Below are positions 1-64,000 of a DNA stretch of 64,000 nucleotides, piece after piece. Within the stretch, counting starts at the first letter, position 1. Each line of letters starts with the position of its first letter. The translations under genes and the position numbers were made by a program. The notes beneath the pieces were generated by a model. That model worked only from the letters and a program-made list of their open reading frames with translations, was not told where the DNA came from and ran no database searches. Source of the stretch: a virus; the IMG/VR virus record IMGVR_UViG_3300045988_051354, positions 35,058 to 99,057 of that record. The stretch is one strand, 5' to 3'.

Positions 1-246
1 ATTCCTGGAATCAAAGGTCTTTATATAGTACCTCTCTAATTCCCCAAGCTTCTTAAAGTCGTCAGTATTATCTATCTCTTCTATAGTAAAGTTCTCAAGA
101 CCGTATTTACGCATAGACCTATATAAGTGTCTATCACACACTCTACTGTCTCTTATGTGACCTCTCCATCTTGCTTCTAGTGTAACTGTAGTTAAACCTA
201 TATACACCTTGCCGTTAATACTGTTAGTAATTTTATAGATAATCAT
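1..246 (-). CDS. GIY-YIG homing endonuclease (N-terminal part; the gene continues past the window start)
   Basis: Reverse complement from 246 gives MIIYKITNSINGKVYIGLTTVTLEARWRGHIRDSRVCDRHLYRSMRKYGLENF..., with GIY and YIG motifs and the conserved R/E/N. In frame to position 1 with no stop. Not in the ORF track because it runs off the window. Confidence 0.7.
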   Translation of the reverse strand, partial: MIIYKITNSINGKVYIGLTTVTLEARWRGHIRDSRVCDRHLYRSMRKYGLENFTIEEIDNTDDFKKLGELERYYIKTFDSRN

Positions 247-384
247 TATATTGATAATTTCTACAAATTTACTAATTTAAATGGAGATGTGCAACTCATA
301 CATCATAATTAATTTCCCACGGGATTACCATACATCTAGTCTCACGACTCAAGCTTCAGGCTTCCCCGTTAGCATAGTTAATTA

Positions 385-1188
385 CTATACCCGTCTGGTT
401 AGACGCAAAGATATAACAGGCGATTGTTCACCATCGAGATACTTGATATAATCTTTACCATGTAGTTTAAATTTATCAAGTATAGTCAAGGAAGTATCTT
501 CTACAGCATAAAAGTAACTATTGTAGCAATCTCTTGGTACAAAGTAACCTGCCTTCCTGTCCCACATAGCATGTTTAACTCCCAGGTTCTCCGCTGGGAC
601 GAACTCACAGTTAAACATCAACTCCTTAGTTCTAGCTTTACGATTTTCATCGCTAATAGTTTTAAGGATAGATTGCATAAATTCTCTGTAAGTAGGGTTA
701 TCATTAACTGGAATTCCTAAGAACTCAGCAGCTTCGATAACTCCATTAACACCTACAGTTAAATACTGTTTCTTCATATGAATGAATCCAGCAGAATAGA
801 CAGTTAGTAAACCATCATTTAAATAGTCTTTGAGTAATTCATTATATGCAGTTTGATATTTATGAACTTTCTGAACGTTTTCACGTAAATACTCAATCAT
901 ATCGTATCCGTTATTAACTGCATCTTGAACTAATCTATTAATATTTAAAGTCATTACAGATTTACTACCAGTAGCAATACCACCAGCTCCAAGAGAATAA
1001 CTAAATTGATTATCAGTTACTTCATTGCGAAGTCTACAACAACTTGACAGACTATCTGCTGAATCAGACATATAAGTAAAGAATGAGTGTCCCTTACTAT
1101 ACATCTCTGCTGTAAAGTCTGCCCATTCTTTATCTACTACATCCTCTCCATCAGTAAGAAGTGCTACAGTTTCCCACATATGTTCCAT
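385..1188 (-). CDS. nrdD: Anaerobic ribonucleoside-triphosphate reductase NrdD, internal exon (catalytic core with CC-R-L-R cysteine motif)
   Basis: The LSSCCRLRNE motif is typical of the class III RNR active site. The ORF ends ...LTRRV at a TAG-TAA double stop, exactly where the glycyl-radical motif RVCGY would continue. The last exon must therefore lie beyond the window. Exon borders are approximate. Confidence 0.7.
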   Translation of the reverse strand: MEHMWETVALLTDGEDVVDKEWADFTAEMYSKGHSFFTYMSDSADSLSSCCRLRNEVTDNQFSYSLGAGGIATGSKSVMTLNINRLVQDAVNNGYDMIEYLRENVQKVHKYQTAYNELLKDYLNDGLLTVYSAGFIHMKKQYLTVGVNGVIEAAEFLGIPVNDNPTYREFMQSILKTISDENRKARTKELMFNCEFVPAENLGVKHAMWDRKAGYFVPRDCYNSYFYAVEDTSLTILDKFKLHGKDYIKYLDGEQSPVISLRLTRRV

Positions 1189-1297
1189 ATAGTTCGCTAC
1201 ACTATATGCGTTCTCTTATGAACTGCTGTATGTCACCATACAGGTCAGACTATATCACAATCCTATTAGGATTCTCCCCATTTCCACTGTCAATAGC

Positions 1298-1873
1298 TTA
1301 CAGTGTACTCTCTTTCGAGATAGTCGTTGAACTTTCATTACAGAACTCAAATGTATATCCATGATACAACCTATTAGCATTGATAGCTTTATGTAACCCT
1401 TCCACACAAGATGGCTTACCTATAAGGCGTACTGCTTCACTCATAGATTTATATATAGTATCATTCTCTATACATCTGACTGCCTTTGGAGCAGTCTTCC
1501 CCTTCATAGACTTACCAAGTACATCTACAGAGTGTCTTTCATTCTCTGACTGTGTGCACCATTCTAGGTTCTCTACACAGTTATTAGAACGATTGCCATC
1601 TATATGATTAACGTAAGGTTTGTTGTCAGGATTTGGTATGTACGTCTCAGCTACAAGCCTATGACACATATATCTTTTCTTAACACCTTCTTTCATTAAC
1701 ACAATCCTACTGTAACCATCTTGCATAACCTCTACTTTAAGTGATTTGCCAGGATAATTACGAGTTCCAGATTGCTTATACTTGATAATTCTATCTTTAC
1801 TTCTAAAGTTACCTAAAGTACTTACTTCAAAGTACCCTTCATAGTTAGGGATTTCTTTCCAAATTTCTTCCAT
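1298..1873 (-). CDS. HNH homing endonuclease (NUMOD4-like N-terminus) inside the nrdD intervening sequence
   Basis: EIWKEIPNYEGYFEVSTLGNFRS is a NUMOD4-like motif. HIDGNRSNNCVENLEWCTQSEN is an HNH motif. The gene sits between two nrdD coding blocks. Confidence 0.8.
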   Translation of the reverse strand: MEEIWKEIPNYEGYFEVSTLGNFRSKDRIIKYKQSGTRNYPGKSLKVEVMQDGYSRIVLMKEGVKKRYMCHRLVAETYIPNPDNKPYVNHIDGNRSNNCVENLEWCTQSENERHSVDVLGKSMKGKTAPKAVRCIENDTIYKSMSEAVRLIGKPSCVEGLHKAINANRLYHGYTFEFCNESSTTISKESTL

Positions 1874-2014
1874 AATGCTTAGCTGCTGATTGTCTTAATA
1901 CTAATTATTAAGTGCAAAGATAATGTAATTTACTTACATTTCCTAACTTTCTACCATTAATTAATGTTAAGATGTCCCAGCAATTAGAGGAGTTGTTCGA
2001 GATAGATTACTCTA

Positions 2015-3064
2015 TCAAGCTGCGAAATTCACAGGGAACGTTAATATGCACTTAGTCCTCTCCTCGTTAAACCAAGTCATAAACTTCTTCTGTAACCAGT
2101 TCAAAGAATCCCATATGGGCTTAGTTCCATCTGGGAATACAAACTCACCAAATAAACCTTCAAAGTAATTCTTATCAAAATAACTGATATTCCAGAATAC
2201 TGATTGGAAGTTACGAGCAGCTGCTGGTTGATTGATTGAATATACAATCTGTTGGAACTTCTGTTCAATAGTCTTATCAATATTTCTATGTTTATCAACC
2301 ATCTCTTCTGGACGTTTCCAATAATCATCACCCCATTCTTTACGAGCGAAGTAATCGAAATACATTAGGAACTCACCAGTAGCTACTGCTCCAGCGAATT
2401 GTGAGCTGATAGCAAATACCAGATTAACAAACATACCGCAGAAGGAGTCCAGATTCTTAGGCTTGGCAGACAAACCTCCAATTGGCTGTAGCCCTTCAAG
2501 TAGGAACGGATACATAGTGATAGCCACGCAGTAGGGCATAATTGATGTTTCATCATGCTTGTAAAGTTCATGAGATTCCAGTTGTCTAATATACTCCTTA
2601 GCTAAATCTTCACCATATAACTGCCTAATTTTATCTGTAAGGATTGCTCTATTAACTTTAATTACATCACCCTTAAACAACTCTCCATTTAAAGTTACTA
2701 TATTCTTCTCAGTAACATTGGCATTAGCATCATATTTACTACCTGTAGCAGCATTAGATGCTTTGGCATAATCTTTAATAAACTGCTTCTTCCCAGCTAA
2801 TGCTCTGAGTTCAGCTTGTTTATGTCGATACAAAATGAATGCTTTAGCGACATCATAGTAATCACAAGCCATCAAAGCCTTTTCAATTTGATCTTGAAGC
2901 TCTTCTACTGATACTATGTTGTTAATATACAATTCATCTTTAATATCATCCAAAATATCGGAATCAATTGGTTCGTTAACAGCATTGAACGCCTTAGTAA
3001 TAGCCGCGTCAATCTTATTAATATCGAAAGGTTCTACTCTCTTATTTCTTTTAATTACTAACAT
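2015..3064 (-). CDS. nrdD: Anaerobic ribonucleotide reductase NrdD, N-terminal exon (ATP-cone + start of catalytic domain)
   Basis: MLVIKRNKRVEPFDINKIDAAI is ATP-cone-like. It ends ...KCILTFPVNFAA at a TGA and is then interrupted by 826 bp containing the HNH ORF. Confidence 0.7.
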   Translation of the reverse strand: MLVIKRNKRVEPFDINKIDAAITKAFNAVNEPIDSDILDDIKDELYINNIVSVEELQDQIEKALMACDYYDVAKAFILYRHKQAELRALAGKKQFIKDYAKASNAATGSKYDANANVTEKNIVTLNGELFKGDVIKVNRAILTDKIRQLYGEDLAKEYIRQLESHELYKHDETSIMPYCVAITMYPFLLEGLQPIGGLSAKPKNLDSFCGMFVNLVFAISSQFAGAVATGEFLMYFDYFARKEWGDDYWKRPEEMVDKHRNIDKTIEQKFQQIVYSINQPAAARNFQSVFWNISYFDKNYFEGLFGEFVFPDGTKPIWDSLNWLQKKFMTWFNEERTKCILTFPVNFAA

Positions 3065-3069
3065 TCAAT

Positions 3070-3849
3070 TTAGAAGTTTAATATGTTTCTTAGTAATAGA
3101 GTCTTCTCTGCTCTATTCATCAAATCTTTGCCCTTGTCATTACTAATTAACTGAGTAAATGCATTATACACAGTAAACATATCCACCTCATTACCCTCTC
3201 CTATATAATAGCTAGAATCAGGGTCTTCAAACATAGAACCATAAGCCTTAACAACAAGGTCTGTTCCTATCTTTACGTCTCCATACCCACCATTATAGGT
3301 CATAGATATAGCGTTTCTAACCCATCTACCTAGATTAGAGTCTATATTACTTGGAGTTCCTTCCCATGTAGTATTATGTAAGGTGTCCAACATCAATTTA
3401 ATATCACTGGTTTGTGATAAAAGGTGTTCAACAGCTTTATAATTGATGGGCTTCTCAGACTCTAAGTTCTGAACTTGCAAGAACTCTGGGTCAAAGACAC
3501 ATAAGTTTGTACATGCTCTATTAAGAGCGCCTCTATAAATCTTAGCTACTGGTTTACGGACATCTAATCCATATACCATACCAATAACTTCATCGTGATT
3601 ATCTATTCTGCAATTCTCTGGCATTACAGCTTGAATAAGTACACGATTATAAGTGATATCATCTGCATTAACCTCTCCATCTGCTGTTCTAGTAACTTGC
3701 TTAGGGAGTTCTGCTTCCACTATAAAGTTACTAGTAAACTTATACATTCTTTCTAGAAAGGGTTCTACATAAGCAGCCGTAGGGAAGTAATTACGCTTCC
3801 CTATTCTGGTTGCTTTACCATTTAACAGTTGATCAATCGTCAGTTGCAT
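3070..3849 (-). CDS. hypothetical protein
   Basis: 259-aa ORF. Starts right after the nrdD exon. Fits the minus-strand gene array. Confidence 0.55.
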   Translation of the reverse strand: MQLTIDQLLNGKATRIGKRNYFPTAAYVEPFLERMYKFTSNFIVEAELPKQVTRTADGEVNADDITYNRVLIQAVMPENCRIDNHDEVIGMVYGLDVRKPVAKIYRGALNRACTNLCVFDPEFLQVQNLESEKPINYKAVEHLLSQTSDIKLMLDTLHNTTWEGTPSNIDSNLGRWVRNAISMTYNGGYGDVKIGTDLVVKAYGSMFEDPDSSYYIGEGNEVDMFTVYNAFTQLISNDKGKDLMNRAEKTLLLRNILNF

Positions 3850-4502
3850 TATACACAGTACAATATCGGCTTTGGTAATTCTAGTAATCTAGCAGCATAA
3901 TATACAGCTCTTAATGGATTTGCACCATTACCGTCAATAGGCATAGTGTTAGAACTAAAATAACCAACACCATACCTTTTGGCAATATTGTACAACCTCA
4001 CTAATAACTCAGTAGATTGGCCCTTTGTTGGATCAATTTCATTTGACAAGAGCTGATTTAGCAAATACTTCAGAGCTTCTCTGCAAGTAGCTCTGGTATC
4101 ATCACCATTAAATGTATGATTGTCTATCATAATTGTTCGCACAGTAACTCCACAAAATGCCTTCTCAGCATACTTTACCTCACCATTCTCCATTTCAATA
4201 GGAGTTCCTATTAATCCCTGCACAGGATGAACAGGCTTCTCTACATCTCTATCATTAATGGTTATCTTACCGGAATTTAGTTGCTTTGAGGCTTTAGAAA
4301 TCATACTATCTTTAACAATAGTAGGAAGATCATCTATGTTAGTTTGGCCAGTTACTCTGAATCCAACAGCTGGTAAATTACTCATAAGATTATCCTCTGC
4401 TCGTCGAAAGTCTAGTTTACTTTGTTCTAACGCCTTAAAAGCATTTACATAGTCATCACAATTAGCTCTAAGAGCTATTACATCATCAATAGTTAAAGTC
4501 AT
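3849..4502 (-). CDS. hypothetical protein
   Basis: 217-aa ORF. Its ATG overlaps the stop of the next gene. Confidence 0.55.
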   Translation of the reverse strand: MTLTIDDVIALRANCDDYVNAFKALEQSKLDFRRAEDNLMSNLPAVGFRVTGQTNIDDLPTIVKDSMISKASKQLNSGKITINDRDVEKPVHPVQGLIGTPIEMENGEVKYAEKAFCGVTVRTIMIDNHTFNGDDTRATCREALKYLLNQLLSNEIDPTKGQSTELLVRLYNIAKRYGVGYFSSNTMPIDGNGANPLRAVYYAARLLELPKPILYCV

Positions 4503-4510
4503 TGTTTACA

Positions 4511-6073
4511 TTATTGTAAGATAATTCGTCCATCTAACGTGTTCTTACCATCTACAATACTATAATCACAGGATGCAAGAGTATTACCGAAGTTCTTGTG
4601 TATCCACTCAGAACTTCCAAATAATGAGCCTACAGACTTATAAGTAAATCTTCTACCATAGGTAGTAGCGGACTGATGCAAGTCTCCTTTTACAAAGACT
4701 ACATTACTGGAGATTCCCCTATTATCTAGATACTCATTAATAAAATTCTCAGTCTTTACATCTAAGGTTAGCGGTAAATTCTTGAACATATCCTTGTTAT
4801 CTTTACCATGACACATTACATAAGTAACGTCACCAAGTTTGAACTCTCCGATAAATTTATCAAATACTTGACACTTAATATCGAACTGTTCAAGTATAGC
4901 AGCCAATGCTATATTAGCAGCATATCCAAAATCACCGTCATGGTTGGATTCCCCAACGCAGTAATAATATAAATTGGAATGCTTAATCTCTTCCTGTATA
5001 GACTTAATAAAACTAGTCATTAGTTTTATATAAGTATGCAGTTGTTCCTTATTGCTCATATTTTGAGCTAGGTCATGTCCACCTCTAGTAGTCTGGCCAT
5101 TATATCCATCTAGAGAGTCTCCAAGATTACAGATAACAATATTCTCAAATCCTCCACCTATATGATAGGCTTCTGTATATACTCTTTTAAGAATCATATC
5201 AAATCTTCTCTTCATCTCTTCCTCATTATAAGGATTTTGATAAATAGATTGTGGAGATACAGCTGCTCCAGTATGAATATCAGATAGCCAAATGATTAAG
5301 TCTTTACCATTGGTTATCATAGGTGCTTTGCCCCAATCATACAAATTATTAATGTCTAAACCTTCTAGAATATGTTTACCATCTTCAATCTTAGACTTTA
5401 ATTCTGCATTCTCTAATGCATATTTCTTTAATAAGGATTCATTCTGTTTTATCCTTTGAGTTTCTATGCCTCTAAGAAAGTCATTCTCCTTCTCTCTTAG
5501 TTGCATAACTTGAAGCTGTTCAGGAGTATTCTCCTCTATGATATGAGGAGCAAATGGAGCTGAAGCCTTAGTAATATTAAACACTCTCAGAATCTTCTTG
5601 AAATCTTCCAATGAATATTCTGGGAAGCTACGGCTAACTTCTCTTTGCGTGATAGAAGAGCCATAATATGAATACAATCTATAAATCATATTCATTTCAT
5701 CACGTGTAAGTCTTCCGGCTAAAGGAGCTTTATCACGCAAAGGCACAGTAAATTCATAGGCAATAATCCTACCTTCCGTGTCTCTTATATACTGAATGGT
5801 TCCAGTACTAGTCTTTTCAGAGGTCTTCTTAGCCTTGGATTTAGTAGTTCCAACATAACCTCGTTCTTTAATCTGTTTAAACAAATCCATGACAGTAGAA
5901 TACTGTTCATTAGATACCTTGTTAGCCTCATAGTCAAACTCCAGTTGCTTACGCTTATTGCAGAAATAATTCTGAGGAAGACCTGTCTTCTCAGCATAAG
6001 CATTCATACTAACATTATCTTTAATTACGTTATGTAAGTGACTGATCAATTTGACTAGAGTTTCGTTTCTCAT
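4511..6073 (-). CDS. Calcineurin-like metallophosphoesterase with an unknown N-terminal domain of about 250 aa
   Basis: Phosphoesterase motifs IIWLSDIHTG (DxH), GDSLDG (GDxxD) and GESNHDG (GNHD), as in Mre11/SbcD and lambda phosphatase. Confidence 0.65.
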   Translation of the reverse strand: MRNETLVKLISHLHNVIKDNVSMNAYAEKTGLPQNYFCNKRKQLEFDYEANKVSNEQYSTVMDLFKQIKERGYVGTTKSKAKKTSEKTSTGTIQYIRDTEGRIIAYEFTVPLRDKAPLAGRLTRDEMNMIYRLYSYYGSSITQREVSRSFPEYSLEDFKKILRVFNITKASAPFAPHIIEENTPEQLQVMQLREKENDFLRGIETQRIKQNESLLKKYALENAELKSKIEDGKHILEGLDINNLYDWGKAPMITNGKDLIIWLSDIHTGAAVSPQSIYQNPYNEEEMKRRFDMILKRVYTEAYHIGGGFENIVICNLGDSLDGYNGQTTRGGHDLAQNMSNKEQLHTYIKLMTSFIKSIQEEIKHSNLYYYCVGESNHDGDFGYAANIALAAILEQFDIKCQVFDKFIGEFKLGDVTYVMCHGKDNKDMFKNLPLTLDVKTENFINEYLDNRGISSNVVFVKGDLHQSATTYGRRFTYKSVGSLFGSSEWIHKNFGNTLASCDYSIVDGKNTLDGRIILQ

Positions 6074-6218
6074 ATTACTGATGTAAATTAGATAGCCTTT
6101 CGGCCTTAATATAAAATTTCTAATCTCTTTGCTACTAAGTATCTATAAAGAATAAGGGGACTACCTTATTAAACATAAGATAATCCCCTTGATATTTAAG
6201 GTCAATAGAAGTTATAAC

Positions 6219-6776
6219 TTATCCTTCAACCCCAAAGCAGATATATGTACCCATCTTAGCTGACTTAGACGGAGTGTACTTAACTTCAAAAGCACCATCC
6301 TCACCTTCAACTACTGCCTTAATATACTTGCAATATACGTCACCAGTGTAGTCTTTCTTAGTGTACAGCTCCTTAGCTACTTCTTTAGCCTTAGTCTTAG
6401 TCTCGAAATTGATAAACAGTACTTCACCAGTTGCAGGATTAATACCTTGATAACCAGTCTTATACTTTCTCTTACCCTTCTCATTCTTAATGTCAATCAT
6501 AGTGTACGGACGCTCGCGAGTGTCAGCAGAACCTGCCTCAAACGTAATGGAACATCCAACACCAGCAGCCATCTTAGTATGTTTAGTAAGATATTCAGCG
6601 CAGAATTCCTTCAATGCTTTGTCAGTGATGGGCTTACCAGCAGCTTTCCATGCCTGAGTAGCATCACGAATTACTTGGAATGGGGCTTGTGCAACTGCTT
6701 CTTGTTTAGTGTAACCTTTAACTTCTACTTTCTTAAAATTTACTTGATTAGTCATAATTAATTGAGTTTTAAACAT
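6219..6776 (-). CDS. hypothetical protein (two TAnnTTTG promoter motifs upstream)
   Basis: 185-aa ORF. Two copies of GTACCTTTG lie just upstream on the coding strand. Confidence 0.6.
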   Translation of the reverse strand: MFKTQLIMTNQVNFKKVEVKGYTKQEAVAQAPFQVIRDATQAWKAAGKPITDKALKEFCAEYLTKHTKMAAGVGCSITFEAGSADTRERPYTMIDIKNEKGKRKYKTGYQGINPATGEVLFINFETKTKAKEVAKELYTKKDYTGDVYCKYIKAVVEGEDGAFEVKYTPSKSAKMGTYICFGVEG

Positions 6777-6799
6777 TATTCCATTGAGTGTAATCTCTT

Positions 6800-6930
6800 T
6801 GTTATTGTATTACAAAGGTACTGCTTTAATATTGGATTACCAAGCAATACTGATGTAAAATAATCTTAATGTTGTATTCTCAATCTGACCTCTTCTTTCA
6901 GGGAGGATGCTGCAAAGGTACTACTTTATC
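6800..6930 (-). promoter_or_regulatory. two Bacteroidetes-type -7 promoter motifs (TAnnTTTG) upstream of gene 6219..6776
   Basis: Plus-strand caaaggtactgcttta and caaaggtactacttta read GTACCTTTG on the coding strand, an exact TAnnTTTG. Confidence 0.4.
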
Positions 6931-6975
6931 TCCAATTGGACAAGTAATGACTAATAAATAATACGATAAATTATT

Positions 6976-7197
6976 TTAACTATTATCATTAGGTGGAAAG
7001 CAAAATGTATTATTGCACATTCCACGCCATGTAGCTTCACTCTCTTCATAGAATTTATCTATTATGCCATTCTCATCATTAGCAATTATCCCAGTAGCCC
7101 ATAACAGTTGATTAAATCTCATGTCTGGATACTTGTCTATTAAATCGGATAGCTTACTAAGAATAGCTTTGTTGTTTACATATCTAGTGTTATTCAT
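6976..7197 (-). CDS. hypothetical small protein
   Basis: 73-aa ORF in the minus-strand array. Confidence 0.4.
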   Translation of the reverse strand: MNNTRYVNNKAILSKLSDLIDKYPDMRFNQLLWATGIIANDENGIIDKFYEESEATWRGMCNNTFCFPPNDNS

Positions 7198-7202
7198 ACA
7201 CT

Positions 7203-7595
7203 TTAAAATGGTAAATCTGGAGTTGAATCTTCCCAGGGTAATTCTTTATCGAGAATCTCATTGATTTTATCAACCATTTCCTTAGAAGACTTCATATCGA
7301 ATGTAAGGAACTCTGTAGTATTTCTCATAAAATCGTCACAAATAACTGCAAGACCTCTAAGAATCCTTTCAGAGTTATGAGACTCTTTACCCTTACGAAC
7401 TTTCTGAATTACTTGCCAAGTAGTAGCATTAGGAGTCTTATTTCTGGCTTGCTTAGTAAGGAAGCATATTAGTGAGATTAAGGCAAACTTAGTTCCTATA
7501 TCACAAGCTAAACACCCCAAACTGAAGTAATCCTTATAATACTCCCTTAAGTCATTCAGAGTTGGTTCATAGTATTCCATCAGCATCGTATCCAT
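7203..7595 (-). CDS. hypothetical protein
   Basis: 130-aa ORF. Confidence 0.5.
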   Translation of the reverse strand: MDTMLMEYYEPTLNDLREYYKDYFSLGCLACDIGTKFALISLICFLTKQARNKTPNATTWQVIQKVRKGKESHNSERILRGLAVICDDFMRNTTEFLTFDMKSSKEMVDKINEILDKELPWEDSTPDLPF

Positions 7596-8604
7596 ACAAT
7601 TCGTAGTATGCTACCATACGTAACAACTTAGTAAACTCTAAGAATCCTTCTTTCATATGGCCATTAGTAACTGGGTATACTCCAGACCTGAAATCAGGAA
7701 CTGTAGATACTACCAGCATATTAGCCTTTAAAGAAGGTTTGACCTTATATGTGTTCTCAATATACAGTTTAAGCATCCACATATACATAGCCATTTGTCT
7801 AGCATAATGATACTTATCAAAACTCTCGCCAAACTTAGTAAGATAATGCCCACTTGTCTTTAAGTCATTGAGTGTTAACTCATCGCTATCAGGACAGTAT
7901 GTGAAATTATCAAGTTTAGCTTTAAGTTTTAATACTTTATTCTTGCCACCATGTTCTACTAACACAGACATTAATAAGGCTGCTTCATTAGCTATAACAG
8001 GTTCTGCAAATAAACCTTCTGGTTTTAGTAATGACTGTATTTGCTTATTGCATTCAACTGATGTGAGACATTCTCGTAGCTTGTCTCTAGACTTGGGATC
8101 TAAATAAATAGGAACCTTATCGGCAACATATTTACTTCCCCATTCATAGGCTGTACGCTGAGCATAGTAGTCTTCGCATTTAATACGTAGAGCTTCCATC
8201 TTATCAGCATCCATTTTACCCTTATAATAGCTAATTTTATTTGATGCTGCTATAATTTCGTCAGCAGTAACAACATGAGTAGCTACAAATGTAGGATATA
8301 ATTCATCCGCCATGAATCCAGCTTTAGCTGTAGGTCTATTAACTGTTTCTACAAGAATAAATGATTCTGGTTGCAGTATTAATTCATGCACTGCTGAACC
8401 AAAATACAGTGAGTCAGAATACCTAGAGTCCGCTTCTAAACCAGCTTTATACAAAGCAGGACTTCCACCCTGCTCTGGATTTATTAGCTTCAATCTAGAG
8501 TTACTGATGTAATCAGAATAAGCATCCCCGAAGTATTCTTCATCACTTATGTCTAAATATTCTATGGTTTCAATTAGTGGTGTTATTTTAATTTCCTCAA
8601 GCAT
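7567..8604 (-). CDS. PD-(D/E)xK-family nuclease-like protein (recombination-exonuclease-like)
   Basis: 345 aa. GSAVHELIL ... ANMLVVSTV...K resembles the RecB/Cas4/YqaJ core. Assigned by motif only. Confidence 0.4.
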   Translation of the reverse strand: MLEEIKITPLIETIEYLDISDEEYFGDAYSDYISNSRLKLINPEQGGSPALYKAGLEADSRYSDSLYFGSAVHELILQPESFILVETVNRPTAKAGFMADELYPTFVATHVVTADEIIAASNKISYYKGKMDADKMEALRIKCEDYYAQRTAYEWGSKYVADKVPIYLDPKSRDKLRECLTSVECNKQIQSLLKPEGLFAEPVIANEAALLMSVLVEHGGKNKVLKLKAKLDNFTYCPDSDELTLNDLKTSGHYLTKFGESFDKYHYARQMAMYMWMLKLYIENTYKVKPSLKANMLVVSTVPDFRSGVYPVTNGHMKEGFLEFTKLLRMVAYYELYGYDADGIL

Positions 8605-9100
8605 ATTGCTTCATAAATAGATAAGCATCGATTATCTCAGTTCTATTTAGTGAGAATACCTTGAACATAGGGAAGTCAACAGTTCTGTCTGTATGATACA
8701 GTAGTGCTGGCACCCCAGAACGTTGACATTTGATTACATTACTTAAAGAATCATCAATAAAGACATCCACTTTACCTTTAATCATATCAGCTTTGTTACC
8801 ATGCTGGTATACCATTTGATAAATTGGTCTGTCAGGAAATCCATTCCTCCTGAGCCATTCTCTAGTCCATGCCTTATTATTGACTCTCTTAGTACAATAC
8901 AGCTCTGGAATAAAGTCAGGTCTATTAATAACTGGGAGATTTAACCAGAAATCTCTCTCCTTACTAAGGATCTGTTGTACATTCCTAGTAATTATATGGT
9001 CTTTAAGCATGTGAGGATTATTAGCTGTATCAAAACGCTCACAATAAGCATCCCAAAACCCAGCCAAACAATCATCTATATCTAATCCTATTCTGAACAT
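8597..9100 (-). CDS. 5'(3')-deoxyribonucleotidase, HAD superfamily
   Basis: N-terminal GLDIDDCL is the DxDxT/V HAD motif I. Size and layout match NT5C-type phage dNMP nucleotidases. Confidence 0.65.
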   Translation of the reverse strand: MFRIGLDIDDCLAGFWDAYCERFDTANNPHMLKDHIITRNVQQILSKERDFWLNLPVINRPDFIPELYCTKRVNNKAWTREWLRRNGFPDRPIYQMVYQHGNKADMIKGKVDVFIDDSLSNVIKCQRSGVPALLYHTDRTVDFPMFKVFSLNRTEIIDAYLFMKQYA

Positions 9101-9122
9101 TCAATAGCATCTTGTTATGATT

Positions 9123-9344
9123 CTAGAATTCTTCTATATCATAGATGTCACCAATAATTATCTCTCTGTCTCTTGACATGATTACCCCTAGTTCTTCATA
9201 ATCTCCAGGTAGATCAATATCATAATCTTCAACGAACAAGTTTATGAACTTGTCTTCAGCTTCTGTGAAGCTTCTAGCTCTCACTTTCTCTAACCACAAG
9301 TCTCCATTATTAAGACCATAACATGGTAGAATGTAAGTACTCAT
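9123..9344 (-). CDS. hypothetical small protein
   Basis: 73-aa ORF. Confidence 0.4.
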   Translation of the reverse strand: MSTYILPCYGLNNGDLWLEKVRARSFTEAEDKFINLFVEDYDIDLPGDYEELGVIMSRDREIIIGDIYDIEEF

Positions 9345-9453
9345 TTATTTAGTTTAAAATTTTAAGGCAATATAGAACTTCATAAGACAAATCAAAGCCG
9401 TAGGTAAGTCTTACTTCAGTTAAAGTGTCTTCATAAATTTCAACCATCTCTTA

Positions 9454-9843
9454 CTAAGACTTCTTAATAAGTTCGTAAAAGAAATCTTTACTCATCATAA
9501 CGTATTCTCCATCAGAGCCCATATTCACACCTTTATCAACTTGTTTATTCCAGACTATTACTAATGGTCTGTCTTTACGTCCACAAGTTTTGATGATTTC
9601 AGCAATAGATGGAGTATTCTTAGTACATTTGCATTGAACATAACAAGGTAATTTGTCCTCGGTTTCTGCAATATCAATCTTAGCATCATCCAAATTCTTA
9701 GATTCACTACGAGACGATTTCAATCCTTTATAACCGAGTTCAATTAATTCCTTAATAATTTTAAGTTCATAATTATTACCCTTACGTTTAGCATAAGCAC
9801 CGTTACGTTTCTTCTTTGGTTTTACTTCTTCAGTACCTTCCAT
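9454..9843 (-). CDS. small PD-(D/E)xK-like (Hjc/VSR-like) nuclease; same family as ORFs 40022 and 46740
   Basis: GNNYELKIIKELIELGY...DDAKIDI...YVQCK fits the shared pattern G..E......L...G...D.I....QxK seen in the three paralogues. Confidence 0.45.
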   Translation of the reverse strand: MEGTEEVKPKKKRNGAYAKRKGNNYELKIIKELIELGYKGLKSSRSESKNLDDAKIDIAETEDKLPCYVQCKCTKNTPSIAEIIKTCGRKDRPLVIVWNKQVDKGVNMGSDGEYVMMSKDFFYELIKKS

Positions 9844-10823
9844 GCTTCGTTAATTAAGTTAAGTGTTGCATCTCTACCATATTTAGCATGAAAGTCGGAT
9901 ATATCCTTAGCTCCATAAGATCTAGGAATCCATAGGCATTCTACTCCAAATTGCTTCCTTATCCGATTCATATTATGAATTCCAGCTAAGTCATTGTCAT
10001 AGAACACTACTATCTTCTTAAATCTCTTGCTGAGTTTCTCAAACTGAGATTCAGTTATGAATAGATTCTCAGAATTAGGAGCTATTGCAGTAATCCCTAA
10101 AGAATATAAGCACATTACATCCTTCATACTTTTAGTAATTACTAACAAATTACCTTCTGCTGGGAGTTGATGAGCTCCTTGCAACATGATAGCCTTCCAA
10201 TTAGAAAGGAATCTTGTAGTTCCTTTGTCCCTAAATGGAAAGTATATACGCCATAACTCAATGCCTTTATCGTTTTTACCTCGATAATAGCCGAATATGG
10301 GGTTCTGAGAACCAGTAGTAGCATAATAATTCCCATTCAGGAATACAGTTTTACATGAGTACACTCTAAATTTCTTTAGAATATCCTTAGTAATTCCATA
10401 TCTATGCCACCATTCCAGCTCTTTATCAGTGAATTCCTGTATTTCAGCCCGTATAACAGCAGGTCCCTTGTCTTTAAACTCAGTACTACTAATTACTGGC
10501 TTACTACCTTTAGGCAACGTCTTGTGTTTGATATAACCAAAATCATTAGCAATGATTTGTAAAGCCTTATAATAAGAGCAGCTATACTTATACATTACTA
10601 CACTGATAAAATTGCCATAAAATTGTCCACTGAAATCATTGAAGATGATATCCCCAGACGCATTCCTATAAAAGGAACACGTAGGAGAGTTATCATTTCT
10701 CAACGGAGATTTAAACAGTCCCTTCTTTACTGGGATACCAAGATAATACTCAAGATATGTCTCCTGAGATTGCCTTTCAAGTAAATACTTCTTAGTAATT
10801 TTAGGTTCATACTCTAATACCAT
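9822..10823 (-). CDS. DnaG-like DNA primase (zinc-binding domain + TOPRIM)
   Basis: SPLRNDNSPTCSF resembles the DnaG zinc-ribbon motif CPFHxExTPSF. VVFYDNDLAG is the TOPRIM DxD motif. Confidence 0.7.
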   Translation of the reverse strand: MVLEYEPKITKKYLLERQSQETYLEYYLGIPVKKGLFKSPLRNDNSPTCSFYRNASGDIIFNDFSGQFYGNFISVVMYKYSCSYYKALQIIANDFGYIKHKTLPKGSKPVISSTEFKDKGPAVIRAEIQEFTDKELEWWHRYGITKDILKKFRVYSCKTVFLNGNYYATTGSQNPIFGYYRGKNDKGIELWRIYFPFRDKGTTRFLSNWKAIMLQGAHQLPAEGNLLVITKSMKDVMCLYSLGITAIAPNSENLFITESQFEKLSKRFKKIVVFYDNDLAGIHNMNRIRKQFGVECLWIPRSYGAKDISDFHAKYGRDATLNLINEAWKVLKK

Positions 10824-10870
10824 ATTGATTCGATACTTAATGTTAGAACCTTAAAGTTACTAATTATTTC

Positions 10871-11554
10871 TTATACATCAAAGTCAAGGTCTGAATTAGC
10901 TGATGCAGCGTCTCCTGCTACCCCAAAATCATCAGAACTTGTTCCCGGCATATCTGTAGGACCGTTACTCTTCTGTTTATTCATCTGATTAGTTTCGTAA
11001 TCAGAGAAGAAGACCTTATCACCCAACCAGTTATTAGAGATATAAGCATCACCTGCTTTACTAATATTAACGAAGTATGGCAAACAAGGTTCACCCTTCT
11101 TATTAGCAATCAGTTTCAGTTTAGTCTGCTTATTAACAGCGTCCTTGGTAATCTCAATAAAAGTCTTAGCTAGCTTCTCAAATTCATCGGGAAGCGCAAA
11201 GGTCATAGATTTAAACTTCTCATATTTCTTAGGAGATAGTTGTTCTCCAACATGAGCTAACATAAACTTAAACTTCTCCAAATTAGACGGATTCTCACGT
11301 TCTACCCCACCATTAGAGGTTACTGGTCTCACATCATCACCTTCTTTAGGACAGAATATAGTCTCTTCATATACTCCATTCTCATTCTCAAACGAAATCT
11401 TCATGGTCTTCCAAGTAGTACTTGGGTCTTTCTTACCAGCGAATTCGCTATAAGTTACACCCTTAAAGAGTACAGTATGGATTTCCCAAGGTTTCAGTCT
11501 AGGTTTGATTGATGATGTACCGTTAGTGTTGGATAAGTTGAAATTCATTGACAT
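10871..11554 (-). CDS. hypothetical protein with acidic C-terminal tail (possible single-strand DNA-binding protein)
   Basis: Ends ...SDLDFDV. Sits between the primase and the Sak4-like ATPase. The SSB assignment is weak. Confidence 0.35.
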   Translation of the reverse strand: MSMNFNLSNTNGTSSIKPRLKPWEIHTVLFKGVTYSEFAGKKDPSTTWKTMKISFENENGVYEETIFCPKEGDDVRPVTSNGGVERENPSNLEKFKFMLAHVGEQLSPKKYEKFKSMTFALPDEFEKLAKTFIEITKDAVNKQTKLKLIANKKGEPCLPYFVNISKAGDAYISNNWLGDKVFFSDYETNQMNKQKSNGPTDMPGTSSDDFGVAGDAASANSDLDFDV

Positions 11555-11569
11555 AGTTCTAATAGAATA

Positions 11570-12124
11570 TTAAAGTTCGAAAGTTAATGGGTCAATCTCT
11601 TTAGCTGACTCATCTTCAATCTCTGTGTCTAGTGGCAAATCTACATTGTCAAAATCTTCCTTAACTTCTATGTTATCTACTTCAGGTTCTATAGGTCTGT
11701 CAGCATTACCAACTAATACAAACAAATCATCATAGCCCTTCATTTTAGTTACTGTAAATGTATCTCCATACTGTCTTAATAACTCATTGGATTTACCTCT
11801 ACAGCTTACAGATAGACCTTTAGTAAGCTTATTACCACCTTTGGTACCAAAAGCTTCATCAGTACCAATAATTGGGAATGTTACTCCTTCAATCTTCTGG
11901 TAATTAATACTAATTCTATCTCCCCAGGCAGCACCTATCATAGCAGCAGCTGCCTTATTAAGTATATACTTATTGGAATCTAATGTTACTTGAGGTTCCG
12001 CTGTATCTTCAACCTCTACCGCAACCTTCTTGGTAGGTTCCTCCTTGACTATCTCCTGCTTCAGAGATTTATATTCTCCAGTAGCAGGATCAAAGTCTAG
12101 GGTTAATAGCATTTTAACTATCAT
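11570..12124 (-). CDS. hypothetical acidic protein
   Basis: 184 aa. Acidic C-terminus EIDPLTFEL. Confidence 0.45.
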   Translation of the reverse strand: MIVKMLLTLDFDPATGEYKSLKQEIVKEEPTKKVAVEVEDTAEPQVTLDSNKYILNKAAAAMIGAAWGDRISINYQKIEGVTFPIIGTDEAFGTKGGNKLTKGLSVSCRGKSNELLRQYGDTFTVTKMKGYDDLFVLVGNADRPIEPEVDNIEVKEDFDNVDLPLDTEIEDESAKEIDPLTFEL

Positions 12125-12813
12125 TCTCCTAATTCAAACTTATTAATTGTATCAATAACCATCTTCATATTAGGTTCGATATATAAGTCAGAGAAACATC
12201 CAGCAGTACTTCTACAAGTATCAGGACCTAAGGATTTAGTTCTGAATTTATACGTAACTTCCTCATCATTAACTATCTTCTCCGCATAGAGCAAATAATT
12301 AAACAGTCCATCAATATTAACACTTCTGTCCAACATCTTACCGGTGGTGAAGAGTTTGTATTTAGGATCATAATCGTTACCATCATTCACAATATGTGAT
12401 ATGAAGATTACGATTAAATCGTCTCGAAGAGTCATTGCCTTAAGAATTAAGTCATAATAATGCTTTGCAAAGTCAATATGCTTATCATATCCTTTCTCGG
12501 CACTTCTAGACATTACTTCTTGAGAGAGAAGATAATTACTATCATCAATAGCTAAGACTTTAATCTCCGGCAGTTTAACATTAACTACGTTCATAATATT
12601 CATTACCTTAGCAAATTCATTACTAAAATACCAGTTACCAACGTAATTCTTGTCCTTATCCTGAGTTAACTTCTTATAATTCTTTCTAAATCCTGGAATA
12701 GATAATTGTTTTGGAGTACAACTAATAATAAACGTTTCTTTAGGATTCAGATATTGCAGCGAACTAGACTTACCACTACCTGAAAATCCTCCAAGTCCTA
12801 TAATTTGGCTCAT
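12121..12813 (-). CDS. Sak4-like / RecA-fold ssDNA-annealing ATPase (AAA_24-like)
   Basis: Walker A GLGGFSGSGKSS near the N-terminus. About 230 aa, in a replication/recombination module. Confidence 0.6.
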   Translation of the reverse strand: MSQIIGLGGFSGSGKSSSLQYLNPKETFIISCTPKQLSIPGFRKNYKKLTQDKDKNYVGNWYFSNEFAKVMNIMNVVNVKLPEIKVLAIDDSNYLLSQEVMSRSAEKGYDKHIDFAKHYYDLILKAMTLRDDLIVIFISHIVNDGNDYDPKYKLFTTGKMLDRSVNIDGLFNYLLYAEKIVNDEEVTYKFRTKSLGPDTCRSTAGCFSDLYIEPNMKMVIDTINKFELGE

Positions 12814-12817
12814 TAAG

Positions 12818-13900
12818 TTATAATGTTATGGTTACGCGTAAATCATCTCGTTTAGCTTTAGCTTCATCTTCTGGAAAGTCGATGATAGTCCAATCTGGAT
12901 GTTTATACCTCTCATAGTCATTGATTTCAGATGGAATAGGTAATTCTTTAAAGATACCACATCTACCATAAAATCCTGTACCAATAGCTATGTCAGACGA
13001 ACCAAATCTATTCTTAAGAACCAGTAATGACCTGAATCCATCCTTTAGTTCCTTTATGTCATATCCTCTATAAGAAGACAATTTGTTCCTAAATGGATTA
13101 TACAATACTAATACAACATTAGCATCCTCGCTAGGAGAACCACTTTCCTTCAAATCGGACAAATCTGGCTCCTGTAACCCTTGCTTTAGTCTTTCAGAAT
13201 TATTAGAATTTCTATTAAACTGCATAATATTAATTGGAGATACTTTACATTTATTTCTAAATGATACCCCATATGCAGAAATAGTATCAATCTCTTCTTT
13301 CTTACTACGACCTGGCAACGGTCTTACTAAGCCCAAATGGTCAGTAATTATAGCTATGATCTGATTAGGATTATTAAGTACATAAGTGTCTTCATCAACA
13401 AAGGTTCCAAACTTCTTCAAGTCTGCTATAACCATTTCTTTATACTTCTCTGAATTTAAAGTTCCATCATGTATTATAAGTCTGTCTTCTATTGATTCCA
13501 GCCATGGAATACATTCCTGAACTAAATCATAATCCTCATCAGATAATGTCACCCCCTTACCTCTAGAAAGCAATTCTTTAAAAGATATCTGTTTACCATA
13601 AGTCTCATAAATGTGAATAGAAAGCAGTTTAGCTAATAATTGCTCTGCACTCATTTCTAATGAGAATATAATAAACTGTAAATCTCTATCTTGACTTGTA
13701 TCAAGAAGTGCTTTATAAATAAAAGAGTGAAGTACTAAACTGGTTTTACCATTACCAGTTCCTGCTGCTACTAAGTAATATGTTTCTTGAGTTAATCCAT
13801 CAATAATCTGTTCTAATTTGGGCAGACCTAGTGATAATCCTTGATTGTCACCTCTTCTACCTCTTTCGATTAGATTTAACAAGCTACTAGTATGTGTCAT
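12818..13900 (-). CDS. DnaB-family replicative helicase
   Basis: Walker A AAGTGNGKTS. DnaB H4-like motif LSDLKESGSPSEDANVVLVLYNP. Ends ...RFGSS. Confidence 0.75.
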   Translation of the reverse strand: MTHTSSLLNLIERGRRGDNQGLSLGLPKLEQIIDGLTQETYYLVAAGTGNGKTSLVLHSFIYKALLDTSQDRDLQFIIFSLEMSAEQLLAKLLSIHIYETYGKQISFKELLSRGKGVTLSDEDYDLVQECIPWLESIEDRLIIHDGTLNSEKYKEMVIADLKKFGTFVDEDTYVLNNPNQIIAIITDHLGLVRPLPGRSKKEEIDTISAYGVSFRNKCKVSPINIMQFNRNSNNSERLKQGLQEPDLSDLKESGSPSEDANVVLVLYNPFRNKLSSYRGYDIKELKDGFRSLLVLKNRFGSSDIAIGTGFYGRCGIFKELPIPSEINDYERYKHPDWTIIDFPEDEAKAKRDDLRVTITL

Positions 13901-14520
13901 AATTCTGTTATAGTATCAAATACCATTTCATCAAAGTGACCTTCCTTAAATGCTTTAATGGATTCCCAAGATTTGGATATAATGAAATCAGCTATATTCT
14001 TATTAAGCAGATTACATTTATTCTTTTTAGCCCAGTCGATTAACTCTAGTACTTCTTTATGCTTATCTTTACTCCATCCGATATTCTTACCATATCGGAA
14101 GAACATTTCATCTTCAGTAAAGAATCGTTTGGCGAAATTCCGCATATCATATTCTTTACCGTTAATAATACCTATTGGAGGATAAGCATCCCATAATTCT
14201 TGACCCAGTTCTCCTGAGTACTTTCTGTAATTTCTCATGAAATTCTCATTAAAGATTACAGTTTCGGGGTCAAACTTCTGACCCGCTTCAGGGACTTTAT
14301 ACTTCTTAGTAATAATTCCCTTAGTTTGAAGACTCAGTAAGATAGTCCTCAATCCAGTTTTAGTAATAGGCAATCCAAGATATTTAGTAAGGAATTCTCC
14401 ATGACCTTCTTCTGGTTGCGCTATAAATAATAACTCAATCATTAACAACTCCTCAGCAGTAAGTCTATACTGCTCCATCATTAACAATTGATTGTCCAAA
14501 GACGTCTTTAATTTATCCAA
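13897..14520 (-). CDS. hypothetical protein (possible helicase loader / replication accessory)
   Basis: 207 aa. Translationally coupled, just upstream of the DnaB-like gene. Confidence 0.45.
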   Translation of the reverse strand: MDKLKTSLDNQLLMMEQYRLTAEELLMIELLFIAQPEEGHGEFLTKYLGLPITKTGLRTILLSLQTKGIITKKYKVPEAGQKFDPETVIFNENFMRNYRKYSGELGQELWDAYPPIGIINGKEYDMRNFAKRFFTEDEMFFRYGKNIGWSKDKHKEVLELIDWAKKNKCNLLNKNIADFIISKSWESIKAFKEGHFDEMVFDTITEL

Positions 14521-14571
14521 GCTAATGATTAATAAGTTAGTAACTTACCAATCTATTATGCTGCAATAGTG

Positions 14572-14793
14572 TTATTCTGATTTCTCAGTGTCCTCAATTA
14601 CATAAGCATCCTCAGCTACTTCAAATGGAGATAAGAAATCCTCAATGAGTTCTTCCTGTCTTTTAGCCATAGCCTTAGAATCATATACTTTACCATTAAA
14701 GGTAAATTCTCCCTTCCTATTTATGCCATTAGTAGCAACAGCATCAAATACAGAAGTAAGAGTAAATAGTTCAACTATACGTTCAACTGTCAT
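14572..14793 (-). CDS. hypothetical small protein
   Basis: 73 aa. Confidence 0.4.
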   Translation of the reverse strand: MTVERIVELFTLTSVFDAVATNGINRKGEFTFNGKVYDSKAMAKRQEELIEDFLSPFEVAEDAYVIEDTEKSE

Positions 14794-15052
14794 TTCAAAT
14801 TCTCGATATGAGTTACAAAGATAATCAAATCTATTTATACTACCAACTGAATCTACCTAAATTTGAGGCTTCTCATAAGGCTTGGTACATCTAACATCTT
14901 ATTCCCTATAGAAGCAGAGACAATGCAAATGCTAGCCTTAGAATGTCTCTCTAATAGGTGTAACAGACCAAATATGTCTACATTCGCAGTAGTATCTGGC
15001 AAAGGTAACACAACTTCTTGGTCTATTACGTCATAATAGTTTACGGTATACA

Positions 15053-16327
15053 TCAGAATCTAAATATCATTTTAGTTTCTTTGTTCTTCTTAGGAGTAAA
15101 TTCTCTTCCTTCTAAGACATCTAGCAGATTAGAGCTGTCTATGGTTATGAAATCTTTACCACTAGTACTTTTACGAAACCATTCTTCTTCAACAGTTCCT
15201 TTAATTACAAAGGTAAATACTTCTGCCACTTTGTTCTCCGCCTTCCTAATAACTCTGCCAATTCTTTGTGTCTTAGTAGTAGGACTAGAATCAAATCCAA
15301 GAATAACAGCTACAGACAATCCCGGAATGTCAGCACCTTCGTCCAACATTTTAGAGGTATTAAGTACTCCCACTTTAGCTTCCTTGAATTCCTCCAAGGT
15401 CATACGCCCTTTCTTCTTAGTTTCCTTACTAGATAACACTTTACCATATCCAATCTTCTCCGCGACCTTAATTGTCTTACTAAACGTAATACATTTCTTG
15501 TCTTGACGGTGCTTCAATATTAAATCAGTAAGTTCTATCTTCTTAGGATGGTTATATATAAACTGCTTCCTTCCTTGCAGGGCTCTGTTAAACCCCATTG
15601 CATGTATTAGAATCTGTTTATTAATAGCCTTAAATTCGTCAGGCTTATTAGCATAATCAGGACACATTCTCTTAGCTAATTCAATGCGTTTCTGCCATTT
15701 AGAAGCACATGCCATAGCTAAGGTAAAATCATGGTTAAAGAAAGAGAAATGATCGTAAAACTCTCTATTTAATTCTAGATACTTGCTTAGATCATCTACT
15801 TCTATTAAGACTTTGTACTCCCTATAAGGAGACAACCAGCCTCTGGCAGTAGCTTCACTAACATCTACTCTATCAACTACAGGACAATACTTCTTGATGT
15901 AACTGTCTTTACCATCAAGCCTTTCCATAGTTGCTGTTAAGCCTAGAATTATTTTATACTTAACTACTTCGAACACCTTTCCAAATAAATCGGAGGCATA
16001 TTTATGACACTCATCAAGTATTAATAGATCACAATTCCATTCCTTTCTTACTACAGTATTAATGATAAGCACCTGATAAACTTTAGGTACTTTTTGCTCA
16101 GCTAAATCTGCTAACCATTGTCTTTGCAAAGCATCTGTAGGTACTACTATTATAACACTCTTTCCAGGATTCTTAGCCAAGAATCTCTTCATACACATAA
16201 TGGCAGTTCTAGTCTTACCGAAACCAGTACAATAGACTAGACTTCCACATAATCTGTTATTAACCCATCGTTGAACACCTAAAGCTTGACGTTCACTTCT
16301 GGTAATATTTCCAAATAAGTCTGCCAT
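15053..16327 (-). CDS. Superfamily II DEAD/DExH-box helicase
   Basis: Motifs CTGFGKT (I), ILDECH (II), LTAT (III) and QRIGRVIR (VI). Confidence 0.8.
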   Translation of the reverse strand: MADLFGNITRSERQALGVQRWVNNRLCGSLVYCTGFGKTRTAIMCMKRFLAKNPGKSVIIVVPTDALQRQWLADLAEQKVPKVYQVLIINTVVRKEWNCDLLILDECHKYASDLFGKVFEVVKYKIILGLTATMERLDGKDSYIKKYCPVVDRVDVSEATARGWLSPYREYKVLIEVDDLSKYLELNREFYDHFSFFNHDFTLAMACASKWQKRIELAKRMCPDYANKPDEFKAINKQILIHAMGFNRALQGRKQFIYNHPKKIELTDLILKHRQDKKCITFSKTIKVAEKIGYGKVLSSKETKKKGRMTLEEFKEAKVGVLNTSKMLDEGADIPGLSVAVILGFDSSPTTKTQRIGRVIRKAENKVAEVFTFVIKGTVEEEWFRKSTSGKDFITIDSSNLLDVLEGREFTPKKNKETKMIFRF

Positions 16328-16478
16328 TTGTTATGTAAAGAGCTATTACACCTTATATTAAATCATCTATCCCTTAAGTCTTGTGATATGACTATAATGA
16401 AATTAAATTAAGTAATGCATAGCTATTACATAATAATCTGGATTAATAACTGTCAACCAATTACAATTCAGATATAAT

Positions 16479-17306
16479 TTACAGAGTAAATCCTTTAGCA
16501 TCACATACCATTTTAATTTGTTCCTTACGAGTTTCCCATTGAGAGATGTGGAACTTAACTTCTTCAGCCAAAGAATAGAGTATTCTATTTCTGAGAACCT
16601 TAAGTTGGTCTGTAGTTAACTCTGTATATTTCTTACTCTTCAGATTAACCATAGCTCTTAATTGAGTATAATTCAATCCTTTGGGAGTAATATAGATGGG
16701 AGCGGTAGGTTTAAGACCTAATCTCTCTCTAGCCACTACAAGCTTGTCTCTCAGCTGACCATCAGAGTCTTTCTCTACCAAGTCCTTGCTCTCTTGAGCA
16801 GTAAACCAGAGACCTTGCTTGAGAATGAATGTGAGTGTAATATGTTGCTTGTTGAACTTTCCCAGTCTGTCCAAACAACCTTCACGAACAAGTTCAGTAG
16901 GAATATCTTTGAATTCCTCCGGACAATTATTCATGGTTCCGTCAATCGGATAATCCTTAGGGTCTATAGCATCCTTATTAATGTCTAGGAAAGATACTAG
17001 GGCCTCTAAGAATTTAAATCTAGGCAGATGTTGCTCTTGCTCTAGCCATCTTAAGAATAGCTCAGCATTACAACGCTGCTTCTGGTCATTAATAATGTCC
17101 AATAAAACATAACGACCAGGATACTCCTTGCTAGTATTGTGAAGCATAGATTCACAATGGGCGTAGAAACTACGAAGTTCTTCCTCAGTACAATCAACCA
17201 AACGCTTCTCCTCTTGTACTAATTCTCCATTAACTTCTTGTTTACGACCCTTCCATACGAAGGAGTTAATATTATTCATAGCAGCTGCCAATTTCTCTTT
17301 AAACAT
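16479..17306 (-). CDS. hypothetical protein
   Basis: 275 aa. Confidence 0.5.
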   Translation of the reverse strand: MFKEKLAAAMNNINSFVWKGRKQEVNGELVQEEKRLVDCTEEELRSFYAHCESMLHNTSKEYPGRYVLLDIINDQKQRCNAELFLRWLEQEQHLPRFKFLEALVSFLDINKDAIDPKDYPIDGTMNNCPEEFKDIPTELVREGCLDRLGKFNKQHITLTFILKQGLWFTAQESKDLVEKDSDGQLRDKLVVARERLGLKPTAPIYITPKGLNYTQLRAMVNLKSKKYTELTTDQLKVLRNRILYSLAEEVKFHISQWETRKEQIKMVCDAKGFTL

Positions 17307-17364
17307 ACAGATATATCATATTAATTTGATGTAATGGTCTAATCTCTTTAATTTAGATAATCTT

Positions 17365-17667
17365 TTACAGTACAATCTCACCTTCTGGTGGCTTCTCGTA
17401 AATAAAAGTCTCAAAATAAAAGTCAGTATTCTTATAAGGAACTTGAATATTATTCTCAGAATCGTACCAAGTATCCTTACCAGCTACTACTTCCCTATAT
17501 TTTAAGAATCCGATGTCCCCAACTACTAGGAATGGGCTATCCCAATTAGGACATCGCGTACACGCTTTATATGCACCAGTTTTTAAGTCTTCAAACACAT
17601 ATTGAATATAGCCACCTACGTTCTCTTGTGCAGCTACAAGCCGCACACGTAAGGTCTCTATTATCAT
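17365..17667 (-). CDS. hypothetical protein
   Basis: 100 aa. Confidence 0.45.
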   Translation of the reverse strand: MIIETLRVRLVAAQENVGGYIQYVFEDLKTGAYKACTRCPNWDSPFLVVGDIGFLKYREVVAGKDTWYDSENNIQVPYKNTDFYFETFIYEKPPEGEIVL

Positions 17668-17885
17668 AGATATCTTGAGCCTACACGCATATCTTCAGGA
17701 ATGTTATCTTCTTCAAATGGAACTGCTTTCCATTCTAGATCGTCTGGATTCCATCCAAATGCTTCTGCATCTGCGTGGGCAATATCTCTACCTCTATCTA
17801 GAGCTTCTTGTTGTGTTTCGAATTCTTCTGTTTCTTGATAGGTAATATTACCCTTCAACCCTGCATAAATGTTGTACTCAGTCAT
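17664..17885 (-). CDS. hypothetical small protein
   Basis: 73 aa. Start and stop overlap the neighbouring genes. Confidence 0.45.
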   Translation of the reverse strand: MTEYNIYAGLKGNITYQETEEFETQQEALDRGRDIAHADAEAFGWNPDDLEWKAVPFEEDNIPEDMRVGSRYL

Positions 17886-18076
17886 TCTTCTGATTCGTTA
17901 GTGTTAATTTTACCATCTTTATAAGTTACACAACCGTATTTAGCGAAGTCACATACACTCTTCTCAATACCACTGAAACAGGGATATTTAGCACATTCTT
18001 TACAGGTGCGCTCAGGATACTTGTATTTAACTCCATCTCTGTCTTTGTCACAGTCTTCGGATTGCTTCTTAGCCAT
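17882..18076 (-). CDS. hypothetical Cys-rich small protein
   Basis: 64 aa with 8 Cys. Confidence 0.4.
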   Translation of the reverse strand: MAKKQSEDCDKDRDGVKYKYPERTCKECAKYPCFSGIEKSVCDFAKYGCVTYKDGKINTNESEE

Positions 18077-18106
18077 GCGCCTCTGAGTTAGTTGTGTCTT
18101 AGTAAA

Positions 18107-18520
18107 TTACTTGAATAATAAGGCCATTATTACTCCTACAGTAACTACTCCTAGACTTGTTGATAAAGTGGTTAATCTTTTATTCTTCTTAGTTATTTTA
18201 CGTAACTGCTCTTGCTGTGTTTGAATAGCTGTATCTTGCAACTTAATGTGCATGTTAGCTCTTTCCAGTTGAAGTTTACGTAGACTATCAGCTTTAGCCA
18301 AGTTTGCAGTTAGTAAGGCATAAGAATCTACTTGCTTTATAAGTTCTACCTTCTCAAGTTTTAACTTCTTATGCTCCAGGAATATAAGATTAGTCGACTT
18401 TAGCTGTTTAGGAGTTATAACTATTAATGAGTCATTTACCAACTTCGGATAGATATTCTGTGAAGAACACCACATCGTTGGCAATAGGCTGATTAGTAAT
18501 ATTAATAAACTCCTTCTCAT
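18107..18520 (-). CDS. hypothetical membrane/secreted coiled-coil protein
   Basis: N-terminal hydrophobic segment RRSLLILLISLLPTMW. C-terminal TM helix. Confidence 0.45.
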   Translation of the reverse strand: MRRSLLILLISLLPTMWCSSQNIYPKLVNDSLIVITPKQLKSTNLIFLEHKKLKLEKVELIKQVDSYALLTANLAKADSLRKLQLERANMHIKLQDTAIQTQQEQLRKITKKNKRLTTLSTSLGVVTVGVIMALLFK

Positions 18521-18740
18521 ATGTATACTTTATAGTATCTATTTTACCGTTACTAGTAGCGATAACACTAAGAATACTATCATTAGTATTTGCTAAATCT
18601 CTTATTTCCTTATTAAGCGAATCAATAGTCATTTCATATTTGTTGGTATCTGGCATTACTACAGGATCTTCCTTTAGTAATAAACCAACTACAACTATTA
18701 TAATGGCTATAGTAGCTCCTATTATAAATGGTTTACTCAT
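18432..18740 (-). CDS. hypothetical membrane protein
   Basis: 102 aa with a TM segment. Overlaps the previous ORF, so one of the two starts is probably internal. Confidence 0.4.
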   Translation of the reverse strand: MSKPFIIGATIAIIIVVVGLLLKEDPVVMPDTNKYEMTIDSLNKEIRDLANTNDSILSVIATSNGKIDTIKYTYEKEFINITNQPIANDVVFFTEYLSEVGK

Positions 18741-19258
18741 TGCAGATAGTAATGATTATACAAATCTACAATATCATTCACTTTCTCTGGTGAGGCTGTG
18801 AGCAATGTGTCTAAACATTCTCTTTCCTTGTCATTCAGATTAAGTTCAACTTCTACCATTCGGGAATCTAATTCATATACCTCTTTTGCTGTATTATAAC
18901 CAGCAATATACTTCCCTGGGCATTGTTTAAAGAATGCAACTTCTTGATCTAAGAGTGCATTTACCACACCACGATTGATTAAACCTGGATCTGTACTGTA
19001 GAAAGCATGTTTGTTTCCTTTGCGAGCTTTACCTAAGGCAATTGTTTTACCTACTTCCTCGTTAAACTCATCTTCCGGGTTACATATCGCAACCCCTATT
19101 GATAGTTTCTTTACACCATCACAATGAACTGCATCAGAATCACTATAATCAGTAATAACAGCATCTACTTCTTGTGATACTGCTGCCATAATGAATTTAC
19201 GTTCAATGTTTGCGTAATCAGTAAAGGAATCAATTCTATATTCTACTCTCTCTTTCAT
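18737..19258 (-). CDS. hypothetical protein
   Basis: 173 aa. Confidence 0.5.
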   Translation of the reverse strand: MKERVEYRIDSFTDYANIERKFIMAAVSQEVDAVITDYSDSDAVHCDGVKKLSIGVAICNPEDEFNEEVGKTIALGKARKGNKHAFYSTDPGLINRGVVNALLDQEVAFFKQCPGKYIAGYNTAKEVYELDSRMVEVELNLNDKERECLDTLLTASPEKVNDIVDLYNHYYLQ

Positions 19259-19321
19259 AAGATTAACTTTATAAGATAATAAGTCTTATCTCTTTAGATG
19301 GTCTAATCTTCTATTTAGATA

Positions 19322-19963
19322 TTATTTCCTACCTAAACCATTATAGAAGTCAAGTATGGCGTTCTCTTTACGAAGCCATGTGGCTTGTTCTCTAGCCATA
19401 TCAAGAATAGTTCTACTAATGGACTCTTCTTCTACCTGTTCTTTAACTAGCATACCAGTATCTTCATCATCTCCGTTTAGCCACTGGAATGTAGCCCAAT
19501 CTCCTTCTTTCTGAGCCTGGTCTACAATCTTGTTGATACTCATAGTAGTCTCAATTTCCCTGTCTACCGTAGCAGCAAAAGGCATGATTCTATCTACGAT
19601 ATCTACTTTAATAGGAGGAACTGGGGGATACTGGAACAAGGCATCATTCTCGGTTAGATATTCAAATATCCACGAATGATGTAGGTACTCTTCTTTAGCT
19701 CTACCTCTCCAGTAGATGCCAAGTTTAGGAAGTCCTTCTACTTCAAAGTAATTAGCGAATGTCATATACAAAGCATGATTAGCTAGTTCAGCAGACATCT
19801 GCTTTACTAACATTTCAATCATTACCGACGATAAAGGACATTTACGTCTTGTAGTATCAATAACTCTCTCAGTATATTTCATAGTAGGTTCTGCACCCAC
19901 TGTTTGAACTCCATCACTTGTTACTTCTTGTATTGGATTTCCGTCTTTGTCTAGCTTTCTCAC
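19322..19963 (-). CDS. Ferritin-like protein
   Basis: MSAELANHALYMTFANYFEVEGLPKLGIYWRGRAKEEYLHHSWIFEYL lines up with the ferritin iron-site pattern E..(A/S)Y.Y...YF......G...F.....EE..H...L..Y. Confidence 0.55.
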   Translation of the reverse strand: MRKLDKDGNPIQEVTSDGVQTVGAEPTMKYTERVIDTTRRKCPLSSVMIEMLVKQMSAELANHALYMTFANYFEVEGLPKLGIYWRGRAKEEYLHHSWIFEYLTENDALFQYPPVPPIKVDIVDRIMPFAATVDREIETTMSINKIVDQAQKEGDWATFQWLNGDDEDTGMLVKEQVEEESISRTILDMAREQATWLRKENAILDFYNGLGRK

Positions 19964-20234
19964 TGTTAAATACTTTAAAGTTATTATTTCGCAAATAATC
20001 TAATGGTGCTCCTATCCAAGTAATGTACTTAGCACAGGTAATCTCCTTATCCATCTTGATGAACTGCGACTCTTTAACTCTTAAAGGTTTATCAGAAGAG
20101 AAGAATTTGGTACCTACACATTCTGCCCCATCCTTTCTAATGAGATATAATTGCACTTCATATAGAAAGGTGGGATATTCTGTTAGTTTAACGTCCCCAG
20201 AATGGTAGATTGTCTGGGCTGTACGTTTTACCAT
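19914..20234 (-). CDS. hypothetical protein
   Basis: 106 aa. Confidence 0.4.
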   Translation of the reverse strand: MVKRTAQTIYHSGDVKLTEYPTFLYEVQLYLIRKDGAECVGTKFFSSDKPLRVKESQFIKMDKEITCAKYITWIGAPLDYLRNNNFKVFNSEKARQRRKSNTRSNK

Positions 20235-20652
20235 TCCAGGAATACTTTAGTACTTCCGATTTGGGCGTCTTATACTTCCCTAAAATATAAGGAATGTCAG
20301 ACTGGATACACTTATGACTAAACGTAGTCTTAGGTATAGGTTTCTTGGTCTTCGGGTTAAGCTTACCTGTAGTAAAATTACCACCCTTTACATAGACTAC
20401 CAAAGTTCCAGGTATGTCTATGATTTTAACCGGCTCAGACCAATTGTAATTAGGAGCAGGAACTCTTCTAAATTTCTTCCACAGCTTACGCTCCTTTGGA
20501 GTTTTAGTCCAAACATTAGGGTCGCGAGGTTTAACACTAGGCTGTCTCAGATGCTCAGCTACTAGGAAAGCATCATCATTCCAGTCTCTAATTCTAAGTC
20601 TCTTAACTCTGTCCTCTGGACTTTCTTTCTCCTTAAAAGTCTTCTTCTCCAT
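20188..20652 (-). CDS. hypothetical highly basic protein
   Basis: 154 aa, Lys/Arg/Pro-rich. Confidence 0.45.
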   Translation of the reverse strand: MEKKTFKEKESPEDRVKRLRIRDWNDDAFLVAEHLRQPSVKPRDPNVWTKTPKERKLWKKFRRVPAPNYNWSEPVKIIDIPGTLVVYVKGGNFTTGKLNPKTKKPIPKTTFSHKCIQSDIPYILGKYKTPKSEVLKYSWNGKTYSPDNLPFWGR

Positions 20653-20846
20653 TTTACTGATAAGATTAAATGTTAATTACTTCGTATGAATAGTACCACA
20701 AGTATTACACTTATAGATACCTTTCTCATAATCATACAGCGTGTGATTAGTAAGTCTACCACACCTAGTACAATTCATAACTTTTACAGATTCATATACT
20801 CTCCTTGACCTTTTCTTGGGAGTCACCCCTACAGTTGAAGTCATAG

Positions 20847-21122
20847 TTAAATACCTTTAGTCAGTTCTTCTAATCTCTGTATTGCTTCTCTATAATCTGC
20901 AATATAAGTTGCCAAAGACATGGATTCTGGATGTTTCATTTCAACACGATAATTGGCAATAATCTTAAGACATGTAAGCAACGGCACCCCATACGCTGCT
21001 ATCTTTAATTCTTGCCGTTCTCCTTCCTTGGATTTGACAGTTCTTAGCACTGACAAATCCCAGAAGTGTGAACTATCACCTACAGATTCCATTCTGAAAT
21101 CAGCTTCTTCTATTACCATCAA
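20847..21122 (-). CDS. hypothetical protein
   Basis: 91 aa. Confidence 0.4.
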   Translation of the reverse strand: MMVIEEADFRMESVGDSSHFWDLSVLRTVKSKEGERQELKIAAYGVPLLTCLKIIANYRVEMKHPESMSLATYIADYREAIQRLEELTKGI

Positions 21123-21144
21123 CTTTGTAATGTTAATTTATAAA

Positions 21145-21360
21145 TTAGTTAATCTCCATTTCCTTGAGTATCTTATGGATTAGCCAAATAAATACAAACG
21201 GTGATATGAATGGACACAGAGACATAGTATAAAACTCATCACTTAGAGATTCATAAAAGGTATCTGGGTCTTCACAGTGACTATTTATTAAGTAATCAGC
21301 CAATGTAGACAATAGGAAAGATACTCCATACATTACCAATGCTATAATTACGACTGTCAT
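21145..21360 (-). CDS. hypothetical small membrane protein
   Basis: 71 aa with two hydrophobic helices. Confidence 0.4.
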   Translation of the reverse strand: MTVVIIALVMYGVSFLLSTLADYLINSHCEDPDTFYESLSDEFYTMSLCPFISPFVFIWLIHKILKEMEIN

Positions 21361-21824
21361 TTCTCTCTGTTTAATATATTACAGAGTCTCTGTAAGTCTG
21401 CTATAATGGGGACTAACGTACCAGCGCCTTTAACAAGGGCTGCTCTCTGGTCGGCTATTTTACTAGCATATTCTAATTTAACTGCATTAACAGAATCATC
21501 ATAACCCTTCTTCATAGAAGCTCTATTAGCTAGAAAGGTCGGAATGGTAATATATAAATGTAATAATGCATCCAGAGTTTTAGTGAGTTCCTTATAAGTC
21601 ATAGCTTTAGTAACTCTGTCATATACAAATATATATGTGTCAACTCCATCTGGTATTATATTTACATATTTATCAGTCTCCGTACCCTTTCTCCCTACAT
21701 GGTCAGAGATTCTTATTACAGGCGGAAATCCTTCAATAGTAAAATATTCTGAGGTTCCTACATAATCAGTAGAAGTAAATCCCTTTCTCCTCAACCATGC
21801 TCTTAGCTTGCTCACCCCTCTCAT
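21357..21824 (-). CDS. hypothetical protein
   Basis: 155 aa. Confidence 0.5.
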   Translation of the reverse strand: MRGVSKLRAWLRRKGFTSTDYVGTSEYFTIEGFPPVIRISDHVGRKGTETDKYVNIIPDGVDTYIFVYDRVTKAMTYKELTKTLDALLHLYITIPTFLANRASMKKGYDDSVNAVKLEYASKIADQRAALVKGAGTLVPIIADLQRLCNILNREK

Positions 21825-22074
21825 CTTGTTTATTATTCTTCAATGTCTTCAGAAATACCTGAGCACCAGTTAATGGACAACAATATAACTTACATTCGTT
21901 GTGCTCACCTCTAAAGTAGCAATGTTTACACGAAGTATTAGAATTAACTGGTTCAGCTATTTCAAAGTAACTACCGTCCACCTCAATGATGTCTCCTGTA
22001 CTTAAAACAGGTGATATATAACCATCAACAAATTTAAATGTAATCATAATTAGATTCAAAAAAATAAGGGTCAA
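21766..22074 (-). CDS. hypothetical Cys-rich protein
   Basis: CKHCYFRGEHNECKLYCCPLTG. Confidence 0.4.
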   Translation of the reverse strand: MTLIFLNLIMITFKFVDGYISPVLSTGDIIEVDGSYFEIAEPVNSNTSCKHCYFRGEHNECKLYCCPLTGAQVFLKTLKNNKQDERGEQAKSMVEEKGIYFY

Positions 22075-22286
22075 ACTCAGACAGCTATATAGGTTAGACC
22101 TTACCTCTGTTAAAGATAAAGCATAATCTAAATAAACTAATCTAAATCTGACCCAATACGGCAGTACAAGTATGCACTACTCGATAAATGCCGCTAATCG
22201 GCTAGGTTTCATCGCACATAATTGCGATAATAGCAATATTTATTACTAGGTGTACTACATATTAGTAGTGGGAAGGAGACTAAACC

Positions 22287-22297
22287 CCCCCCCCTCA
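22287..22297. repeat. C11 homopolymer tract inside a 260-bp intergenic region
   Basis: aaaccccccccccctcat. Very unusual for this AT-rich genome. Confidence 0.8.
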
Positions 22298-22332
22298 TAG
22301 CAATTGGCTGGTAAATACCATGACCTGCTATG

Positions 22333-22686
22333 TTATTCGAAATAATCAGGAAATTTGTTTCGGAAGGAATCATCAATTTTAAGTCCATCCAAATCCTCAC
22401 AAACCGCCAGTTCCTCCAGAAGTGCGTCCTCTGAATCGTCCACTGCACCATTATCGGAGTTAATCAATTCAATAAGAAGGTTTGCTTTCTGGGAAGTTAA
22501 ATCAGTACCAATCCAGCTGACTATAACTTCTACAAAGAAATCATCGAACTCAAGAGAAGTACCTACATCAGAGGCAGCAATCTCATTCTTCTTATCGAAT
22601 AACTCTTTGATAACATCATCACTGATAGGTTCTTTAAATTTATCCCTAAGTACAGTGACCAATTGTGATTGTTCTTTAAAGTTCAT
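22333..22686 (-). CDS. hypothetical acidic protein
   Basis: 117 aa, D/E-rich. Confidence 0.5.
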   Translation of the reverse strand: MNFKEQSQLVTVLRDKFKEPISDDVIKELFDKKNEIAASDVGTSLEFDDFFVEVIVSWIGTDLTSQKANLLIELINSDNGAVDDSEDALLEELAVCEDLDGLKIDDSFRNKFPDYFE

Positions 22687-22857
22687 ATGCGTATATGATA
22701 ATTACAAATGCTAGCAACAGCTAACACGCACTTCGTAAGAAGTTATTACTAATACGTAATGATATAATTCAATAGTATTGAATTTCACGGCATTCGTAAT
22801 GCCTAAAGTAGATATATCCTCTCATATACATCCACTAGTTATATTAGAATAAAGAAT

Positions 22858-23181
22858 TTACCTCTTCCAGGATATAAACAAGTAATTACCTACCAATCCG
22901 GGATAACCTTCCTTATTAATTACTTTTACAAAGAATTGCTTCTCTTCGTAATATTTAAGAATGTCATCAATAGATTTTAGTTCGTCATCATTTAAATCCA
23001 TTACTAGACTAAAGTAATTATTCTCACTTTTAGCCTTAATAAAGCTGTCAGTAGTACTAATGAACCTCTTAAGTATAATTTCTTGAGTTACTACTTCATT
23101 GTACGTTGCAACCGAATATGCTTCCTCCGCATTCATTGAACTTCCTTCTAACAGTTTGCTGAAATCAAATAACTTTCTCAT
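22858..23181 (-). CDS. hypothetical protein
   Basis: 107 aa. Confidence 0.45.
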   Translation of the reverse strand: MRKLFDFSKLLEGSSMNAEEAYSVATYNEVVTQEIILKRFISTTDSFIKAKSENNYFSLVMDLNDDELKSIDDILKYYEEKQFFVKVINKEGYPGLVGNYLFISWKR

Positions 23182-23209
23182 AATCTAATTAATTTAAGCC
23201 TCCTTTTAG

Positions 23210-23283
23210 TGACTTGAGTGGGACTCTAACCCACAACCTGCTCCTTAGGACGGAGATGCTCTATACTATTGAGCTATCAAGCC
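23210..23283 (-). tRNA. tRNA-Arg(CCU)
   Basis: Acceptor GGCTTGA/TCAAGTC. D-arm GCTC/GAGC. Anticodon loop GTCCTAA. Divergent T-loop TTAGAGT between GTGGG/CCCAC. Confidence 0.6.
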
Positions 23284-23290
23284 TTGACGG

Positions 23291-23640
23291 TTACATACTA
23301 ATAGATCCGGTATGTTTACCTCTTACTTTAACAGAGTTAGCAGTAATATCTCCCTCTACATCACCACCTACTTCGATGCTGTTAGCTTCTATACTACCTC
23401 CTACATTACCTTTAACTTTGACACTATTACCATGTACAGTAAGAGCGTTTCCATCAATGTCACATGTGTTACAGTTAAGCTCCTTTACATTACCAGTAAA
23501 ACTGATATGTACACTATCATTATTGACTTCGGATATTAATTTACCATTCACATAAATTCTATTCTTTATTTGTGACATGGTAATATCATCTTCATCAATA
23601 TCAAACGATTCATTGTCAATAAACAGTTTATTCATGATTC
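23291..23640 (-). CDS. Bactofilin-like repeat protein (probable start at internal Met, MNKLFIDNES...)
   Basis: C-terminal repeats GNSVKVKGNVGGSIEANSIEVGGDVEGDITANSVKV resemble the bactofilin (DUF583) beta-helix. The tracked ORF 23291..23758 is probably over-extended at its 5' end. Confidence 0.4.
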
Positions 23641-23936
23641 TTCTTATCCAGTTCATAATACTTAATAAGTTTATCAAATGCTTTAACTCTAGCATTATGT
23701 CCTTCCTCACTATCAGGGGTCCACCAATAAGCTTTACCATACCTATCTTTAGGAGCATTTAGAAACTTCCTGTTAAATTCTGGAATCATGGTAATTATAT
23801 CACGTTGGCTATAAATAGTGATTCCACGTTCGGTTCCTGCCATAGCGTGTTCTATACAGAAACACATTCCCCAGTATTCAGGGTGGGTTACAAATAATTC
23901 TTTAGCTTTTTTAAGAACACTTACAACATCTGTCAT
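23628..23936 (-). CDS. hypothetical protein
   Basis: 102 aa. Confidence 0.45.
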   Translation of the reverse strand: MTDVVSVLKKAKELFVTHPEYWGMCFCIEHAMAGTERGITIYSQRDIITMIPEFNRKFLNAPKDRYGKAYWWTPDSEEGHNARVKAFDKLIKYYELDKKNHE

Positions 23937-24110
23937 TTCACTTTAGATTTAGTTAGTTGGCCAATCATTTGATTTCTAAAGCCCTCAACTTGATGGGGAC
24001 ATATATTAGTAATCCATTCTTTAAAATATCTATGATATTTAGTGTGATTACTTTTATAGAACTCTCTTTCCAACCAGTTATACAATTCTCTTTCCATGTT
24101 TATTAAATTA

Positions 24111-24183
24111 GTAGTCTTATTCAGAATCGAACTGAAACCTCCATATCCGTAGTATGGTATTCTATCCGTTAAACTATAAGACT
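24111..24183 (-). tRNA. tRNA-Arg(ACG)
   Basis: Acceptor AGTCTTA/TAAGACT. Anticodon stem CCATA/TATGG with loop CTACGGA. T-arm TTCAG-TTCGATT-CTGAA. The D-arm is weak. Confidence 0.55.
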
Positions 24184-24415
24184 AAAGAATAGAGGGTGTG
24201 CTGTTACGCCAAATGCTCTGACTGAGTTTCACTCTTATCTCGTTTACCTTCCTCCGTCTATATAGGCAGTTTCAACATGAGTATTCTAAACGACATTATT
24301 ACATTCTTGATTCGAGGCTATCAGTAAGGATGCTGCCTAATTATACTTCAATAGAAACCTACTCGCAACTCTTTAAATGATGGCCGCTTTTAAGCCTACA
24401 TCCCCTCTATTATAA

Positions 24416-24676
24416 TTATTCTATACCATAGTACATTAAGTACAATACTTGCTGCCTTAAACCGTATCTACGTGTAACAACATTGGCATTAAACCTTCCA
24501 GTTATGGCTGCATTAATGCTTCTTTTCAATTTGTCGGCAGTAAATGATTTACCAGTAGTACCAATTAATCCATTAGGTTCATCAGCGCAAATAAAATCTA
24601 CAGCTTCAAATAACTGTTCTTTGGTCTCTGCACTGTTTACCTTTTGCCACTTCTCTAATTCTCTCTCAGAATTCAT
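24416..24676 (-). CDS. hypothetical protein
   Basis: 86 aa. Confidence 0.4.
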   Translation of the reverse strand: MNSERELEKWQKVNSAETKEQLFEAVDFICADEPNGLIGTTGKSFTADKLKRSINAAITGRFNANVVTRRYGLRQQVLYLMYYGIE

Positions 24677-24679
24677 AAC

Positions 24680-25054
24680 TTAAGACAATGCTTCAAGCTC
24701 TTTAGCCAATTCTTCATAAGATTTACTCTCAAGCTCTGCATCCTGTTTCTTAGCCATGAGATCAAGAATCTTTTGACGCTTAGCTTTCTTCTCAGCAGCT
24801 ACAATGCGTTCTTCCTGTTCCTGTAACTTAACGTCAATAATGTGTTTTACAATATTGAATTTCAGTTCAAGTTCAGTGGCGTCTTTAGTACGAGTCTTAA
24901 TGAAACTTTCGGTTTGTGATTCCTTTAGCCTCTTATTAAGATTAATAGCAATAGGATCAAGTTGTTCCAGAGATAAATCCCACAAATCTTCAACAGATAA
25001 TACTCCACGGTTAGTGGAATAACGTAATTTTACCCTTGATGCTTTCTCAAACAT
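24680..25054 (-). CDS. hypothetical coiled-coil protein
   Basis: 124 aa. Confidence 0.45.
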   Translation of the reverse strand: MFEKASRVKLRYSTNRGVLSVEDLWDLSLEQLDPIAINLNKRLKESQTESFIKTRTKDATELELKFNIVKHIIDVKLQEQEERIVAAEKKAKRQKILDLMAKKQDAELESKSYEELAKELEALS

Positions 25055-25065
25055 AACATTTTCAT

Positions 25066-27078
25066 TTAAAAGTTAACTTTAATGGTTCTTGTAAAGCTGC
25101 CAGTAACTTTACAGATAACACTATTGCGGATGGTAGATGAGAATCCTAAACCACTCAACTGATTATCAGAATAAGGAGCCTTCATCTTATTAGCTAACAT
25201 CTCAAACGTCTTACGATCCTGAGATAGTTCACTCCTAAGATATTCGTTAAAGAATCCTCTTACTGGAGATGGATTCTTGCACCCATCTAAGATAAAGAAA
25301 TAGTGTTTATTGCCTACTTCTGCACCGTTCCAATAATTTGGAGACAGAGTGAGTAACGATACCTTATGGAATTTGTTAGTAGACAAGTTCCACGTCTCTT
25401 TATCACTTGAATTACTCGGAAGGACATCATGTATGACAATTCCCTTGGCCTTAGAATACTCAAATCTGGCTACTGTCACTTTATCACGACCTCGAAGATC
25501 TGTTGTGTAGGTATACTCACGTACTTCTCCGTTACATTCAATTTCAACAGTAAATCCAACATCGTGATAATCTCTTTTGCAGAAATTGTGTACATATACG
25601 GTATACATACCTTCCATACGCGGTTCATCCTCCCAGATAACGTTCTCTACTGGTTTACGAGAATGTATACCACCAGCATTCATGTCAACATCTAGCACCC
25701 CACCAGAAGTTCCAGTTCTATGTGAATAATAGATTTCATTATCACGTGGTTGTATGATATGGATGTCTAAATCATCACCATTATACCATGCAAGAGAACA
25801 CCTTAGATATCCATTCACCTTACCTCCAGCAGCCTGCACCTTATCCTTAATAGAAGAATCTGCAAGGTCTCCATTGTATGTCCAAGCGAAATTGTTTGGC
25901 CATTTAAATAGATTCTTTGCATCTTTATTAGATGGAGCTGTTAGAGTCATAAGGTTGTTTATATGTCTACTTTCTAATAGAACTTCTATACTGGTAGCAT
26001 TGGGAACAACATCCTTAATAAAGTCCTCAATTGATATTTCAGCAACAGTACCTAATTTCTTAGGATTAACTGGAATATCTTCCGCTAAATCTTGGAATAC
26101 ACTATTCCCAAGCATTGACTTCTTAGCATTTCTATCAGCAAAGATTACATCATTAACTGTAATGTCAGTAATTTCTGCATGTCGCCTTGGAAGTGCATCC
26201 ATTAGCCCTAGTTCAATAACCCTAGCTTCAGCAGCTTGAATCATCTTCTTAGTAGCTATTGTCTTAGGTCTTTGATAATTAGCAGGAGCTACTATTCTCT
26301 CGTAAGCTCTTACACTTTCATCAAGTTCACGTCCATTGGAGATGTCTACAAGCAAAGTGCCTATAGCAGTATTCCTAATACGTCCTACATATCCAACTTT
26401 AGCAGATTCAACCCAGCAGAAATTATCACGTTCCTCACGGGGTACTACTTCATATTTCTTCTTAAGTGCAACAAATGCCTCTAGATCGGATTTGTACTGG
26501 TCTCCACGATACAAAGAACCTTGTGAAATCAAATCCAGAACAATGTCAAAAGCATCCATGGATAACTCATCCAAAGCTCGCTTCAATACTGTTTTATTGG
26601 TACGAAGTGCTCCTCTTACTGCTTCTTCAGAATCAGATACTGCACAAAGTAAATGATTAGGAAGCTTGTAAAATAAATGATTCCATGTATGTACGTGTCT
26701 CGTAGGAGTTTCTATCCACACATTGTTCTTATCTGTACCCAGTTTAACCACCTTACTAACAAATACGTCACATACTGGTTTAGATTTAACAAGTTGGGCT
26801 AAGTTTCTGGCTACTGTAGCATAAGGTTCATCTAACACTAAGGAATCCCAAATACTTACTAACTTGTTATTAACTATTGCAACTACATTGCCATAAGGTT
26901 TGATAAATTGACGACAGCAATTACATGTATGTGATTGTCTCTCGTCTTCTGGATAAGAATCTATGTAACAATCCCACAGCTCATCCTTATTAACATTAGT
27001 TAAATACAATCTATCAGCATTATTAGCTAAGGCATCAAATTGCTTATAAACTGCTCGTTTAAAATCAATAAATTCCAC
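25066..27078 (-). CDS. hypothetical large protein (670 aa)
   Basis: Long uninterrupted ORF. No family recognised by eye. Confidence 0.6.
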   Translation of the reverse strand: MEFIDFKRAVYKQFDALANNADRLYLTNVNKDELWDCYIDSYPEDERQSHTCNCCRQFIKPYGNVVAIVNNKLVSIWDSLVLDEPYATVARNLAQLVKSKPVCDVFVSKVVKLGTDKNNVWIETPTRHVHTWNHLFYKLPNHLLCAVSDSEEAVRGALRTNKTVLKRALDELSMDAFDIVLDLISQGSLYRGDQYKSDLEAFVALKKKYEVVPREERDNFCWVESAKVGYVGRIRNTAIGTLLVDISNGRELDESVRAYERIVAPANYQRPKTIATKKMIQAAEARVIELGLMDALPRRHAEITDITVNDVIFADRNAKKSMLGNSVFQDLAEDIPVNPKKLGTVAEISIEDFIKDVVPNATSIEVLLESRHINNLMTLTAPSNKDAKNLFKWPNNFAWTYNGDLADSSIKDKVQAAGGKVNGYLRCSLAWYNGDDLDIHIIQPRDNEIYYSHRTGTSGGVLDVDMNAGGIHSRKPVENVIWEDEPRMEGMYTVYVHNFCKRDYHDVGFTVEIECNGEVREYTYTTDLRGRDKVTVARFEYSKAKGIVIHDVLPSNSSDKETWNLSTNKFHKVSLLTLSPNYWNGAEVGNKHYFFILDGCKNPSPVRGFFNEYLRSELSQDRKTFEMLANKMKAPYSDNQLSGLGFSSTIRNSVICKVTGSFTRTIKVNF

Positions 27079-27090
27079 GATAATTAAATT

Positions 27091-27912
27091 TTATAAAGGT
27101 TTTACATTATCAAAGATAGCATCACTGGCTTCTTCTCCCCATTTAGAATAGATAACAACACCTATTGGGGTCACTTGGAATACAAACGGATCAATACTTC
27201 GTGGTATTACTCTTATCTCAGTTTCAGTAAAAGATACCAGTTGTTGCATATCGTCTACTGGTGCAGCTATAAATAAGTCTGTAGATTTACAGGCAGTATG
27301 AGACATAGTTACTCCCTCAGTTCTTCCATTCCAATACTTGGCAAATGGATACGCTAGAAGTTCTTTCTTGTGGTATTGTAAGAATGTTAGACCTTTGGAA
27401 ACAGGCTCTTCATGATAAAAGTTATAGCGAGAGTATGGATTTGGGGTACTAATCCTTCTGACATTGACTTCTACGTTAGTAATAAGAGCATTATTACGAT
27501 TAGAGTATTTATTATCCGTTAACGAGTCTAGTGTAGTCTTAGTAGCCAAGATTTCATCCAGATTATCTTCTGGTATATCACCTTTATAATACGATAGTGG
27601 CCCGGATACCAATCCATACTTAACATTCAGATTAATAAAATCTTCCTCTTTGAGTATAATGCATCCAGGGAAGTTCTGCGAGAAGAAGTTATAGCATTTA
27701 AAAGTCTCTAAGTTATTCATATACTTCTCAGCATCTGTAATAACTGAAGAGTGATCAAATCCTAGTAACTTAGCTTTCTCAGCTTTCTCAATTGCAACAT
27801 GATTCATCTCTAAGCTTCTGGTTTGTTGCAACCAGTTTAAGCTGGCTAATATATAAGCTTGATGAATCTCTAGAGCTCCTATTTGGGGTCTAGTACCAAT
27901 TTGTGTGTCCAT
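27091..27912 (-). CDS. hypothetical protein, paralogue of ORF 31571..32374
   Basis: Shares KYGLVSGPLSYYKGDIPEDNLDEI, ..IAAPVDDM.. and C-terminus ...GEEASDAIFDNVKPL with ORF 31571 (KYNLACGPISTYKGVIPEENIEAI, IAAPYDTM, ...DTEATDSIFDKYR). Confidence 0.55.
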   Translation of the reverse strand: MDTQIGTRPQIGALEIHQAYILASLNWLQQTRSLEMNHVAIEKAEKAKLLGFDHSSVITDAEKYMNNLETFKCYNFFSQNFPGCIILKEEDFINLNVKYGLVSGPLSYYKGDIPEDNLDEILATKTTLDSLTDNKYSNRNNALITNVEVNVRRISTPNPYSRYNFYHEEPVSKGLTFLQYHKKELLAYPFAKYWNGRTEGVTMSHTACKSTDLFIAAPVDDMQQLVSFTETEIRVIPRSIDPFVFQVTPIGVVIYSKWGEEASDAIFDNVKPL

Positions 27913-28002
27913 AATCTTTATGCTTTCTTTTTAATAGAACCTGGTCTTGTAGTAGCCCTTTTGAATGTATCAGACTGCTTATCCCACCATGCTTGACGGT
28001 CT

Positions 28003-28464
28003 CTAAGACGTTGTTGTTTCTTCTTGTATTTCATACATATTTAAGTTTAATTCATTGCTAGCATTATAAGCAAGCTTATCAGCTTTCTCATTATACTCAG
28101 AACCATTATGTCCTTTGACCCATCTCACGTCTATAAGCTTATGACGTTCAATAGCCCTATCAAGTCTAGCCCATAAGTCAGTATTAGCTTTCCTTTTCCA
28201 GTTCTTAGTAAGAGTACCTACTATATACATGGAATCAGTAACTATAATGACTTCTGAGCTAGTTTTAATGGATTCTAATGCGACTATAACTGCCATTAGT
28301 TCCATTCTTTGATTAGTACTATTTACATACATTTTACTGTAGGAGAATACTTCCTTTCCATCTTCCACGATAACGAATCCTATTCCACCTTGATTTCTAG
28401 CAGGAGAGTATGCTCCATCAGTAAATATTGTATACTTATGCATCAGCTGTAGGATCTTCAACAA
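28003..28464 (-). CDS. rnhA: Ribonuclease H (RNase HI)
   Basis: IFTDGAYS...GGIGFVI...NQRMELMAVIVALE...IIVTDSMYIV...KGHNG..NEKADKLA carries the RNase H catalytic motifs. Confidence 0.75.
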   Translation of the reverse strand: MLKILQLMHKYTIFTDGAYSPARNQGGIGFVIVEDGKEVFSYSKMYVNSTNQRMELMAVIVALESIKTSSEVIIVTDSMYIVGTLTKNWKRKANTDLWARLDRAIERHKLIDVRWVKGHNGSEYNEKADKLAYNASNELNLNMYEIQEETTTS

Positions 28465-29014
28465 AATCTTCGTCGGAATCTGTTTCAGCTTCTGTTGCTT
28501 TGTGAAGTAAATGTAATGTCCACATTCCTAATACGAATGCAACATACAGTTCATCCTCAGGCTCTTCATATGTAAGCTGATCTAATACAGCATTACATAC
28601 TTCCATCAATGAGAAATCATCCTTAGACATTTCTTCATCAGATATCTTAGTCATATCATTTACATAAGGTCTAACTTTCTGTATAGCCATATCAAATGAC
28701 TTAGATAGTCGCAAACCCTTATCACCAGCATCTATAGCTGCATGAAGAGGTTCTTGTAACTCATCTCTAAGATATCCTAATGCAAAGGCTCTAGTTATGT
28801 CTCCTTTAGCTAAATCTAAGAAAGACTCAGCATTAAGAAACTCGTCTAATTCAAATTCGATGTCTTTAATGTCTATTAATTTACCCATTTGATTATTGAA
28901 GTAAACTTCCAATCTTATCGGCCATGGAAGTTGCTTTATTAGAGACTTCGCTAAGATTAGCTGTCTCAGTTTGTAATAAAATAATCTCTTGTTCTTTAGC
29001 TGCTTTCTCATCAT
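28436..29014 (-). CDS. hypothetical protein
   Basis: 192 aa. Confidence 0.45.
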   Translation of the reverse strand: MMRKQLKNKRLFYYKLRQLILAKSLIKQLPWPIRLEVYFNNQMGKLIDIKDIEFELDEFLNAESFLDLAKGDITRAFALGYLRDELQEPLHAAIDAGDKGLRLSKSFDMAIQKVRPYVNDMTKISDEEMSKDDFSLMEVCNAVLDQLTYEEPEDELYVAFVLGMWTLHLLHKATEAETDSDEDFVEDPTADA

Positions 29015-29135
29015 CTGCTCTTTTAGCTACATCACGTAACTTATTAACAGTAGACTGAAATGCATCAATAATCTTGGAGGATTCTTCTGCCAGAGAAGAA
29101 CTAGTAATCTTATTTACTTTCTTACCTATTATCAT
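28893..29135 (-). CDS. hypothetical small coiled-coil protein
   Basis: 80 aa. Overlaps the previous ORF in another frame. Confidence 0.3.
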   Translation of the reverse strand: MIIGKKVNKITSSSLAEESSKIIDAFQSTVNKLRDVAKRADDEKAAKEQEIILLQTETANLSEVSNKATSMADKIGSLLQ

Positions 29136-29166
29136 AAGAGTTATTTAGTTACAAGACTTAAGGGAT

Positions 29167-29238
29167 GTCGCCATCAGAGGATTCGAACCCCCTGCCACTA
29201 CGCGTACTGTGGACCCGATCAAAACGATTGTTAATGGC
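29167..29238 (-). tRNA. tRNA-like element with a good acceptor stem and T-arm but a non-canonical anticodon arm (possible pseudo-tRNA)
   Basis: Acceptor CGCCATT/GATGGCG. T-arm GGGGG-TTCGAAT-CCTCT. The middle (CCAC-AGTACGCGTA-GTGG) does not form a 5-bp/7-nt anticodon arm. Confidence 0.35.
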
Positions 29239-29552
29239 GTTGGAGCAGTGATTAAGACTTATGTCCCTAAAGAGGTATGCTGCAACCACCCCACTCCTTG
29301 TACTTCGGAGCACATCTTATTCCATATGCTAGACTCTGCTTTAGTCTTCATCGCCAGAGTTAATTATAATCCAGTCTCTAGCCTGGTTTCATTTTCACTT
29401 GCTTAAACTTACCACACTTAGTGCATACCAAAAGGTATACATGGGAATAAGGAATTTCTTCATCATTCATGTATACATTCATGTGCTTTAATTCCTTCCA
29501 ATTATGCCGACACGTTAGTTTCAGTATCCAATTCTTTAATAGCTCTTTCATA

Positions 29553-29837
29553 TTACAATATTTTAGTCACTTTGCCAAACACGGATTTAGTCCATCCATT
29601 AATCTTACCATGATTGTTGCCTATAAGGACTCCTCTATCTCCCTTAGCTTTGACTAAGTGAGTATAGTATCTACCTTTGACTTTACAAAAGACAATATCT
29701 CCCACTTCTACTTTATCTAGGGTTACTGGACTTAAGACATGCTTTTGTCCCGATTTGATTAGAGGAGTCATGGAATTTCCCTTCTCTGAAGTTACGAAGG
29801 AGTTTCCTTCTGCCAACATCTTTACCTTGTATAGCAT
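29553..29837 (-). CDS. S24/S26-like peptidase-domain small protein (LexA/UmuD/signal-peptidase fold)
   Basis: GNSMTPLI resembles GDSMxP. A VGDIV...G..V..K..GDRGVLIGNNHG beta-barrel pattern follows. Weak. Confidence 0.35.
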   Translation of the reverse strand: MLYKVKMLAEGNSFVTSEKGNSMTPLIKSGQKHVLSPVTLDKVEVGDIVFCKVKGRYYTHLVKAKGDRGVLIGNNHGKINGWTKSVFGKVTKIL

Positions 29838-30210
29838 TAGCCATTAATTGCATTTCGTAAATAAAGTTTAATCTCTGTTCCATTCTAGAACCGTTAGTTA
29901 TTCTCTCAAACATAGATAAATGTCCTCCATTGCCACATAAACAATATTCCATTAAAGTGTCATATCGTTGTTTCTTAGCCTCTAGCTCGGCTTCTGGAAT
30001 GGGATATCTCTTAAGTTCAAGACCTCTATATAAATCAACAAGTTCGCCCAATGTAGATGACAGTTTTAATAATGCCATTACATTGGGCGCACGATGCCTT
30101 TCACATTTATTGACGTATTCCTCTAAAGCTAAATCCCAGTCACCGAATACATATTTGACTTGTGACAATTCAATTTCAGTAACCTTTCTTAGAAATTCAT
30201 AAATCTTCAT
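29713..30210 (-). CDS. hypothetical protein
   Basis: 165 aa. Confidence 0.45.
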   Translation of the reverse strand: MKIYEFLRKVTEIELSQVKYVFGDWDLALEEYVNKCERHRAPNVMALLKLSSTLGELVDLYRGLELKRYPIPEAELEAKKQRYDTLMEYCLCGNGGHLSMFERITNGSRMEQRLNFIYEMQLMANAIQGKDVGRRKLLRNFREGKFHDSSNQIGTKACLKSSNPR

Positions 30211-30374
30211 TATTAACTGCTTTAGACGTTACTACCTTATTTTCAGTCCTTTCTTTAGTCTTGATAGCAGACTTACAAGCCTTCTTTCTCATTACTAACG
30301 GACAATCACAATACCCTGCTGGATTATACCAACAACAATAATCACACTGATGCATACAACATAATTTTAATTGT

Positions 30375-30460
30375 AGCCAGAACGGGAGTCGAACCCGCAC
30401 GAGCACTTCTGCCCACCAGATTTTAAGTCTGACGCGTCTACCAGTTCCGCCATCTGGCCA
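30375..30460 (-). tRNA. tRNA-Leu(UAA), class II
   Basis: Acceptor GGCCAGA/TCTGGCT. Anticodon stem CAGA/TCTG with loop CTTAAAA. Long variable arm. T-arm GCGGG-TTCGACT-CCCGT. Confidence 0.75.
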
Positions 30461-30686
30461 TCCTTGTTACACAATACATGCAAGAAGTAACATTACTGTA
30501 GTTACTATTGATATGGAGAACATCACTTTAGTAAATTTATCATTGACATTCCATGTCATTCCTAGAGCTGCACTTCCTAAGGACATTGCAGCTAGAGTTA
30601 CCAACACATACTTTAAAACCATCATATTTCACACTGCTCTTCATTTAATCTATCAATCCAATTGATTAATAGACGATACAACCATT

Positions 30687-30956
30687 TCATTTCCTTAATA
30701 CTTTCTTTGCATATTCACCATAGGAACCATGTCTCTTCATAAACGGAGTTAGAAACCTATAATCGAATTTATAATCACATACATCATAATCGTTCACAAT
30801 CTCCCTACTAGAAGAAATCTCATAGTCTAGGATATCTTTAAGTGTTAGAATATCTCTAGTCTGTTGCCTTTGGTGTCTCTTAACCCTTCGGTTATACCAA
30901 TTGCGTTTAACTTTAGGTCCTTTAACAATAGGAATTTTACGTCTACTTCTAGTCAT
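30687..30956 (-). CDS. hypothetical basic protein
   Basis: 89 aa, Arg/Lys-rich. Confidence 0.45.
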   Translation of the reverse strand: MTRSRRKIPIVKGPKVKRNWYNRRVKRHQRQQTRDILTLKDILDYEISSSREIVNDYDVCDYKFDYRFLTPFMKRHGSYGEYAKKVLRK

Positions 30957-31350
30957 TTAATACATAATCACAATAAGTATCAACAAAATCTTTGGCTTCT
31001 TTCAAACCACATTTGGCAGATTCTTTTACATGCTTAACTGTTTGTAGTTTGGTACCCCTCTGCACAAGCTGCTTCATCTTAAAAAAGTCTTCACATGACA
31101 AATCAATTGTATTATTCCAACGCTTCTTGTATGCAAGCATTGCATCATTATACTCTTGAGGATGTTCTGTCCAAGTGATTTGCTGGTCCAGGATAACTGT
31201 ACAAGTTCCATCAAGTATATCATACTCTCTGGATTCTACAGTAAATTTGCCAGCTTCTAGCACCACTGTGTCTGTAGGGAATGGAATCATCTCTGATGAG
31301 ATTGATACTTCCTCTATTGTCTTATCGTCTTTTACAAACTTTACGTACAT
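30949..31350 (-). CDS. Protein with ribosomal bL12 (L7/L12) C-terminal-domain-like region
   Basis: C-terminus KLQTVKHVKESAKCGLKEAKDFVD matches the bL12 CTD signature K..VIK.VR..TGLGLKEAKDLVE. Confidence 0.45.
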   Translation of the reverse strand: MYVKFVKDDKTIEEVSISSEMIPFPTDTVVLEAGKFTVESREYDILDGTCTVILDQQITWTEHPQEYNDAMLAYKKRWNNTIDLSCEDFFKMKQLVQRGTKLQTVKHVKESAKCGLKEAKDFVDTYCDYVLND

Positions 31351-31375
31351 AATCTTTAAGTATTAATTAGTAATG

Positions 31376-31449
31376 TGGCGAGAAGGTGACTCGAACACCC
31401 AACCTTGATATTATGAGTATCACGCTCTAACCAGTTGAGCTATCTCGCC
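31376..31449 (-). tRNA. tRNA-Met(CAU) (first of three CAU tRNAs)
   Basis: GGCGAGATAGCTCAACTGGTTAGAGCGTGATACTCATAATATCAAGGTTGGGTGTTCGAGTCACCTTCTCGCCA, a clean cloverleaf. Confidence 0.8.
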
Positions 31450-31570
31450 ATTAATAAGAACATAAAGCTCGTCGTGTTTACATCGTCACCAATGTAACCT
31501 TAATACCTCCCGTTTGCTTCACTGCCGGCTAGTTTGGCTTTGTCTCCTTATGTTCTTATGGATTTATAAG

Positions 31571-32374
31571 TTAACGATATTTATCGAATATGCTATCCGT
31601 AGCTTCAGTATCCCACATAGTAGCAATAATTGCTCCTATTTCATTTGCCTTAAAGACAATTGGATCCTCAAGCTGACGTTTTCTAGCCTCTTCTTTACCT
31701 GAATACATTCTGATAGTTATATTATCTGTCATAGTATCATAGGGAGCTGCTATACACCAGTCACTGTCATTTAAGGTAAGTGGACTGAAGCTTACACTGT
31801 CCTCAACTTCTGGGTGTCCTATAGCACGCATATATTGCCATCCAGAAGAGATATCGTCCACTACAAACGGGAATCTTGAGAAGTATTCAACGATTTCATT
31901 TACTATACTCTTTGGCATATCGGAATCTATATCTATTCTAGGAACCCATTGCATGTTATTAATATTCCTTATTTTACGCAATTCCTCTCCGGCCTTTACA
32001 ATAGCTTCAATGTTCTCTTCAGGGATAACTCCCTTATAAGTTGAAATGGGACCACAAGCTAAGTTGTACTTCTTCAATACTTTAAAGAAATCATCATAAG
32101 GAACTATCATACAAGAGGGACTAACTTTCTTGATTCTGTCAATAAGAGAGGCAATTTCATCTCTAGATTTACTAGAACCTTTAGCAGTTAATAGAGTACG
32201 AAGTACTTCAGCATTCTTAGTTCTACCTAATCCATTAGCTTCCAGCTTAGCAATCTGAGCTTTAATATCTTCTGTCTTATCGACATTCTGCCCTTCCAAG
32301 TATTTCTTACAATACTCCATAGAAGCAACTACTAGGGCATTACGTAGAGCTTCTGCATTCAAATTATTTACCAT
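31571..32374 (-). CDS. hypothetical protein, paralogue of ORF 27091..27912
   Basis: See ORF 27091. Confidence 0.55.
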   Translation of the reverse strand: MVNNLNAEALRNALVVASMEYCKKYLEGQNVDKTEDIKAQIAKLEANGLGRTKNAEVLRTLLTAKGSSKSRDEIASLIDRIKKVSPSCMIVPYDDFFKVLKKYNLACGPISTYKGVIPEENIEAIVKAGEELRKIRNINNMQWVPRIDIDSDMPKSIVNEIVEYFSRFPFVVDDISSGWQYMRAIGHPEVEDSVSFSPLTLNDSDWCIAAPYDTMTDNITIRMYSGKEEARKRQLEDPIVFKANEIGAIIATMWDTEATDSIFDKYR

Positions 32375-32837
32375 TGTTATGACTTATTATACTAGTTATA
32401 TAACGCACACTATACACTATGAACGAACAGCCACTACTTCCAGTTACTAAGAGTAAGAGTACACATATAAGCTGATTGTGCCAAGGTCCGTACTCGGTTC
32501 TAGATATATTAAAATAGAATGTATTCTTAACACCATTAATAATAGCCCTATTCCAGGTTGGGGTGTCTACGGCTAGCTTAAATGTGTTATTAAACCCTTC
32601 AGCTTGTAATACAAGTTTATTTACCTTCTTAGTAGTAGAATTACCATCTTGTGTAATAGTTTCATCCTCTACTATTCTGTCTATGACTTTGCATTTAACT
32701 CTGTGGTCAACATTCATATCATGCCAGAACTGAGTAGTATATACTTTAATACATAAACATAGTATTAACAAAGCTACTATTGCAATCCTTCCTGAAACCT
32801 TTTCAATTTCAGGTCTTAAGTCAATTATTGTTGGCAT
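32364..32837 (-). CDS. hypothetical membrane protein
   Basis: 157 aa with N-terminal and C-terminal TM segments. Confidence 0.45.
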   Translation of the reverse strand: MPTIIDLRPEIEKVSGRIAIVALLILCLCIKVYTTQFWHDMNVDHRVKCKVIDRIVEDETITQDGNSTTKKVNKLVLQAEGFNNTFKLAVDTPTWNRAIINGVKNTFYFNISRTEYGPWHNQLICVLLLLVTGSSGCSFIVYSVRYITSIISHNNGK

Positions 32838-33019
32838 CTTTTACACTTAATAATTGCGTTGCTGTATTCAGTCCTAATTCATATGCTTCAGCAATCAATA
32901 CCACTGCATCGGCTAATGTAAGCTTGTTATTATTTGCTTCAGCAAACTCACCTGCTTCTTCAAAGATTTCTTTCAAATTATCTGCCATAATTAAATAAGT
33001 TTTAAAGTTACTACTCTAG

Positions 33020-33100
33020 TAGGGTAGGAGAGACTCGAACTCTCACACCCGAAGGCATCAGTGCCTAAAACTGACGTGTCTACCATTCCACCACTACCCC
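33020..33100 (-). tRNA. tRNA-Leu(UAG), class II
   Basis: Acceptor GGGGTAG/CTACCCT. Anticodon stem TCAGT/ACTGA with loop TTTAGGC. Variable arm TGCCTTCGGGTGTG. T-arm GAGAG-TTCGAGT-CTCTC. Confidence 0.7.
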
Positions 33101-33101
33101 A

Positions 33102-33344
33102 TTACCGTTTTAATAATTTAATGAACTCATCTTCATTCCCCTTGTAGTATTGCTGAAGATATGCTATATATACAGCTTCATTCTTAACTATTTGAGGGAA
33201 TTTATTCTCAAACTCAATTACTCTCTCTTCTCCAACTACGCTAACATGAAAGCCTCTAGCATCATTACTAGGACTGCATAGCAACATAAATAAAATAACT
33301 ATTAGATACTTCATTATAAATAAAAGAAAGAGGAGTGTTGCCAC
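33102..33344 (-). CDS. hypothetical secreted/membrane small protein
   Basis: 80 aa. N-terminal signal-like MATLLFLLFIMKYLIVILFMLLC. Confidence 0.4.
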   Translation of the reverse strand: MATLLFLLFIMKYLIVILFMLLCSPSNDARGFHVSVVGEERVIEFENKFPQIVKNEAVYIAYLQQYYKGNEDEFIKLLKR

Positions 33345-33374
33345 TCCCTTTCTAGTTTTAACCCAAAGTCAGTG

Positions 33375-34814
33375 TTAATCTTTAAAGTCGTTACGACTAT
33401 ATTCGAAATAAGTTTCACACATCTTTAAAGTCGTTTCAATCTTATCGGCTCCAAGCAATCCTATTAACCCAGCGGCTAATTTATCAGCAGGAGTTTCGAT
33501 AATAGCTTTCTTAGAAGCGAGACCAACTTGACGTTGATAGGATTCAACACTGGTCTTAATATGGAACGATGTTACATGGGTCTCCTCAGTAAAGATAAGC
33601 TTAGACTTAGTAGATTCTACAATTTCAGCCATAAATGCCGGAGCAATCTGTGCCTTAGCAATGTAGTTACATACATCTGACAAGTCGTCGTCTACGCTAT
33701 AACCTTCAGCTTCGGAGAATGTTTCACGAATAAACCTTTCAGCTGTCTCAGCATCAAGACAATCCATAGTAATCACAGAACCAATTCTTTTACCTCTTAA
33801 GAAGGTAGGTTCAATCAGCTCAATATGATTAGTAGTAAATAAAGTGATTACGTTCATATCTTTGGTATCGCCACCATCCAAAGTATTCAGAATATCCTGC
33901 ATTGCAGAATCTCTGTTACCTCTAGTTACCTGGTCAATATCCTCTACAAAGACAATAACACCATGACCTGAACGGTCTACCACTTTACACATACGGAGAG
34001 TTTCAGCCAACAGAGAAGGGTCTTTTAGATATACGAATGACCATCCGTTGTTTACCGCATCTTTGGCCAGTTTAAATGCCAGTAGGGTCTTACCAGTACC
34101 ATATTTACCTTCCAGTAAGCAGCCATACTTCAAAGGAATACCCTTTGCAATACATTTCTCTGGGTACAAGATTCTTGAACGAAGCGGTTGCAGCTCAAAT
34201 TCTGTCTTCTTTGACAGAACCATAAACTGCTTATCGATACCGGCTAGAGTCATAATCTTCGGTTCACTCAGATTGGTAATTTCAAGTGCCTGGTTCTTAT
34301 AGATAGATTCAGTTGCGAGCAATTCTTTAGTTCTTTCAACAATATCATCAATAAGAGATTGGTACTTGAATTGGCACTGACCTTTAACCAATAGTAAATG
34401 ACGGTCGTTGTCATAGTTAATATTGATTTCAGAATCCTCACCAAGTTCTTCCAAAGAGATTTTACCAAAAGGTACTTTAGTACGAGAGCCATCAGCTAAG
34501 ATAACATCTACGGTGTCAATATTACTGTTGCCGGAAGGACTCTTATCCTCCTTACTAACAGCAGAACCAAACACTTCATTGATAGCTCTATTCAGCTGAT
34601 ACACGCCATCTGGTTTCCAACATAGGAGTGTGTACTTGAATGATGCCATCTTCTTAGACTGCTTGATTTCGCCTTCAATGAAGCCCAGAACGTCTGCATA
34701 CTTCATATTACTTTGGCACACTTCGATGATTCTCTGTTTCTGAGATTCCTCGTACTTGTTAACTCTAGCTGCTATAGCAGCGGTGGTTCCTTGCGGAATA
34801 ATGTTCTTCGCCAT
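33375..34814 (-). CDS. AAA+ ATPase
   Basis: Walker A LLEGKYGTGKTLLAF. Walker B VIVFVEDIDQ. Sensor-1 TTNH. An arginine-finger-like R follows. Confidence 0.7.
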   Translation of the reverse strand: MAKNIIPQGTTAAIAARVNKYEESQKQRIIEVCQSNMKYADVLGFIEGEIKQSKKMASFKYTLLCWKPDGVYQLNRAINEVFGSAVSKEDKSPSGNSNIDTVDVILADGSRTKVPFGKISLEELGEDSEININYDNDRHLLLVKGQCQFKYQSLIDDIVERTKELLATESIYKNQALEITNLSEPKIMTLAGIDKQFMVLSKKTEFELQPLRSRILYPEKCIAKGIPLKYGCLLEGKYGTGKTLLAFKLAKDAVNNGWSFVYLKDPSLLAETLRMCKVVDRSGHGVIVFVEDIDQVTRGNRDSAMQDILNTLDGGDTKDMNVITLFTTNHIELIEPTFLRGKRIGSVITMDCLDAETAERFIRETFSEAEGYSVDDDLSDVCNYIAKAQIAPAFMAEIVESTKSKLIFTEETHVTSFHIKTSVESYQRQVGLASKKAIIETPADKLAAGLIGLLGADKIETTLKMCETYFEYSRNDFKD

Positions 34815-35080
34815 TACTTGTTAGGTTTATTAATCTTATTTACTTCCTTAATAATTGCCTCGCAATTCTCTCTGGTTGTAGTTAAACAACCTAATTGAAT
34901 GATTGAACCATCTTGAGTGACGGTAAGATTCTTATCATCAATTGTGGTTCTACATTCACTTCCCCTAATAATACTTTTAATCAATGGGTAGGGTAATGCA
35001 GTATTCTTACAGAATATTACATTCTTGCCTTCCACATAAATGACATCGTAGCCGTCAATGCTACCTACTACCTTCCTCAT
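34814..35080 (-). CDS. hypothetical protein
   Basis: 88 aa. Confidence 0.4.
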   Translation of the reverse strand: MRKVVGSIDGYDVIYVEGKNVIFCKNTALPYPLIKSIIRGSECRTTIDDKNLTVTQDGSIIQLGCLTTTRENCEAIIKEVNKINKPNK

Positions 35081-35102
35081 AAAAGATTCTTATCATCAAT
35101 TG

Positions 35103-35176
35103 TGTGGGCCCAGCCAGACTTGAACTGACAACCTCAACATTATGAGTGTTTTGCTCTAACCAATTGAGCTATGAGC
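35103..35176 (-). tRNA. tRNA-Met/Ile2(CAU) (second CAU tRNA)
   Basis: GGGCTCATAGCTCAATTGGTTAGAGCAAAACACTCATAATGTTGAGGTTGTCAGTTCAAGTCTGGCTGGGCCCA. Confidence 0.75.
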
Positions 35177-35260
35177 CCTTAATTCTTTAAGACTAACACA
35201 ATTAATAGTAAGGTCTTATTAATAACAAACTCATTAACATATTAAAATCATAATTAGTAG

Positions 35261-35330
35261 TTGGACCACCAGGATTCGAACCTGGACAAACAGAACCAAA
35301 ACCTGTTGTGCTGCCGTTACACCATAGTCC
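35261..35330 (-). tRNA. tRNA-Gln(UUG)
   Basis: Acceptor TGGACTA/TGGTCCA. Anticodon stem ACAGG/TCTGT with loop TTTTGGT. T-arm CCAGG-TTCGAAT-CCTGG. Confidence 0.7.
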
Positions 35331-35346
35331 AATTACTAAGGGAATA

Positions 35347-36393
35347 CTATGACTCCCTTACATACTCTTCATAAATATACAGTTCAAAGTTAGGTCTTAT
35401 AAACATATCTTTGTCTGTAGCTTCGTCCCAATGAGTAACTATAACCTTCTTGCGAACGTTATGGCTAAACATAGAATCAATATTGAGACTATGCCTAAAC
35501 AAAACTGGATCAAACTCTATAGCCCGGAAAGATTTCTGAAAGTCGTTAAATTGGTTGTTGGGGTCTACAACAGATCTAACTGGCTTATCAGAAGGAAACG
35601 GACCGTTACCATGACGCGTTATGTATGGTCTAGTAACGTAATTAACCGTAACGGTGTCATTACATCCAATTTGTTTTAGTATTCGATGAGCATTCTGTGA
35701 TGTTGTATTAGATGGAGTGCAATGGGGCATTATTCCGAATCTTTGGTCTAGTAATATACCTTGGGAACCTTCAAAGATAAGATTGTCGTAATCTTCCCAT
35801 ATAGCTTCTAAGGTACTTACTTGGACAGTGTTGAAATATGCATTCACAGTTCTGCACCAATTATCCAAGTCAATTGATGGATATACACTATTCATGTGAT
35901 AATAGTTGTCTGCTATTGCATTAACTTTCTCCCTAAGAATATGTATATTCAAGCAATCTATAACCATAAGATTATACCCCGACTTCACTCGGTCTAAACA
36001 CGTTTTAAAACCAGTCCCTACAGTACCATGACGTAGATTTACTACGTCACTTACTTGGGAATAGACGTCGAATGGTACTATGACTTGACATAATGGATTA
36101 TAAATAATTTTAGGAGTAATACCTAATTTCTTTAAATCCATTGCTTCAAGTGTAGAGGTTACTGGGTCTACAGTACAGTATTCAGACCAATATGTAGGCA
36201 CTCCTAGCAAGGTTCCACTTCCAAAGTTACTAAATGTGTGCATAAGGTCTCCGTATTTAACAGTATGGCCAACTTGATGTCCACCACTAAACCTTATTAC
36301 AAGTGAGTTCTCTGGATTCTTAGCACATATATTATGTACCGTCTGTCCCTTACCTTCATCGCCCATAAATGAGCCTAACACTATACTAATCAT
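35347..36393 (-). CDS. purA: Adenylosuccinate synthetase (PurA)-like
   Basis: The PurA N-terminal GDEGKG P-loop is present, followed by RFSGGHQVGHTV (compare GGxNAGHT). Start placed at the internal Met (MISIVLGSFMGDEGKG) because the tracked ORF's 5' extension overlaps the vWA gene. Confidence 0.6.
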   Translation of the reverse strand: MISIVLGSFMGDEGKGQTVHNICAKNPENSLVIRFSGGHQVGHTVKYGDLMHTFSNFGSGTLLGVPTYWSEYCTVDPVTSTLEAMDLKKLGITPKIIYNPLCQVIVPFDVYSQVSDVVNLRHGTVGTGFKTCLDRVKSGYNLMVIDCLNIHILREKVNAIADNYYHMNSVYPSIDLDNWCRTVNAYFNTVQVSTLEAIWEDYDNLIFEGSQGILLDQRFGIMPHCTPSNTTSQNAHRILKQIGCNDTVTVNYVTRPYITRHGNGPFPSDKPVRSVVDPNNQFNDFQKSFRAIEFDPVLFRHSLNIDSMFSHNVRKKVIVTHWDEATDKDMFIRPNFELYIYEEYVRES

Positions 36394-36397
36394 GATT

Positions 36398-37318
36398 TTA
36401 ATAGAAATTTTGTTTGTCTTCGGTAGTTGTACTACTAGAAGCATCACTAGGAGTTTCTGCATACACAGGCTCCTCGTAATTGTCTTTAATTGCTTTAGCA
36501 ATTACTTTATCCACTTCATCAGATTTGCACATTAGTACATTCTGTCCAAGTAGATTCTTCCAAGATTCAGCCACCCTTGTGCCATAACTGGCATTAGTAA
36601 TGTGAATGTGGAATACATGGTACTGCTCTTGTGCTTTCAGAATTGCTTCATTAGCACTAATAGAACCAGCACCTTTTTGATACCCTAGAATTTCAGTCAA
36701 ACTGTTACCTGGGATTCCTTGTAGATTAGGTTCATCACCAATAGTAAACAAGAATCCTTTAGTGTGTCTTTTGAACCAAGAATCGGTTTCAGTGTGATAT
36801 CCTGCAACTATGTGAGCTAATAAATAGCTCTCACCTGCATTACCACCACCTCCACCTTCTATTACTAAGGACTCTAATGAATTTAGAATCTTCTCAGTAT
36901 CAGATTCAAACTGTCCAACCTGAATAGGATATCTATCGTATTCGTGGTCTCCAACTGCCATAAACAACAATTGAGGATCACGTACTCCCATTTGCATGAC
37001 AGAATCCATAATCTTAGGTAAATGGTTCTTAATCATTTCATAAGGAGTATTCATCATTGAACCAGTAACATCCAGTGCAATGATTATCGGAGTAGAGTAT
37101 GGATGTTCTTGGGAGTCACGACACTCACGAACTCCAACATTGACCATTTCAGCTTTAACTTGAGTATTAAAGCTACGTGCATTTACATTAAATGACGCTG
37201 CTGTATTACTAGCATTTACTGAAATGTTCTTAAAGAGCTGGTCACGCGATGCTTTAGCATATCCTCTATCATCGGATAAAGTGCTATAAGCAATACTACT
37301 GTAAACACCACTTCCCAT
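36398..37318 (-). CDS. von Willebrand factor type A (vWA) domain protein
   Basis: MIDAS motif IIIALDVTGSM (DxSxS), then downstream T and D residues. Ser/Thr-rich C-terminus. Confidence 0.6.
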   Translation of the reverse strand: MGSGVYSSIAYSTLSDDRGYAKASRDQLFKNISVNASNTAASFNVNARSFNTQVKAEMVNVGVRECRDSQEHPYSTPIIIALDVTGSMMNTPYEMIKNHLPKIMDSVMQMGVRDPQLLFMAVGDHEYDRYPIQVGQFESDTEKILNSLESLVIEGGGGGNAGESYLLAHIVAGYHTETDSWFKRHTKGFLFTIGDEPNLQGIPGNSLTEILGYQKGAGSISANEAILKAQEQYHVFHIHITNASYGTRVAESWKNLLGQNVLMCKSDEVDKVIAKAIKDNYEEPVYAETPSDASSSTTTEDKQNFY

Positions 37319-37320
37319 GA

Positions 37321-37701
37321 TTAATTATCTAATGGGTTAGTAATGTCTCCTTTTACATCATCCAAATTAATGGATTCTGTTGCATCAGCAGGAAATTCTT
37401 CTTCGTCTACCTGCATGGCTAGAGCAAGTTCAATCTTTGCAACACGCAGTTTACGTGCCAATTCATGTCTTGTTTTTACCCATTCAGCCGGATTCAGATT
37501 CTCTCCCGGATTCAAAGAGTCTCTTGATTTAACGGCAAGATCATTATGCTTATTGATTTCTCCCTGAATACGGAGTACTTTCAACTTGCAGTCCTGAACG
37601 AATCTGTCTTCTTCAATTTTAGTCAATTCATACAGATTCTGTGCTCTTGCATCAAGTACACTCTGACCACTCTTACTCAATTTCTCTTTAAAACTGCTCA
37701 T
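37321..37701 (-). CDS. hypothetical coiled-coil protein
   Basis: 126 aa. Confidence 0.45.
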   Translation of the reverse strand: MSSFKEKLSKSGQSVLDARAQNLYELTKIEEDRFVQDCKLKVLRIQGEINKHNDLAVKSRDSLNPGENLNPAEWVKTRHELARKLRVAKIELALAMQVDEEEFPADATESINLDDVKGDITNPLDN

Positions 37702-37783
37702 TTACATTTCACATTAACATGTTAACTTCATAAGCATCTCTGTGTGTTAAAAATAATCTAACAATAGCCTAAGACTATCATCG

Positions 37784-37856
37784 AGCCTCCTACCGGGATC
37801 GAACCGATAACCTATCGCTTACAAGACGATTGCTCTGCCAGTTGAGCTAAGGAGGC
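37784..37856 (-). tRNA. tRNA-Thr(UGU)
   Basis: GCCTCCTTAGCTCAACTGGCAGAGCAATCGTCTTGTAAGCGATAGGTTATCGGTTCGATCCCGGTAGGAGGCT. Confidence 0.8.
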
Positions 37857-37861
37857 AATTT

Positions 37862-37903
37862 CAGAAGACTTTGATATAAAACTATACTGCTGTAGTCTTC
37901 TTA
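37862..37903 (-). promoter_or_regulatory. conserved inverted-repeat element (AGAAGAC...GCTGTAGTCTTCT) between tRNA-Asp and tRNA-Thr
   Basis: Fourth copy of the element also seen at 45525, 48238 and 48723. Confidence 0.45.
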
Positions 37904-37919
37904 TGCAAATCAAAGATTG

Positions 37920-37991
37920 CGGTGCATACGGGAATCGAACCCGTACCCCAAGATAGACAGTCTAGTATCCTAACCTTTAGACCAATGCACC
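37920..37991 (-). tRNA. tRNA-Asp(GUC)
   Basis: Acceptor GGTGCAT/ATGCACC. Anticodon loop CTGTCTA, with one stem mismatch. T-arm ACGGG-TTCGATT-CCCGT. Confidence 0.6.
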
Positions 37992-38318
37992 ATAGAGCTA
38001 GCTTACCTACACTTAACTTCCGTTCCCGGACACAGGATTCAACTTCCGTTCCTAAGTGTATTGTCTCTTCCCGCCAGCTGAGGTATTCCCAATGTTATTG
38101 ATAGGTGTCCATCTCTTCAAATAACTTGGTATGCTAATGAGACTGGGCATATTTTAACTTAATTAAGTCTACAGAGGGTGGGTGTTAGCCGTTTCTATCC
38201 CACCATTGCGTACTACAGTGCTAACTACCGTCTAAGCTTCCATCCCTTACGTCGCCTTAGAGTGTACATGATTATTATTGCCTAATCAGTTACTTGATTG
38301 GAAGGATTATGTACAAGG

Positions 38319-38391
38319 TATTCCCAACGGGGCTCGAACCCGTATTTCCACCGTGAAAGGGTGATTACCTAACCAGTTAGTAGATGGGAAT
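38319..38391 (-). tRNA. tRNA-Glu(UUC)
   Basis: Acceptor ATTCCCA/TGGGAAT. Anticodon stem TCACC/GGTGG with loop CTTTCAC. T-arm ACGGG-TTCGAGC-CCCGT. Confidence 0.7.
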
Positions 38392-38632
38392 ATAAGAGTC
38401 ATGAATAGGAGGTATAAGCATAGTCTAAAACTAACTCAAAGGCTAAGACCAGCTGCATGAGCAAAGACAAAGATAACGACCTTTAAGGGATTCGTTTTTA
38501 TATGCAGCTGTCAGTACATTTTATAAGTTAATATGCCAAGATCTGTGGAAACAGATCTTAAAATTGCTATAAACTTTTATACCTTTCCTATTCATGTAAA
38601 GAGAGATTAGAATCTAAAGCGATTCAGGTTCT

Positions 38633-39520
38633 CTACACCTCAGTAGTGAGAGCTTTCAGCTTCTCATATGTTTTAGCAAGAGCTTCTGGAATAACAATCT
38701 TAAGAGCGGCAATCTTACTACGCTCTTCAATTTGCCAAGTTCTGAACTCAGTTCCTTTGGCTTGCATTGTCATACTATAGACTTCACTTGCATCCTTATA
38801 CTTACGTTCAAGTTCCAGATTGTGTTCCTCAACAAGCTTCTTGATTCTATATTTGTACTTATTCAATGCTCCTTCAACATTTCTATGTTTCTGTTGTAGT
38901 TGCATATAACAATCCTCTACTAAATCAGAGCTAATTGATGGGACGAAATGATACATCATTGCATTGACGCCTTCTCCTATTAGCTTATTAGGCTGTACCA
39001 TACGTTTCATCATATCAGTACGTGCCATAGAGAACGGTTTGTCTGGATGGATAAACTTACCTAGAGTAGCTGCTTCAGCTTCTAAGTTATAGTATTCCAT
39101 TCTTTCTGCAATAGAGAATGTAGCAATGGCATCCTTCTCATTCCACATAATACCTCTTTCAGGAACTTCGGGCATTTCGGAAAGATTCTCAAGGTAATCA
39201 CATAAGTCAGCATTATCAATGAGGCTTAGTTCCTCATCCTTAGCCTTAATAGCTTCACGCATCCAAGCACAGAAAGTATTCATTTCAGCGATTTCTTTAA
39301 GAAGTTCTGGTACAGAAGACAGGTATTGTTCGTTTCTACCTTCAGTTAAAATGGCAGCTTCACCTCCATTTAACAATCTTACAGTACTTGTAATAAATCC
39401 CACACCCTCTAAGGCTCTGCGATTAGATTCCATACATTCTTTAGCCAAATTAGCTAAATGATTAGCGGAAGTAGAAGTAATTCCCTTCTCGCCAAAGAAT
39501 ACACGATTAATTTCCTTCAT
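38633..39520 (-). CDS. hypothetical protein
   Basis: 295 aa. Confidence 0.55.
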   Translation of the reverse strand: MKEINRVFFGEKGITSTSANHLANLAKECMESNRRALEGVGFITSTVRLLNGGEAAILTEGRNEQYLSSVPELLKEIAEMNTFCAWMREAIKAKDEELSLIDNADLCDYLENLSEMPEVPERGIMWNEKDAIATFSIAERMEYYNLEAEAATLGKFIHPDKPFSMARTDMMKRMVQPNKLIGEGVNAMMYHFVPSISSDLVEDCYMQLQQKHRNVEGALNKYKYRIKKLVEEHNLELERKYKDASEVYSMTMQAKGTEFRTWQIEERSKIAALKIVIPEALAKTYEKLKALTTEV

Positions 39521-39544
39521 ATAAATCCTTATTAATTAAGTTAG

Positions 39545-39617
39545 TACCGGGTACGGGATTTGAACCCGTGTTACATGTGTGAGAGACATGCGTCCTATCC
39601 AATTAGACGAACCCGAC
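39545..39617 (-). tRNA. tRNA with anticodon CUC (Glu-type anticodon; identity uncertain)
   Basis: Acceptor GTCGGGT/ACCCGGT, with G-U pairs. Anticodon stem CATGT/ACATG with loop CTCTCAC. T-arm ACGGG-TTCAAAT-CCCGT. Confidence 0.55.
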
Positions 39618-39622
39618 ATCCG

Positions 39623-39910
39623 TTATGCCTTCCAGAAAGTGAATTCTGCATCACTTCCTCTTCCTACGTACTTTACTCCGAATCCATTGGCTCTATAAAT
39701 AGGTTCTACGTCTAACCAATGATTCTTAATAGCTTCTTCCTCTGTTATATTATCAGATGCTATATAGGCAATCACATCTGATTGTTTAAACGCGGAAGCC
39801 AGACCATTCCAATTCTTAACTATTAAAGTATTAAAAGCTAAGATAACCGCATCGGGTATAGACTTAAAGTCTCTACTCATCAATTCCCTTGAATTTAACA
39901 CTTTCACCAT
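39623..39910 (-). CDS. hypothetical protein
   Basis: 95 aa. Confidence 0.45.
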   Translation of the reverse strand: MVKVLNSRELMSRDFKSIPDAVILAFNTLIVKNWNGLASAFKQSDVIAYIASDNITEEEAIKNHWLDVEPIYRANGFGVKYVGRGSDAEFTFWKA

Positions 39911-39960
39911 AATTTTAGTAATTAGGTTAATAATAATTTCACAACTCTTATTAATCAGCG

Positions 39961-40013
39961 CGGAGGCAGCTGGATTCGAACCAGCGGAACCCTTTCAGAG
40001 CTCGGCACGTTAG
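39961..40013 (-). tRNA. split tRNA-Ser(GCU), 3' half (anticodon-loop 3' part, class-II variable arm, T-arm, acceptor 3')
   Basis: CTAA-CGTGC-C-GAGCTCTGAAAGGGTTC-C-GCTGG-TTCGAAT-CCAGC-TGCCTCC-G. Pairs with the 5' half at 40460..40494. Together with TTG from the 5' half it forms the loop TTGCTAA. Confidence 0.6.
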
Positions 40014-40021
40014 TGACAATA

Positions 40022-40038
40022 TTAGGAATCGAACCTAA
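40022..40038 (-). other. T-arm-like hairpin TTAGG-TTCGATT-CCTAA, 8 nt upstream of the tRNA-Ser(GCU) 3' half (shared insertion-end motif)
   Basis: Near-identical to 44749..44765 and structurally equivalent to 46655..46671. Overlaps the last codons of ORF 40022. Confidence 0.5.
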
Positions 40039-40447
40039 TATTATCTAAAACTGTATCATATAAATAGTCTTCATAATTTAATGGAGTGTTCTGATTAGTC
40101 TTCCTATATGGGATAGGGACATTGATACTCTTTCTGCCATTAATTATTTCAACTGGAACTAGTAACAGAATTTTAGATTCTATATTATATAAAGAGAAGT
40201 AATCAATTTCTGATTTATCATATACATGCACTCCAGTACTAGTAGATGATGTTAATCTCCATACAATAACGTTATCTTCAAATCTCTCTGAGGTTTTACA
40301 TTGTATCTTATTTAGTTTGCCATTGAATTCAGCTATCAAGTCAGCACGTTCATTCTCTCCGAATGAAGTATAGACTGGTATACCTCTCCTAACAAACTCG
40401 GCTATCGTAATAGCCTCTCCAATGTTTCCAATTACTTTACTATTCAT
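40022..40447 (-). CDS. small PD-(D/E)xK-like nuclease inside the insertion that splits tRNA-Ser(GCU)
   Basis: SKVIGNIGEAITIAEFVRRGIPV...ERADLIAEF...KIQCK is the same pattern as ORFs 9454 and 46740. Start moved to the internal ATG because the tracked GTG start overlaps the tRNA 5' half. Confidence 0.5.
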   Translation of the reverse strand: MNSKVIGNIGEAITIAEFVRRGIPVYTSFGENERADLIAEFNGKLNKIQCKTSERFEDNVIVWRLTSSTSTGVHVYDKSEIDYFSLYNIESKILLLVPVEIINGRKSINVPIPYRKTNQNTPLNYEDYLYDTVLDNIRFDS

Positions 40448-40459
40448 ACATACATTATG

Positions 40460-40494
40460 CAATGTGCTGGTATAGACCACTCACCCATACCTCC
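40460..40494 (-). tRNA. split tRNA-Ser(GCU), 5' half (acceptor, D-arm, anticodon stem 5' strand)
   Basis: GGAGGTA-TG-GGTG-AGTGGTCTA-TACC-A-GCACA-TTG. Its acceptor pairs perfectly with TGCCTCC 480 nt away, allowing G-U. Canonical T8, A14, G18G19 and A21. Confidence 0.6.
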
Positions 40495-40558
40495 AATTAC
40501 AGAAGACCTTGCTGTATCATTATTAATGCTGTTCGTCTTCTTAAGCTGTAAAAGATTG

Positions 40559-42547
40559 TTACTTCACAGCTTCAAAGTTGTCTTCGGTTGGATTATCCTT
40601 TTTATCCTCGACAAACATTTCTTTAAATGTCTTCTTAAAAGGAATACTCTTAAGAAGTTCAAATGCTGGGTTGAGATTCTCAGCTGTTTTAGCCATGAAA
40701 CTACCAGCAGTATTTTCATTACCATAAACAGTCACTTGTCCAAGATGGATATGTTCATACATCTCTGCGGATGCTTCAGCAATACCTTTAAGCTGATCCA
40801 CTGTCTTGTATTGAACAATCATTTGTGGAGTCATACCACATTCAATCATCTTCTCTACTGCCTTTGCAGGAGCCATTTCAACAGCAGTAATCTTGTCTGC
40901 TTCTGCCATCAAAGATGCTCTCTTACCTTCAGCCTCTGCAAGCAACTTTCTCTTAGTACCTTCAGCTTCAGCTTCAAGTTGCATCTGAGTTGCATTTGCC
41001 TTAGCTTCTGCCTCCTTAAGAATTTCAGCAGCTTTAGCTTCTGCCTTAAGAATAGCTTCTTGCTTTACAGCTTCAGCATCAATAATGGCTTTCTCCTTAG
41101 CTTTATTAGCAGGCACAATTACCGTTGCATTTAATTCAGCTTCTTTAGCTTTGGCTTCAGCTTCTTTAATTTCTGCAATCTTCTCTTGCTCGGTTCTAGC
41201 AATAGTAGTTTCTGCATCCACTTTAGAAATACCTGCAACCTTATCGGCATCAGCAGCAGCCTTTGCAGCTTCTCCTTTAGCCTTAGACACTTCAATTGTA
41301 GCCATATGCTCGGCTACTCCAGCCTGCTTATTAGCTTCAGCTGTCTTCTTACGAGCTTCAGACTCATATTCAGCAGTCCTAGCCTCCTTCTCTTGAACAG
41401 CTTTAATTGTCTCAGCCTCCTGATTCTGTTGAGCAGCAGCAATACGAATTTGCTTAGCTGATTCAGCTTCTTGTTCTTTAGCAGCTGCTTCCGCTTTAGA
41501 TTTAGCCATATTAGCTTTAGCTTGTGCATCCCATTCAGTCTGTTGAGAAATTGCAATAGACTCCTGCTCTGCTACCTTAGAAAGCTTCTCAGCGTTAGCT
41601 TTAGCTACTCCTACTTCCTGCTCTTTCTGTTGATCTGCAATAGCAATACGTTGTTCCTTCTGCTGCTCTGACAGTTTAACTTCCTGCTCCTTAGTAGTTT
41701 CGGCTAATCTAATTGCTTTATCCTTATTAGTTTCAGCAATAGTAGTCTCTTGGTCCTTAAGAGTAATAGCAATGGCTACTTTCTGGTCTCTAGTCGTTTC
41801 AGCTACTTTAGTCTCCCTTTCCTTAGTAGTAAGGGCAATTTGAATTGCTCCTTTCTTCTCTTCTTCAGCAATAGCAGCTTCTGCCTGTGCTCTAGCCTTA
41901 GTAGTTTCTTTCTGACCTAGATTCTCAATATAATTAGCAGCATCTCTGATGTCACTAATATTGATATTAATCAGATACAAACCCAATTTGTTTAATTCAG
42001 TGTTAATATTGTCTCTGGCTTGAGTTAAGAACTTATCTCTGTTAGAATTAAGTTCCTCAATTTCCATAGAAGCTACAATAAGCCTCATTTGGCCATATAC
42101 GATGTCTGAAATTAAACTCTCTTTATCTGTATCATCAACTCCAAGTAATCTATTAGCAGCATTCTGCATAATTAATGGGTCTTGGCTGATTGCTACAGTG
42201 ACTGTAGTAGGAACAGTAACACGAATATTCTGGGCTGATAATGCATCCTTGAGAGTTAAATTCAACTGAATAGGACGCATTGACATTACTTCATATCCCT
42301 GAATGATAGGCCATACAAATGCAGCTCCACCGTGATACACTCTAGCAGTTTTAATTTCTACTTCCCTGCTGACTTGGTTCCCTTTGGCATCAAGTTCATT
42401 TACCTTCTCTTTGTGAGAACCAGTTTTACCATAAACTACTAATAGTTCATCAGATTTACATTTACGATAACGAGATAAAATCCCAATGATAGTAATAATT
42501 GCTATTAATACAATTACTCCTACGATAATTAATGTTGTCATTTCCAT
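40559..42547 (-). CDS. Flotillin-like SPFH/band-7 protein
   Basis: N-terminal TM helix, then an SPFH core (ARVYHGGAAFVWPIIQGYEVMSMRPIQLNL...IRVTVPTTVTVAI). A flotillin-like Ala/Glu-rich coiled-coil region of about 350 aa follows. Confidence 0.7.
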   Translation of the reverse strand: MEMTTLIIVGVIVLIAIITIIGILSRYRKCKSDELLVVYGKTGSHKEKVNELDAKGNQVSREVEIKTARVYHGGAAFVWPIIQGYEVMSMRPIQLNLTLKDALSAQNIRVTVPTTVTVAISQDPLIMQNAANRLLGVDDTDKESLISDIVYGQMRLIVASMEIEELNSNRDKFLTQARDNINTELNKLGLYLININISDIRDAANYIENLGQKETTKARAQAEAAIAEEEKKGAIQIALTTKERETKVAETTRDQKVAIAITLKDQETTIAETNKDKAIRLAETTKEQEVKLSEQQKEQRIAIADQQKEQEVGVAKANAEKLSKVAEQESIAISQQTEWDAQAKANMAKSKAEAAAKEQEAESAKQIRIAAAQQNQEAETIKAVQEKEARTAEYESEARKKTAEANKQAGVAEHMATIEVSKAKGEAAKAAADADKVAGISKVDAETTIARTEQEKIAEIKEAEAKAKEAELNATVIVPANKAKEKAIIDAEAVKQEAILKAEAKAAEILKEAEAKANATQMQLEAEAEGTKRKLLAEAEGKRASLMAEADKITAVEMAPAKAVEKMIECGMTPQMIVQYKTVDQLKGIAEASAEMYEHIHLGQVTVYGNENTAGSFMAKTAENLNPAFELLKSIPFKKTFKEMFVEDKKDNPTEDNFEAVK

Positions 42548-42558
42548 CTTATGAGTCT

Positions 42559-43077
42559 TTAATCTATGTACAATGTGTTATCCATAACCTCACGAATTGT
42601 AACCACTTGATTAACCGCATATGAAGTACCTGAAATAGAAACGAGTTCTACTTCTCTAGATGCTCCACTTATATTTATAAAAGCTAAATAGCGTTTATCA
42701 TCTAAGCGAACATATATTCTAGCTGGTCTTCCTGCTAAGTATACAAGAGGTTCGTCGGTTGGAAAGTTCTGTAATTTCATACAGAATTTATATAAATGAT
42801 ACAGCATAAACACAAATACAAGACCTATAAAGAATCCTATTAACCAATCAATCCAGGTTATCTCATAACCTAGTAGTTGTTTAATAGAAGTCCATCCTCC
42901 AAATCCCATCAGGAAGTGAATAAGACCTTTAAATGAAACAACATCACCAATGTCGAAATCGGCATCTCCATCGAAGTCCACATCAACATCAAGTTCACCT
43001 GCAACCCATGATATTATGAATTGCAAGATAAAGATACCATAGGCAACGCCACCTATGATATAATACACATCACTCAT
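42559..43077 (-). CDS. NfeD-like membrane protein (flotillin partner; TM helices + C-terminal OB-fold)
   Basis: Three hydrophobic helices. A C-terminal beta-rich domain (RIYVRLDDKRYLAFINISGASREVELVSISG). Sits immediately upstream of the flotillin gene, as in nfeD-floT (yuaF-yuaG) operons. Confidence 0.55.
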   Translation of the reverse strand: MSDVYYIIGGVAYGIFILQFIISWVAGELDVDVDFDGDADFDIGDVVSFKGLIHFLMGFGGWTSIKQLLGYEITWIDWLIGFFIGLVFVFMLYHLYKFCMKLQNFPTDEPLVYLAGRPARIYVRLDDKRYLAFINISGASREVELVSISGTSYAVNQVVTIREVMDNTLYID

Positions 43078-43108
43078 CTTGTTAATAATTTAATCTGTTA
43101 ATAAATAG

Positions 43109-43183
43109 TGGGACAGGATGGAGTCGAACCATCATCTCTGAATTTTCAGTCCAGCGCGAACTGACCACCTGCGCTACTGCCCC
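43109..43183 (-). tRNA. tRNA-Phe(GAA)
   Basis: Acceptor GGGGCAG/CTGTCCC. Anticodon stem CTGGA/TTCAG with loop CTGAAAA. T-arm GATGG-TTCGACT-CCATC. Confidence 0.7.
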
Positions 43184-43459
43184 ATATTGCCTACACATAC
43201 GTCTTCACTGGATTTTATGCTTTATTACGCCAGTTGCTTTGGACAACCTAAATCCTTCAGTGCTGTACAATCTTAAAGGCGCCATACAGACTGCCATCGC
43301 ACCTACTCCCATTATCGTGTCACGCAACGTATCCACATCCACCTCTAGGACTTTCACCTAGACCACATCCTCGGCATTATAGTATCTTAGTGAATAATAA
43401 ACAATGAAACAAACTGGAAATTAATTTTAAAGTTAATATTATGTCTATAAGATACTAAG

Positions 43460-43533
43460 GGTGTTATGTCAGAATCGAACTGACGACCTATTGAACCACA
43501 ATCAAGTGCTCTAACCAACTGAGCTAATAACAC
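43460..43533 (-). tRNA. tRNA-His(GUG) with genomically encoded G-1
   Basis: G-GTGTTAT-TA-GCTC-AGTTGGTTA-GAGC...loop TTGTGGT...GTCAG-TTCGATT-CTGAC-ATAACAC-C. The extra 5' G pairs with discriminator C. Confidence 0.75.
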
Positions 43534-43542
43534 CATATATAG

Positions 43543-44049
43543 TTACTCATTCTCGTAACCTTCGCGCACTGCATTTGCAAATACTTGTTTACACATCTCG
43601 TATTCTAGAATGGCTAGTGCTAAGTCTTCTCCTACGTCTTCTACAAACTTGTCTCGGTTATCAGTCTCGTCAAGTTCGTTTAATACCGCTATCAAGTATT
43701 CTAGTAGTTCAAGACATCTATTGTAGCTTTCCCCAACTTTATTGATAATGGCTATCCTATCATTGCTTCTCTTATAGTACTTATGGGTTGAATAATTACA
43801 GTATAACACTACTAATGCACATATAAGTGTAGTAGTAGTGAATGCTTCATTTATATAACATAAGATACTGTGAGTTACAGTAGCAATTAATACAACTGTA
43901 TTAGCATAAAACATCCAATTTAAAGACTTGAGAGCTTTACGGTGTGATAATAAATTATCAACCTCTTCTTTTACCTCGTTAAGCGATTCTAATTCTTTTT
44001 CATACTGTTCACATGATACTTCAAGTAGTTCTTCACTCATATTATTCAA
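43543..44049 (-). CDS. hypothetical membrane protein
   Basis: 168 aa with a central TM region. Confidence 0.45.
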   Translation of the reverse strand: MNNMSEELLEVSCEQYEKELESLNEVKEEVDNLLSHRKALKSLNWMFYANTVVLIATVTHSILCYINEAFTTTTLICALVVLYCNYSTHKYYKRSNDRIAIINKVGESYNRCLELLEYLIAVLNELDETDNRDKFVEDVGEDLALAILEYEMCKQVFANAVREGYENE

Positions 44050-44062
44050 TTTAGTTTAATAG

Positions 44063-44135
44063 TGGACCGTGTGAGATTTGAACTCCTCCTTCATCTTGCA
44101 AGGATGATGTGCTCCCGGATTACACTACACAGCCC
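44063..44135 (-). tRNA. degenerate tRNA-like, anticodon UGC (Ala-like)
   Basis: Acceptor GGGCTGT/ACGGTCC. Anticodon stem TCATC/GATGA with loop CTTGCAA. The T-stem is only 3 bp (AGGAG/CTCAC) and the variable loop is 3 nt. Confidence 0.4.
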
Positions 44136-44238
44136 AGATTTAGTCTCACTATCGTAGGACTATAAGCTTCCAACGTCCGACTGGCTACGGAAGGTTATTT
44201 ACCGGTCTAATAACCTATTATTCATTTTATATGCTTTG

Positions 44239-44466
44239 TTACTTCTTAGTTAAGTACCTGTACACATCTTCGCTACTACTAGATACTACGATCATTACAC
44301 CTATCCAGGAGCTAATTACAAACAGTGCCAGAACTAGTAACATTCCATAGTCGAACTCGTAACGTTCTTTATTTCTTTGCCTTACTTTGTACTCAATAAT
44401 TAATCCGATTATGGTACGTAATAAAGCAGCAATGCATCCAGCCGAATAAATCCATAAGAACAACAT
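44239..44466 (-). CDS. small membrane protein (tandem paralogue of 44468..44677)
   Basis: Two TM helices. Shares SWIGV with its neighbour. Confidence 0.4.
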   Translation of the reverse strand: MLFLWIYSAGCIAALLRTIIGLIIEYKVRQRNKERYEFDYGMLLVLALFVISSWIGVMIVVSSSSEDVYRYLTKK

Positions 44467-44467
44467 A

Positions 44468-44677
44468 CTACTTCTTTCTAAACATCACTATACCTGGAGA
44501 TACAAATACTATAACTGCAACAACACCAATCCATGAAGTTATTACAAGAGTTAATTCCATTAATAAGTCACACAAGTTGTAAGTGTAATTAGAATTTCTC
44601 TTATAGTCACGATATTCATAGAAACACACAGCCATCAAAGCAACTACACATCCGATAATATAAATAATCAGCATCAT
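44468..44677 (-). CDS. small membrane protein (tandem paralogue of 44239..44466)
   Basis: Two TM helices. SWIGVVAV. Confidence 0.4.
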   Translation of the reverse strand: MMLIIYIIGCVVALMAVCFYEYRDYKRNSNYTYNLCDLLMELTLVITSWIGVVAVIVFVSPGIVMFRKK

Positions 44678-44702
44678 ACATTTTTAATTATTAGTTAATA
44701 AG

Positions 44703-44740
44703 TACCCCGACTGCGATTCGAACGCAGATATGTGGCTTAG
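44703..44740 (-). tRNA. split tRNA-Arg(UCU), 3' half
   Basis: CTAA-GCCAC-ATAT-CTGCG-TTCGAAT-CGCAG-TCGGGGT-A. Confidence 0.65.
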
Positions 44741-44748
44741 TATAAGAA

Positions 44749-44765
44749 CTAGGAGTCGAACCTAA
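44749..44765 (-). other. T-arm-like hairpin TTAGG-TTCGACT-CCTAG, 8 nt upstream of the tRNA-Arg(UCU) 3' half (shared insertion-end motif)
   Basis: See 40022..40038. Overlaps the stop codon of the HNH ORF. Confidence 0.5.
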
Positions 44766-45370
44766 TTCTTATTGTTATTAATTTCATTTTTATGGTAACG
44801 GTAATAGGAACGTTCTCCACACTTGTTCTTAGACTTATAAGTATCAAGCTGTGAATCACAGTTAGGACATATGCATCGTAAATTATCTCTACGATTGTTA
44901 GATGCATGTCCGTCTATATGGTCAATGATAAAGACCAGCTCTTTACCATTCCAGATAGGCTTCATACCACATATAGCACATACTCCACCTTGCTCTTTTA
45001 GAATATCTTTCTTGAAGGCCTTAGGAGAGTAGTTAGCTCTCATTATACTTTCATCACCGTCCAAAAGCTTCTTGTAAGCAAGCATATGAGCATGTTCAAA
45101 TTGACATTTAGGACCACAGTACTTGCCATAACTTCCGTTATAACTAATAAGTTCTGCACCACAGTTTAAACAGTATTTGTACTTCCTATTGAATGTTTCT
45201 TTAGGATTAATTTTACGTTTAATTGGTAACTCTATGCCAAGTCTACGCGCTACATTCTTAATATTAGCACCTGAACAACCATATCTTCTTCCTATTTCCT
45301 CATAACTGAGCTTATCTATCAAAATTAAATGCTCAAGTTGAGCTTTCTCGTTAATCCATTTACTTGTCAT
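44762..45370 (-). CDS. HNH homing endonuclease with N-terminal HTH, inside the insertion that splits tRNA-Arg(UCU)
   Basis: HTH LSYEEIGRRYGCSGANIKNVARRLGI. HNH motif VCAICG...FIIDHIDGHASNNRRDNLRCICPNCDSQ. Confidence 0.75.
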   Translation of the reverse strand: MTSKWINEKAQLEHLILIDKLSYEEIGRRYGCSGANIKNVARRLGIELPIKRKINPKETFNRKYKYCLNCGAELISYNGSYGKYCGPKCQFEHAHMLAYKKLLDGDESIMRANYSPKAFKKDILKEQGGVCAICGMKPIWNGKELVFIIDHIDGHASNNRRDNLRCICPNCDSQLDTYKSKNKCGERSYYRYHKNEINNNKN

Positions 45371-45486
45371 ATTCGTCTAAATTAGAAATTCGTACCTCAA
45401 AGATACGAATCTTTTACGAATTAAACAAGTAAATGGATGTTTTGTTGAAATTAATAACAGTGAGTTACGGACTCACCAGCCGTATG

Positions 45487-45520
45487 AAGGCCACTGTTCT
45501 ATCCCTTGAACTATCGAGGC
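45487..45520 (-). tRNA. split tRNA-Arg(UCU), 5' half
   Basis: GCCTCGA-TA-GTTC-AAGGGATA-GAAC-A-GTGGC-CTT. The D-arm is perfect. The acceptor pairs with TCGGGGT, and anticodon stem GTGGC pairs with GCCAC in the 3' half 746 nt away. The reconstituted loop is CTTCTAA. Confidence 0.65.
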
Positions 45521-45524
45521 ATTA

Positions 45525-45576
45525 ACAGAAGACATTGTAATCATATGTAACATGACACCTGCTGTATGTCTTCTTA
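45525..45576 (-). promoter_or_regulatory. conserved inverted-repeat element immediately upstream of the tRNA-Arg(UCU) 5' half
   Basis: acagaagac-[34 nt]-gctgtatgtcttctta. Confidence 0.45.
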
Positions 45577-45588
45577 GGCGATACTATT

Positions 45589-45936
45589 TTATGAACATAA
45601 AGCTATCAGTTCTTTAGTAGTCCTTTTATATTGCAATCTGTTATATCTTTCTCCCTTACATATTGCACAACTACAGGGAGTACTCATGGTTTTAAACCTA
45701 AAGGTATTCTTAGCATTATAAAGTTCAGTCCAGCTTATTGCTTTACGCCACTTATTACTGCTACAGATATACCAATGCGGAAATGACCGTTTAATCCTAG
45801 TAATATACTTCTGGTCTTTCTTTAGGTTCCTCCACAATTTGTTTCTGTGAATTCTTGATTCTTTCATGTTTAGTTCTTCCATCGTCTCGTCCACTAATAT
45901 TAACAATGTCCTGACTTGGATTGTAACCAGTACCAA
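45589..45936 (-). CDS. hypothetical basic Cys-containing protein
   Basis: 115 aa. Partly overlaps ORF 45797..45979. Confidence 0.35.
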   Translation of the reverse strand: MVLVTIQVRTLLILVDETMEELNMKESRIHRNKLWRNLKKDQKYITRIKRSFPHWYICSSNKWRKAISWTELYNAKNTFRFKTMSTPCSCAICKGERYNRLQYKRTTKELIALCS

Positions 45937-45993
45937 TGAATTTCTTCATATCTAGTCCCGATAAATTGATTGTCTTCATACGATAATTAAATT

Positions 45994-46281
45994 TTAATAG
46001 TTAAATACACTGTGATACTTTAGCCAATCTCTATAAGCTTTAGCATCCATGTTATAGGAATAATTCCAGTGAAACCTTCTCAGCTCCTTAATAAGTTCTG
46101 TTCGTATTTCATACGTGAGACGCACACCAGGTGCTGTATTAGATATATAGAATTGTTCTTTAACAAATGAGAAATACCCGTATAATATAGGTGTGCGCTT
46201 TCCCTTAAACTTATTAAGTAGAATAGCATGCAAACGGCTGTTATCCTTGCTGTACTTCGTTGGATATAGTGTCACGTTCAT
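45994..46281 (-). CDS. hypothetical protein
   Basis: 95 aa. Confidence 0.4.
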   Translation of the reverse strand: MNVTLYPTKYSKDNSRLHAILLNKFKGKRTPILYGYFSFVKEQFYISNTAPGVRLTYEIRTELIKELRRFHWNYSYNMDAKAYRDWLKYHSVFNY

Positions 46282-46567
46282 TGTCTAATATAGCAACAGC
46301 TAGACTATAACCATTATATAATGTCCCAATAAGACGTTTAAGTTTCTTCTTTATCTTCCTAGGAAGTTTTGGAAGATTAACATTCATAAGCTCTTCAGCT
46401 TCTTTATGTCTGGCTCTAACAGCAAGTTCTAAGTTCTTAGGGACATCTTCGGAATCAAAGAATGCGTTCAATACCGGCTCCTCTGGTAACAATCTTATGA
46501 CTCTGTAAGCTACTCTTGCTTTCTTATTGTTACTGAGCTGATCAACGTGTTTAAATTTCAATTTCAT
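46241..46567 (-). CDS. hypothetical protein
   Basis: 108 aa. Confidence 0.4.
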   Translation of the reverse strand: MKLKFKHVDQLSNNKKARVAYRVIRLLPEEPVLNAFFDSEDVPKNLELAVRARHKEAEELMNVNLPKLPRKIKKKLKRLIGTLYNGYSLAVAILDNERDTISNEVQQG

Positions 46568-46592
46568 AATCTTTCATTAATAAATTAATAAG

Positions 46593-46646
46593 AGGAAGGA
46601 CAGGGATTCGAACCCTGGGATCGCTGTTACACGACCAACAGTTTTG
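46593..46646 (-). tRNA. orphan tRNA 3' half (stem, class-II variable arm, T-arm, acceptor 3') directly after tRNA-Ser(UGA)
   Basis: CAAAA-CTGTT-GGTCGTGTAACAGCGATCC-CAGGG-TTCGAAT-CCCTG-TCCTTCC-T. No 5' half lies within 100 nt. A possible 5' partner is at 47143..47200. Confidence 0.45.
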
Positions 46647-46738
46647 AGGAAGCAGTGGGACTCCAACCCACACATCACTGTTACATGATTACTGGTGCTT
46701 TTCAAGAGCACTGCCTTAGCAATTAGGCTTATACTTCC
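46647..46738 (-). tRNA. tRNA-Ser(UGA), class II (non-canonical T-loop TTGGAGT)
   Basis: GGAAGTA-TA-AGCC..GGC-A-GTGCT-CTTGAAA-AGCAC-[23-nt variable arm]-GTGGG-TTGGAGT-CCCAC-TGCTTCC-T. Confidence 0.6.
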
Positions 46739-46739
46739 A

Positions 46740-47132
46740 TTACAATGAAACTTTATATTTGTCCCATTTATCCGTAAGAGTTAGAGTACTTTTAACTGTA
46801 ATCTCACTTGAAGGAATCTCGTACATATCGCCATTGACTACTACAATAAATAATATATCACATGTAGAATTATCAAAGTGTCTAATCTTTGATTGTCCAG
46901 AGGAGCCTCCACAATTCTTTAATAGAACTTCATAGTTGCCACTCTTTGATAGGTATTGAGTAGTTTTAACAGAAACTCTCTTCAGCCCATCTCTATCTAT
47001 TGCTATATCATATTTTTGAGTATCATTTAAAGGAATCAGGACAGGAATACAATTAGTTGTATAATAAGCTATAGCTCTACCCAGCCCTAAATTGCCTTGA
47101 TGTGATTTGTAGTCGCTTTCCCAAGCGTTCAT
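46740..47132 (-). CDS. small PD-(D/E)xK-like nuclease (third paralogue) immediately upstream of tRNA-Ser(UGA)
   Basis: LGLGRAIAYYTTNCIPVLIPL...YDIAIDRDGLKRVSVK is the same pattern as ORFs 9454 and 40022. Confidence 0.5.
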   Translation of the reverse strand: MNAWESDYKSHQGNLGLGRAIAYYTTNCIPVLIPLNDTQKYDIAIDRDGLKRVSVKTTQYLSKSGNYEVLLKNCGGSSGQSKIRHFDNSTCDILFIVVVNGDMYEIPSSEITVKSTLTLTDKWDKYKVSL

Positions 47133-47142
47133 TTACATAACA

Positions 47143-47200
47143 TTAAAAATTTCTAACTGTTTATCTAACCGTTGCATTAAGCCAACTCTGCCACCCTTCC
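47143..47200 (-). tRNA. tRNA 5'-fragment-like element (Ser-like acceptor + 3-bp D-stem, long D-loop + anticodon-arm-like hairpin)
   Basis: GGAAGGG-TG-GCA-GAGTTGGCTTAA-TGC-A-ACGGT-TAGATAA-ACAGT resembles a tRNA-Ser 5' portion. The acceptor is complementary to TCCTTCC of the orphan 3' half at 46593. Confidence 0.3.
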
Positions 47201-47324
47201 ATTAATAAGAGAGCATCTATCTTTCGATTACATACTCAATGACACTCTCCGAATTACTCCGGTCCTCGACAGTAGACCTTTACTGTTTAGCTAAAGCTGT
47301 CGACACTTTAGGTTATCAGTTTCG

Positions 47325-47399
47325 CACGCCCTGCACGACTCGAACATGCAACACACCCAGTTTTGGAGACAGGGGCTCTACCGATTGAGCTAAGGACGC
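47325..47399 (-). tRNA. tRNA-Trp(CCA)
   Basis: GCGTCCT-TA-GCTC-AATCGGTA-GAGC-C-CCTGT-CTCCAAA-ACTGG-[7-nt variable]-GCATG-TTCGAGT-CGTGC-AGGGCGT-G. Confidence 0.65.
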
Positions 47400-47661
47400 A
47401 TTTTAGTTACCAATCCTGAATGATTGTAAGGAACATTACTATAAAACCCGCTGTACCTACAGCAACTCTGCCATCTTCATTTAGTGGAGAATACACTGCT
47501 ATTAGAATTAATACAAATCCTAATAATAGTTGTAATATAAACTTAACATTTCTCATAATCACGCATCTCCAGAATTAGCAATCCACATGATGTATATAAT
47601 CATAATCACACCTACGACAAATTCTGTTAACATAATCAAATACATTTAAAATTAAACATTG

Positions 47662-47733
47662 CGGCGAGTGCAGGATTCGAACCTGCGACCAATTGGTTAA
47701 CGGCCAACTGCTCTACCACTGAGCTAACTCGCC
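47662..47733 (-). tRNA. tRNA-Asn(GUU)
   Basis: GGCGAGTTAGCTCAGTGGTAGAGCAGTTGGCCGTTAACCAATTGGTCGCAGGTTCGAATCCTGCACTCGCCG. Confidence 0.8.
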
Positions 47734-47742
47734 ATTTAAATA

Positions 47743-47940
47743 CTAAACACCATCTAGCATTATTAAGAAACCTATAATGGCTATCATAGAACCAATTATG
47801 ATTGGAACTCCTATAATATCTCCTAAGTTTACTAGTATTGGCAACAATAGAATCATGCATCCAATTAGAAACATGATAAGTCCTTTAATAAATCTGTGTG
47901 TCATAAAATCTATATATTTCCTACTGACAGGCGGCAGCAT
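47743..47940 (-). CDS. hypothetical small membrane protein
   Basis: 65 aa, two TM helices. The overlapping tracked ORFs are probably spurious. Confidence 0.35.
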   Translation of the reverse strand: MLPPVSRKYIDFMTHRFIKGLIMFLIGCMILLLPILVNLGDIIGVPIIIGSMIAIIGFLIMLDGV

Positions 47941-48160
47941 GATTATCCATGCGGAATTATCATGCCTGTGGGAGTCATTACATAAGTCTTAGAGACTTGA
48001 ATGAAATACCACTTAACTGCTTTCTTAATTAACTTAAATAGTTTCATAATAACTCAGTTTTAGTCAGTAAATTAATAATCTAAAAGGAAACCACTCTATC
48101 TTCACAGACCGAGTGGTCGAATACAATTTGCACTTCAAGTTGCTTAATTAAAGCATTCCT

Positions 48161-48232
48161 AGTGACTCCGCAGGGACTTGAACCCTGTTCTATAGATTAA
48201 AAGTCTATAGCATATCCATACATGCTCCGGAG
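48161..48232 (-). tRNA. tRNA-Lys(UUU)
   Basis: GACTCCG-GA-GCAT..ATGC-T-ATAGA-CTTTTAA-TCTAT-AGAA-CAGGG-TTCAAGT-CCCTG-CGGAGTC-A. Confidence 0.8.
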
Positions 48233-48237
48233 TCATC

Positions 48238-48307
48238 CTACAGAAGACAGAATTAAATCACACGAATAAATTGGCGGTTGCCAAGTCATGAAGTGCTGAC
48301 GTCTTCT
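48238..48307 (-). promoter_or_regulatory. conserved inverted-repeat element immediately upstream of tRNA-Lys
   Basis: acagaagac-[52 nt]-gctgacgtcttctta. Confidence 0.45.
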
Positions 48308-48325
48308 TATATTTCACTAAATCGA

Positions 48326-48399
48326 AGAGTGGGCGCTCGGATTCGAACCGAGGAATACAGATTTTGCAGACCTGCCTATTAAGCCACTCTAGCACGCCC
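48326..48399 (-). tRNA. tRNA-Cys(GCA)
   Basis: Acceptor GTGGGCG/CGCCCAC. Anticodon stem CAGGT/ATCTG with loop CTGCAAA. T-arm CTCGG-TTCGAAT-CCGAG. Confidence 0.7.
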
Positions 48400-48499
48400 A
48401 CATGTCAATGGACTAATGTGAGGCGAAAGTGAAACGGTTTAATCATTAAGGTCTTAATGATTGGATCTAGTGAAACTAAATAAACATACAAATAAATCG

Positions 48500-48573
48500 T
48501 CTGGGTAGCCGGGTACGATCCGACACTCTCTAGCTCCCAAAGCTAGCGGATTAACCTATTCTCCTATACCCAG
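48500..48573 (-). tRNA. tRNA-Pro(UGG) with atypical T-loop ATCGTAC
   Basis: Acceptor CTGGGTA/TACCCAG. Anticodon stem CTAGC/GCTAG with loop TTTGGGA. T-stem GTCGG/CCGGC. Confidence 0.55.
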
Positions 48574-48578
48574 AGTGC

Positions 48579-48622
48579 GGAAGTCTAAATATGCTTGACA
48601 TGGGTTATGCTGTAAGACTTCC
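48579..48622 (-). promoter_or_regulatory. covarying variant of the inverted-repeat element upstream of tRNA-Pro
   Basis: ggaagtct-[28 nt]-gctgtaagacttcc. The arms have changed in a complementary way compared with agaagac/gtcttct. Confidence 0.4.
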
Positions 48623-48643
48623 TATTAATTCGAAATCAAGACG

Positions 48644-48718
48644 TGGGCAAGATAGGACTTGAACCTATGACCCCTACTTTATCAGAGTAGTGCTCTAGAC
48701 CTACTGAGCTACTTGCCC
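48644..48718 (-). tRNA. tRNA-Ile(GAU)
   Basis: GGGCAAGTAGCTCAGTAGGTCTAGAGCACTACTCTGATAAAGTAGGGGTCATAGGTTCAAGTCCTATCTTGCCCA. Confidence 0.8.
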
Positions 48719-48722
48719 ATCC

Positions 48723-48788
48723 ACAGAAGACGCTACCAATACTAATCATATAAGAGGCGTGTGCTGTACGTCTTCTTAAATAAAATAA
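48723..48788 (-). promoter_or_regulatory. conserved inverted-repeat element immediately upstream of tRNA-Ile
   Basis: acagaagac-[48 nt]-gctgtacgtcttctta. Confidence 0.45.
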
Positions 48789-48807
48789 TCATTTATGGAT
48801 TATATGG

Positions 48808-48822
48808 TTGCGGAGATGGGAG
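48808..48822. repeat. 15-nt direct repeat ttgcggagatgggag (copy of the tRNA(CAU) 49535 3' end) flanking the GIY-YIG gene; second copy at 49534..49548
   Basis: Exact 15-mer at both ends of the 48823..49473 cassette. The distal copy lies inside a 9-bp palindrome, AGATGGGAG...CTCCCATCT. Confidence 0.6.
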
Positions 48823-49473
48823 CTATTGTGCATACTCCCATCTATATCCGTATGCTGTCTTAGTCTTGTGCTTAGCTGCATTAGAGATATGGCTTCTAAC
48901 ACCTCCGTTATATGTCTTAGCATAACCATTATCAACACACCAATGTGCTGCGTCAGCCACGCTATTAAACACTTGCACAAGTATATCTTCGTTGTACTGT
49001 TCTATCTTTACTGGAGGTTTACAGGAGCCACAATGTGACTCGCTATTACTGTGGGATCTCTTGATATCCTTCACTACTTTGGACACTGTATCTGGATGAC
49101 ATCCTACTATTTTAGCAGTCTCTTTCATCGAATGTCTAGCAGCGTAGAGCTCACGAATTTCATCATAGTTCCAAATAATAGAACCATCTCCACCGGTAGT
49201 GGCATTATAACCATTACCATAGGTTTTAAATTCATTTATCCAGTAAGTTTCTCTTCCGCTAGATTCCTTTGACGAGCACTCTTCTAGCATTTCTATGCTA
49301 AATGAATCAATTCCATATTTATTCATGGCTCTATACAAAGGTCTATCTTTGCATCTCTCCTTCTTATAATCTCTACAGTGTTCTTTCCATCTCTTACTAA
49401 CGGACGAAGTAGTTTTACCTATATACTTCTTTCCATTTACATGGTTAGTTATGCAGTAAATATAAGACATCAA
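48823..49473 (-). CDS. GIY-YIG homing endonuclease (I-TevI/Seg-like)
   Basis: YIYCITNHVNGKKYIGKT (GIY and YIG), conserved R/E/N, and a C-terminal DNA-binding region. Flanked by a 15-nt direct repeat of a tRNA 3' end. Confidence 0.8.
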   Translation of the reverse strand: MMSYIYCITNHVNGKKYIGKTTSSVSKRWKEHCRDYKKERCKDRPLYRAMNKYGIDSFSIEMLEECSSKESSGRETYWINEFKTYGNGYNATTGGDGSIIWNYDEIRELYAARHSMKETAKIVGCHPDTVSKVVKDIKRSHSNSESHCGSCKPPVKIEQYNEDILVQVFNSVADAAHWCVDNGYAKTYNGGVRSHISNAAKHKTKTAYGYRWEYAQ

Positions 49474-49534
49474 GCTTTAGTCGAATTAGCGTTACCCGAA
49501 TCTCACCACGTGGAGGTTTCGACTATGAGATTCT

Positions 49535-49612
49535 TGCGGAGATGGGAGTCGAACCCAATATAACTAGCTTATGAGACTAGTATGATTTATATATCCGTTT
49601 CATTCCTCCGCA
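49535..49612 (-). tRNA. tRNA(CAU) (third CAU tRNA; extended D-arm)
   Basis: Acceptor TGCGGAG/CTCCGCA. Anticodon stem CTAGT/GCTAG with loop CTCATAA. T-arm TTGGG-TTCGACT-CCCAT. The D-loop is unusually long, at about 13 nt. Confidence 0.5.
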
Positions 49613-49615
49613 AAG

Positions 49616-49687
49616 TGCTCCATACAGGATTCAAACCTGTGACACGTAGGTTTAGGGTCTACTGTTCTATCGCTGAACTAATGGAGC
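49616..49687 (-). tRNA. candidate suppressor tRNA, anticodon CUA (reads UAG), with C33 and an A31-C39 mismatch
   Basis: GCTCCAT-TA-GTTC-AGCGATA-GAAC-A-GTAGA-CCCTAAA-CCTAC-GTGTC-ACAGG-TTTGAAT-CCTGT-ATGGAGC-A. The acceptor, D-arm and T-arm are perfect. The anticodon triplet CUA sits at 34-36 of a 7-nt loop. Confidence 0.5.
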
Positions 49688-49788
49688 GTGTGGCAATGCT
49701 TTTAAGGTGCACCGCCAATTCATCCTACTACTTACTTCTTACCCCCGTAAGACCAGTTGCAACATGCTAACTGCTATGGAGCCTTGTT

Positions 49789-50094
49789 TCAGTAATTTCC
49801 TACTAATTTAAGTTTCTTGAACATACGACCATCATCTTGTAATGCGATTGCTGTTAATTGGTTATTAAGGTCTGGTTCACGGAACATAGAGTAATCCTTA
49901 TTAGTAAGGTCTAATCTAACTCTCCATTTATCCAAGTCAGCATATAAGTAGATTAAGTAGTTATTGTTCCAATTCTGATTAGGGTGTTCCAATAACCACT
50001 GTGCTACTGCATGACCACCTTGTACACAACCATAAACTACATCAAGCTTCTGGTCTATCAGCACATACAGTCTCTTCATCAGAATATGCATCAA
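49789..50094 (-). CDS. hypothetical protein
   Basis: 101 aa. Confidence 0.4.
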   Translation of the reverse strand: MMHILMKRLYVLIDQKLDVVYGCVQGGHAVAQWLLEHPNQNWNNNYLIYLYADLDKWRVRLDLTNKDYSMFREPDLNNQLTAIALQDDGRMFKKLKLVGNY

Positions 50095-50389
50095 TTAGTG
50101 AATCAACTCTACTCACAAAGTATTTCCATGTTTCCTTTGAGTAATCTCCACCGGAGCAACCGTACCAGCCGTTGAATTTTAATTTCTTCCAAGAATCTAA
50201 TACTTGCTTGTAATAAGCTTCTTGCGCATCCCCAACCAGTTTATGTTTTAGAATGTAATAAGCTACATACATTGCATGTAATAAACCTCTGTTACGATAT
50301 ACTTCTGATTGATGATTAATTCTTTTAGCGACCTTCTGTGCTTTTACTAATTCGCTAATTTCTCTTTTAAAATCGTTAATTGTTGCCAT
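50042..50389 (-). CDS. hypothetical protein
   Basis: 115 aa. Confidence 0.45.
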   Translation of the reverse strand: MATINDFKREISELVKAQKVAKRINHQSEVYRNRGLLHAMYVAYYILKHKLVGDAQEAYYKQVLDSWKKLKFNGWYGCSGGDYSKETWKYFVSRVDSLIDAYSDEETVCADRPEA

Positions 50390-50478
50390 AATAATTAGTT
50401 GTTAATAAGTTAATAAAATTGTAATTTCTAAATAACAGACTAACTGTTATGGTGGTTTGTAAGAAATCTACCGCATAA

Positions 50479-50763
50479 TCATTTCCTTTTAAATTGTTTG
50501 CACATGTTAATAAACTCATCTTCCGATTCGCATATAATCGGATTTATTTCCTTAATAAAATCCTCCTGATAAGCTTCTTTGGACAAATCATCTATCCCAT
50601 CAGGGTAAACACCATGCACGTCATAAGCCATATTGGATTCCCAACAACAGAGCCAATCAGCTTCTTTAAACGATGAACATATACATACACTTATTCCAGA
50701 TTGCTCTAACCTTTGTCTAAGTTCTGGAGTATTACTTTTAATAATACAGCATTTACTCATCAC
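50479..50763 (-). CDS. hypothetical Cys-rich protein
   Basis: 94 aa. Confidence 0.4.
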   Translation of the reverse strand: MMSKCCIIKSNTPELRQRLEQSGISVCICSSFKEADWLCCWESNMAYDVHGVYPDGIDDLSKEAYQEDFIKEINPIICESEDEFINMCKQFKRK

Positions 50764-51137
50764 TCACTTTCACTGACGAATGGAGTCCAACTAAGACTAA
50801 GTGACTCTACTGTGTTATCGTCACTAATGGCAGTAGCTCTAGCAGTAAAACCTCCATGACCGACATTATATGCAAATACATCAGAAGTGTCATCTAAATG
50901 TTTATAAAATTCCGGATCAAGTAATGTGTCAATAACCCTCTCTGCTGTCTCTCTCAACAATTTAGCAGTCAGGAATTTACCATTCCATGATACTGAAGCT
51001 GCTATAGGCGAGGAGGCCAACTTATGGAAATCACAAGGCTGATTGACATCTATGTATAGATTATATATTTCCAATATCCTCTCGAAATCCATACCGTCTA
51101 AACATTCATTTTTAATCTTTTCACTTACACTGTTCAT
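50760..51137 (-). CDS. hypothetical protein
   Basis: 125 aa. Confidence 0.45.
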   Translation of the reverse strand: MNSVSEKIKNECLDGMDFERILEIYNLYIDVNQPCDFHKLASSPIAASVSWNGKFLTAKLLRETAERVIDTLLDPEFYKHLDDTSDVFAYNVGHGGFTARATAISDDNTVESLSLSWTPFVSESE

Positions 51138-51158
51138 AATACTTCAAATTTAAAACGA

Positions 51159-51230
51159 GAGCGGGATAACAGAATCGAACTGTCATCTTCAGCTTGGAAG
51201 GCTGTTATAATAACCATTATACGAATCCCG
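51159..51230 (-). tRNA. tRNA-Gly(UCC)
   Basis: Acceptor GCGGGAT/ATCCCGC. Anticodon stem CAGC/GCTG with loop CTTCCAA. T-arm GACAG-TTCGATT-CTGTT. Confidence 0.7.
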
Positions 51231-51319
51231 CAGTTTACTTCTACTATTCTCACGAACCATAGAAGGGTTTGCTGAGCGAATGCTCAACAGATGTTGTATT
51301 TAATTATCGCAGTGTGGGG

Positions 51320-51403
51320 TGGGCCCGGGAGGACTCGAACCTCCAGTCCAATTAAGGAGTAGATTTACAGTCTACGCGGCTACCAATTACCGGTTACGTG
51401 CCC
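51320..51403 (-). tRNA. tRNA-Tyr(GUA), class II
   Basis: Anticodon stem GTAGA/TCTAC with loop CTGTAAA. Long variable arm. T-arm GGAGG-TTCGAGT-CCTCC. Acceptor GGGCACG/CGGGCCC has one A-G mismatch. Confidence 0.6.
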
Positions 51404-51651
51404 AAATCACACAATCCATATTAACTGATGAATTGTGAGTGCAAAGATAAGTAATCCTTCTCACATATAAAAGTTAATATGTATTAAATACAACATGGGG
51501 AAATTTAATTGGATATAGACTTACTATCTTCACAGACTGTAAGCCTTTATGACCATTTCCAATAGTTGCTGTTTTAAGTAGTAATGGCAATGACACAGAT
51601 GCAACTATCGGAAATTCTTTATGAGTAATTTAAAACTACAGTAATAATAGT

Positions 51652-51719
51652 CAGCTAGGTGGGATTCGAACCCACACCACTTACAAATTATGTAAGTCTT
51701 CTAACTTAAATTACTAGCC
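51652..51719 (-). tRNA. degenerate tRNA-like element (no D-arm; odd anticodon hairpin CTTAC-ATAATTT-GTAAG)
   Basis: Acceptor GGCTAG(T)/CTAGCTG is imperfect. T-arm GTGGG-TTCGAAT-CCCAC is perfect. Probably a pseudogene or a non-canonical tRNA. Confidence 0.3.
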
Positions 51720-51828
51720 TTACCGCTCACAGGCATCATTCAAATAAATCCCATCTAATAGATTAGATATGTAATTAGACTGTCTTTGATTTGTAATGCA
51801 CTTCTAATTACATAAGGAATTTAATCTT

Positions 51829-53547
51829 CTAGCCTTGTTGAGTGGACACAGTGCGCTTATTATAAATTGGCTTCTCAGACTTTGCAGGCTTACTCTGCAC
51901 GCTTGCATTCTTTCTCGGTGTGTCCTTCTCTAACACCATCATATTCAAGAGTTCTTGATTCATCATGTAATCGAACAACTCTTTAGGCGTACTAGGATTC
52001 TGGAATCTCTTCTCTCCGGTTATAAATCCAGCAGTGGACTGACTTAATCCGTTAACAAAGAAACAGTTAGAAACATTGCGAATCAATTCAACTTTAGGCT
52101 TAGTCTGTTTAGAGGCTAAATGCCAAATAATTAATTTAAACTGTTTAACAAACTCTTTGCTAAATCCAGCTTTTAAGAGTTTAGATTTAAATTCAATGAA
52201 TTGTTCACTGGTGTTTCTTAAATGTCCCAATGCTCCGCTAATTACCAAACAGCCATTTGGAAATTCACCTTCCCGAATTCCTCCAGATTTAATAGATATA
52301 AGCATATCTGCAATCATAGACAGAGTTGGACTAGTTACTAAGGCTTCCTCAGTATCTGAAATCCACTTACTAGTAGGAGTTGTACCTTCCCACTTACGTA
52401 AATCACATCTATTGTTGGCAAATACACCATACATGCCAGAGAACGCTACAGGCATTAATTCGGAATGATACATAGCATAAGCCTTACCAACACTATAAGC
52501 AGAAGTTTCAGTAGCTTCTATCTCAGAATAAGCAGAATTACTAATGTCTCTAATTACTAATAGTGGTGATACTTTCTTTAGCTTAGCATTCTTCACGAAT
52601 GTATTAAAACTAACATCTATAGAAGAACCCATGAATTCTGGTACGAACTCTGCAATTTTATCAAGCCCAAATGGCTTAAATAAATTATGCACAAATCCGT
52701 CATTACAGGGCTTTCTACGAGTCTTCAGCCATCTCTGATACTTCTCTGCAAGACCTTGTTGTTTGAGGAATTTAGAGCCTACTAGCAGTGCTAGAGCCTT
52801 TCCTGGAACTGTATCAAAGTCAATGTCGAGTAATTTCTTATGGCTTATTAATTGCTGCCATTTCATAACTGTACCGCTGTTCTTCATCTTTCTATACTTA
52901 CGATAAGATGAATAGTCTCCTTCCTCTTTCGGTTTACCATAAAGGCCTTCAGCTAGATATTTAGCAACTATGTTACGGGCTTTCGCCTCGTCTGTCTTAC
53001 ATATAGTATTAGCTCGAACTCTAGGAAGATACTTCTTTACTAAGTCACATGTTTGCCCTTCTACTAAACCAGCATAAATAGTCTTTCTAAAGAAATCCCA
53101 ATCTAGTCTATGCTTGTATCCATGTAATTGAGCATCCATTACTAACATATTAATAAAGTCCTTCCAGCATCCTGCTGCCGCAAAGTAAGGCATATTGGCA
53201 TGGAATGTAGATTTATGATATGTTGCCAACCACATCATTCTTAATAAACCTTCATTCTTTAGACCACCTCCTCGCTGTGTGTCTAAGTAAATAACTCCAT
53301 TAGGAGTAACTACTCTACATTTACGTGTAATAAGTCTTACATAGGCAGTAAATTTGACACACAGCTTTGGATTGGCCTTCCACAGTTCATACATATCTTG
53401 ACTAACGTCTTCATAAGAACGTGGTTCAAGATAGTGCGCAAGGTTTACGAATTGGTCCACAAATACTTTAGTAGGATTTGTATACCTTCGTCCCCCACCT
53501 TGAGAGGGCTTAGAGCAAGCCTTTTTAGGCCTTTCATTCATTTCCAT
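51829..53547 (-). CDS. hypothetical large protein (572 aa)
   Basis: Long ORF. No family recognised by eye. Confidence 0.6.
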   Translation of the reverse strand: MEMNERPKKACSKPSQGGGRRYTNPTKVFVDQFVNLAHYLEPRSYEDVSQDMYELWKANPKLCVKFTAYVRLITRKCRVVTPNGVIYLDTQRGGGLKNEGLLRMMWLATYHKSTFHANMPYFAAAGCWKDFINMLVMDAQLHGYKHRLDWDFFRKTIYAGLVEGQTCDLVKKYLPRVRANTICKTDEAKARNIVAKYLAEGLYGKPKEEGDYSSYRKYRKMKNSGTVMKWQQLISHKKLLDIDFDTVPGKALALLVGSKFLKQQGLAEKYQRWLKTRRKPCNDGFVHNLFKPFGLDKIAEFVPEFMGSSIDVSFNTFVKNAKLKKVSPLLVIRDISNSAYSEIEATETSAYSVGKAYAMYHSELMPVAFSGMYGVFANNRCDLRKWEGTTPTSKWISDTEEALVTSPTLSMIADMLISIKSGGIREGEFPNGCLVISGALGHLRNTSEQFIEFKSKLLKAGFSKEFVKQFKLIIWHLASKQTKPKVELIRNVSNCFFVNGLSQSTAGFITGEKRFQNPSTPKELFDYMMNQELLNMMVLEKDTPRKNASVQSKPAKSEKPIYNKRTVSTQQG

Positions 53548-53908
53548 CTTGTAAAATTAAATTAGCAGGTTAATCTGAGAGTTCTTTATTCTAATTGATA
53601 AAATGGGACACATAGACATTGAGCCAGCTTAATACAACTCGCTACTTACACACTACATGCCCCATATCAAATGAGGAAAGAGGTTCACTTGATGACCTAT
53701 CTACGTGCTGATTATAACGTAGACCGTGCAGATTCTCTCTCACACAATACTATGATGGACTCAAACCATCTCCACCCCTAGGTGAACTTTCCGTTATTCG
53801 AATAGTACAGGTTTCAACTCTTTATAACGCCTTTAAGTCAAAGTATACTCCGGAATATACTCTTAGTTCATCAGACCAAGTTTGCGCTTAGAATTATCTA
53901 AGATTAAG

Positions 53909-54607
53909 TTACCCTATTAAATATGCAATTTGTAAATCTACGGATGTCCCGTTGTCTTCTAGAGTAACCGTTGTGGATATTGTTTCCAGTTGACCATTAT
54001 TAACGATAGCACTTCTAATCTCATGTGGAGACTCAATGTGCAAATAGCCTTTACCGTCCCAAGCAGGTATATAACCTCCTCTCAAGATATTCTTGGAGGG
54101 AATGCTCTTATAGTAGAAGTCAGCTGTTCTATAATGTGCGAATGATACAGTGATTGGAACATCAGAAAGGTTGCCTATAGTAAAACCTCCCAATACAGTT
54201 GCCAATTTAGTAACCTTCTCAACATAAGAAGTTCTGCCAACTACTTGCAAAGAAATCTTCAAGCCTGGAGCGTAAAACTGCTTAACTCTGGAATTAATAT
54301 CCTTTAGTGTTTGAAGTGATTGCAGTTCTGAGATGTCAATATAATCCTTCTCAGATTCTTCATCGCCAAATACACAAGCTACCGAGATTGGCAGGCTTTC
54401 ATTTATAAAGTCTGTAATCCTAGCAATTGCTTTGGTTGTGATTGGCTCATTTCCCATTCTAATTCTATTCGTAGCATATAAGATATGCGCTACAATATCT
54501 TGTAAGGGAAGTGATTGATTCTCTTTAGCGAAATTGCTGTCCATATCATATAGATACTGACAGATGTGCACCCCAAATTGGGATTGACTACTAATTGTTA
54601 ATTTCAT
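53909..54607 (-). CDS. hypothetical protein
   Basis: 232 aa. Confidence 0.5.
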   Translation of the reverse strand: MKLTISSQSQFGVHICQYLYDMDSNFAKENQSLPLQDIVAHILYATNRIRMGNEPITTKAIARITDFINESLPISVACVFGDEESEKDYIDISELQSLQTLKDINSRVKQFYAPGLKISLQVVGRTSYVEKVTKLATVLGGFTIGNLSDVPITVSFAHYRTADFYYKSIPSKNILRGGYIPAWDGKGYLHIESPHEIRSAIVNNGQLETISTTVTLEDNGTSVDLQIAYLIG

Positions 54608-55404
54608 AAACTTGCTATCTTCATATACATATTAAACCATGCTTCAGTAGTGTCCTTGGGCTCTTCCCAAGTTGCAGCTCTTCTTTTAAGTCTTACTATG
54701 AACTTAGTAAAAGGAATACCAAGTCTTGTACGTGCTTTCATCCAACCAGTACTGTGGTCTCTAGCATATACAGATTGAGTTCCTAATACTTCCGAGATTA
54801 ATGACAATTCATCCATCATAGCCTCTCCTAATTCTAACTGGGTTTCGTTAATTAATAACTTACCGTTAGAGAATGCAGTATTTAAAGATGCTCTTGTCCT
54901 ACCTCCAGAAAGAAGACTTAAGCCAGCTTGTACCATATACTCACCATTACGAATAAATATAGATGGATATTTATCCATAAACTGTTTTAGTATCATATAC
55001 GGTTCTTTCTTCTCATATACATAAGACATAAGTTTGTCATGTGCCTTCCATCTATTCTGAGTATTATTAATGAGACGGGCAGTTTCTAATGCAGATTCGT
55101 CGGCATAGAAGTATACTCTTAACGTAAATGGAATATTCCTTTTAAGACATTCCAAAGCAGCTGCAAGTCTGTGATTACCTTCAGTTACAAACCTGAAAGG
55201 AGTTGATACTAGAATAGGAGGAATATAATCCTTGTTTTGATAAGCTTTTACTAAGTCCTCAACCTTCTTAGGTTTGATTTCTCTGTTTCCGGGTAAGAAC
55301 CTCAAAGCCTCGATAACCTTTCGGTTATCATTAGTAAGAACATAAACGTTCTCTGTGGTAACTCCATTTAGAAGTTTACCAAAATCAATGTTACCTCTTT
55401 CCAT
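54604..55404 (-). CDS. ParB-like nuclease-domain protein
   Basis: ILVSTPFRFVTEGNHRLAAAL matches the ParB N-terminal catalytic core (..dG.HRl.AA..). Confidence 0.55.
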   Translation of the reverse strand: MERGNIDFGKLLNGVTTENVYVLTNDNRKVIEALRFLPGNREIKPKKVEDLVKAYQNKDYIPPILVSTPFRFVTEGNHRLAAALECLKRNIPFTLRVYFYADESALETARLINNTQNRWKAHDKLMSYVYEKKEPYMILKQFMDKYPSIFIRNGEYMVQAGLSLLSGGRTRASLNTAFSNGKLLINETQLELGEAMMDELSLISEVLGTQSVYARDHSTGWMKARTRLGIPFTKFIVRLKRRAATWEEPKDTTEAWFNMYMKIASL

Positions 55405-55431
55405 GTCAAAGTGATTTAATTAGTTAATAAG

Positions 55432-55470
55432 TGGACCATCGCGGACTCGAACCGCGGTCTTCACAACTCT
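55432..55470 (-). tRNA. orphan tRNA 3' fragment (T-arm CGCGG-TTCGAGT-CCGCG + acceptor 3' ATGGTCC-A)
   Basis: No complementary 5' acceptor lies within 100 nt. The nearest candidate is GGGCCAT at 56039, beyond about 600 nt of ORF-free sequence. Confidence 0.35.
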
Positions 55471-56166
55471 AAATAATAAGATTACGTGTGTCTCTATTTT
55501 ATTACATCAGCTGTTGAGTTCAGCATGTAGACAGTTTTATTAGTCTTATCCTGGAACCAGGTAATTAGGCTGTAATAGCCAAACCAGTACGCCAAAAGCT
55601 AATTTACAAACTACCAAACTTAAAGGTTCAGAAGCTGACGCTTCCAAACCTGGACTGACCGAAGTCGTCCCTCCACCACTCCATTTACGTTGGAGAACGT
55701 TTCTATTTGTAACCCATAGATAGGCAGTGGAGATTTCAGCTCTACTAACCTTTGGCTTTCAAGTTAATGCATCTAAGCTTCACTGTAACCTATAGGTACT
55801 ATGATTCTTCCCCGAAGGTCTCGTTATAACACTTAGATACAAACCTCTTCTGTTTCTAGGTCTCCCCATTAACCCGACTTAATCAATATGATATCGATAA
55901 GCCACAGCTTAAGCTGCCATTCTTACTTCAGTGTTGCCACTTGAAATTTGTGTATCATTTTATAAGAGTTGGTACGAACTCTACACGTCTTACTACCCAG
56001 TCATCATGAATCAATTCCATGTATGGCCCATAGTAGCATGATTATACTCTCATGCCAGGAGTGGGAAACAACCCAAAGCTTTCAGTATCCTCCTGTGCCA
56101 CTGGCGTACCCATTTCAGACTTAAAAGCTTATCAATGAATGAAAAAATGAATAGCACTGCAGAATG

Positions 56167-56403
56167 TTAACGGAAGAACTCTTTAAGCAACTCACATTGC
56201 TCATTCATGAACTTCCGTCTAACACTAGCACTATTAAAAGAAATAAAATGATAATCGAATCGAGATGTTATTGGAATTATATTGTTACCACATCTAGTGA
56301 CGCAGTATTTATAAGTTCCATCCTCCCAGTCAGGTTTCCAACCTTCGTTGTACATATCAAGAGCAGTCATTACTGCATTGAATATTTCGGCATGTGACAT
56401 CAA
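56167..56403 (-). CDS. hypothetical small protein
   Basis: 78 aa. Confidence 0.4.
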   Translation of the reverse strand: MMSHAEIFNAVMTALDMYNEGWKPDWEDGTYKYCVTRCGNNIIPITSRFDYHFISFNSASVRRKFMNEQCELLKEFFR

Positions 56404-56741
56404 AACGGGTATTGTACGTTAGATTGTTTACGCATCCAGCTATATACTATAATCTCTGGTTGTATATCCTTAATAAGTTCAATGCAGGATTCATAAGACA
56501 TCGAAGTGGTTATTACAGAAGGATACTTAGAAGTATATACCCATTCCTCAATAACTTGTTTCATGTCTATATGCTCATCATAAGGCCATTTAAGCTCTGC
56601 TTCAATATTGTCTCTAATACGTTCTAGAGACACATAGAGCCTAATACCATACACATTAGTAATAAGGAACTTAAGCAGCTCCTTGTTAAATTTGTCTACA
56701 TCACATATAAGGATGTGAGAACCTTCTATAACTTTATGCAT
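56400..56741 (-). CDS. hypothetical protein
   Basis: 113 aa. Confidence 0.45.
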   Translation of the reverse strand: MHKVIEGSHILICDVDKFNKELLKFLITNVYGIRLYVSLERIRDNIEAELKWPYDEHIDMKQVIEEWVYTSKYPSVITTSMSYESCIELIKDIQPEIIVYSWMRKQSNVQYPF

Positions 56742-56817
56742 AGTTAATAAATAAGAGAGGCAGAGTGTTTCACAACATGTCTGCCTTAGATTTGTAACAT
56801 ATTATTCAGTCATTAGA

Positions 56818-57423
56818 TTAGAGTCCATGTTTAGCCTTGAATAAAGTATCAAATACTTCTCTTAGTTCGGATACCGCTTCTGGAGCTTCAATACCGAGTT
56901 CTTTCATCTTATTCTTAATGACGTCCTCACGGAAGTTCTTGGTCTCATCCATTGCCTTCTCCAAAGCTTTGTCAAACGTATCCGGATCCAATTTCTTTAA
57001 GAGTTTAAGTATATCAATGCCTGATTTCTCAGTAATATCATTCATTCCAAAGTGTTCCTTATAGGCATCTATACTTGCATCCAGTCTGTCAAATGCCTTT
57101 ACTAACATGGCAGCGTCTTCTTCAGTAATATCAAAACCGCCATTCTTGTCAGTAAGTTCAGGGCTTTGGATACAAGGAGGCTCACTCATTTCCAGACAGA
57201 ATACAGGCTCGTTATCCTCTCTAAGGATATATACCGTATGTTTGGTATCTTTTGTGATACCTTCTCCTACTCCCCATGAAATACCTTCCTTGAATGATTC
57301 TACTTCATCAAGAGCTCTAGCCATATGAGATTTAATTTCTCCTATAACTTCCTCATAGTTGCGTTTAGGAGTTTCATCCACTTGAGGTCTTTCTGACGCT
57401 AAAATTTCTTCTAATGTTCTCAT
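56818..57423 (-). CDS. hypothetical acidic protein
   Basis: 201 aa, D/E-rich. Confidence 0.5.
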   Translation of the reverse strand: MRTLEEILASERPQVDETPKRNYEEVIGEIKSHMARALDEVESFKEGISWGVGEGITKDTKHTVYILREDNEPVFCLEMSEPPCIQSPELTDKNGGFDITEEDAAMLVKAFDRLDASIDAYKEHFGMNDITEKSGIDILKLLKKLDPDTFDKALEKAMDETKNFREDVIKNKMKELGIEAPEAVSELREVFDTLFKAKHGL

Positions 57424-57702
57424 TTCTTGTTAAATTTATTAATTGATTTACTATCTGGCATATACCAGATACCTACGGCTGTCACAATCATAATGGTTGC
57501 TGTGATTAATGTAAAATCATCAGAAGCCATACATAACATAAATATAACACCTAATGCTAGTATTATATCTATAATAATATTATCCACCTTCATAATTATT
57601 AGTATTGATTAAGAGTGACACTCCACCGCCTGCCCTCGGTGAAGTGTTTCGTCGCAATTTCCAGCGACTCATCAGACTCTCTTTAGATGGAAAGAATGCT
57701 GA

Positions 57703-57930
57703 TCAGATAGTTGTAATTAGAGATATCTTGTCACAGGCTATCTCTACAGCTATCATAGGTTTATGATGTACTTTGTGAGTAACATCAATTAAAGCATTCT
57801 CTACGTGTTTTAACTGGTCTCTATTACTACCAAGACCTAATAGAACTGCATCATCCTTGAATGAAATGGATTGGTGATTTACATTAACCACCTGTCCATC
57901 ATTAAATTGTATTCTAGATAACATCGCCAA
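57703..57930 (-). CDS. hypothetical small protein
   Basis: 75 aa. Confidence 0.4.
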   Translation of the reverse strand: MAMLSRIQFNDGQVVNVNHQSISFKDDAVLLGLGSNRDQLKHVENALIDVTHKVHHKPMIAVEIACDKISLITTI

Positions 57931-58255
57931 TCAGTTTAAACAGTCCTTTCCAGAAATATCTAGGAAAGTCACCAGTGAATTTTACATACGTAGCCTTATC
58001 ATCAGACTTATAGTAGATTCTGACTCTATGGTGATCAATGAATGCGTAGTGAGCAGAACCGTCAGCTAATTCAAACATAGCTTTGCCGAATTGGGCCATA
58101 TTGACAGGTCTCCACTCACTGCTGGTCTCCTTATTATAAGAATTGAGAACTGCGTCAGCTGTAGCATCAGTAGGAATACCAGTTCGCATATCAATGATAA
58201 CACCGTTATGTTTAGCTACTATGTAATTACCTTTAAAGTTAAAGTATAATTTCAT
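57914..58255 (-). CDS. hypothetical protein
   Basis: 113 aa. Confidence 0.45.
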   Translation of the reverse strand: MKLYFNFKGNYIVAKHNGVIIDMRTGIPTDATADAVLNSYNKETSSEWRPVNMAQFGKAMFELADGSAHYAFIDHHRVRIYYKSDDKATYVKFTGDFPRYFWKGLFKLIGDVI

Positions 58256-58259
58256 ATTT

Positions 58260-58913
58260 TTATTTGGTTACATGAACATCATATGAAGGATATCCGTGAG
58301 ATTCTAAGACTTCAATAATATCACCAGATGTAAGTTCCTCATCATACAGATTTGGAACATATTCAAACAGTCTAGCATGTATATCATCCTCGTCTCTGAT
58401 GTTGTCTATAATAGCCTCACGAATGTTCTTAGTAAGTATTTCCTTAAATTCTTGCATCAGTTGCCCTTTAGTACCGTAACGAGTAGTACCTATAAAAGTG
58501 TTGCAAGTATAAGAGAATACATTAAAATTATCAATAAGTTCTCTGAGAGCGTGACGCATCTTATTTGTTGCCTTAGTCCTTAATGAGGCTACTAATTCAG
58601 ATTCCTCTGGAGACAAGTCAACCTCGATACGTCTATTACCTACATAAGCTTTAGTGTAATCCAAACTGAACTCCACTATAAGCCTTCTGCCATTCCTTGC
58701 AACTCCTACTAAGCTGAGACAGTCGGTTATTCTATTACAGCCAATTTCAACCTTATCAAAATGAGCGTTCTCTGGCACCTTTGCATCTGTAAGGTTCATA
58801 ACAGCTAACTCTACCATTTCCTCCAATATCTTTCTGGCTGCATCAGAGTCAGAAGATTTCTCAGCTTGTTCATTCTGCTGCAATAAAGCTTTGTATTTAT
58901 CTACATCTATCAT
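58260..58913 (-). CDS. hypothetical protein
   Basis: 217 aa. Confidence 0.5.
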   Translation of the reverse strand: MIDVDKYKALLQQNEQAEKSSDSDAARKILEEMVELAVMNLTDAKVPENAHFDKVEIGCNRITDCLSLVGVARNGRRLIVEFSLDYTKAYVGNRRIEVDLSPEESELVASLRTKATNKMRHALRELIDNFNVFSYTCNTFIGTTRYGTKGQLMQEFKEILTKNIREAIIDNIRDEDDIHARLFEYVPNLYDEELTSGDIIEVLESHGYPSYDVHVTK

Positions 58914-58921
58914 AACTTGTT

Positions 58922-59770
58922 TTATTTAAATGTCACGGTATATGAAGTAACAGACATGTTACAAGTATTTAATTTGTCCACCTGAGTTCCAGTTCTTTTA
59001 ATATAAACCTTATATGGACCAGTTAGTAATATTTGACCTAAACACTTGGCTTTGAATGTATCTAATGGCATTGACTTATTATCAAACCATACAGTAGCAT
59101 CCTTCATAAGTGAACCAGTCTCTAGGGACATGAGTTTATTTATATAATAATCCTCTTTAGCCTTCTTTATTTCCCATAGGTCTTCATTGGGATCAGTAAT
59201 AAAAGTGTTTAGATTACCGATTTCAGAGATTGGTATTTCTTTGACTACTACAATTCTTCTAGGGCTATTAGGATTAACTACTTCGAAGCGGATAGTACTG
59301 CCAAACGCTGTGGATAAGTCTACTAATGCCTTCTTAGTAAAGCCACTAAGTCCAGCTACTCTAAAGAGTTGATACCGTAAGTCGAGGACATCTGTCTTCC
59401 ATATGCCAGGTTTGTAGTCCTTACTAGCTGCTACTTCAATCATACCTAGCCACAGTAATCCTTTAGCTGCGAGGATTGCATTAGCTTGGGTTACATTAAT
59501 AACAGCATAAAGCTTGTCATTAATAAATAATGCTCTCTGATTAGGTTGTAAGGGCTTTGAAGATCTCACTTCTATGCCATAATTATACTTTAAGAACAAC
59601 TTACTTGCTATCCAAGAATCCATTCTTGTTCTATCAGCTATTTCACAAAGAGCCTCTTTATATGCATCACAAAGGTCTTGCCATAAATCCTTGCGTTTTA
59701 ATACAGTCTTAAGACATTCTAAGTTCTCATTGAAACTATTCATAAATAAATTGGCAGTTAACCTACTCAC
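58922..59770 (-). CDS. hypothetical protein
   Basis: 282 aa. Confidence 0.5.
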   Translation of the reverse strand: MSRLTANLFMNSFNENLECLKTVLKRKDLWQDLCDAYKEALCEIADRTRMDSWIASKLFLKYNYGIEVRSSKPLQPNQRALFINDKLYAVINVTQANAILAAKGLLWLGMIEVAASKDYKPGIWKTDVLDLRYQLFRVAGLSGFTKKALVDLSTAFGSTIRFEVVNPNSPRRIVVVKEIPISEIGNLNTFITDPNEDLWEIKKAKEDYYINKLMSLETGSLMKDATVWFDNKSMPLDTFKAKCLGQILLTGPYKVYIKRTGTQVDKLNTCNMSVTSYTVTFK

Positions 59771-59787
59771 TGCCAGGTTTTAGATAT

Positions 59788-60276
59788 TTATTCTTCTTCG
59801 TCCAAATCAGACATGTCATACTCTTCCCAGTTCTGCTGTTCTAAGAACGGCATTGTCATGTCCATTCCAAATGATGTGTTAATTCCACCGAAAGAAGCAG
59901 GCATTCCACTAATACGCTCTTCAAAGAACCAGAACGTATCATCCACTTTAGCAGCATACATATATTTGCCAGTTTCATCATAATCATGAAATGACTTCTC
60001 TACGTGCTTTGGATAATAAACCTTGATAGTGGACTTAGTGTGCATTGCTTGTGCAACTGAAGATGATGGATATTGCAGTATAACTGCAACCTTATCATTT
60101 ACTCTAGTAAGGTCTACAATCATGCTTTTGAAGGGAGCAGTGTTAACTATAATACTATAGTTTGACTCCCCAACTTCATGCTTATCTGGGTCGAAATCCG
60201 TCTCAATGGAATAGAACCATTCCATAACCTTCATTGCATAATTCTTGTGTTCGATGTTATATTTTTGCTTAGACAT
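59788..60276 (-). CDS. hypothetical protein
   Basis: 162 aa. Confidence 0.5.
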   Translation of the reverse strand: MSKQKYNIEHKNYAMKVMEWFYSIETDFDPDKHEVGESNYSIIVNTAPFKSMIVDLTRVNDKVAVILQYPSSSVAQAMHTKSTIKVYYPKHVEKSFHDYDETGKYMYAAKVDDTFWFFEERISGMPASFGGINTSFGMDMTMPFLEQQNWEEYDMSDLDEEE

Positions 60277-60341
60277 ACTTTATTTAATGAGTTTACCTAT
60301 ACACTCACGAGGTTTTAGTGAAATATTTAATAATAGCTACC

Positions 60342-60647
60342 TCAGCCGTTAATTTTGATTAACATGTCATTGTCAGAAAGGATATCAAGTTGCACTTGTT
60401 CCTCAGCCGTCATGATAGATTCCGATTCCTTTGAGCTCCATGGTTCCAGATGACAAATCCAAGTAACCTTACCACTGTTGGAGATTGGTTGCTTGTAAAG
60501 CGATATCAAAGAATCAGGATGTTTCTTTGCATACGTCCTGCCAAATTTAATAGCATTGTAAGATTGAAGAGTAATTTTAAGTGGTGTTAATTTACCATTT
60601 ACTAATTCAGCTACTAAGAAGAAATACTGTTTCATAATCTTGTACAA
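60342..60647 (-). CDS. hypothetical protein
   Basis: 101 aa. Confidence 0.45.
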   Translation of the reverse strand: MYKIMKQYFFLVAELVNGKLTPLKITLQSYNAIKFGRTYAKKHPDSLISLYKQPISNSGKVTWICHLEPWSSKESESIMTAEEQVQLDILSDNDMLIKING

Positions 60648-60912
60648 CTTACCTATACGTTGTGAGGTTCTAATTGTTAGTGACTAATTAGTTTCAGCTT
60701 GTTTAGCTTACTTATAGCATCGCCACGTAAAGGCTTAGTCATGATGCCGCTCCCATCACGGGAGAATGAATAATTTTAACTTACTGTATTTATTAATTTA
60801 AATTCAAACAATTTCATCTTCCTGTGCCACTATACTTTGAGTTGTTATCACAACAACTACATAGTCTCAGGGCGTACCCATTATGATGATGCTAATAAAG
60901 AAATAAAAATAT

Positions 60913-60987
60913 GTGAACCAGAGTAGATTCGAACTACTAACCTTTCTCTAGATGAGAATGTTCTTCCGGAAATTGAACTACTGGTTC
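60913..60987 (-). tRNA. tRNA-like element with non-canonical anticodon arm
   Basis: GAACCAG-TA-GTTC-[11-nt loop]-GAAC-A-TTCTC-ATCTA-GAGAA-AGGTT-AGTAG-TTCGAAT-CTACT-CTGGTTC-A. The acceptor, D-arm and T-arm are perfect. The anticodon arm is 5 bp with a 5-nt loop, or 4 bp with a 7-nt loop CATCTAG. Confidence 0.4.
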
Positions 60988-62407
60988 TAGCCCAAGCCTA
61001 TTTCACAACAAACTTGGGTTAAAGTAAATAACAACTTTATATATTATGATACACTTATTTGCATTTTACACCTAAAACTTAGAATCTTGCATGCAACTGC
61101 AATCTATTACATTTGTCTGACAAGGACAAACAACTAAGAAACTGGTGCCCTCAATGTCTTGGGATGTTATTGAGTTTTTTAAAAGTCCTTATAATCCTCT
61201 CTTTTAAGATAACTTAGAACTTTAGGTCTAGACTTGTACTTCGTCTATCCAAGTTTGTACTGTGCGAATACTTCGGATTATAGAGTGTATAGCACAATCC
61301 TCTAAAGTTTAGAGTATACACAATCTTTTGGGACTTTGTTATACTATTCTTGCCCAGGGAGTAGCGTAAACCGTCATATTAAACCGACATGTATCAATCC
61401 ACGGCCCCTTGATACTGGATCTACATTATTAGTAACGAATATAGTGCCTGTCTTTCCAGGCTGTCACCAAACTTATAAATCGGAATTGGTTTCCTGTACG
61501 GTTTATCCTTAAACTTTTAAGTGCGTTACTAGTAAACCGCCTAAAAGATACAGCACTACTGGTTTAAACTACCCTACCAGCAAGTAAAGCTCGTCTTTCC
61601 GAGCCGCCATGCTATCCCTTGTGTCACAGTACTCGCAACATACCATAACAGAACGTTCCTTTAGCCGATTACCCACACACCCCTACGTACAATGGTGGAA
61701 CGCAGCTTTCGCTACGATTAACAACTCTAGCTTTCTTCCCCTTCTTGGTTCTCCGTCATTACGGTTTGTATTATTGAAAGCGTGGAGGAATGGTCCTCAC
61801 ATTACTACTTAAAGCAATGTGGTTTTACCATTATTTACTCACAAATACATTTTCTTTGTGAGTCTATCATAGCTCTTGTACGCATTACTCGGCAGAGGAG
61901 CCTTACCGAAACCTACAATGTAGGACGCTGTTTAAAACTTAAAAATTAATATAATTAAAACAATCATGTGGACTCCTGCTTTAACGCATGAAGCAGGAAC
62001 GTTTAACTTTTGGCACTACATACATTATGTCCGTTTTGTGATGTAGGGATTCTAAGTATTTGCAACTACTCAGAAGAGCTAAACCAGGTTGCCTATCCTT
62101 TACAGCGATAGGCGTTCTGTTTATTTATAACTGCATCCAACAATTACCATGCCAAGCAAATTCTGCATCACCGATTCTCATTCTCCACTCAGAACCATCA
62201 TCAGTATAGAATTCATATTGTCTTCTGAAAGCTTCTTCACTTGAAATTGTTGTTGTATGTCCGTCTGACCAAATTATCTTATCCATAATTGTATATGTAA
62301 CTAACCTTTACGTTACGAGGTTTTAAATTGTTAATCAGACTCCTGCATATAGCAGAAGTTTCGTCCAGTCTCATCAGTGATTATTTTATAGACTCCTGGT
62401 TGTCTTA

Positions 62408-62623
62408 TTAACGCTTCTTCTTTAATTCTTGGAAACGCTTGCGAGCTTGTTCACCTTTAGAGAATTTCTGACATGTTGTGATTGTCATATTACCTGTAGA
62501 TTCTTCTACATAGATAGTCCAATCAAATGCATGTGTGCCCATTAATGTAATGGTTCTTCCCCACTTATCTGTGATTTGTGCTCTTACTGAAGATGTGCAA
62601 TTCTGTTTGTTGAAACGTTTCAT
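62408..62623 (-). CDS. hypothetical small protein
   Basis: 71 aa. Confidence 0.35.
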   Translation of the reverse strand: MKRFNKQNCTSSVRAQITDKWGRTITLMGTHAFDWTIYVEESTGNMTITTCQKFSKGEQARKRFQELKKKR

Positions 62624-62673
62624 AACTTTATACTATTTACCTATACATAGCGAGGTTTTAAGTTAATATCTTG

Positions 62674-62877
62674 TTATTTATTTGTCATCTCAGTTGTAGG
62701 AACTAACATATACTTTATTAGCTTATAAATGCCATATCCTACTTTCTGAATGGTAAAGTATCCAGTAGCGTTGTCAATGATAACTGGATTAAGATTATAT
62801 CTTATTCCATTATGACTATATAGTTTATTGCTACGTACTATACCATACACAGTTTTTAATGTGAATTTATTGTTCAT
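62674..62877 (-). CDS. hypothetical small protein
   Basis: 67 aa. Confidence 0.35.
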   Translation of the reverse strand: MNNKFTLKTVYGIVRSNKLYSHNGIRYNLNPVIIDNATGYFTIQKVGYGIYKLIKYMLVPTTEMTNK

Positions 62878-62983
62878 TTATGTAAATTTCTACATACTAT
62901 GATTATGAAAGTAGAACATCAAAGCGTAATAAAAAGTAAGACACACAATACTGATATTGTATGTGTGCCTTACTTATAAAGCA

Positions 62984-63475
62984 TTATCTTTCAATAATTG
63001 CCGTTACGTTAACATTCATGGGTGCACCGTCACGAGTTACGGACTCAAACGTTTCGATACGCTTAACTTCCAACTCTTTGCCTTTGAGTTGTTGCAAACC
63101 ATCATCTACCGTTCCGCCCTCAAAGTGTTTAAACACGGCTTTTGCTTTGTCGGCTTCGTCTAACAAATCAACGGGCGTTGTTCTTGCGCGTGTTTCTCTA
63201 TCCACAAACACACGGTTTAAAGTAGATACAGCAAGGTTGCGGGCTTCTCCGTTAACCGTAACAACAACTTGTAAGAATGGGTTACCGTTAACCATGTTTG
63301 CAGACAAAGAGCCATCTGCCAATGAAATGTTTTCGGGCATCTTAATAATGTCACCTACTTTTAAAGCCTCTGGATTTACACCCATACGGTTAAGAAGTTG
63401 GTTTACTGTTTGAGCTTTGATACCCAAATTTGCAGCCGCTTTGCGATTGATTTCTTTAACTTTACTTTCGTTCAT
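62984..63475 (-). CDS. hypothetical protein in a region of clearly higher GC (~45%) than the rest of the window
   Basis: 163-aa ORF. Different codon and base composition from the other genes in this window. Confidence 0.5.
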   Translation of the reverse strand: MNESKVKEINRKAAANLGIKAQTVNQLLNRMGVNPEALKVGDIIKMPENISLADGSLSANMVNGNPFLQVVVTVNGEARNLAVSTLNRVFVDRETRARTTPVDLLDEADKAKAVFKHFEGGTVDDGLQQLKGKELEVKRIETFESVTRDGAPMNVNVTAIIER

Positions 63476-64000
63476 AGTTGTAATAATTTAGTGAAACAAA
63501 TAATAAATGAAGCGAAACAACAAAGATATAATCTTTTGTTTTCCTCCAAAGATAGGTGAGGGGTGTTAGGGGTAACACGACTGTCGTATTCGAGATATAT
63601 ACCAAACTGTCGTGTTAGCAATATATAATATGATAACCCACCCCGGGGAGTGGGAGGGGTATAAATATAGCACCCCGTACTACAGAGTGCGACATATACA
63701 AGATTTGAAATTTATGTACTAATAATTTACTATCTTTTATCTTGCACTTAGCTCAGTCCTAAGCGAATGCCGATTTCGGCAGCCGCGCCTATTATATATA
63801 CTTATGTGATGGTATTATAGTAATTATATATAGATTTTAGATTGCCAAATTTCAAGTTGGAATATAATTATATTAAATTGGAATATAACTTGCAATCTAT
63901 AGATCTTATTAATTGCAGGCTAGCCCCGCAGGGGCGCAGACTGCCACTACACCTACTACAGTTTCGAGTTGGCAATATAATATTATGGTAATTATAAATT

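Follow-up and report, generated by a model that had tools for sequence, protein, structure and literature searches.

The homing endonuclease I-Ssp6803I cuts tRNA-fMet genes in or near the anticodon loop. The nrdA gene of the T4-like phage Aeh1 is split by mobE, gp39/gp60 of T4 are likewise split, and tRNA genes are entered by integrative elements that use an integrase and attP/attB recombination and carry a replacement 3' segment. Archaea such as Nanoarchaeum and Caldivirga have split and permuted tRNA genes and archaeal bulge-helix-bulge introns; in contrast to Archaea, the bacterial host has, to our knowledge, no splicing endonuclease. Homing endonucleases are thought to require a self-splicing intron or intein in order to invade conserved genes non-lethally (PMC3943268), and genes split by endonuclease insertion include "fractured genes" with split inteins (PMC2677866). 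SegB of phage T4 is encoded by an endonuclease gene in the phage tRNA cluster that is inherited with neighbouring tRNA genes (PMC2330249).

To these systems we add a locus from a gut phage, found in a 64,000-nt stretch of a ~180-kb genome (hereafter the window), where a mobile cassette composed of a spacer, an endonuclease gene and a diverged inner tRNA-Ser(UGA) has most probably invaded the anticodon loop of an outer tRNA-Ser(UGA) gene. Two orphan tRNA pieces flank the cassette; they are the dead halves of one former tRNA-Ser(UGA) gene and not a split tRNA that is rejoined. We read the arrangement as a form of intronless homing whose self-splicing ribozyme is substituted by an extra tRNA, presumably one that resists cleavage. 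For RNA genes this would be another solution to invasion: the element keeps, beside the endonuclease gene, a second copy of its target that is presumably immune to the enzyme.

The endonuclease belongs, by profile and predicted fold, to the family of I-Ssp6803I (PDB 2OST, PF11645; Synechocystis tRNA-fMet group I intron), group I introns of tRNA-Ser(UGA) harbour its close relatives, and its target is by analogy likely to be of the same kind, the anticodon loop of a tRNA gene. Unlike I-Ssp6803I, which comes from a cyanobacterium, the gut-phage locus is without a ribozyme, and the broken tRNA is replaced by a second complete tRNA instead of being spliced. As in the intronless homing of SegB, the endonuclease gene is part of a phage's tRNA array, and its product would act on tRNA gene sequence of relatives lacking the endonuclease (PMC2330249; PMC13096335). 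SegB itself is of the GIY-YIG type, with the T-arm as its recognition site and a gene that lies between genes (PMC2330249; PMC13096335); here, a PD-(D/E)XK gene and a tRNA lie inside the target gene, intron-like, between its two halves, and the linked tRNA is an isoacceptor that replaces the destroyed gene. Endonuclease insertion has left gene pieces on either side, as in Aeh1 nrdA/mobE, T4 gp39/gp60 and the fractured genes; the pieces of those genes stay functional as subunits or by trans-splicing, whereas the present ones are dead and a spare copy serves. As with tRNA-gene integrative elements, the insertion brings a function-keeping copy and leaves a displaced partial copy behind, but a homing endonuclease takes the place of the integrase, a whole tRNA rather than a 3' part is carried, and remnants lie on both sides. 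The separated 5' and 3' halves with complementary acceptor strands resemble archaeal split tRNAs only superficially: they have no bulge-helix-bulge, their anticodon loop is incomplete and they stem from a previously intact gene.

All elements named in the original prediction were recovered on the minus strand of the window by ARAGORN, Rfam, Pfam and sequence inspection, in the order 5' piece, endonuclease ORF, tRNA-Ser(UGA) and 3' piece (Table 1), and the interval between the halves holds, as had been proposed, both the endonuclease ORF and the complete tRNA. The 5' fragment reads GGAAGGG-TG-GCAG-AGTTGGCTTA-ATGC-A-ACGGT (47200-47168, minus strand). It had been drawn as a class-II tRNA 5' portion spanning 47143-47200; the assignment is correct as far as 47168, and the remaining 47167-47143 is part of the inserted cassette. 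The segment 47210-47323 (115 nt) had a fold z-score of -1.1 and no Rfam match. The 3' half reads AAA-ACTGT-T-variable arm-CAGGG TTCGAAT CCCTG-TCCTTCC-T (46645-46593, minus strand) and thus comprises AAA, the anticodon-stem 3' strand, a long variable arm, the T-arm, the acceptor 3' strand TCCTTCC and the discriminator U; the sole Rfam match here is to a plastid trnS 3' half, in antisense orientation. Anticodon-stem complementarity, which could not be established in the original prediction (ACGGT and GTCGT, with wobbles only), is present: the 3' strand is really ACTGT (46642-46638) and pairs with ACGGT over five positions (A-U, C-G, G.U, G-C, U-A). The window-type halves still pair perfectly, over a 7-bp acceptor stem and a 5-bp anticodon stem. 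Such pairing could reflect selection for some RNA function, but a recent insertion accounts for it just as well.

Table 1. Features of the cassette locus and of two further interrupted tRNA loci in the window.
Feature	Position in window	Strand	Remarks
Outer tRNA-Ser(UGA) 5' remnant, nt 1-31	47168..47200	-	Acceptor 5' strand, D-arm, anticodon-stem 5' strand ACGGT
Inserted cassette, 522 nt	46646..47167	-	Spacer + homing endonuclease gene + inner tRNA-Ser(UGA) + C74; absent from empty-site alleles
Cassette 5' spacer TAGATAAACAGTTAGAAATTTTTAATGTTATGTAA	47133..47167	-	Kept in L004-6, L007, L023
Homing endonuclease gene, 130 aa, PD-(D/E)XK, I-Ssp6803I family (predicted)	46740..47132	-	PF11645 and 2OST matches
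Inner tRNA-Ser(UGA)	46647..46738	-	ARAGORN and Rfam; discriminator U at 46647, then C74 at 46646
Outer tRNA-Ser(UGA) 3' remnant, nt 36-73	46593..46645	-	53/53 identical to intact L051, L062
Ser-GCU minihelix locus	39960-40494		Complete anticodon loop; exons 40459|40012
Arg-UCU minihelix locus	44702-45520		Complete anticodon loop; exons 45486|44739

The acceptor match between the halves, for which chance had been considered, is not fortuitous, because an uninterrupted tRNA-Ser(UGA) gene with the same halves occupies the syntenic site in two sister phages, L051 and L062; it agrees with the window over 30 of 33 positions in the 5' half and 53/53 in the 3' half, where the identity extends through the downstream flank CTTATTAATT. 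A third locus, L135, carries a close variant of the intact gene. All three share with the window a tRNA-Trp upstream and a 108-aa ORF downstream, and their flanks are near-identical to it in the alignment (193-198/200 ungapped positions downstream). The intact allele reads ...GCAGT-CTTGAAA-ACTGT..., and its alignment with the window shows that the insert replaces CTTG, that is, nucleotides 32-35 (C32-G35) of the anticodon loop of the outer tRNA, including two of the three anticodon bases. The anticodon is gone, so the outer tRNA cannot be regained by joining its halves. The three differences in the 5' half (positions 26, 27 and 29) cluster beside the insertion and match the allele type of L004-6.

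The ORF between the halves, previously described as PD-(D/E)xK-like, matches PF11645 (PDDEXK_5) with 36.2 bits against a curated cut-off of 26.1 (E 7e-9). A PDB profile search retrieved 2OST (I-Ssp6803I, E 9e-8), with yD...vsvK of the query aligned to YD...VQVK, and the best Foldseek matches of an AlphaFold model (pLDDT 88) were the four chains of 2OST (TM 0.67-0.76, E 4e-7 to 1e-5). The protein is thus, judged by profile and predicted fold, a clear relative of this tRNA-intron homing endonuclease and would be expected, by analogy, to cleave tRNA-Ser(UGA) genes of the outer type within or close to the anticodon loop. About 220 homologs were found; of those listed, all but two truncated proteins (P0022 and P0105) carry PF11645, and D42 and K56 are invariant among 18 of the homologs. 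Synonymous changes far exceed non-synonymous changes in codon comparisons with homologs (11:2, 45:18 and 47:22), and the gene is intact and under purifying selection. Its presumed 5' UTR is the spacer TAGATAAACAGTTAGAAATTTTTAATGTTATGTAA, which in L007 and L023 is preceded by an outer 5' exon with CTT(T)G still in place.

The cassette may have originated either from a group I intron whose ribozyme core gave way to a tRNA, or from a captured free-standing pair of endonuclease gene and tRNA. That the locus is a degenerate intron, an unspliceable relic left after the core was swapped for or recombined with an intronless tRNA-Ser(UGA), is a reading that we consider less likely than not; it concerns origin and is compatible with homing at the present day. 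It finds support in phage tRNA-Ser(UGA) genes that are interrupted at this position of the loop by group I introns encoding homologs at 73-75% identity: the intron of L015 matches RF00028 with 61.1 bits, and that of L278, homologous to the L015 core by eye and below the Rfam gathering score, has exons of the inner tRNA type. Moreover, proteins of the intron type extend into the core with ...TLDWGTS..., whereas those of the cassette type stop with ...KVSL* right before the tRNA. Against this origin, Rfam revealed no remnant of a core: neither RF00028 nor another intron was hit within 46400-47450 at E<=10, and no group I intron was found in the whole window at the gathering threshold, the same search being the one that detects RF00028 in L015. 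A group I intron needs a 5' exon ending in U and an omega-G, whereas the insert ends with ...CTTCCTC directly before AAA-ACTGT and the nearest G upstream of that end lies 7 nt inside it, 10 nt from the stem. In addition, the spacer has no evident similarity to the 5' ends of the L015 and L278 introns, and the majority of the distant homologs (L018-L030) are encoded by free-standing genes with a tRNA immediately downstream, a state that may be ancestral. The tRNA directly 3' of distant homologs is almost always a tRNA-Ser or a Ser-type suppressor tRNA, and in L018 a 5'-half remnant is also present upstream. With intron, cassette and bare-insertion forms of one endonuclease family side by side, gain and loss of the ribozyme become testable.

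The inner tRNA-Ser(UGA), called by ARAGORN and scored by the Rfam tRNA model at 46.2 bits, has a cloverleaf with a long variable arm as in bacterial-type class II tRNA-Ser, and it is 83-86% identical to the tRNA-Ser of the crAss-like phages cr126_1 and IAS virus. Its T-loop TTGGAGT, correctly read in the original prediction, had been regarded as aberrant; it constitutes no defect, since G56 co-varies with C19 of the D-loop, the tertiary 19:56 pair being C:G in four and G:C in four of eight relatives. In the alignment of these relatives 26/26 pairs were formed (100% of cells paired), 14 of the 26 pairs showed double changes, and the observed score was reached by 0/500 shuffles (8 sequences). 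Given the compensation of G56 and the strong covariation, the inner tRNA is structurally sound and conserved, and appears to be functional. Its anticodon stem (GTGCT/AGCAC) differs from that of the outer type (ACGGT/ACYGT), which presumably makes it resistant to cleavage by the endonuclease.

We propose that the cassette would spread during co-infection, when the endonuclease would cut an intact outer-type tRNA-Ser(UGA) gene in or near the anticodon loop, by analogy with I-Ssp6803I, and the cassette-bearing genome would template repair of the break, with the two tRNA halves as homology arms. Repair would copy the cassette into the target and thereby destroy the target tRNA gene. No splicing would be necessary, because the cassette would supply a replacement tRNA-Ser(UGA), which ordinary tRNA processing could free from the transcript; therefore the outer halves would be non-functional as tRNA. 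They would persist because the insertion is young and the halves act as homing arms, and in older lineages they would decay or be deleted.

The distribution of the cassette among relatives argues for mobility. At the site described above, presence and absence are polymorphic (empty in L051, L062 and L135, filled in the window, L003 and L016), and three further filled/empty pairs share their flanks (L004 with L109, L005 with L126, and L006 with L059/L036/L031). Every cassette found between outer-type halves in these relatives (L003, L016 and L004-6) thus has a matching empty allele with the same flanks, and the occurrence of filled and empty alleles in at least four flank contexts points to recent homing. 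Furthermore, within the 4-14 kb examined per contig, every inner G56-type tRNA accompanies a split outer gene, and no inner-type tRNA lies near an outer-type gene that is intact. Next to the insert, the last 6-7 nt of the 5' exon are of the L004-6 type (A-ACGGT). Farther from the insert the exon follows the local type, resembling L051 in the window and in L016 but L135 in L003, where this 5' part is combined with a 3' part like that of L051; such patches fit co-conversion without proving it. Decay of the outer gene is seen as the loss of CTTG in the window type and its change to CTTTG in L007 and L023; L007 and L008-L014 have lost the outer 3' half by deletion, and in L008-L014 the 5' half is degraded as well. 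A near-identity search with 30-52 kb of the window found no close relative among GenBank phages. These observations bear on the view that the locus is passive debris, in which a single illegitimate recombination or duplication in the tRNA array was inherited vertically and the endonuclease gene is incidental or inactive. Orphan T-arm/acceptor fragments are indeed common in such arrays (at 29179, 49545 and 55443 of the window, and several in L278), and the founding event lost 4 nt, as is typical of illegitimate joining. Passive debris is nevertheless unlikely in view of the flank contexts, each with its empty-site counterpart, the purifying selection on the endonuclease gene and the patches that look co-converted. 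Of the two readings offered originally, debris from serial insertions was thus nearer the mark, with a single insertion of a still mobile cassette in place of the series; as for a third split class-II tRNA, the halves do come from one gene, but with CTTG lost and no known splicing element found in the interval their joining is not supported.

Searches for a route to such joining gave no support. Visual inspection of the junctions in the window's three interrupted tRNA genes (loci 1-3) allowed no 4-bp helix with 3-nt bulges, the bulge-helix-bulge motif, to be drawn, and a scan of 20 large ORFs, out of 35 with at least 180 aa in the window, found none with an Rnl, RtcB or Pnkp domain that would indicate an RNA ligase. 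Intron-aware ARAGORN reported a Leu(CAA) with an intron, which we regard as an artefact: the halves resemble tRNA-Ser, above all the inner one, whose variable-arm loop is identical, and the intact allele is a tRNA-Ser(UGA). On near-identical alleles the same program returned Leu-CAA (window), Glu-CTC (L004 and L005) or nothing (L006). The only canonical loop, UUCAAAA with the anticodon CAA, requires a shifted stem register without nucleotide 26, and this register fails in L004-6. We also rejected CTCAAAA as a complete anticodon loop of the 3' half, because TCAA is the native trailer of tRNA-Ser in cr126_1, IAS virus and L008 and because, of 23 tRNAs checked in the window, 22 have C74 after the discriminator. 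A functional split or intron-containing tRNA, in which the intervening RNA would be removed (e.g. by RNase P and RNase Z) and the halves ligated or used as a two-piece tRNA, is therefore highly implausible: the halves do keep full acceptor and anticodon stems, N73-C74 of the inner tRNA abuts nucleotide 36 of the 3' half as do the minihelices of the two other interrupted tRNAs, and ARAGORN calls a tRNA when introns are allowed, but its products are inconsistent, CTTG is replaced, neither ribozyme nor ligase emerged from the searches described, the 393-nt ORF would stay on the 5' half after RNase P cleavage and several lineages have lost the 3' half.

The three interrupted tRNA genes share one layout, in which the 5' exon runs to about nucleotide 35 and is followed by an endonuclease gene (PD-(D/E)XK in two, HNH in one), a tRNA-like module and nucleotide 36. 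The module is a whole tRNA or a 7+5-bp T-loop minihelix and ends with N73-C74, directly after which the 3' exon begins at nucleotide 36. A search for the minihelix TTAGGTTCGAYTCCTAR in viral contigs recovered the 12-bp helix only in the same close relatives, whose diversity is too small for a covariation test, and relatives of the locus-1 endonuclease occur at only three loci in viral contigs. It seems quite improbable that the tRNA-like 3' module marks a class of ribozyme-free tRNA introns, in which RNase P/RNase Z would cut the 3' splice site and a ligase would seal the exons. If so, the Ser-GCU and Arg-UCU minihelix loci would be live examples, and the cassette locus would be a derivative in which a full tRNA evolved from the module or took its place, the outer gene being left to die.

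The homing cassette also has consequences for the annotation of crAss-like phages, as intron-aware tRNA finders give spurious tRNAs, such as the Leu-CAA above, and genuine isoacceptors, e.g. tRNA-Ser with G56, may be dismissed as aberrant. The tRNA arrays of these phages hold substantial endonuclease-made debris.

We found every element listed in the original prediction on the minus strand of the interval 46593-47200, where the two halves of a resident tRNA-Ser(UGA), here the outer tRNA, enclose an endonuclease gene and a complete inner tRNA-Ser(UGA), and we consider the locus to be, in all probability, the mobile cassette of a homing endonuclease that brings a spare tRNA with it. The halves are Ser-like and not Leu-like, sharing the acceptor start GGAAG, the variable-arm loop TGTAACAG and U73 with the inner tRNA-Ser. 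Doubt had been expressed over the anticodon stem; there the wrong 3' strand had been picked, and the partner of ACGGT is ACTGT, the stem including a single G.U pair. The ARAGORN call of tRNA-Leu(CAA) with an intron of 520 was rejected, as it needs a shifted stem AACGG/CTGTT without nucleotide 26, a register impossible in the cassette-bearing viral loci L004-6 (cassette endonuclease 98% identical at protein level), of which the program called L004 and L005 'Glu(CTC)' and gave no call for L006. Scanning viral contigs for the uninterrupted gene with the first 16 nt of the outer tRNA, we found it in loci L051 and L062 as tRNA-Ser(UGA) GGAAGGGTGGCAGAGTTGGCTTAATGCGGCAGT-CTTGAAA-ACTGTTGGTCGTGTAACAGCGATCCCAGGGTTCGAATCCCTGTCCTTCCT, to which the halves of the window are identical at 53/53 (3' half) and 30/33 (5' half) positions, with a close allele in L135. 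All three loci share synteny with the window, the same membrane ORF and a tRNA-Trp lying upstream and the same 108-aa ORF downstream, and align with near-identical flanks (193-198/200 ungapped downstream); with the intact gene in this setting, they are empty-site alleles of the locus. In the window, 522 nt (47167-46646) replace CTTG (nt 32-35) of the intact gene, and the anticodon of the outer tRNA is destroyed; in the homologous stem register, joining the halves at any point gave a loop of 5 nt at best. A segment of about 115 nt at 47210-47323 (minus strand), between the tRNA-Trp and the outer 5' half, occurs in L003 and L016 and not in the syntenic L051, L062 and L135; its fold was not significant (z -1.1) and it had no Rfam match.

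Coordinates of the features in the window and, where a locus is named, in related viral contigs
Feature	Position	Strand	Details
Outer 5' half	47200-47168	-	GGAAGGG-TG-GCAG-AGTTGGCTTA-ATGC-A-ACGGT
Spacer between outer 5' half and ORF		-	35 nt
Endonuclease ORF	47132-46740	-	130 aa; then a single T before the inner tRNA
Inner tRNA-Ser(UGA)	46738-46647	-	92 nt; T-loop TTGGAGT; C at 46646 next
Outer 3' half	46645-46593	-	AAA-ACTGT-T-GGTCGTGTAACAGCGATC-CCAGGG TTCGAAT CCCTG-TCCTTCC-T
tRNA-Ser(GCU), interrupted	39960-40494	-	after nt ~35; PDDEXK_5-like ORF 40028-40447
tRNA-Arg(UCU), interrupted	44702-45520	-	after nt ~35; HNH ORF 44762-45370
tRNA(CUA) genes	49615-49687 and 60913-60987
RAGATH-34 RNA	53804-53901	-	Rfam 86.9 bits; same array region
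RAGATH-1 hammerhead ribozyme	62333-62406	-	Rfam 82.6 bits; same array region
Direct repeat CTCCCATCTCCGCAA	49549-49535 and 48822-48808	-
Orphan T-arm and acceptor-like 3' end	55432-56030	-	CGCGG TTCGAGT CCGCG ATGGTCC
Orphan T-arm and acceptor-like 3' end	29160-29300	-	AGGGG TTCGAAT CCTCT GATGGCG
L015, tRNA-Ser(UGA) with anticodon-loop group I intron	1441-2144		RF00028 core, 61.1 bits
L278, inner-type tRNA-Ser(UGA) with homologous anticodon-loop intron	851-1603		endonuclease 73% identity
L017, split tRNA-Ser(UGA)	1453-1926		385-nt insert, essentially the endonuclease ORF; without ribozyme or tRNA-like module

The endonuclease ORF scored above the threshold for Pfam PF11645 (PDDEXK_5), and a profile of 18 homologs searched against PDB had a sole match, 2OST (E 9e-8). 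This is I-Ssp6803I (reference B105 in PMC3984707), the homing endonuclease whose group I intron interrupts the anticodon loop in the tRNA-fMet gene of Synechocystis, and its four chains were also the only significant Foldseek matches (TM up to 0.76) of the AlphaFold model (pLDDT 88). Synonymous to non-synonymous codon changes amounted to 11:2, 45:18 and 47:22 versus homologs at 97%, 80% and 78% nucleotide identity, a synonymous excess which shows that selection maintains the gene. The tRNA-Ser of cr126_1 and that of IAS virus, both crAss-like phages, share 83-86% identity with the inner tRNA. The T-loop of the inner tRNA, earlier described as aberrant, is in fact one side of a swapped tertiary pair, since TTGGAGT loops (G56) go with the D-loop ..TTGCTAA.. 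(C19), whereas close relatives with TTCGAGT (C56) have ..TTGGTAA.. (G19). All 26 pairs, 19:56 included, are paired in 8/8 aligned relatives; double changes affect 14/26, and the observed score was reached by 0/500 shuffles (n=8 relatives). Judged by its sequence, this tRNA is functional.

The window type and the L004-6 type of the locus are homologous from nucleotide 1 to nucleotide 72 of the outer tRNA and have unrelated flanks, and filled and empty loci with the same flanks form pairs (L004 with L109, L005 with L126, L006 with L059, L036 and L031, the window with L051, L062 and L135). In the 5' exon a single sequence type (A-ACGGT) occupies the final 6-7 nt, and the distal part resembles the local allele, that of L051 in the window and in L016, that of L135 in L003; such a patchwork would fit co-conversion during homing. 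Furthermore, none of the loci compared (4-14 kb per contig) had both an inner tRNA of the G56 type and an intact tRNA of the outer type. We propose that the endonuclease would cut tRNA-Ser(UGA) genes of the outer type that are still intact, close to their anticodon loop, and that repair would be templated by the cassette-bearing genome, with the two outer halves as homology arms; the target gene would be destroyed, the isoaccepting tRNA supplied by the cassette, and splicing would not be needed. The anticodon stem of the cassette tRNA is GTGCT/AGCAC or GTAGT/ACTAC versus ACGGT/ACYGT in the outer tRNA, and the inner tRNA is presumably immune to cleavage. The process would be intronless homing, of the kind known for T4 SegB in its tRNA cluster (PMC2330249); unlike SegB, the window cassette sits intron-like inside its target, with a spare gene replacing the ribozyme. 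The occurrence of at least four filled/empty contexts, together with the purifying selection on the endonuclease gene, makes it unlikely that the locus is debris passed on purely by vertical descent.

Homologs of the cassette endonuclease were compared at 28 viral loci, where a class-II tRNA (Ser-UGA or a Ser-type CUA suppressor) almost always lies directly 3' of the endonuclease gene, and they occur in four forms. In the group I form, the endonuclease of L015 (75% identity) resides in a 613-nt intron of tRNA-Ser(UGA); the core of the L278 intron is below the Rfam gathering score and was recognised only by similarity to L015, and many database homologs of 146-148 aa carry a C-terminal extension reading into the group I core. 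A review of 2014 stated that introns were not known from phage tRNAs (PMC3984707). In the cassette form the two outer halves enclose the endonuclease gene and, 3' of it, the inner tRNA; this form was seen in the window, L003, L016, L004-6 and L023, and L018 (endonuclease 57% identity) has a 5' remnant. The decayed form has lost the 3' half by deletion (L007 and L008-14), and L008-14 also show degradation of the 5' half beside the insert. The bare insertion is represented by L017, whose tRNA is split by the ORF alone, with a TGA codon immediately preceding the first matched residue. Retention of CTT(T)G in L007 and L023 ahead of the conserved insert start TAGATAA argues for an original junction at about 35|36 and a later loss of CTTG in the window lineage. 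The group I form may have given rise to the cassette or may itself have come from it; the nearest sister clade of the cassette is intronic and the nearest outgroups are free-standing.

Two other interrupted tRNAs of the window, tRNA-Ser(GCU) and tRNA-Arg(UCU), have complete anticodon loops (TTGC|TAA and CTTC|TAA), unlike the outer tRNA-Ser(UGA). Both inserts end in a 12-bp (7+5) T-loop hairpin and then A-C, abutting nt 36 (Ser-GCU, GATAATA-TTAGG-TTCGATT-CCTAA-TATTGTC-AC; Arg-UCU, ATAAGAA-TTAGG-TTCGACT-CCTAG-TTCTTAT-AC), and no known splicing element was found in either. In the viral contig search this minihelix was confined to close relatives. Among all 23 Rfam tRNA matches in the window, position 74 is C right after the discriminator in 22/23 genes and the full CCA is encoded by 0/23; C74 is the rule for tRNA 3' trailers throughout this phage, the inner tRNA and the minihelices included, so the hairpins copy the local 3'-end convention. 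In sister phages the Ser-GCU site is empty (L155), has a minihelix insert as in the window (L151, L153) or contains an endonuclease gene with a degenerate tRNA-Ser(GCU)-like element (L150, L062) that neither ARAGORN nor Rfam called. The Arg-UCU site is empty in L051, L062, L135, L151 and L156, and L155 and L157 have an ORF-less insert of ~120 nt in which the minihelix and the 38 nt at the 5' end are retained. The shared insert ending and the C74 regularity of the two loci are the basis for viewing the tRNA-like 3' module as the mark of a ribozyme-free class of tRNA introns, cut by tRNA end-processing enzymes with subsequent exon ligation, which we judge very improbable. For the outer halves the original prediction had suggested a split tRNA or debris; a spliced or two-piece tRNA made from them is hardly credible, with the anticodon gone from the halves of the window, no splicing element in the interval and the halves missing in other lineages. 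An assembly artefact was ruled out because many independent contigs repeat the structure.

The tRNA genes of the window form a dense array on the minus strand; the source is a large gut phage, and ARAGORN found 25 tRNAs, two CUA suppressors among them. Its replicative helicase is 29-32% identical to Crassvirales phage helicases. Most of the related contigs measure 100-195 kb; in some of them glutamine positions read in-frame TAG; the endonuclease genes of L008-L010 (1501-1890) and L278 (901-1344) have TAG where the copy of the window has Gln (CAA), which indicates TAG-to-Gln recoding in these phages. The 'zeta' crAss-like group is intron-rich, intein-rich and recoded (PMC7886860), and the window phage and its relatives would fit this group.

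Elsewhere in the array, a GIY-YIG ORF (48823-49473; locus 48808-49609, minus strand) lies between 15-nt direct repeats. The repeat corresponds to the 3' strands of the T-stem and the acceptor in an unusual sequence resembling a tRNA(CAT) at about 49609-49533, not called by ARAGORN or Rfam, and the locus looks like another endonuclease insertion with the 3' end of the target tRNA duplicated. Neither program called anything at the two orphan 3' ends. The orphan end at 55432-56030 has a complementary GGGCCAT some 600 nt upstream, pointing to a gene of tRNA-like or tmRNA-like kind there, or to a tRNA interrupted by a very long insert.

Follow-up and report, generated by a model that had tools for sequence, protein, structure and literature searches.

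The 64,000-nt stretch of viral DNA analysed here (the window) carries, at the 3′ end of a tRNA(CAU) gene, what is probably a compact mobile cassette: 49533-48808 (726 bp, minus strand) joins a predicted theta-type ribozyme to the gene of a free-standing GIY-YIG endonuclease. Every gene of this region lies on the minus strand, where tRNA(CAU) is followed by the ribozyme, the GIY-YIG gene, a copy of tRNA nt 59-73 and finally the native trailer (Table 1).

Table 1 Features of the cassette locus in the window
Feature	Position	Strand	Basis or remark
Amber-suppressor tRNA(CUA), directly upstream	49616..49687	-	ARAGORN; Rfam tRNA 56.8 bits
tRNA(CAU), 79 nt	49534..49612	-	Cloverleaf read by hand
Proximal repeat copy	49534..49548	-	nt 59-73 of tRNA(CAU)
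Theta-type (minimal HDV-like) self-cleaving ribozyme, predicted	49478..49533	-	Rfam, covariance model R1, covariation
GIY-YIG homing endonuclease gene, 215 aa	48823..49470	-	Pfam PF01541
Hairpin pairing the distal copy (nt 59-70) with the last endonuclease codons (CGGA-UAUA-GAUGGGAG)	48811..48850	-	RNAfold
Distal repeat copy (tRNA nt 59-73)	48808..48822	-	Directly 3′ of endonuclease stop TAG
Native trailer of tRNA(CAU)	48719..48807	-	Matches L010 after its single tRNA 3′ end
tRNA-Ile(GAU), next array gene	48643..48718	-	ARAGORN; Rfam; context

A duplicated tRNA end around a GIY-YIG gene

A sequence-only reading of this DNA had noted a 15-nt direct repeat, TTGCGGAGATGGGAG, on either side of a GIY-YIG gene. 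The window indeed holds two exact copies at the positions then given. A third copy is absent from the rest of the window, even at up to two mismatches, and the pair is non-random: shuffling yields 0.03 matches on average, and none of 100 shuffles reached two. Read on the minus (coding) strand, the repeat is CTCCCATCTCCGCAA. Its proximal copy (49548-49534) comprises T-loop nt 59-60, the 3′ strands of the T-stem and the acceptor stem, and the discriminator. The distal copy, at the end of the endonuclease ORF, duplicates the last 15-16 nt of tRNA(CAU), from A58/C59 of the T-loop to A73, and is followed by the original trailer; a direct repeat of the tRNA 3′ end is thus present at both borders of the element. 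In the related contig L007, where the endonuclease stop codon is TAA, the repeat grows to 16 nt (nt 58-73), and in recent insertions both copies are identical. ARAGORN and Rfam show no tRNA at the distal copy, which is therefore not part of another functional tRNA, the origin that the earlier reading had named as speaking against a duplication. Read-through of the TAG codon, which would add LPSPQPYNP and render the distal copy coding, was considered and set aside, given that L007 has TAA there and coding is not conserved.

The tRNA itself escaped ARAGORN, which made no call, and stayed below the gathering score of the Rfam tRNA model (20.8 bits against 29) on account of its 14-nt D-loop. Its cloverleaf has the acceptor stem UGCGGAG/CUCCGCA, the D-stem AUGA/UCAU, the anticodon loop CUCAUAA, the T-loop UUCGACU and the discriminator A73 (49534), with no encoded CCA. 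RNAfold recovered the acceptor and anticodon stems (z = -3.0), a result compatible with the cloverleaf. The gene is base-for-base identical in 11 related contigs—among them L001, L003-L005, L007-L009, L012, L013 and L015—whose flanks differ by 7-30%; it is unusual yet strictly conserved. The neighbouring tRNA(CUA) belongs to the same array and probably shares its transcript. Altogether, the window carries two amber-suppressor tRNAs. On the other side, the native trailer opens with CCA (48807-48805) and includes an inter-tRNA spacer hairpin (48726-48775).

The endonuclease ORF is intact, from an ATG at 49470 to a TAG at 48825-48823. The GIY-YIG assignment of the earlier reading holds: PF01541 matches residues 1-89 with 48.2 bits (cut-off 22.6). 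The invariant residues Y5, R27, E74 and N89 are all present (alignment A1), and the window protein keeps all columns that are invariant among nine aligned homologues, including the GIY/YIG tyrosines, the arginine and the glutamate. In its C-terminal half, HTH_38, HTH_28 and HTH_23 score 20-22 bits, under their cut-offs; NUMOD1 reaches 23.5 bits (cut-off 22.8) in the L207 homologue, as do HTH_28 and HTH_7 their cut-offs in that of L112. More than 537 relatives of the protein occur in IMG/VR. The family is mostly encoded just 3′ of tRNAs, and ~23 of the 80 best loci have a ribozyme directly 5′ of the endonuclease gene. A protein search led to unannotated human-faecal phage contigs, at ≤55% identity, and megablast of 47500-51500 against INPHARED returned nothing beyond a 61-nt tRNA match.

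The distal copy had further been described as embedded in a 9-bp palindrome that mimics a T-arm. The inverted repeat is real: AGATGGGAG and CTCCCATCT (48843-48835 and 48822-48814) form a hairpin of -18.4 kcal/mol (RNAfold, z = -3.97), with the conserved R-W-E codons of the endonuclease as its 5′ arm. The mimicry is not borne out, as the 12-nt loop (TATGCACAATAG) is unlike a T-loop and the structure is lineage-specific. The L018/L006 lineage (69-72% identical) retains it (z = -2.47), although two of its pairs have changed, one from G-C to A-U (compensatory) and one from G-C to G-U; in L007 and L013 it contains an A.C mismatch. Of six further contexts folded around the distal copy, none gave a significant hairpin (L163, L164, L207, L212 and L231; weak and not significant in L174), and a general T-arm mimic was accordingly rejected.

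A predicted theta-type ribozyme between tRNA and ORF

What the sequence-only reading had taken for a spacer of 56-62 nt between tRNA and ORF is instead a predicted theta-type HDV-like ribozyme that belongs to the inserted unit, as indicated by an Rfam match, a covariance model and covariation. The best Rfam match, RF02682 (HDV-F-prausnitzii), scored 37 bits (E = 2.5e-4 on 5 kb) and did not reach the gathering score of 44; no family named for theta ribozymes was among the Rfam matches for this 5-kb region. Our own covariance model, R1, matched with 75.7 bits (E = 4e-16), its sole match in the window. The helices are P1 (GAAUCUC/GAGAUUC), P2 (UAGUCGAA/UUCGACUA) and P3 (ACC/GGU), with L3 reading UCCACGU, J4/2 reading C-UAA and P4 absent. 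P1.1, read by eye only, consists of the 2 bp CC/GG, and merely 6-7 nt lie between P1.1 and J4/2. The first ribozyme nucleotide, G1 (49533), abuts the discriminator A49534, and cleavage is predicted 5′ of G49533, directly after A73. A group I intron was also considered for the cassette and dismissed: 47000-52000 gave no Intron_gpI match at E ≤ 1, and the tRNA is contiguous upstream.

The P1, P2 and P3 cells of the alignment were paired in 95.5% of cases, compared with 33-48% in slid controls, and 14 of the 18 ribozyme pairs showed double (compensatory) changes. This first test was partly circular, as many sequences had been pre-filtered for P1/P2 pairing. We hence retested P1 on R1 matches from sequences found through protein homology, with R1 built without P1: pairing reached 81.8% versus 27-63% in slid controls, a value attained by none of 500 shuffles. 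C45, the catalytic cytosine with which J4/2 begins, and A48, three positions on, are invariant in 20 sequences. Covariation thus supports the P1, P2 and P3 fold, from which self-cleavage is predicted.

Empty sites, recurrence and rival explanations

In the related contig L010, the same tRNA 3′ end runs straight into the same trailer (ccatataatccataaatg...). The 15-mer is single there, nothing corresponds to window 49533-48808, and both ribozyme and endonuclease are missing. The trailers of the two genomes are identical over the first 100 nt and 96.5% identical across a 1.37-kb downstream alignment. By this alignment L010 is an empty site, the outcome of the comparison with a cassette-free relative that had been suggested as a check on the earlier reading. 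Judging from the aligned alleles, the 16-nt duplication comes with the insertion. At this locus, the cassette is intact in the window, L007 and L014, internally deleted in L013, reduced to the ribozyme in L008 and L015 and missing in L010; internally deleted endonuclease copies are also found in L129 and L088. Precise deletion between the two repeats could be an alternative source of ‘empty’ alleles, so that the change could have run in either direction. L010 and L014 also carry a 750-nt insert, consisting of an HNH_2 ORF, within this tRNA's anticodon loop. It was rejected as a group I intron, with no Rfam match and no candidate 3′ splice site ending in G, and is treated as a separate, probably disruptive insertion.

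The arrangement in which a tRNA or tmRNA is followed by a ribozyme, a GIY-YIG gene with its stop codon and then a copy of nt 58-73 is also found at ~10 other tRNA/tmRNA genes. The repeat at the stop codon is perfect (16/16) in L163, L164 and L207 (tRNA-Pro), and also in L129, there beside a decayed endonuclease gene; it matches at 14/16 in L174/L112 (tRNA-Leu) and at 13/15 in L006, and is likewise found at the tmRNA in L231 and L212. Across ~10 contexts the duplication has a fixed length of 16 nt, from T-loop nt 58 to nt 73. The remaining contexts show 8-11/16 identity, the level of shuffled controls. As ~60% of the contexts with ribozyme and endonuclease have no repeat, the cassette can do without the duplication, which is not a universal trait of the endonuclease family either: ribozyme and gene occur without it in L020, L023, L030, L160, L190, L192, L198, L215 and L241. 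Both ends of the element vary, the right one lying 1-7 codons after the GYxW motif and the left one being formed by the ribozyme's variable P1; neither conserved element ends nor a transposase were seen.

Matching empty sites without both ribozyme and endonuclease gene were found in two of the other contexts. The tRNA-Met AATCCTACCTCCGCAA is occupied in L163/L173 and empty in L112:2668, L175, L177 and L180, with the same trailer, and the tmRNA ending in ...CCCGTTAGGTCCA is occupied in L053/L212 and empty in L112:5053. In three independent tRNA/tmRNA contexts, then, ribozyme and endonuclease are gained or lost together, and the absence of both parts from the empty sites implies that they move as one unit.

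This bears on an unlikely alternative, in which the ribozyme is a native device for tRNA 3′ processing beside which an endonuclease gene happened to land. Such a reading can draw on L008 and L015, which keep tRNA and ribozyme without the endonuclease gene, on a pattern scan in which most theta-like ribozymes had no nuclease ORF downstream, and on HNH_3 and PD-(D/E)XK nuclease genes that also lie behind theta ribozymes, as if behind a preferred landing place. Yet it leaves unaccounted for the empty allele without both parts in three independent contexts, and the window allele corresponds to an L010-type allele plus one contiguous insert rather than to an L008-type allele that gained a gene, as the difference in trailers shows. 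Ribozyme-only alleles would, moreover, be left by endonuclease decay in place, as in L129 and L013. Very unlikely is a role of the distal copy as a functional RNA, its hairpin either stabilising or processing the endonuclease mRNA at its 3′ end, or else blocking mispairing of this pseudo-3′-end with the tRNA 5′ strand. The stability of the hairpin and its retention in L006/L018 with a compensatory change would suit that role, as would the unchanged 3′ 11-12 nt of the distal copy in five contexts, where differences cluster at nt 58-62. Against it stand the hairpin's 5′ arm, which is conserved as codons, the mismatch in L007 and L013 and the six contexts with weak or no significant distal structure; at best it would account for the persistence of the repeat in one lineage, not for its origin.

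The chances are slimmer again that the distal copy is the remnant of a tandem second tRNA(CAU) overwritten by the endonuclease gene, even though the endonuclease ORF reaches the next tRNA in L030 and L019 and the tRNA D-loop shares ACGGATATA with the stretch just upstream of the distal hairpin. This sequence falls within codons (Y-G-Y) that are conserved across the protein family, the empty alleles have a single tRNA followed by the trailer that otherwise follows the distal copy, and the would-be remnant starts at T-loop nt 58 in ~10 unrelated tRNA/tmRNA contexts, which random decay would not bring about. Least probable of all, to the point of being hardly credible, is that an integrase inserted the element at an att site, with the repeat as attL and attR. 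The geometry is suggestive: integrase att sites in tRNA genes reportedly span the T-loop to the 3′ end as a rule, as does the block of identity here, whose length is fixed at 16 nt. But the only sizeable ORF on the coding strand of the 726-bp insert encodes the GIY-YIG protein, no tyrosine or serine recombinase is present, and the element lacks visible conserved ends, its right end varying relative to a conserved protein motif. Of the ‘classic footprint’ of insertion at a tRNA gene claimed by the sequence-only reading, the insertion is upheld by the single-copy empty site in L010, whereas recombination by an integrase, which the term implies, is not, as the insert encodes a GIY-YIG protein only.

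Proposed mechanism and relation to known systems

For the mobile cassette, we propose the following course. It would be co-transcribed with the tRNA array; a scan for sigma-70-like promoters, which does not cover Bacteroidota-type promoters, found no promoter-like site between ribozyme and ATG. The ribozyme would cut the transcript right after A73, releasing a tRNA with a correct 3′ end (a 2′,3′-cyclic phosphate, then CCA addition) and, by the same cut, an endonuclease mRNA that starts with the folded ribozyme and a 5′-OH. Insertion would thereby be phenotypically silent, the ribozyme taking a role akin to that of a self-splicing intron or intein for other homing endonuclease genes. In cassette-free genomes, the endonuclease would, like T4 SegB, probably recognise the conserved tRNA T-arm and break the tRNA gene, most likely at the position where the distal copy has its fixed left edge (nt 57/58). 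The duplication may have arisen while the cassette was copied or joined in. One route would combine homology on the tRNA side with end joining on the other, at the AA of the stop codon and A58-A59; another would be a 16-nt staggered cut. GIY-YIG enzymes leave overhangs of 2 nt, not 16, so for a transposon-like target duplication by such an enzyme we know of no enzymatic precedent. Once present, the repeat would serve as a short built-in downstream homology arm, whatever lies past the tRNA. The proximal tRNA copy does not differ from the naive tRNA; with a target confined to the tRNA, like that of SegB, the occupied allele would lack immunity.

Going beyond this locus, we give even chances to a generalisation in which theta ribozymes serve, at least in part, as the silencing module for a class of mobile elements hitherto unrecognised. 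These would be homing endonuclease cassettes, armed with a ribozyme, that enter phage tRNA and tmRNA genes at the T-loop/3′ end, duplicate nt 58-73 there and rely on self-cleavage to give the RNA back its 3′ end. Given the ribozyme-only alleles L008 and L015 and the many theta ribozymes that have no endonuclease gene nearby, the ribozyme could at some loci predate the endonuclease. If the generalisation is true, selfish nuclease genes in essential genes would have a third solution beside introns and inteins, ribozyme-only tRNAs would often be what remains after endonuclease decay, and the spread of the ribozyme across tRNA isotypes would reflect homing, not control of recoding. It would supply an evolutionary rationale for theta ribozymes, a class discovered only recently, could explain identical ribozymes beside many tRNA isotypes, and would show how a selfish gene may enter a structural-RNA gene without destroying it, by end duplication and cutting instead of splicing, in parallel to R2 in rDNA. 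From the fixed duplication of nt 58-73 follows a testable prediction of the cut site of a GIY-YIG enzyme that recognises the T-arm. Three parts of the cassette locus escape annotation pipelines, with the tRNA uncalled, the ribozyme sub-threshold and the repeat unannotated. In synthetic systems, tRNA-ribozyme junctions may offer natural templates for exact tRNA 3′ ends.

Each component is known singly, and our literature search found no description of theta ribozymes combined with tRNA-cluster GIY-YIG endonucleases. Theta ribozymes are minimal HDV-like ribozymes that adjoin tRNAs in gut Caudoviricetes, with tRNA-Met(CAU) among their most frequent partners; in vitro they cleave at the 3′ ends of tRNAs (Kienbeck et al. 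2024, PMC10879173). Like them, the window's ribozyme has a double-pseudoknot P1/P1.1/P2/P3 core without P4, a catalytic C that opens J4/2 and a G1 that follows the tRNA 3′ end, and it sits at a tRNA without encoded CCA in a phage with suppressor tRNAs. Kienbeck et al. link the class to tRNA maturation and genetic-code switching and treat the ribozyme as a maturation and recoding device; the words endonuclease, homing and GIY are absent from their paper (PMC10879173). They left unexplained 157 theta ribozymes that adjoin tRNAs of more than one isotype (PMC10879173), a pattern that fits mobility. Unlike the published cases, the ribozyme described here lies in a cassette that is either present or absent, together with a homing endonuclease gene and a 16-nt duplication of the tRNA end.

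T4 SegB, which recognises GGTTCRANTCC and cuts tRNA genes, has a 27-bp site that begins at the T-arm motif, lies within tRNA genes and ends near CCAR (PMC2330249). It resembles the window's enzyme in being a free-standing GIY-YIG protein encoded inside a phage tRNA array, and the native trailers here begin with C(C/T)A where the SegB site ends near CCAR. For segB, neither a ribozyme nor a duplicated tRNA end has been described, and the window protein gave a general GIY-YIG domain match, with the SegE-type N-terminus matched weakly.

Doubling of a host gene's 3′ end has its own counterpart. In mitochondrial atp6 of Allomyces, an endonuclease ORF is said to have arrived with a replacement 3′ end, the displaced end being left downstream. 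As in our case, an endonuclease gene lies by the 3′ end of its host gene and that end is doubled, there as a functional and a displaced copy; atp6, however, is a protein-coding host gene with an in-frame fusion and no ribozyme. Homing endonuclease genes in self-splicing group I introns of tRNA genes and in inteins follow a logic like that of the cassette, in which a nuclease gene lies in a conserved gene beside a device, of RNA or protein, that removes it from the product. The cassette would differ from these in that nothing is spliced: function would be restored by duplication of the 3′ segment and cutting, with no exon ligation. R2 and related non-LTR retrotransposons reportedly carry an HDV-like ribozyme at the 5′ end of the element. 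Like R2, the cassette is a selfish element in a structural-RNA gene, co-transcribed with it, whose own 5′ HDV-like ribozyme is predicted to free its mRNA. R2, though, is an RNA-mediated retroelement of eukaryotic rDNA that inactivates the rRNA unit it occupies, whereas the element described here would be a phage homing cassette acting at the DNA level, whose predicted cut also makes a functional end for the host tRNA.

Repeat, ribozyme and endonuclease gene at tRNA(CAU)

The sequence-only reading had placed a 15-nt direct repeat at the end of tRNA(CAU) and again after the stop codon of a GIY-YIG gene, and an exact-match and shuffle test confirmed it. TTGCGGAGATGGGAG (minus-strand reading, CTCCCATCTCCGCAA) occurs at 49534-49548 (proximal copy) and 48808-48822 (distal copy), with no third site in the window at up to two mismatches, against a chance expectation of 0.03 matches (mean of shuffles). 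The minus strand is the coding strand for all genes around this region, a dense tRNA array; ARAGORN called 25 tRNAs in the 64-kb window. tRNA(CAU) was not called in that run and scored 20.8 bits on the Rfam tRNA model (gathering score 29), because its D-loop is 14 nt long. We regard it as a real tRNA, since folding recovered the expected acceptor and anticodon stems and its sequence is unchanged in 11 IMG/VR contigs whose flanks differ by 7-30%. It does not encode CCA, and the proximal copy comprises T-loop nt 59-60, the 3' strands of the T-stem (CCCAU) and acceptor stem (CUCCGCA), and the discriminator A.

Features of the window, alleles of the tRNA(CAU) locus and RNA-end copies in other contexts (L numbers, IMG/VR contigs; fractions, matches to the upstream RNA's last 16 nt)
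Feature	Position or contig	Strand	Details
tRNA(CAU)	49612-49534	-	ends in proximal repeat copy
GIY-YIG ORF, 215 aa	49470-48823	-	Pfam GIY-YIG domain, 48.2 bits (cut-off 22.6)
Amber-suppressor tRNAs(CUA)	49616-49687; 60913-60987	-	
tRNA-like gene	51651-51720	-	42.7 bits on Rfam tRNA model; no ARAGORN call; unusual anticodon loop AUAAUUU
RAGATH-34 RNA	53804-53901	-	86.9 bits, above gathering score
RAGATH-1 hammerhead ribozyme	62333-62406	-	82.6 bits, above gathering score
tmRNA-like, weak	55439-56012	-	26.9 bits (gathering score 47)
Group I intron, weak	1226-1532	-	29.2 bits (gathering score 50), E = 0.0017
Hairpin family	37864-37900; 40502-40540; 45528-45573; 48243-48306; 48580-48621; 48726-48775		
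HNH insert	L014:3351-4099; L010:1009-1757		750 nt, in tRNA(CAU) anticodon loop (window 49570-49572)
Allele as window	L007		stop codon TAA
Allele with window-type cassette and HNH insert	L014		750-nt HNH ORF within anticodon loop
Allele with internal deletion in endonuclease gene	L013		repeat retained
Allele with diverged lineage of window cassette	L006		69% protein, 72% DNA identity
Ribozyme without endonuclease gene	L008, L015		
Empty, more distant lineage	L001, L003, L004, L009, L012		ribozyme and endonuclease gene both absent
Empty, close lineage	L010		
tRNA-Met	L163/L173		16/16
Second tRNA-Met	L164		16/16
Third tRNA-Met	L129:8191-8480		16/16; endonuclease remnant
tRNA-Leu(UAA)	L174/L181/L112/L088		14/16
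tRNA-Pro	L207		16/16
Two tmRNA genes	L212/L053 and L231		tmRNA by Rfam, 56-64 bits (gathering score 47); cassettes with ribozyme, GIY-YIG gene and 16-nt repeat at tmRNA 3' ends, L212:912-1429 and L231:1131-1425
tRNA-Arg (probable)	L233		13/16

The gap between tRNA and endonuclease ATG, earlier taken as spacer, instead matches Rfam RF02682 (HDV-like) at 49533-49470 (37 bits against a gathering score of 44; E = 2.5e-4). Read by hand, it folds into P1 (GAAUCUC/GAGAUUC), P2 (UAGUCGAA/UUCGACUA), P3 (ACC/GGU) and P1.1 (CC/GG), with L3 UCCACGU, J4/2 C-UAA and no P4; G1 (49533) adjoins discriminator A49534. Both architecture and position match theta ribozymes, found beside gut-phage tRNAs and shown in vitro to cut at their 3' ends; most of the associated tRNAs have no encoded CCA (PMC10879173). 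Across 20 variants, P1, P2 and P3 were 95.5% paired versus 33-48% with the partner slid, with compensatory changes in 14 of 18 pairs. As many of these variants had been pre-selected for pairing, the test was repeated with a covariance model restricted to P2 and P3, searched against the window and 98 loci found via endonuclease protein homology. Its sole match in the window was 49479-49533 (75.7 bits, E = 4e-16). P1, which this model does not enforce, was 81.8% paired (27-63% in slid controls), with 60 double-change cells versus 22.5 in shuffles, a value reached by none of 500 shuffles. We assign 49533-49478 to the known theta/minimal HDV-like ribozymes and predict that it cleaves. Small ribozymes, or RNAs associated with ribozymes, of several kinds are present in this phage (Table).

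The distal copy starts directly 3' of the endonuclease stop codon (TAG, 48825-48823). All residues invariant across nine aligned homologues are kept, and by homology we assign the predicted protein to the known family of GIY-YIG homing endonucleases. More than 537 relatives were found in IMG/VR, most of them just downstream of a tRNA; among the 80 best loci, a theta ribozyme separates tRNA from start codon in about 23. Homologues in L020, L023, L024, L025, L030 and L163 contain in-frame TAG at aligned positions, pointing to TAG recoding in these phages; the window gene has no internal TAG.

Empty sites and the same layout at other RNA genes

Scanning IMG/VR with the last 23 nt of tRNA(CAU) returned 15 loci, each of which was compared with the window. 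The key case is the close-lineage empty allele, L010, whose flanks are 96-99% identical to the window's and which lacks window 49533-48808. At its junction one 15-mer (...CTCCCATCTCCGCAA) is joined straight to the window's post-distal-copy trailer (ccatataatccataaatg...). Hence the repeat borders a 726-bp insertion or deletion holding ribozyme and endonuclease gene. Comparison with cassette-free relatives thus located the empty site, with its single 15-mer; of the proposed 'classic' insertion footprint, the footprint at the tRNA end stands, and the integrase-type element does not. In the diverged cassette of L006, the distal copy (TTTCCATCTCCGCAA) is followed by a trailer unlike the window's.

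The anticodon-loop insert of L014 and L010 encodes a 213-aa HNH_2 endonuclease. It gave no group I intron match and offers no candidate 3' splice site ending in G, and so looks disruptive and free-standing. Insert and GIY-YIG cassette assort independently, with neither, either one or both present.

In several other contexts, a copy of the final ~16 nt of the upstream RNA lies at the endonuclease stop codon (Table); the remaining ribozyme–endonuclease contexts match at 8-11/16 only, the level of shuffled controls, and about 60% of all such contexts have no repeat. In every positive context the copy spans T-loop position 58 to the discriminator, and in most the stop TAA shares bases with A58-A59 or lies against it. 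Measured from the conserved GYxW motif of the protein, the junction lies 1-7 codons further on. Empty alleles of the tRNA-Met context (L112:2668, L175, L177, L180) and of one tmRNA context (L112:5053) have a single RNA 3' end and the same trailer. Because ribozyme and endonuclease gene are both absent from the empty alleles of three contexts, they and the 16 nt behave as one unit in three independent places.

Judged from its sequence, L129 is a decayed cassette keeping ribozyme and repeat: its 140-nt remnant fuses N-terminal MGYIY to C-terminal ...KTAYKFIWKM. Ribozyme-only alleles are likewise read as the residue of endonuclease decay, in a putative series from the window through L013/L129 to L008; at some loci the ribozyme could be older than the endonuclease. 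In L162, tRNA-Cys is followed by 19 nt, a GIY-YIG gene and then the 16-mer of tRNA-Met. Set against L163 and L172, this contig looks like a recombinant of two endonuclease paralogues, which in related genomes lie on either side of tRNA-Met; tRNA-Met and its ribozyme would have been deleted. The window's tmRNA-like 3' end (...ggttcgagtccgcgatggtcca) resembles the tmRNA ends of L212 and L231, with no cassette there. Theta ribozymes also directly precede an HNH_3 nuclease gene (6e-11; L072:2343-2883, L095) and a PD-(D/E)XK gene (PDDEXK_5, 8e-23; L109, ribozyme at 7604 on the reverse strand); in neither case did a tRNA-end repeat turn up behind the gene.

Possible expression and origin

The data show the cassette's anatomy, insertion polymorphism, part co-occurrence, ribozyme covariation and the fixed extent of the duplication; its expression and the origin of its repeat are inferred. 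A scan limited to sigma-70-type promoters found no promoter-like site of the cassette's own; transcription together with the tRNA array is therefore probable. Cutting this co-transcript after A73, the ribozyme would yield a tRNA correctly terminated at its 3' end and an endonuclease mRNA starting with the folded ribozyme, the ATG lying 8 nt past P2. With its tRNA end restored, the phage would bear no cost from the insertion, an outcome that other homing endonuclease genes owe to introns and inteins. The array also contains a hairpin family without Rfam match (six found, 0.35 expected), at least four of the six within inter-tRNA spacers, with stems GAAG(A/T)C...G(A/T)CTTC and ACAGCA conserved just inside the 5' stem (minus strand); it might serve to signal processing of the array.

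The T-arm motif GGTTCRANTCC is the recognition sequence of T4 SegB, a GIY-YIG enzyme whose gene lies in a tRNA cluster; SegB cleaves tRNA genes at several positions toward the 3' end (PMC2330249). A relative might break the T-loop near nt 57/58, leaving a right-hand end beginning at A58; the left end would be repaired by copying tRNA nt 58-73, ribozyme and gene from a donor and then joined to the right-hand end, the AA common to stop codon and A58-A59 serving as microhomology, and the observed structure would result. The same product would arise if a staggered cut of 16 nt were filled in once the cassette had inserted. Once in place, the distal copy would provide short downstream homology regardless of the sequence 3' of the tRNA, which fits the distal copies abutting lineage-specific trailers in the window and L006.

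Some points fit imperfectly, among them the repeat-free contexts and the ribozyme-only alleles. In occupied alleles the proximal tRNA does not differ from the naive gene, so immunity to self-cleavage would need a target reaching past nt 73. Most native trailers start with C(C/T)A directly after the discriminator, as CCA in the window (48805-48807, -), L010 and L207, and as CTA in five others (distal junctions of L207, L163, L174, L231 and L129 examined). This is reminiscent of CCAR, the element where SegB cleaves; C(C/T)A is missing from the cassette-bearing tRNA copy, whose ribozyme starts with G. Folding also bore out the reported 9-bp inverted repeat, a hairpin between the distal copy and the final endonuclease codons (z = -3.97). 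L006 keeps this hairpin with a compensatory change (z = -2.47) and the other contexts folded lack it; any role would be local. Taken together, we consider a cassette with its insertion footprint quite probable, and any single route to the duplication possible at best.

Relation to known systems

Theta ribozymes (2024, PMC10879173) and GIY-YIG homing endonucleases of tRNA clusters (SegB, 2008, PMC2330249) were each already known. The theta-defining paper reports 157 ribozymes adjoining tRNAs of more than one isotype without giving an explanation, and the words endonuclease, homing, GIY, recombination and duplication are absent from it (PMC10879173). In the literature searched, few papers mention theta ribozymes, and none was found combining 'HDV-like ribozyme', 'homing endonuclease' and 'tRNA'. 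The whole cassette combines parts that belong to known families. An HDV-like ribozyme frees the RNA of the R2 retrotransposon from its 28S rRNA co-transcript, and this is the nearest functional analogy to the cassette.

Follow-up and report, generated by a model that had tools for sequence, protein, structure and literature searches.

Suppressor tRNAs in phages are usually taken as markers of recoding, and annotation pipelines may switch the genetic code when they find one. The phages that use code 15, in which TAG encodes an amino acid (crAss-like phages, Lak phages, and others; Borges et al. 2021/2022; Peters et al. 2022, PMC9523058), have suppressors predicted to insert glutamine. They resemble the phage described here in that they are large gut phages whose CUA tRNA is encoded in an early region that uses the standard code. 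They differ in that their late genes are full of in-frame TAG codons, whereas the present phage has none. The tRNA in our window (the whole 64,000-nt stretch of DNA that was analyzed), which has G1-C72 and A73, also has no special likeness to the phage's own tRNA-Gln, with which it is identical at 43/73 positions.

Within the Zeta group of crAss-like phages, suppressor presence and codon reassignment do not match (Yutin et al. 2021, PMC7886860), and some members recode TAG (PMC7886860; PMC12386605). The phages of Zeta "clade 8" have genomes of 164-188 kb with a GC content of 35.4-36.9%, polA, Bacteroides hosts, and 20-29 tRNAs, and a CTA suppressor is present in all of them, with "no suppression" (PMC12386605). 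The combination seen here is thus already known in kind: Zeta crAss-like phages that have a CTA suppressor and show no suppression were reported in 2021 and discussed at length in 2025. The papers on clade 8 and the Zeta group (PMC12386605, PMC7886860) do not describe the anticodon loop. What the present analysis adds is modest: the loop with C32-C33 and A31, a conserved 31/39 mismatch, and compensatory changes between lineages.

The E. coli suppressor supF (tRNA-Tyr with G34 changed to C) has in common with the window tRNA a CUA followed by A37-A38 ("CUAAA"), a context that, in Yarus's extended-anticodon idea, is reportedly favorable for reading UAG. The body of supF is that of a class II bacterial tRNA-Tyr, whereas the window tRNA is class I. 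Efficient laboratory suppressors are not known to have C33 or a 31/39 mismatch; the window tRNA has both. With tRNA-Pyl it shares only the CUA anticodon. The pylT gene has a 3-nt variable loop, a 6-bp anticodon stem, and a reduced D-loop and is accompanied by pylS/BCD genes, whereas the window tRNA is an ordinary cloverleaf with a variable loop of 5 nt, an anticodon stem of 4-5 bp, and a D-loop of 7 nt, and its T-arm is normal. Its annotated neighbors include no pyl genes. The "Pyl" label given by ARAGORN is only that program's name for any CTA anticodon, and we rejected it, as the pylT hallmarks are absent.

The carrier phage

The carrier is a Zeta-group crAss-like phage of the gut with a genome of ~182 kb. 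By its coordinates, the window is the final 64 kb of a contig of ~182.6 kb. We placed the phage in the Zeta group by hallmark genes and genome properties. A 1593-aa protein matches the Pfam family PF25731 crAss_MUZ (muzzle), the capsid of the relative MT835470.1 (75-84% identical) matches PF23898 Crass_capsid with 52.3 bits, and the DNA polymerase is of family A (PF00476 DNA_pol_A). The nearest annotated terminases are those of crAss-like phages of Bacteroides, at 28-30% identity. Zeta genomes are 145-192 kb long and rich in introns, inteins, homing endonucleases, and tRNAs; here the contigs are 176-187 kb long and there are 25 tRNAs. NrdD is encoded in three pieces (window 385..3064 on the minus strand; locus L009, 8125..12104) with HNH and GIY-YIG genes between them, and these interruptions are intron-type insertions. 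A PD-(D/E)XK protein carries an intein in some strains. The GC content of the window is 36.25%, and this phage and clade 8 both have polA, a CTA tRNA, and no recoding. The phage thus matches clade 8 by its properties, set beside the published genomes by description only.

The phage is very common in human-gut assemblies; one of its small proteins is indexed in 2986 blocks. A megablast search with 10 kb around the CUA tRNA against GenBank phages returned nothing useful, and a search of genome contigs with the thymidylate synthase gave no match and no clue to the host. A metagenome search with a 292-aa endonuclease, a mobile homing gene, found unrelated phages only.

The window contains a replication/early block, encoded entirely on the minus strand, with genes for a DnaB-like helicase, a SNF2-type helicase, NrdD, a PurZ-like adenylosuccinate synthetase, and nucleases. 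The PurZ-like gene (35347..36501, minus strand) matches PHROG 1211, the PurZ type of genomes with 2-aminoadenine (Z-base), at E=1e-43; judging by this similarity, its presence could mean modified DNA. A 670-aa DUF8224 protein (25066..27078, minus strand; PHROG 1735, E=8e-253) has counterparts at 47% identity in Vequintavirinae and in many other large myoviruses that infect Proteobacteria and Bacillus, which is unusually conserved for a gene of a crAss-like phage. Some records name it an RNA polymerase. The Klebsiella Mydovirus OY979426.1, which shares this protein, has only replication and metabolism genes in two stretches of 40-50 kb. Two RNAs of the window score above the Rfam gathering threshold, a RAGATH-34 RNA at 53804..53901 (86.9 bits) and a RAGATH-1 hammerhead ribozyme at 62333..62406 (82.6 bits), both on the minus strand.

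The CUA tRNA gene and its array

The gene at 49616..49687 (minus strand) is a genuine phage tRNA gene with a UAG-reading anticodon, and hence a candidate amber suppressor. ARAGORN calls it at 49615..49687 on the minus strand with anticodon CTA. The Rfam model RF00005 matches 49616..49687 with 56.8 bits (gathering score 29; E=1.4e-9 for the whole window), and in the cmscan alignment the match is full length (1-71/71). The tRNA is a class I molecule of 72 nt with a 5-nt variable loop and discriminator A73; CCA is not encoded in the gene. On the minus strand, the gene reads GCUCCAU UA GUUC AGCGAUA GAAC A GUAGA CCCUAAA CCUAC and, after CCUAC, continues with GUGUC ACAGG UUUGAAU CCUGU AUGGAGC A. All pairs of the acceptor (7/7), D (4/4), and T (5/5) stems are Watson-Crick. 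Position 56 in the T-loop (UUUGAAU) is U instead of C, and GG is absent from the D-loop (AGCGAUA).

The anticodon loop, CCCUAAA (49651..49657, minus strand), spans the 7 nt of positions 32-38 and consists of C32, C33, the anticodon C34-U35-A36, A37, and A38. The anticodon itself is at 49653..49655, which reads "tag" on the plus strand. An A31.C39 mismatch, flagged by cmscan, closes the anticodon stem, and in the minimum free energy structure from RNAfold, which is a cloverleaf, the anticodon stem is reduced to 4 bp and its loop is effectively 9 nt long. Two features of elongator tRNAs, U33 and a closed 31-39 pair, are therefore absent from this molecule (C33, A31.C39). The initial annotation had described flawless acceptor, D-, and T-arms and a CCCUAAA loop with anticodon CUA and C at position 33. 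The pairing and the Rfam score bear out the first point, ARAGORN and Infernal agree on the second, and C33 is read directly from the sequence. A different anticodon register, which the annotation had named as evidence that would speak against it, was given by neither program.

The gene lies in the core of a phage tRNA array (43108..51404, minus strand). All 25 tRNAs that ARAGORN calls in the window are on the minus strand, which is the strand of the replication/early genes. The conserved upstream neighbors, tRNA-Tyr(GUA) and tRNA-Gly(UCC) (51159..51404, minus strand), were called in the window and in L261, L265, and L251-L260, and by them the CUA tRNA can be located at its syntenic site in each lineage. 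Directly downstream is a gene for a GIY-YIG homing endonuclease (48823..49473, minus strand; 215-aa product, with the Pfam GIY-YIG assignment in L251-L260). It is present in some strains only, and we regard it as context with no functional link to the tRNA. Depending on the strain, the suppressor and tRNA-Ile are ~220 to ~1650 nt apart. The array is a hotspot for mobile elements, with endonuclease genes of the GIY-YIG and PDDEXK_5 types that lie between the tRNA genes and differ by strain.

The tRNA-Asn-GUU of the array (47661..47733, minus strand) has the loop CCGUUAA and thus also C32-C33. At 73.7 bits, its Rfam score is second only to one other tRNA of the window. The Asn tRNAs that were extracted from three other lineages (L261, L263, L265) have the loop CUGUUAA. 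Just upstream of tRNA-Tyr, Rfam finds a tRNA that ARAGORN missed (51651..51720, minus strand; 42.7 bits), with the loop AUAAUUU and a poor D-arm. At the corresponding position, relatives have other odd tRNA-like genes to which ARAGORN assigns "anticodons" of 2 or 4 bases (L261 11876..11950, L263 13163..13257, L265 13033..13110).

ARAGORN makes a second CTA call at 60913..60987 (minus strand). We rejected it as a suppressor, as it scores below the Rfam gathering threshold and does not fold as a cloverleaf. Its acceptor, D, and T stems are perfect and its anticodon arm is ambiguous, with either a 5-bp stem and a 5-nt loop or a mismatched stem and the loop AUCUAGA. The gene is absent from L016, L018, L142, and L148 and its loop differs in L143 and L145. 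It is probably a degenerate, tRNA-like remnant.

Stop codons and the genetic code

The phage does not recode UAG in its own genes, which use the standard code throughout. In the window, no pair of ORFs is split by an in-frame TAG alone and TAG terminates 10/80 long ORFs. Coding coverage of the window increases from 0.73 to 0.79 when TAG is read as sense, and the same increase is obtained for TGA, so this is noise.

Beyond the window we surveyed the genome IMGVR_UViG_3300045988_023864 (182,517 bp; L005/L148), which has the identical tRNA. About 70-75% of it was covered; ~22-29 kb of the late block of this species, from portal to muzzle, was seen only via the 75-84% identical relative MT835470.1. 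The early strand continues with genes for a CCA-adding enzyme, polynucleotide kinase, the DNA polymerase, thymidylate synthase, and dNMP kinase; the phage also encodes an RNA ligase. The coding strand switches at ~97 kb, and the opposite-strand block includes ORFs of 1010, 606, 2927, 2258, 976, 809, and 1526 aa. In the 10,119 codons of these giant ORFs there are 0 in-frame stops of any kind, compared to 781 off-frame TAG. The run of 2927, 2258, 976, 809, and 1526 aa is at L244 4880..13663, L218 3791..10567, and L206 1679..11614. Compared with PHROG and Pfam, these giant ORFs have almost no family matches; the 2927-aa protein includes an SF1-helicase/AAA_30 segment and the 1526-aa protein has a weak PD-(D/E)XK match. 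Based on adjacency to crAss_MUZ and on the literature, they are probably the crAss-type transcription/cargo (virion) block.

Further upstream in this block, the genes of the crAss muzzle protein and its neighbors (L266) are uninterrupted under table 11. The late block begins with the terminase and a 733-aa portal (L267), without in-frame TAG. The terminase gene (L267 12730..15655) is in two pieces, and the terminase itself ends in TAG. We considered the split as a possible read-through site and rejected this: exon 1 ends in TGA, the two parts do not share a reading frame, and a LAGLIDADG endonuclease is encoded in the gap of ~600 nt, so it is an intron-type insertion. The MT835470.1 terminase is uninterrupted (762 aa). 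Of the whole ~80-kb late block of that relative (28000..108000; L271-L273), 92.5% is in ORFs of at least 120 aa under table 11, and nothing in it, including the capsid and several tail fiber genes, merges when TAG is read as sense.

We compared codes 11 and 15 at 45 late-region loci. Forty-three loci from at least four lineages are intact under table 11, with late-region coverage of 0.96-1.00 that is essentially the same under code 15. These include the species of the window and three nearer lineages, among them L243, which belongs to the genome with the canonical-loop suppressor L261. As a positive control, two distant Zeta relatives with 33-35% identity, L213 (IMGVR_UViG_3300045988_077386) and L214 (IMGVR_UViG_3300045988_087270), increase in coverage from 0.08 and 0.00 to 1.00 with TAG as sense. 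These two are clearly TAG-recoded, so the comparison works. In their first 11 kb, which contain homologous giant late genes, the longest ORFs are 108-159 aa under table 11 and 1405-1913 aa with TAG as sense.

Across 146 genes of the species, TAG ends 25 (17%; 22/117 early and 3/29 late) and thus is not avoided. The extensions that read-through would add are short after TAG (median of 3 codons, maximum of 25) and similar after TGA (median of 4; Mann-Whitney p=0.57), and both are shorter than those after TAA (p=0.003 for TAG and 0.006 for TGA). We therefore rejected backup stops specific to TAG as a sign of suppression, since the TAG tails are no shorter than the TGA tails, and there is no TAG-specific genomic footprint of suppression. 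Short TAG tails also mean that read-through would be harmless to the phage. In MT835470.1, TAG ends 0/47 ORFs of the late block (41 end in TAA and 6 in TGA) and 4/39 early ORFs.

These results sort the remaining statements of the initial annotation. The genes of the window do use standard stops, as it had said. It had compared the locus to large Bacteroidetes phages that recode TAG; the carrier is a Bacteroidota phage with recoded relatives (L213/L214), but it uses the standard code itself. The recoding that was expected in late genes did not appear in the terminase, the portal, the muzzle, or the ~10,000 codons of the giant ORFs, and the suggested comparison of coding density between tables 11 and 15 showed no gain with TAG as sense. 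Genes interrupted by TAG, on which that proposal depended, were not found, which leaves recoding close to refuted.

Conservation, origin, and possible role

Its sequence record identifies the CUA tRNA as a selected, evolutionarily conserved gene. The 72 nt are identical in at least 16 genomes of the species, six IMG/VR contigs (L001-L006) and ten ENA/Logan genomes (L251-L260, on contigs of 178-382 kb). In the same genomes the neighboring tRNAs vary in length and the GIY-YIG and PDDEXK_5 genes come and go. Divergent relatives were reached through a 572-aa protein that neighbors the CUA tRNA. A syntenic CUA tRNA follows tRNA-Tyr and tRNA-Gly in a sister lineage, L261/L262, where the neighboring protein is 64% identical, and in a more distant one, L265, where it is 45% identical. 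The three-way alignment has no variation at CUA, A37, A38, and C39. Both partners changed in 7 of 21 base pairs across the three lineages and 95% of cells are paired, a count that relates to three distinct homolog sequences; 0/500 shuffles reach the observed values and slid controls are 25-47% paired. The sole unpaired position is 31/39, which is mismatched in all three lineages (A.C, C.C, and C.C). Both relatives have the canonical loop UUCUAAA with U33 and a C31.C39 mismatch, so A31-C32-C33 is a derived feature of the species of the window. The tRNA is missing from the array in three other Zeta lineages (L263/L264, L268, and L269).

The amino acid identity and origin of the tRNA are less clear from its relatives within the array. 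The closest paralog is tRNA-Asn in the window (51/73), a tie of Asn, Lys, and Arg in L002, and tRNA-Val in L265. In L261 it is tRNA-Arg-UCU (52/73), with which the CUA tRNA shares the T-loop UUUGAAU and nearly all of the acceptor stem. Given these discordant results (Asn, Arg, Lys, Val), we rejected assignment of an isotype by closest paralog. The best GenBank matches are annotated as tRNA-Arg (77.6%) and tRNA-Met. A search with the T-arm only returned many unrelated phage tRNAs, and identities taken from those matches are inflated by construction. The UUCUAAA of the relatives is the tRNA-Arg(UCU) loop, C-UUCUAA, shifted by one base, and such a shift would create the C31.C39 mismatch. As a lead from this comparison, the family may derive from tRNA-Arg(UCU) by a register shift. 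An origin of the anticodon arm from tRNA-Tyr was rejected: the arms are 14/17 identical in the window, and the likeness is lost in other strains and lineages, so on sequence grounds it is probably coincidental.

Since the CUA tRNA persists without recoding, another explanation is needed, such as sabotage of the host or its defenses, interference between phages, or fine-tuned read-through. We favor, at a probability of roughly 60%, a functional, selectively maintained CUA tRNA in a standard-code Zeta crAss-like phage of Bacteroides, probably a weak suppressor, with a benefit that lies outside the phage's own ORFs. The tRNA would be transcribed with the early-strand array and processed, and CCA would be added by a CCA-adding enzyme, one of which the phage encodes along with enzymes for tRNA repair. 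A37 is probably modified, as the A36-A37-A38 context suits modification. We infer that a host synthetase charges the tRNA, which would then compete with RF1 for UAG codons. As in-frame UAG is absent from the phage's own ORFs, the tRNA is not for decoding these, and the phage's UAG-terminated genes would gain only the short tails described above. The benefit may be that UAG stops of the infected cell are read through, which would weaken the host or its defense proteins, an effect proposed as a hypothesis in PMC12386605. Alternatively, the tRNA may interfere with co-infecting recoded phages.

U33 is near-universal in tRNAs and is linked to the U-turn of the anticodon loop, so C33 should lower decoding efficiency. 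The change from UUCUAAA to CCCUAAA should reduce decoding by way of the U-turn, and this points to a suppressor that is probably weak in this species. C33 together with the unpaired 31/39 position could make the tRNA a poor decoder.

Other explanations must be weighed against this one. The unusual loop is all that would suggest a chance tRNA-like sequence or an assembly artifact, and given the Rfam E-value, the same sequence in independent assemblies from many samples, and covariation across lineages, the probability of either is negligible. That the tRNA drives a switch to code 15 in late and structural genes is a model established for other crAss-like phages, and the CUA anticodon, the position in an early-strand array, and the recoded homologous late genes of L213/L214 would all agree with it. 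We consider it very improbable here, since the terminase, portal, muzzle, and giant ORFs are uninterrupted, as are the capsid and tail fiber genes of the relative, nothing is gained under code 15, the terminase ends in TAG, and no suppression is reported for the clade that this phage matches (PMC12386605). A more plausible alternative, though still an unlikely one, is a relic: an inherited suppressor, of use in the past or not yet of use, that was largely disabled by the change of U32U33 to C32C33 and is now neutral cargo. It is consistent with C33 in this species only while relatives keep U33, with a genome that has no TAG-specific adaptation, and with a tRNA that is dispensable, as its absence from the same array position in L263, L268, and L269 indicates. 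It is related to the idea that such suppressors represent an incipient code change (Yutin 2021, PMC7886860), against which PMC12386605 argues likewise. Against the relic stand a molecule that is otherwise flawless and identical in 16 or more genomes despite variable flanks, and compensatory changes across lineages, which amount to long-term purifying selection without recoding. The tRNA-Asn of the array, presumably functional, also has C33, which thus need not disable a tRNA in this host.

The tRNA might also not be an amber suppressor at all, and act as a decoy or resistant substitute aimed at a host anticodon nuclease or be read in another register by way of the 9-nt loop. Phage tRNAs with anticodon-loop changes that evade host nucleases are known (PMC10264068), which favors a decoy, although position 33 and suppressors are not treated there. 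For a shifted register, a -1 reading turns UCU into CCU in the species of the window, both of them Arg anticodons; all three lineages keep a mismatch at 31/39, and tRNA-Arg is both the closest paralog in L261 and among the best GenBank matches. The Arg likeness is not robust, as three isotypes tie in the window and L002 and the closest in L265 is Val. No stem pairing supports the shifted register, CUA is the anticodon of a 7-nt loop according to both ARAGORN and Infernal, and CUA is invariant while positions 31-33 vary, as selection on a CUA anticodon predicts. We regard a role other than suppression as improbable. Also improbable, and speculative, is that the species-wide change of positions 31-33 from C-U-U to A-C-C was adaptive, either tuning suppression down to a tolerable level or conferring resistance to a Bacteroides anticodon-loop nuclease, possibly after an origin from Arg(UCU) by register shift. 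The tRNA-Asn of the array, which also gained C33, can be set beside the idea of nuclease resistance. If the change was adaptive, Zeta phages would be a natural system for the role of a suppressor in a non-recoding virus.

For the selectively maintained tRNA that we favor, the comparison, with its positive control, indicates that long divergence need not remove a conserved CUA tRNA from a very abundant human-gut phage with the standard code. The structural details (C32-C33, the 31/39 mismatch, and the compensatory changes) could guide experiments and leave the overall picture unchanged. The Zeta group appears to have gained suppressors on more than one occasion. A 188-kb contig (L270 2189..2278, minus strand) encodes a CUA tRNA unrelated to that of the window, a class II molecule with a long variable arm, the loop CUCUAAA, and discriminator A, which is Tyr- or Leu-like.
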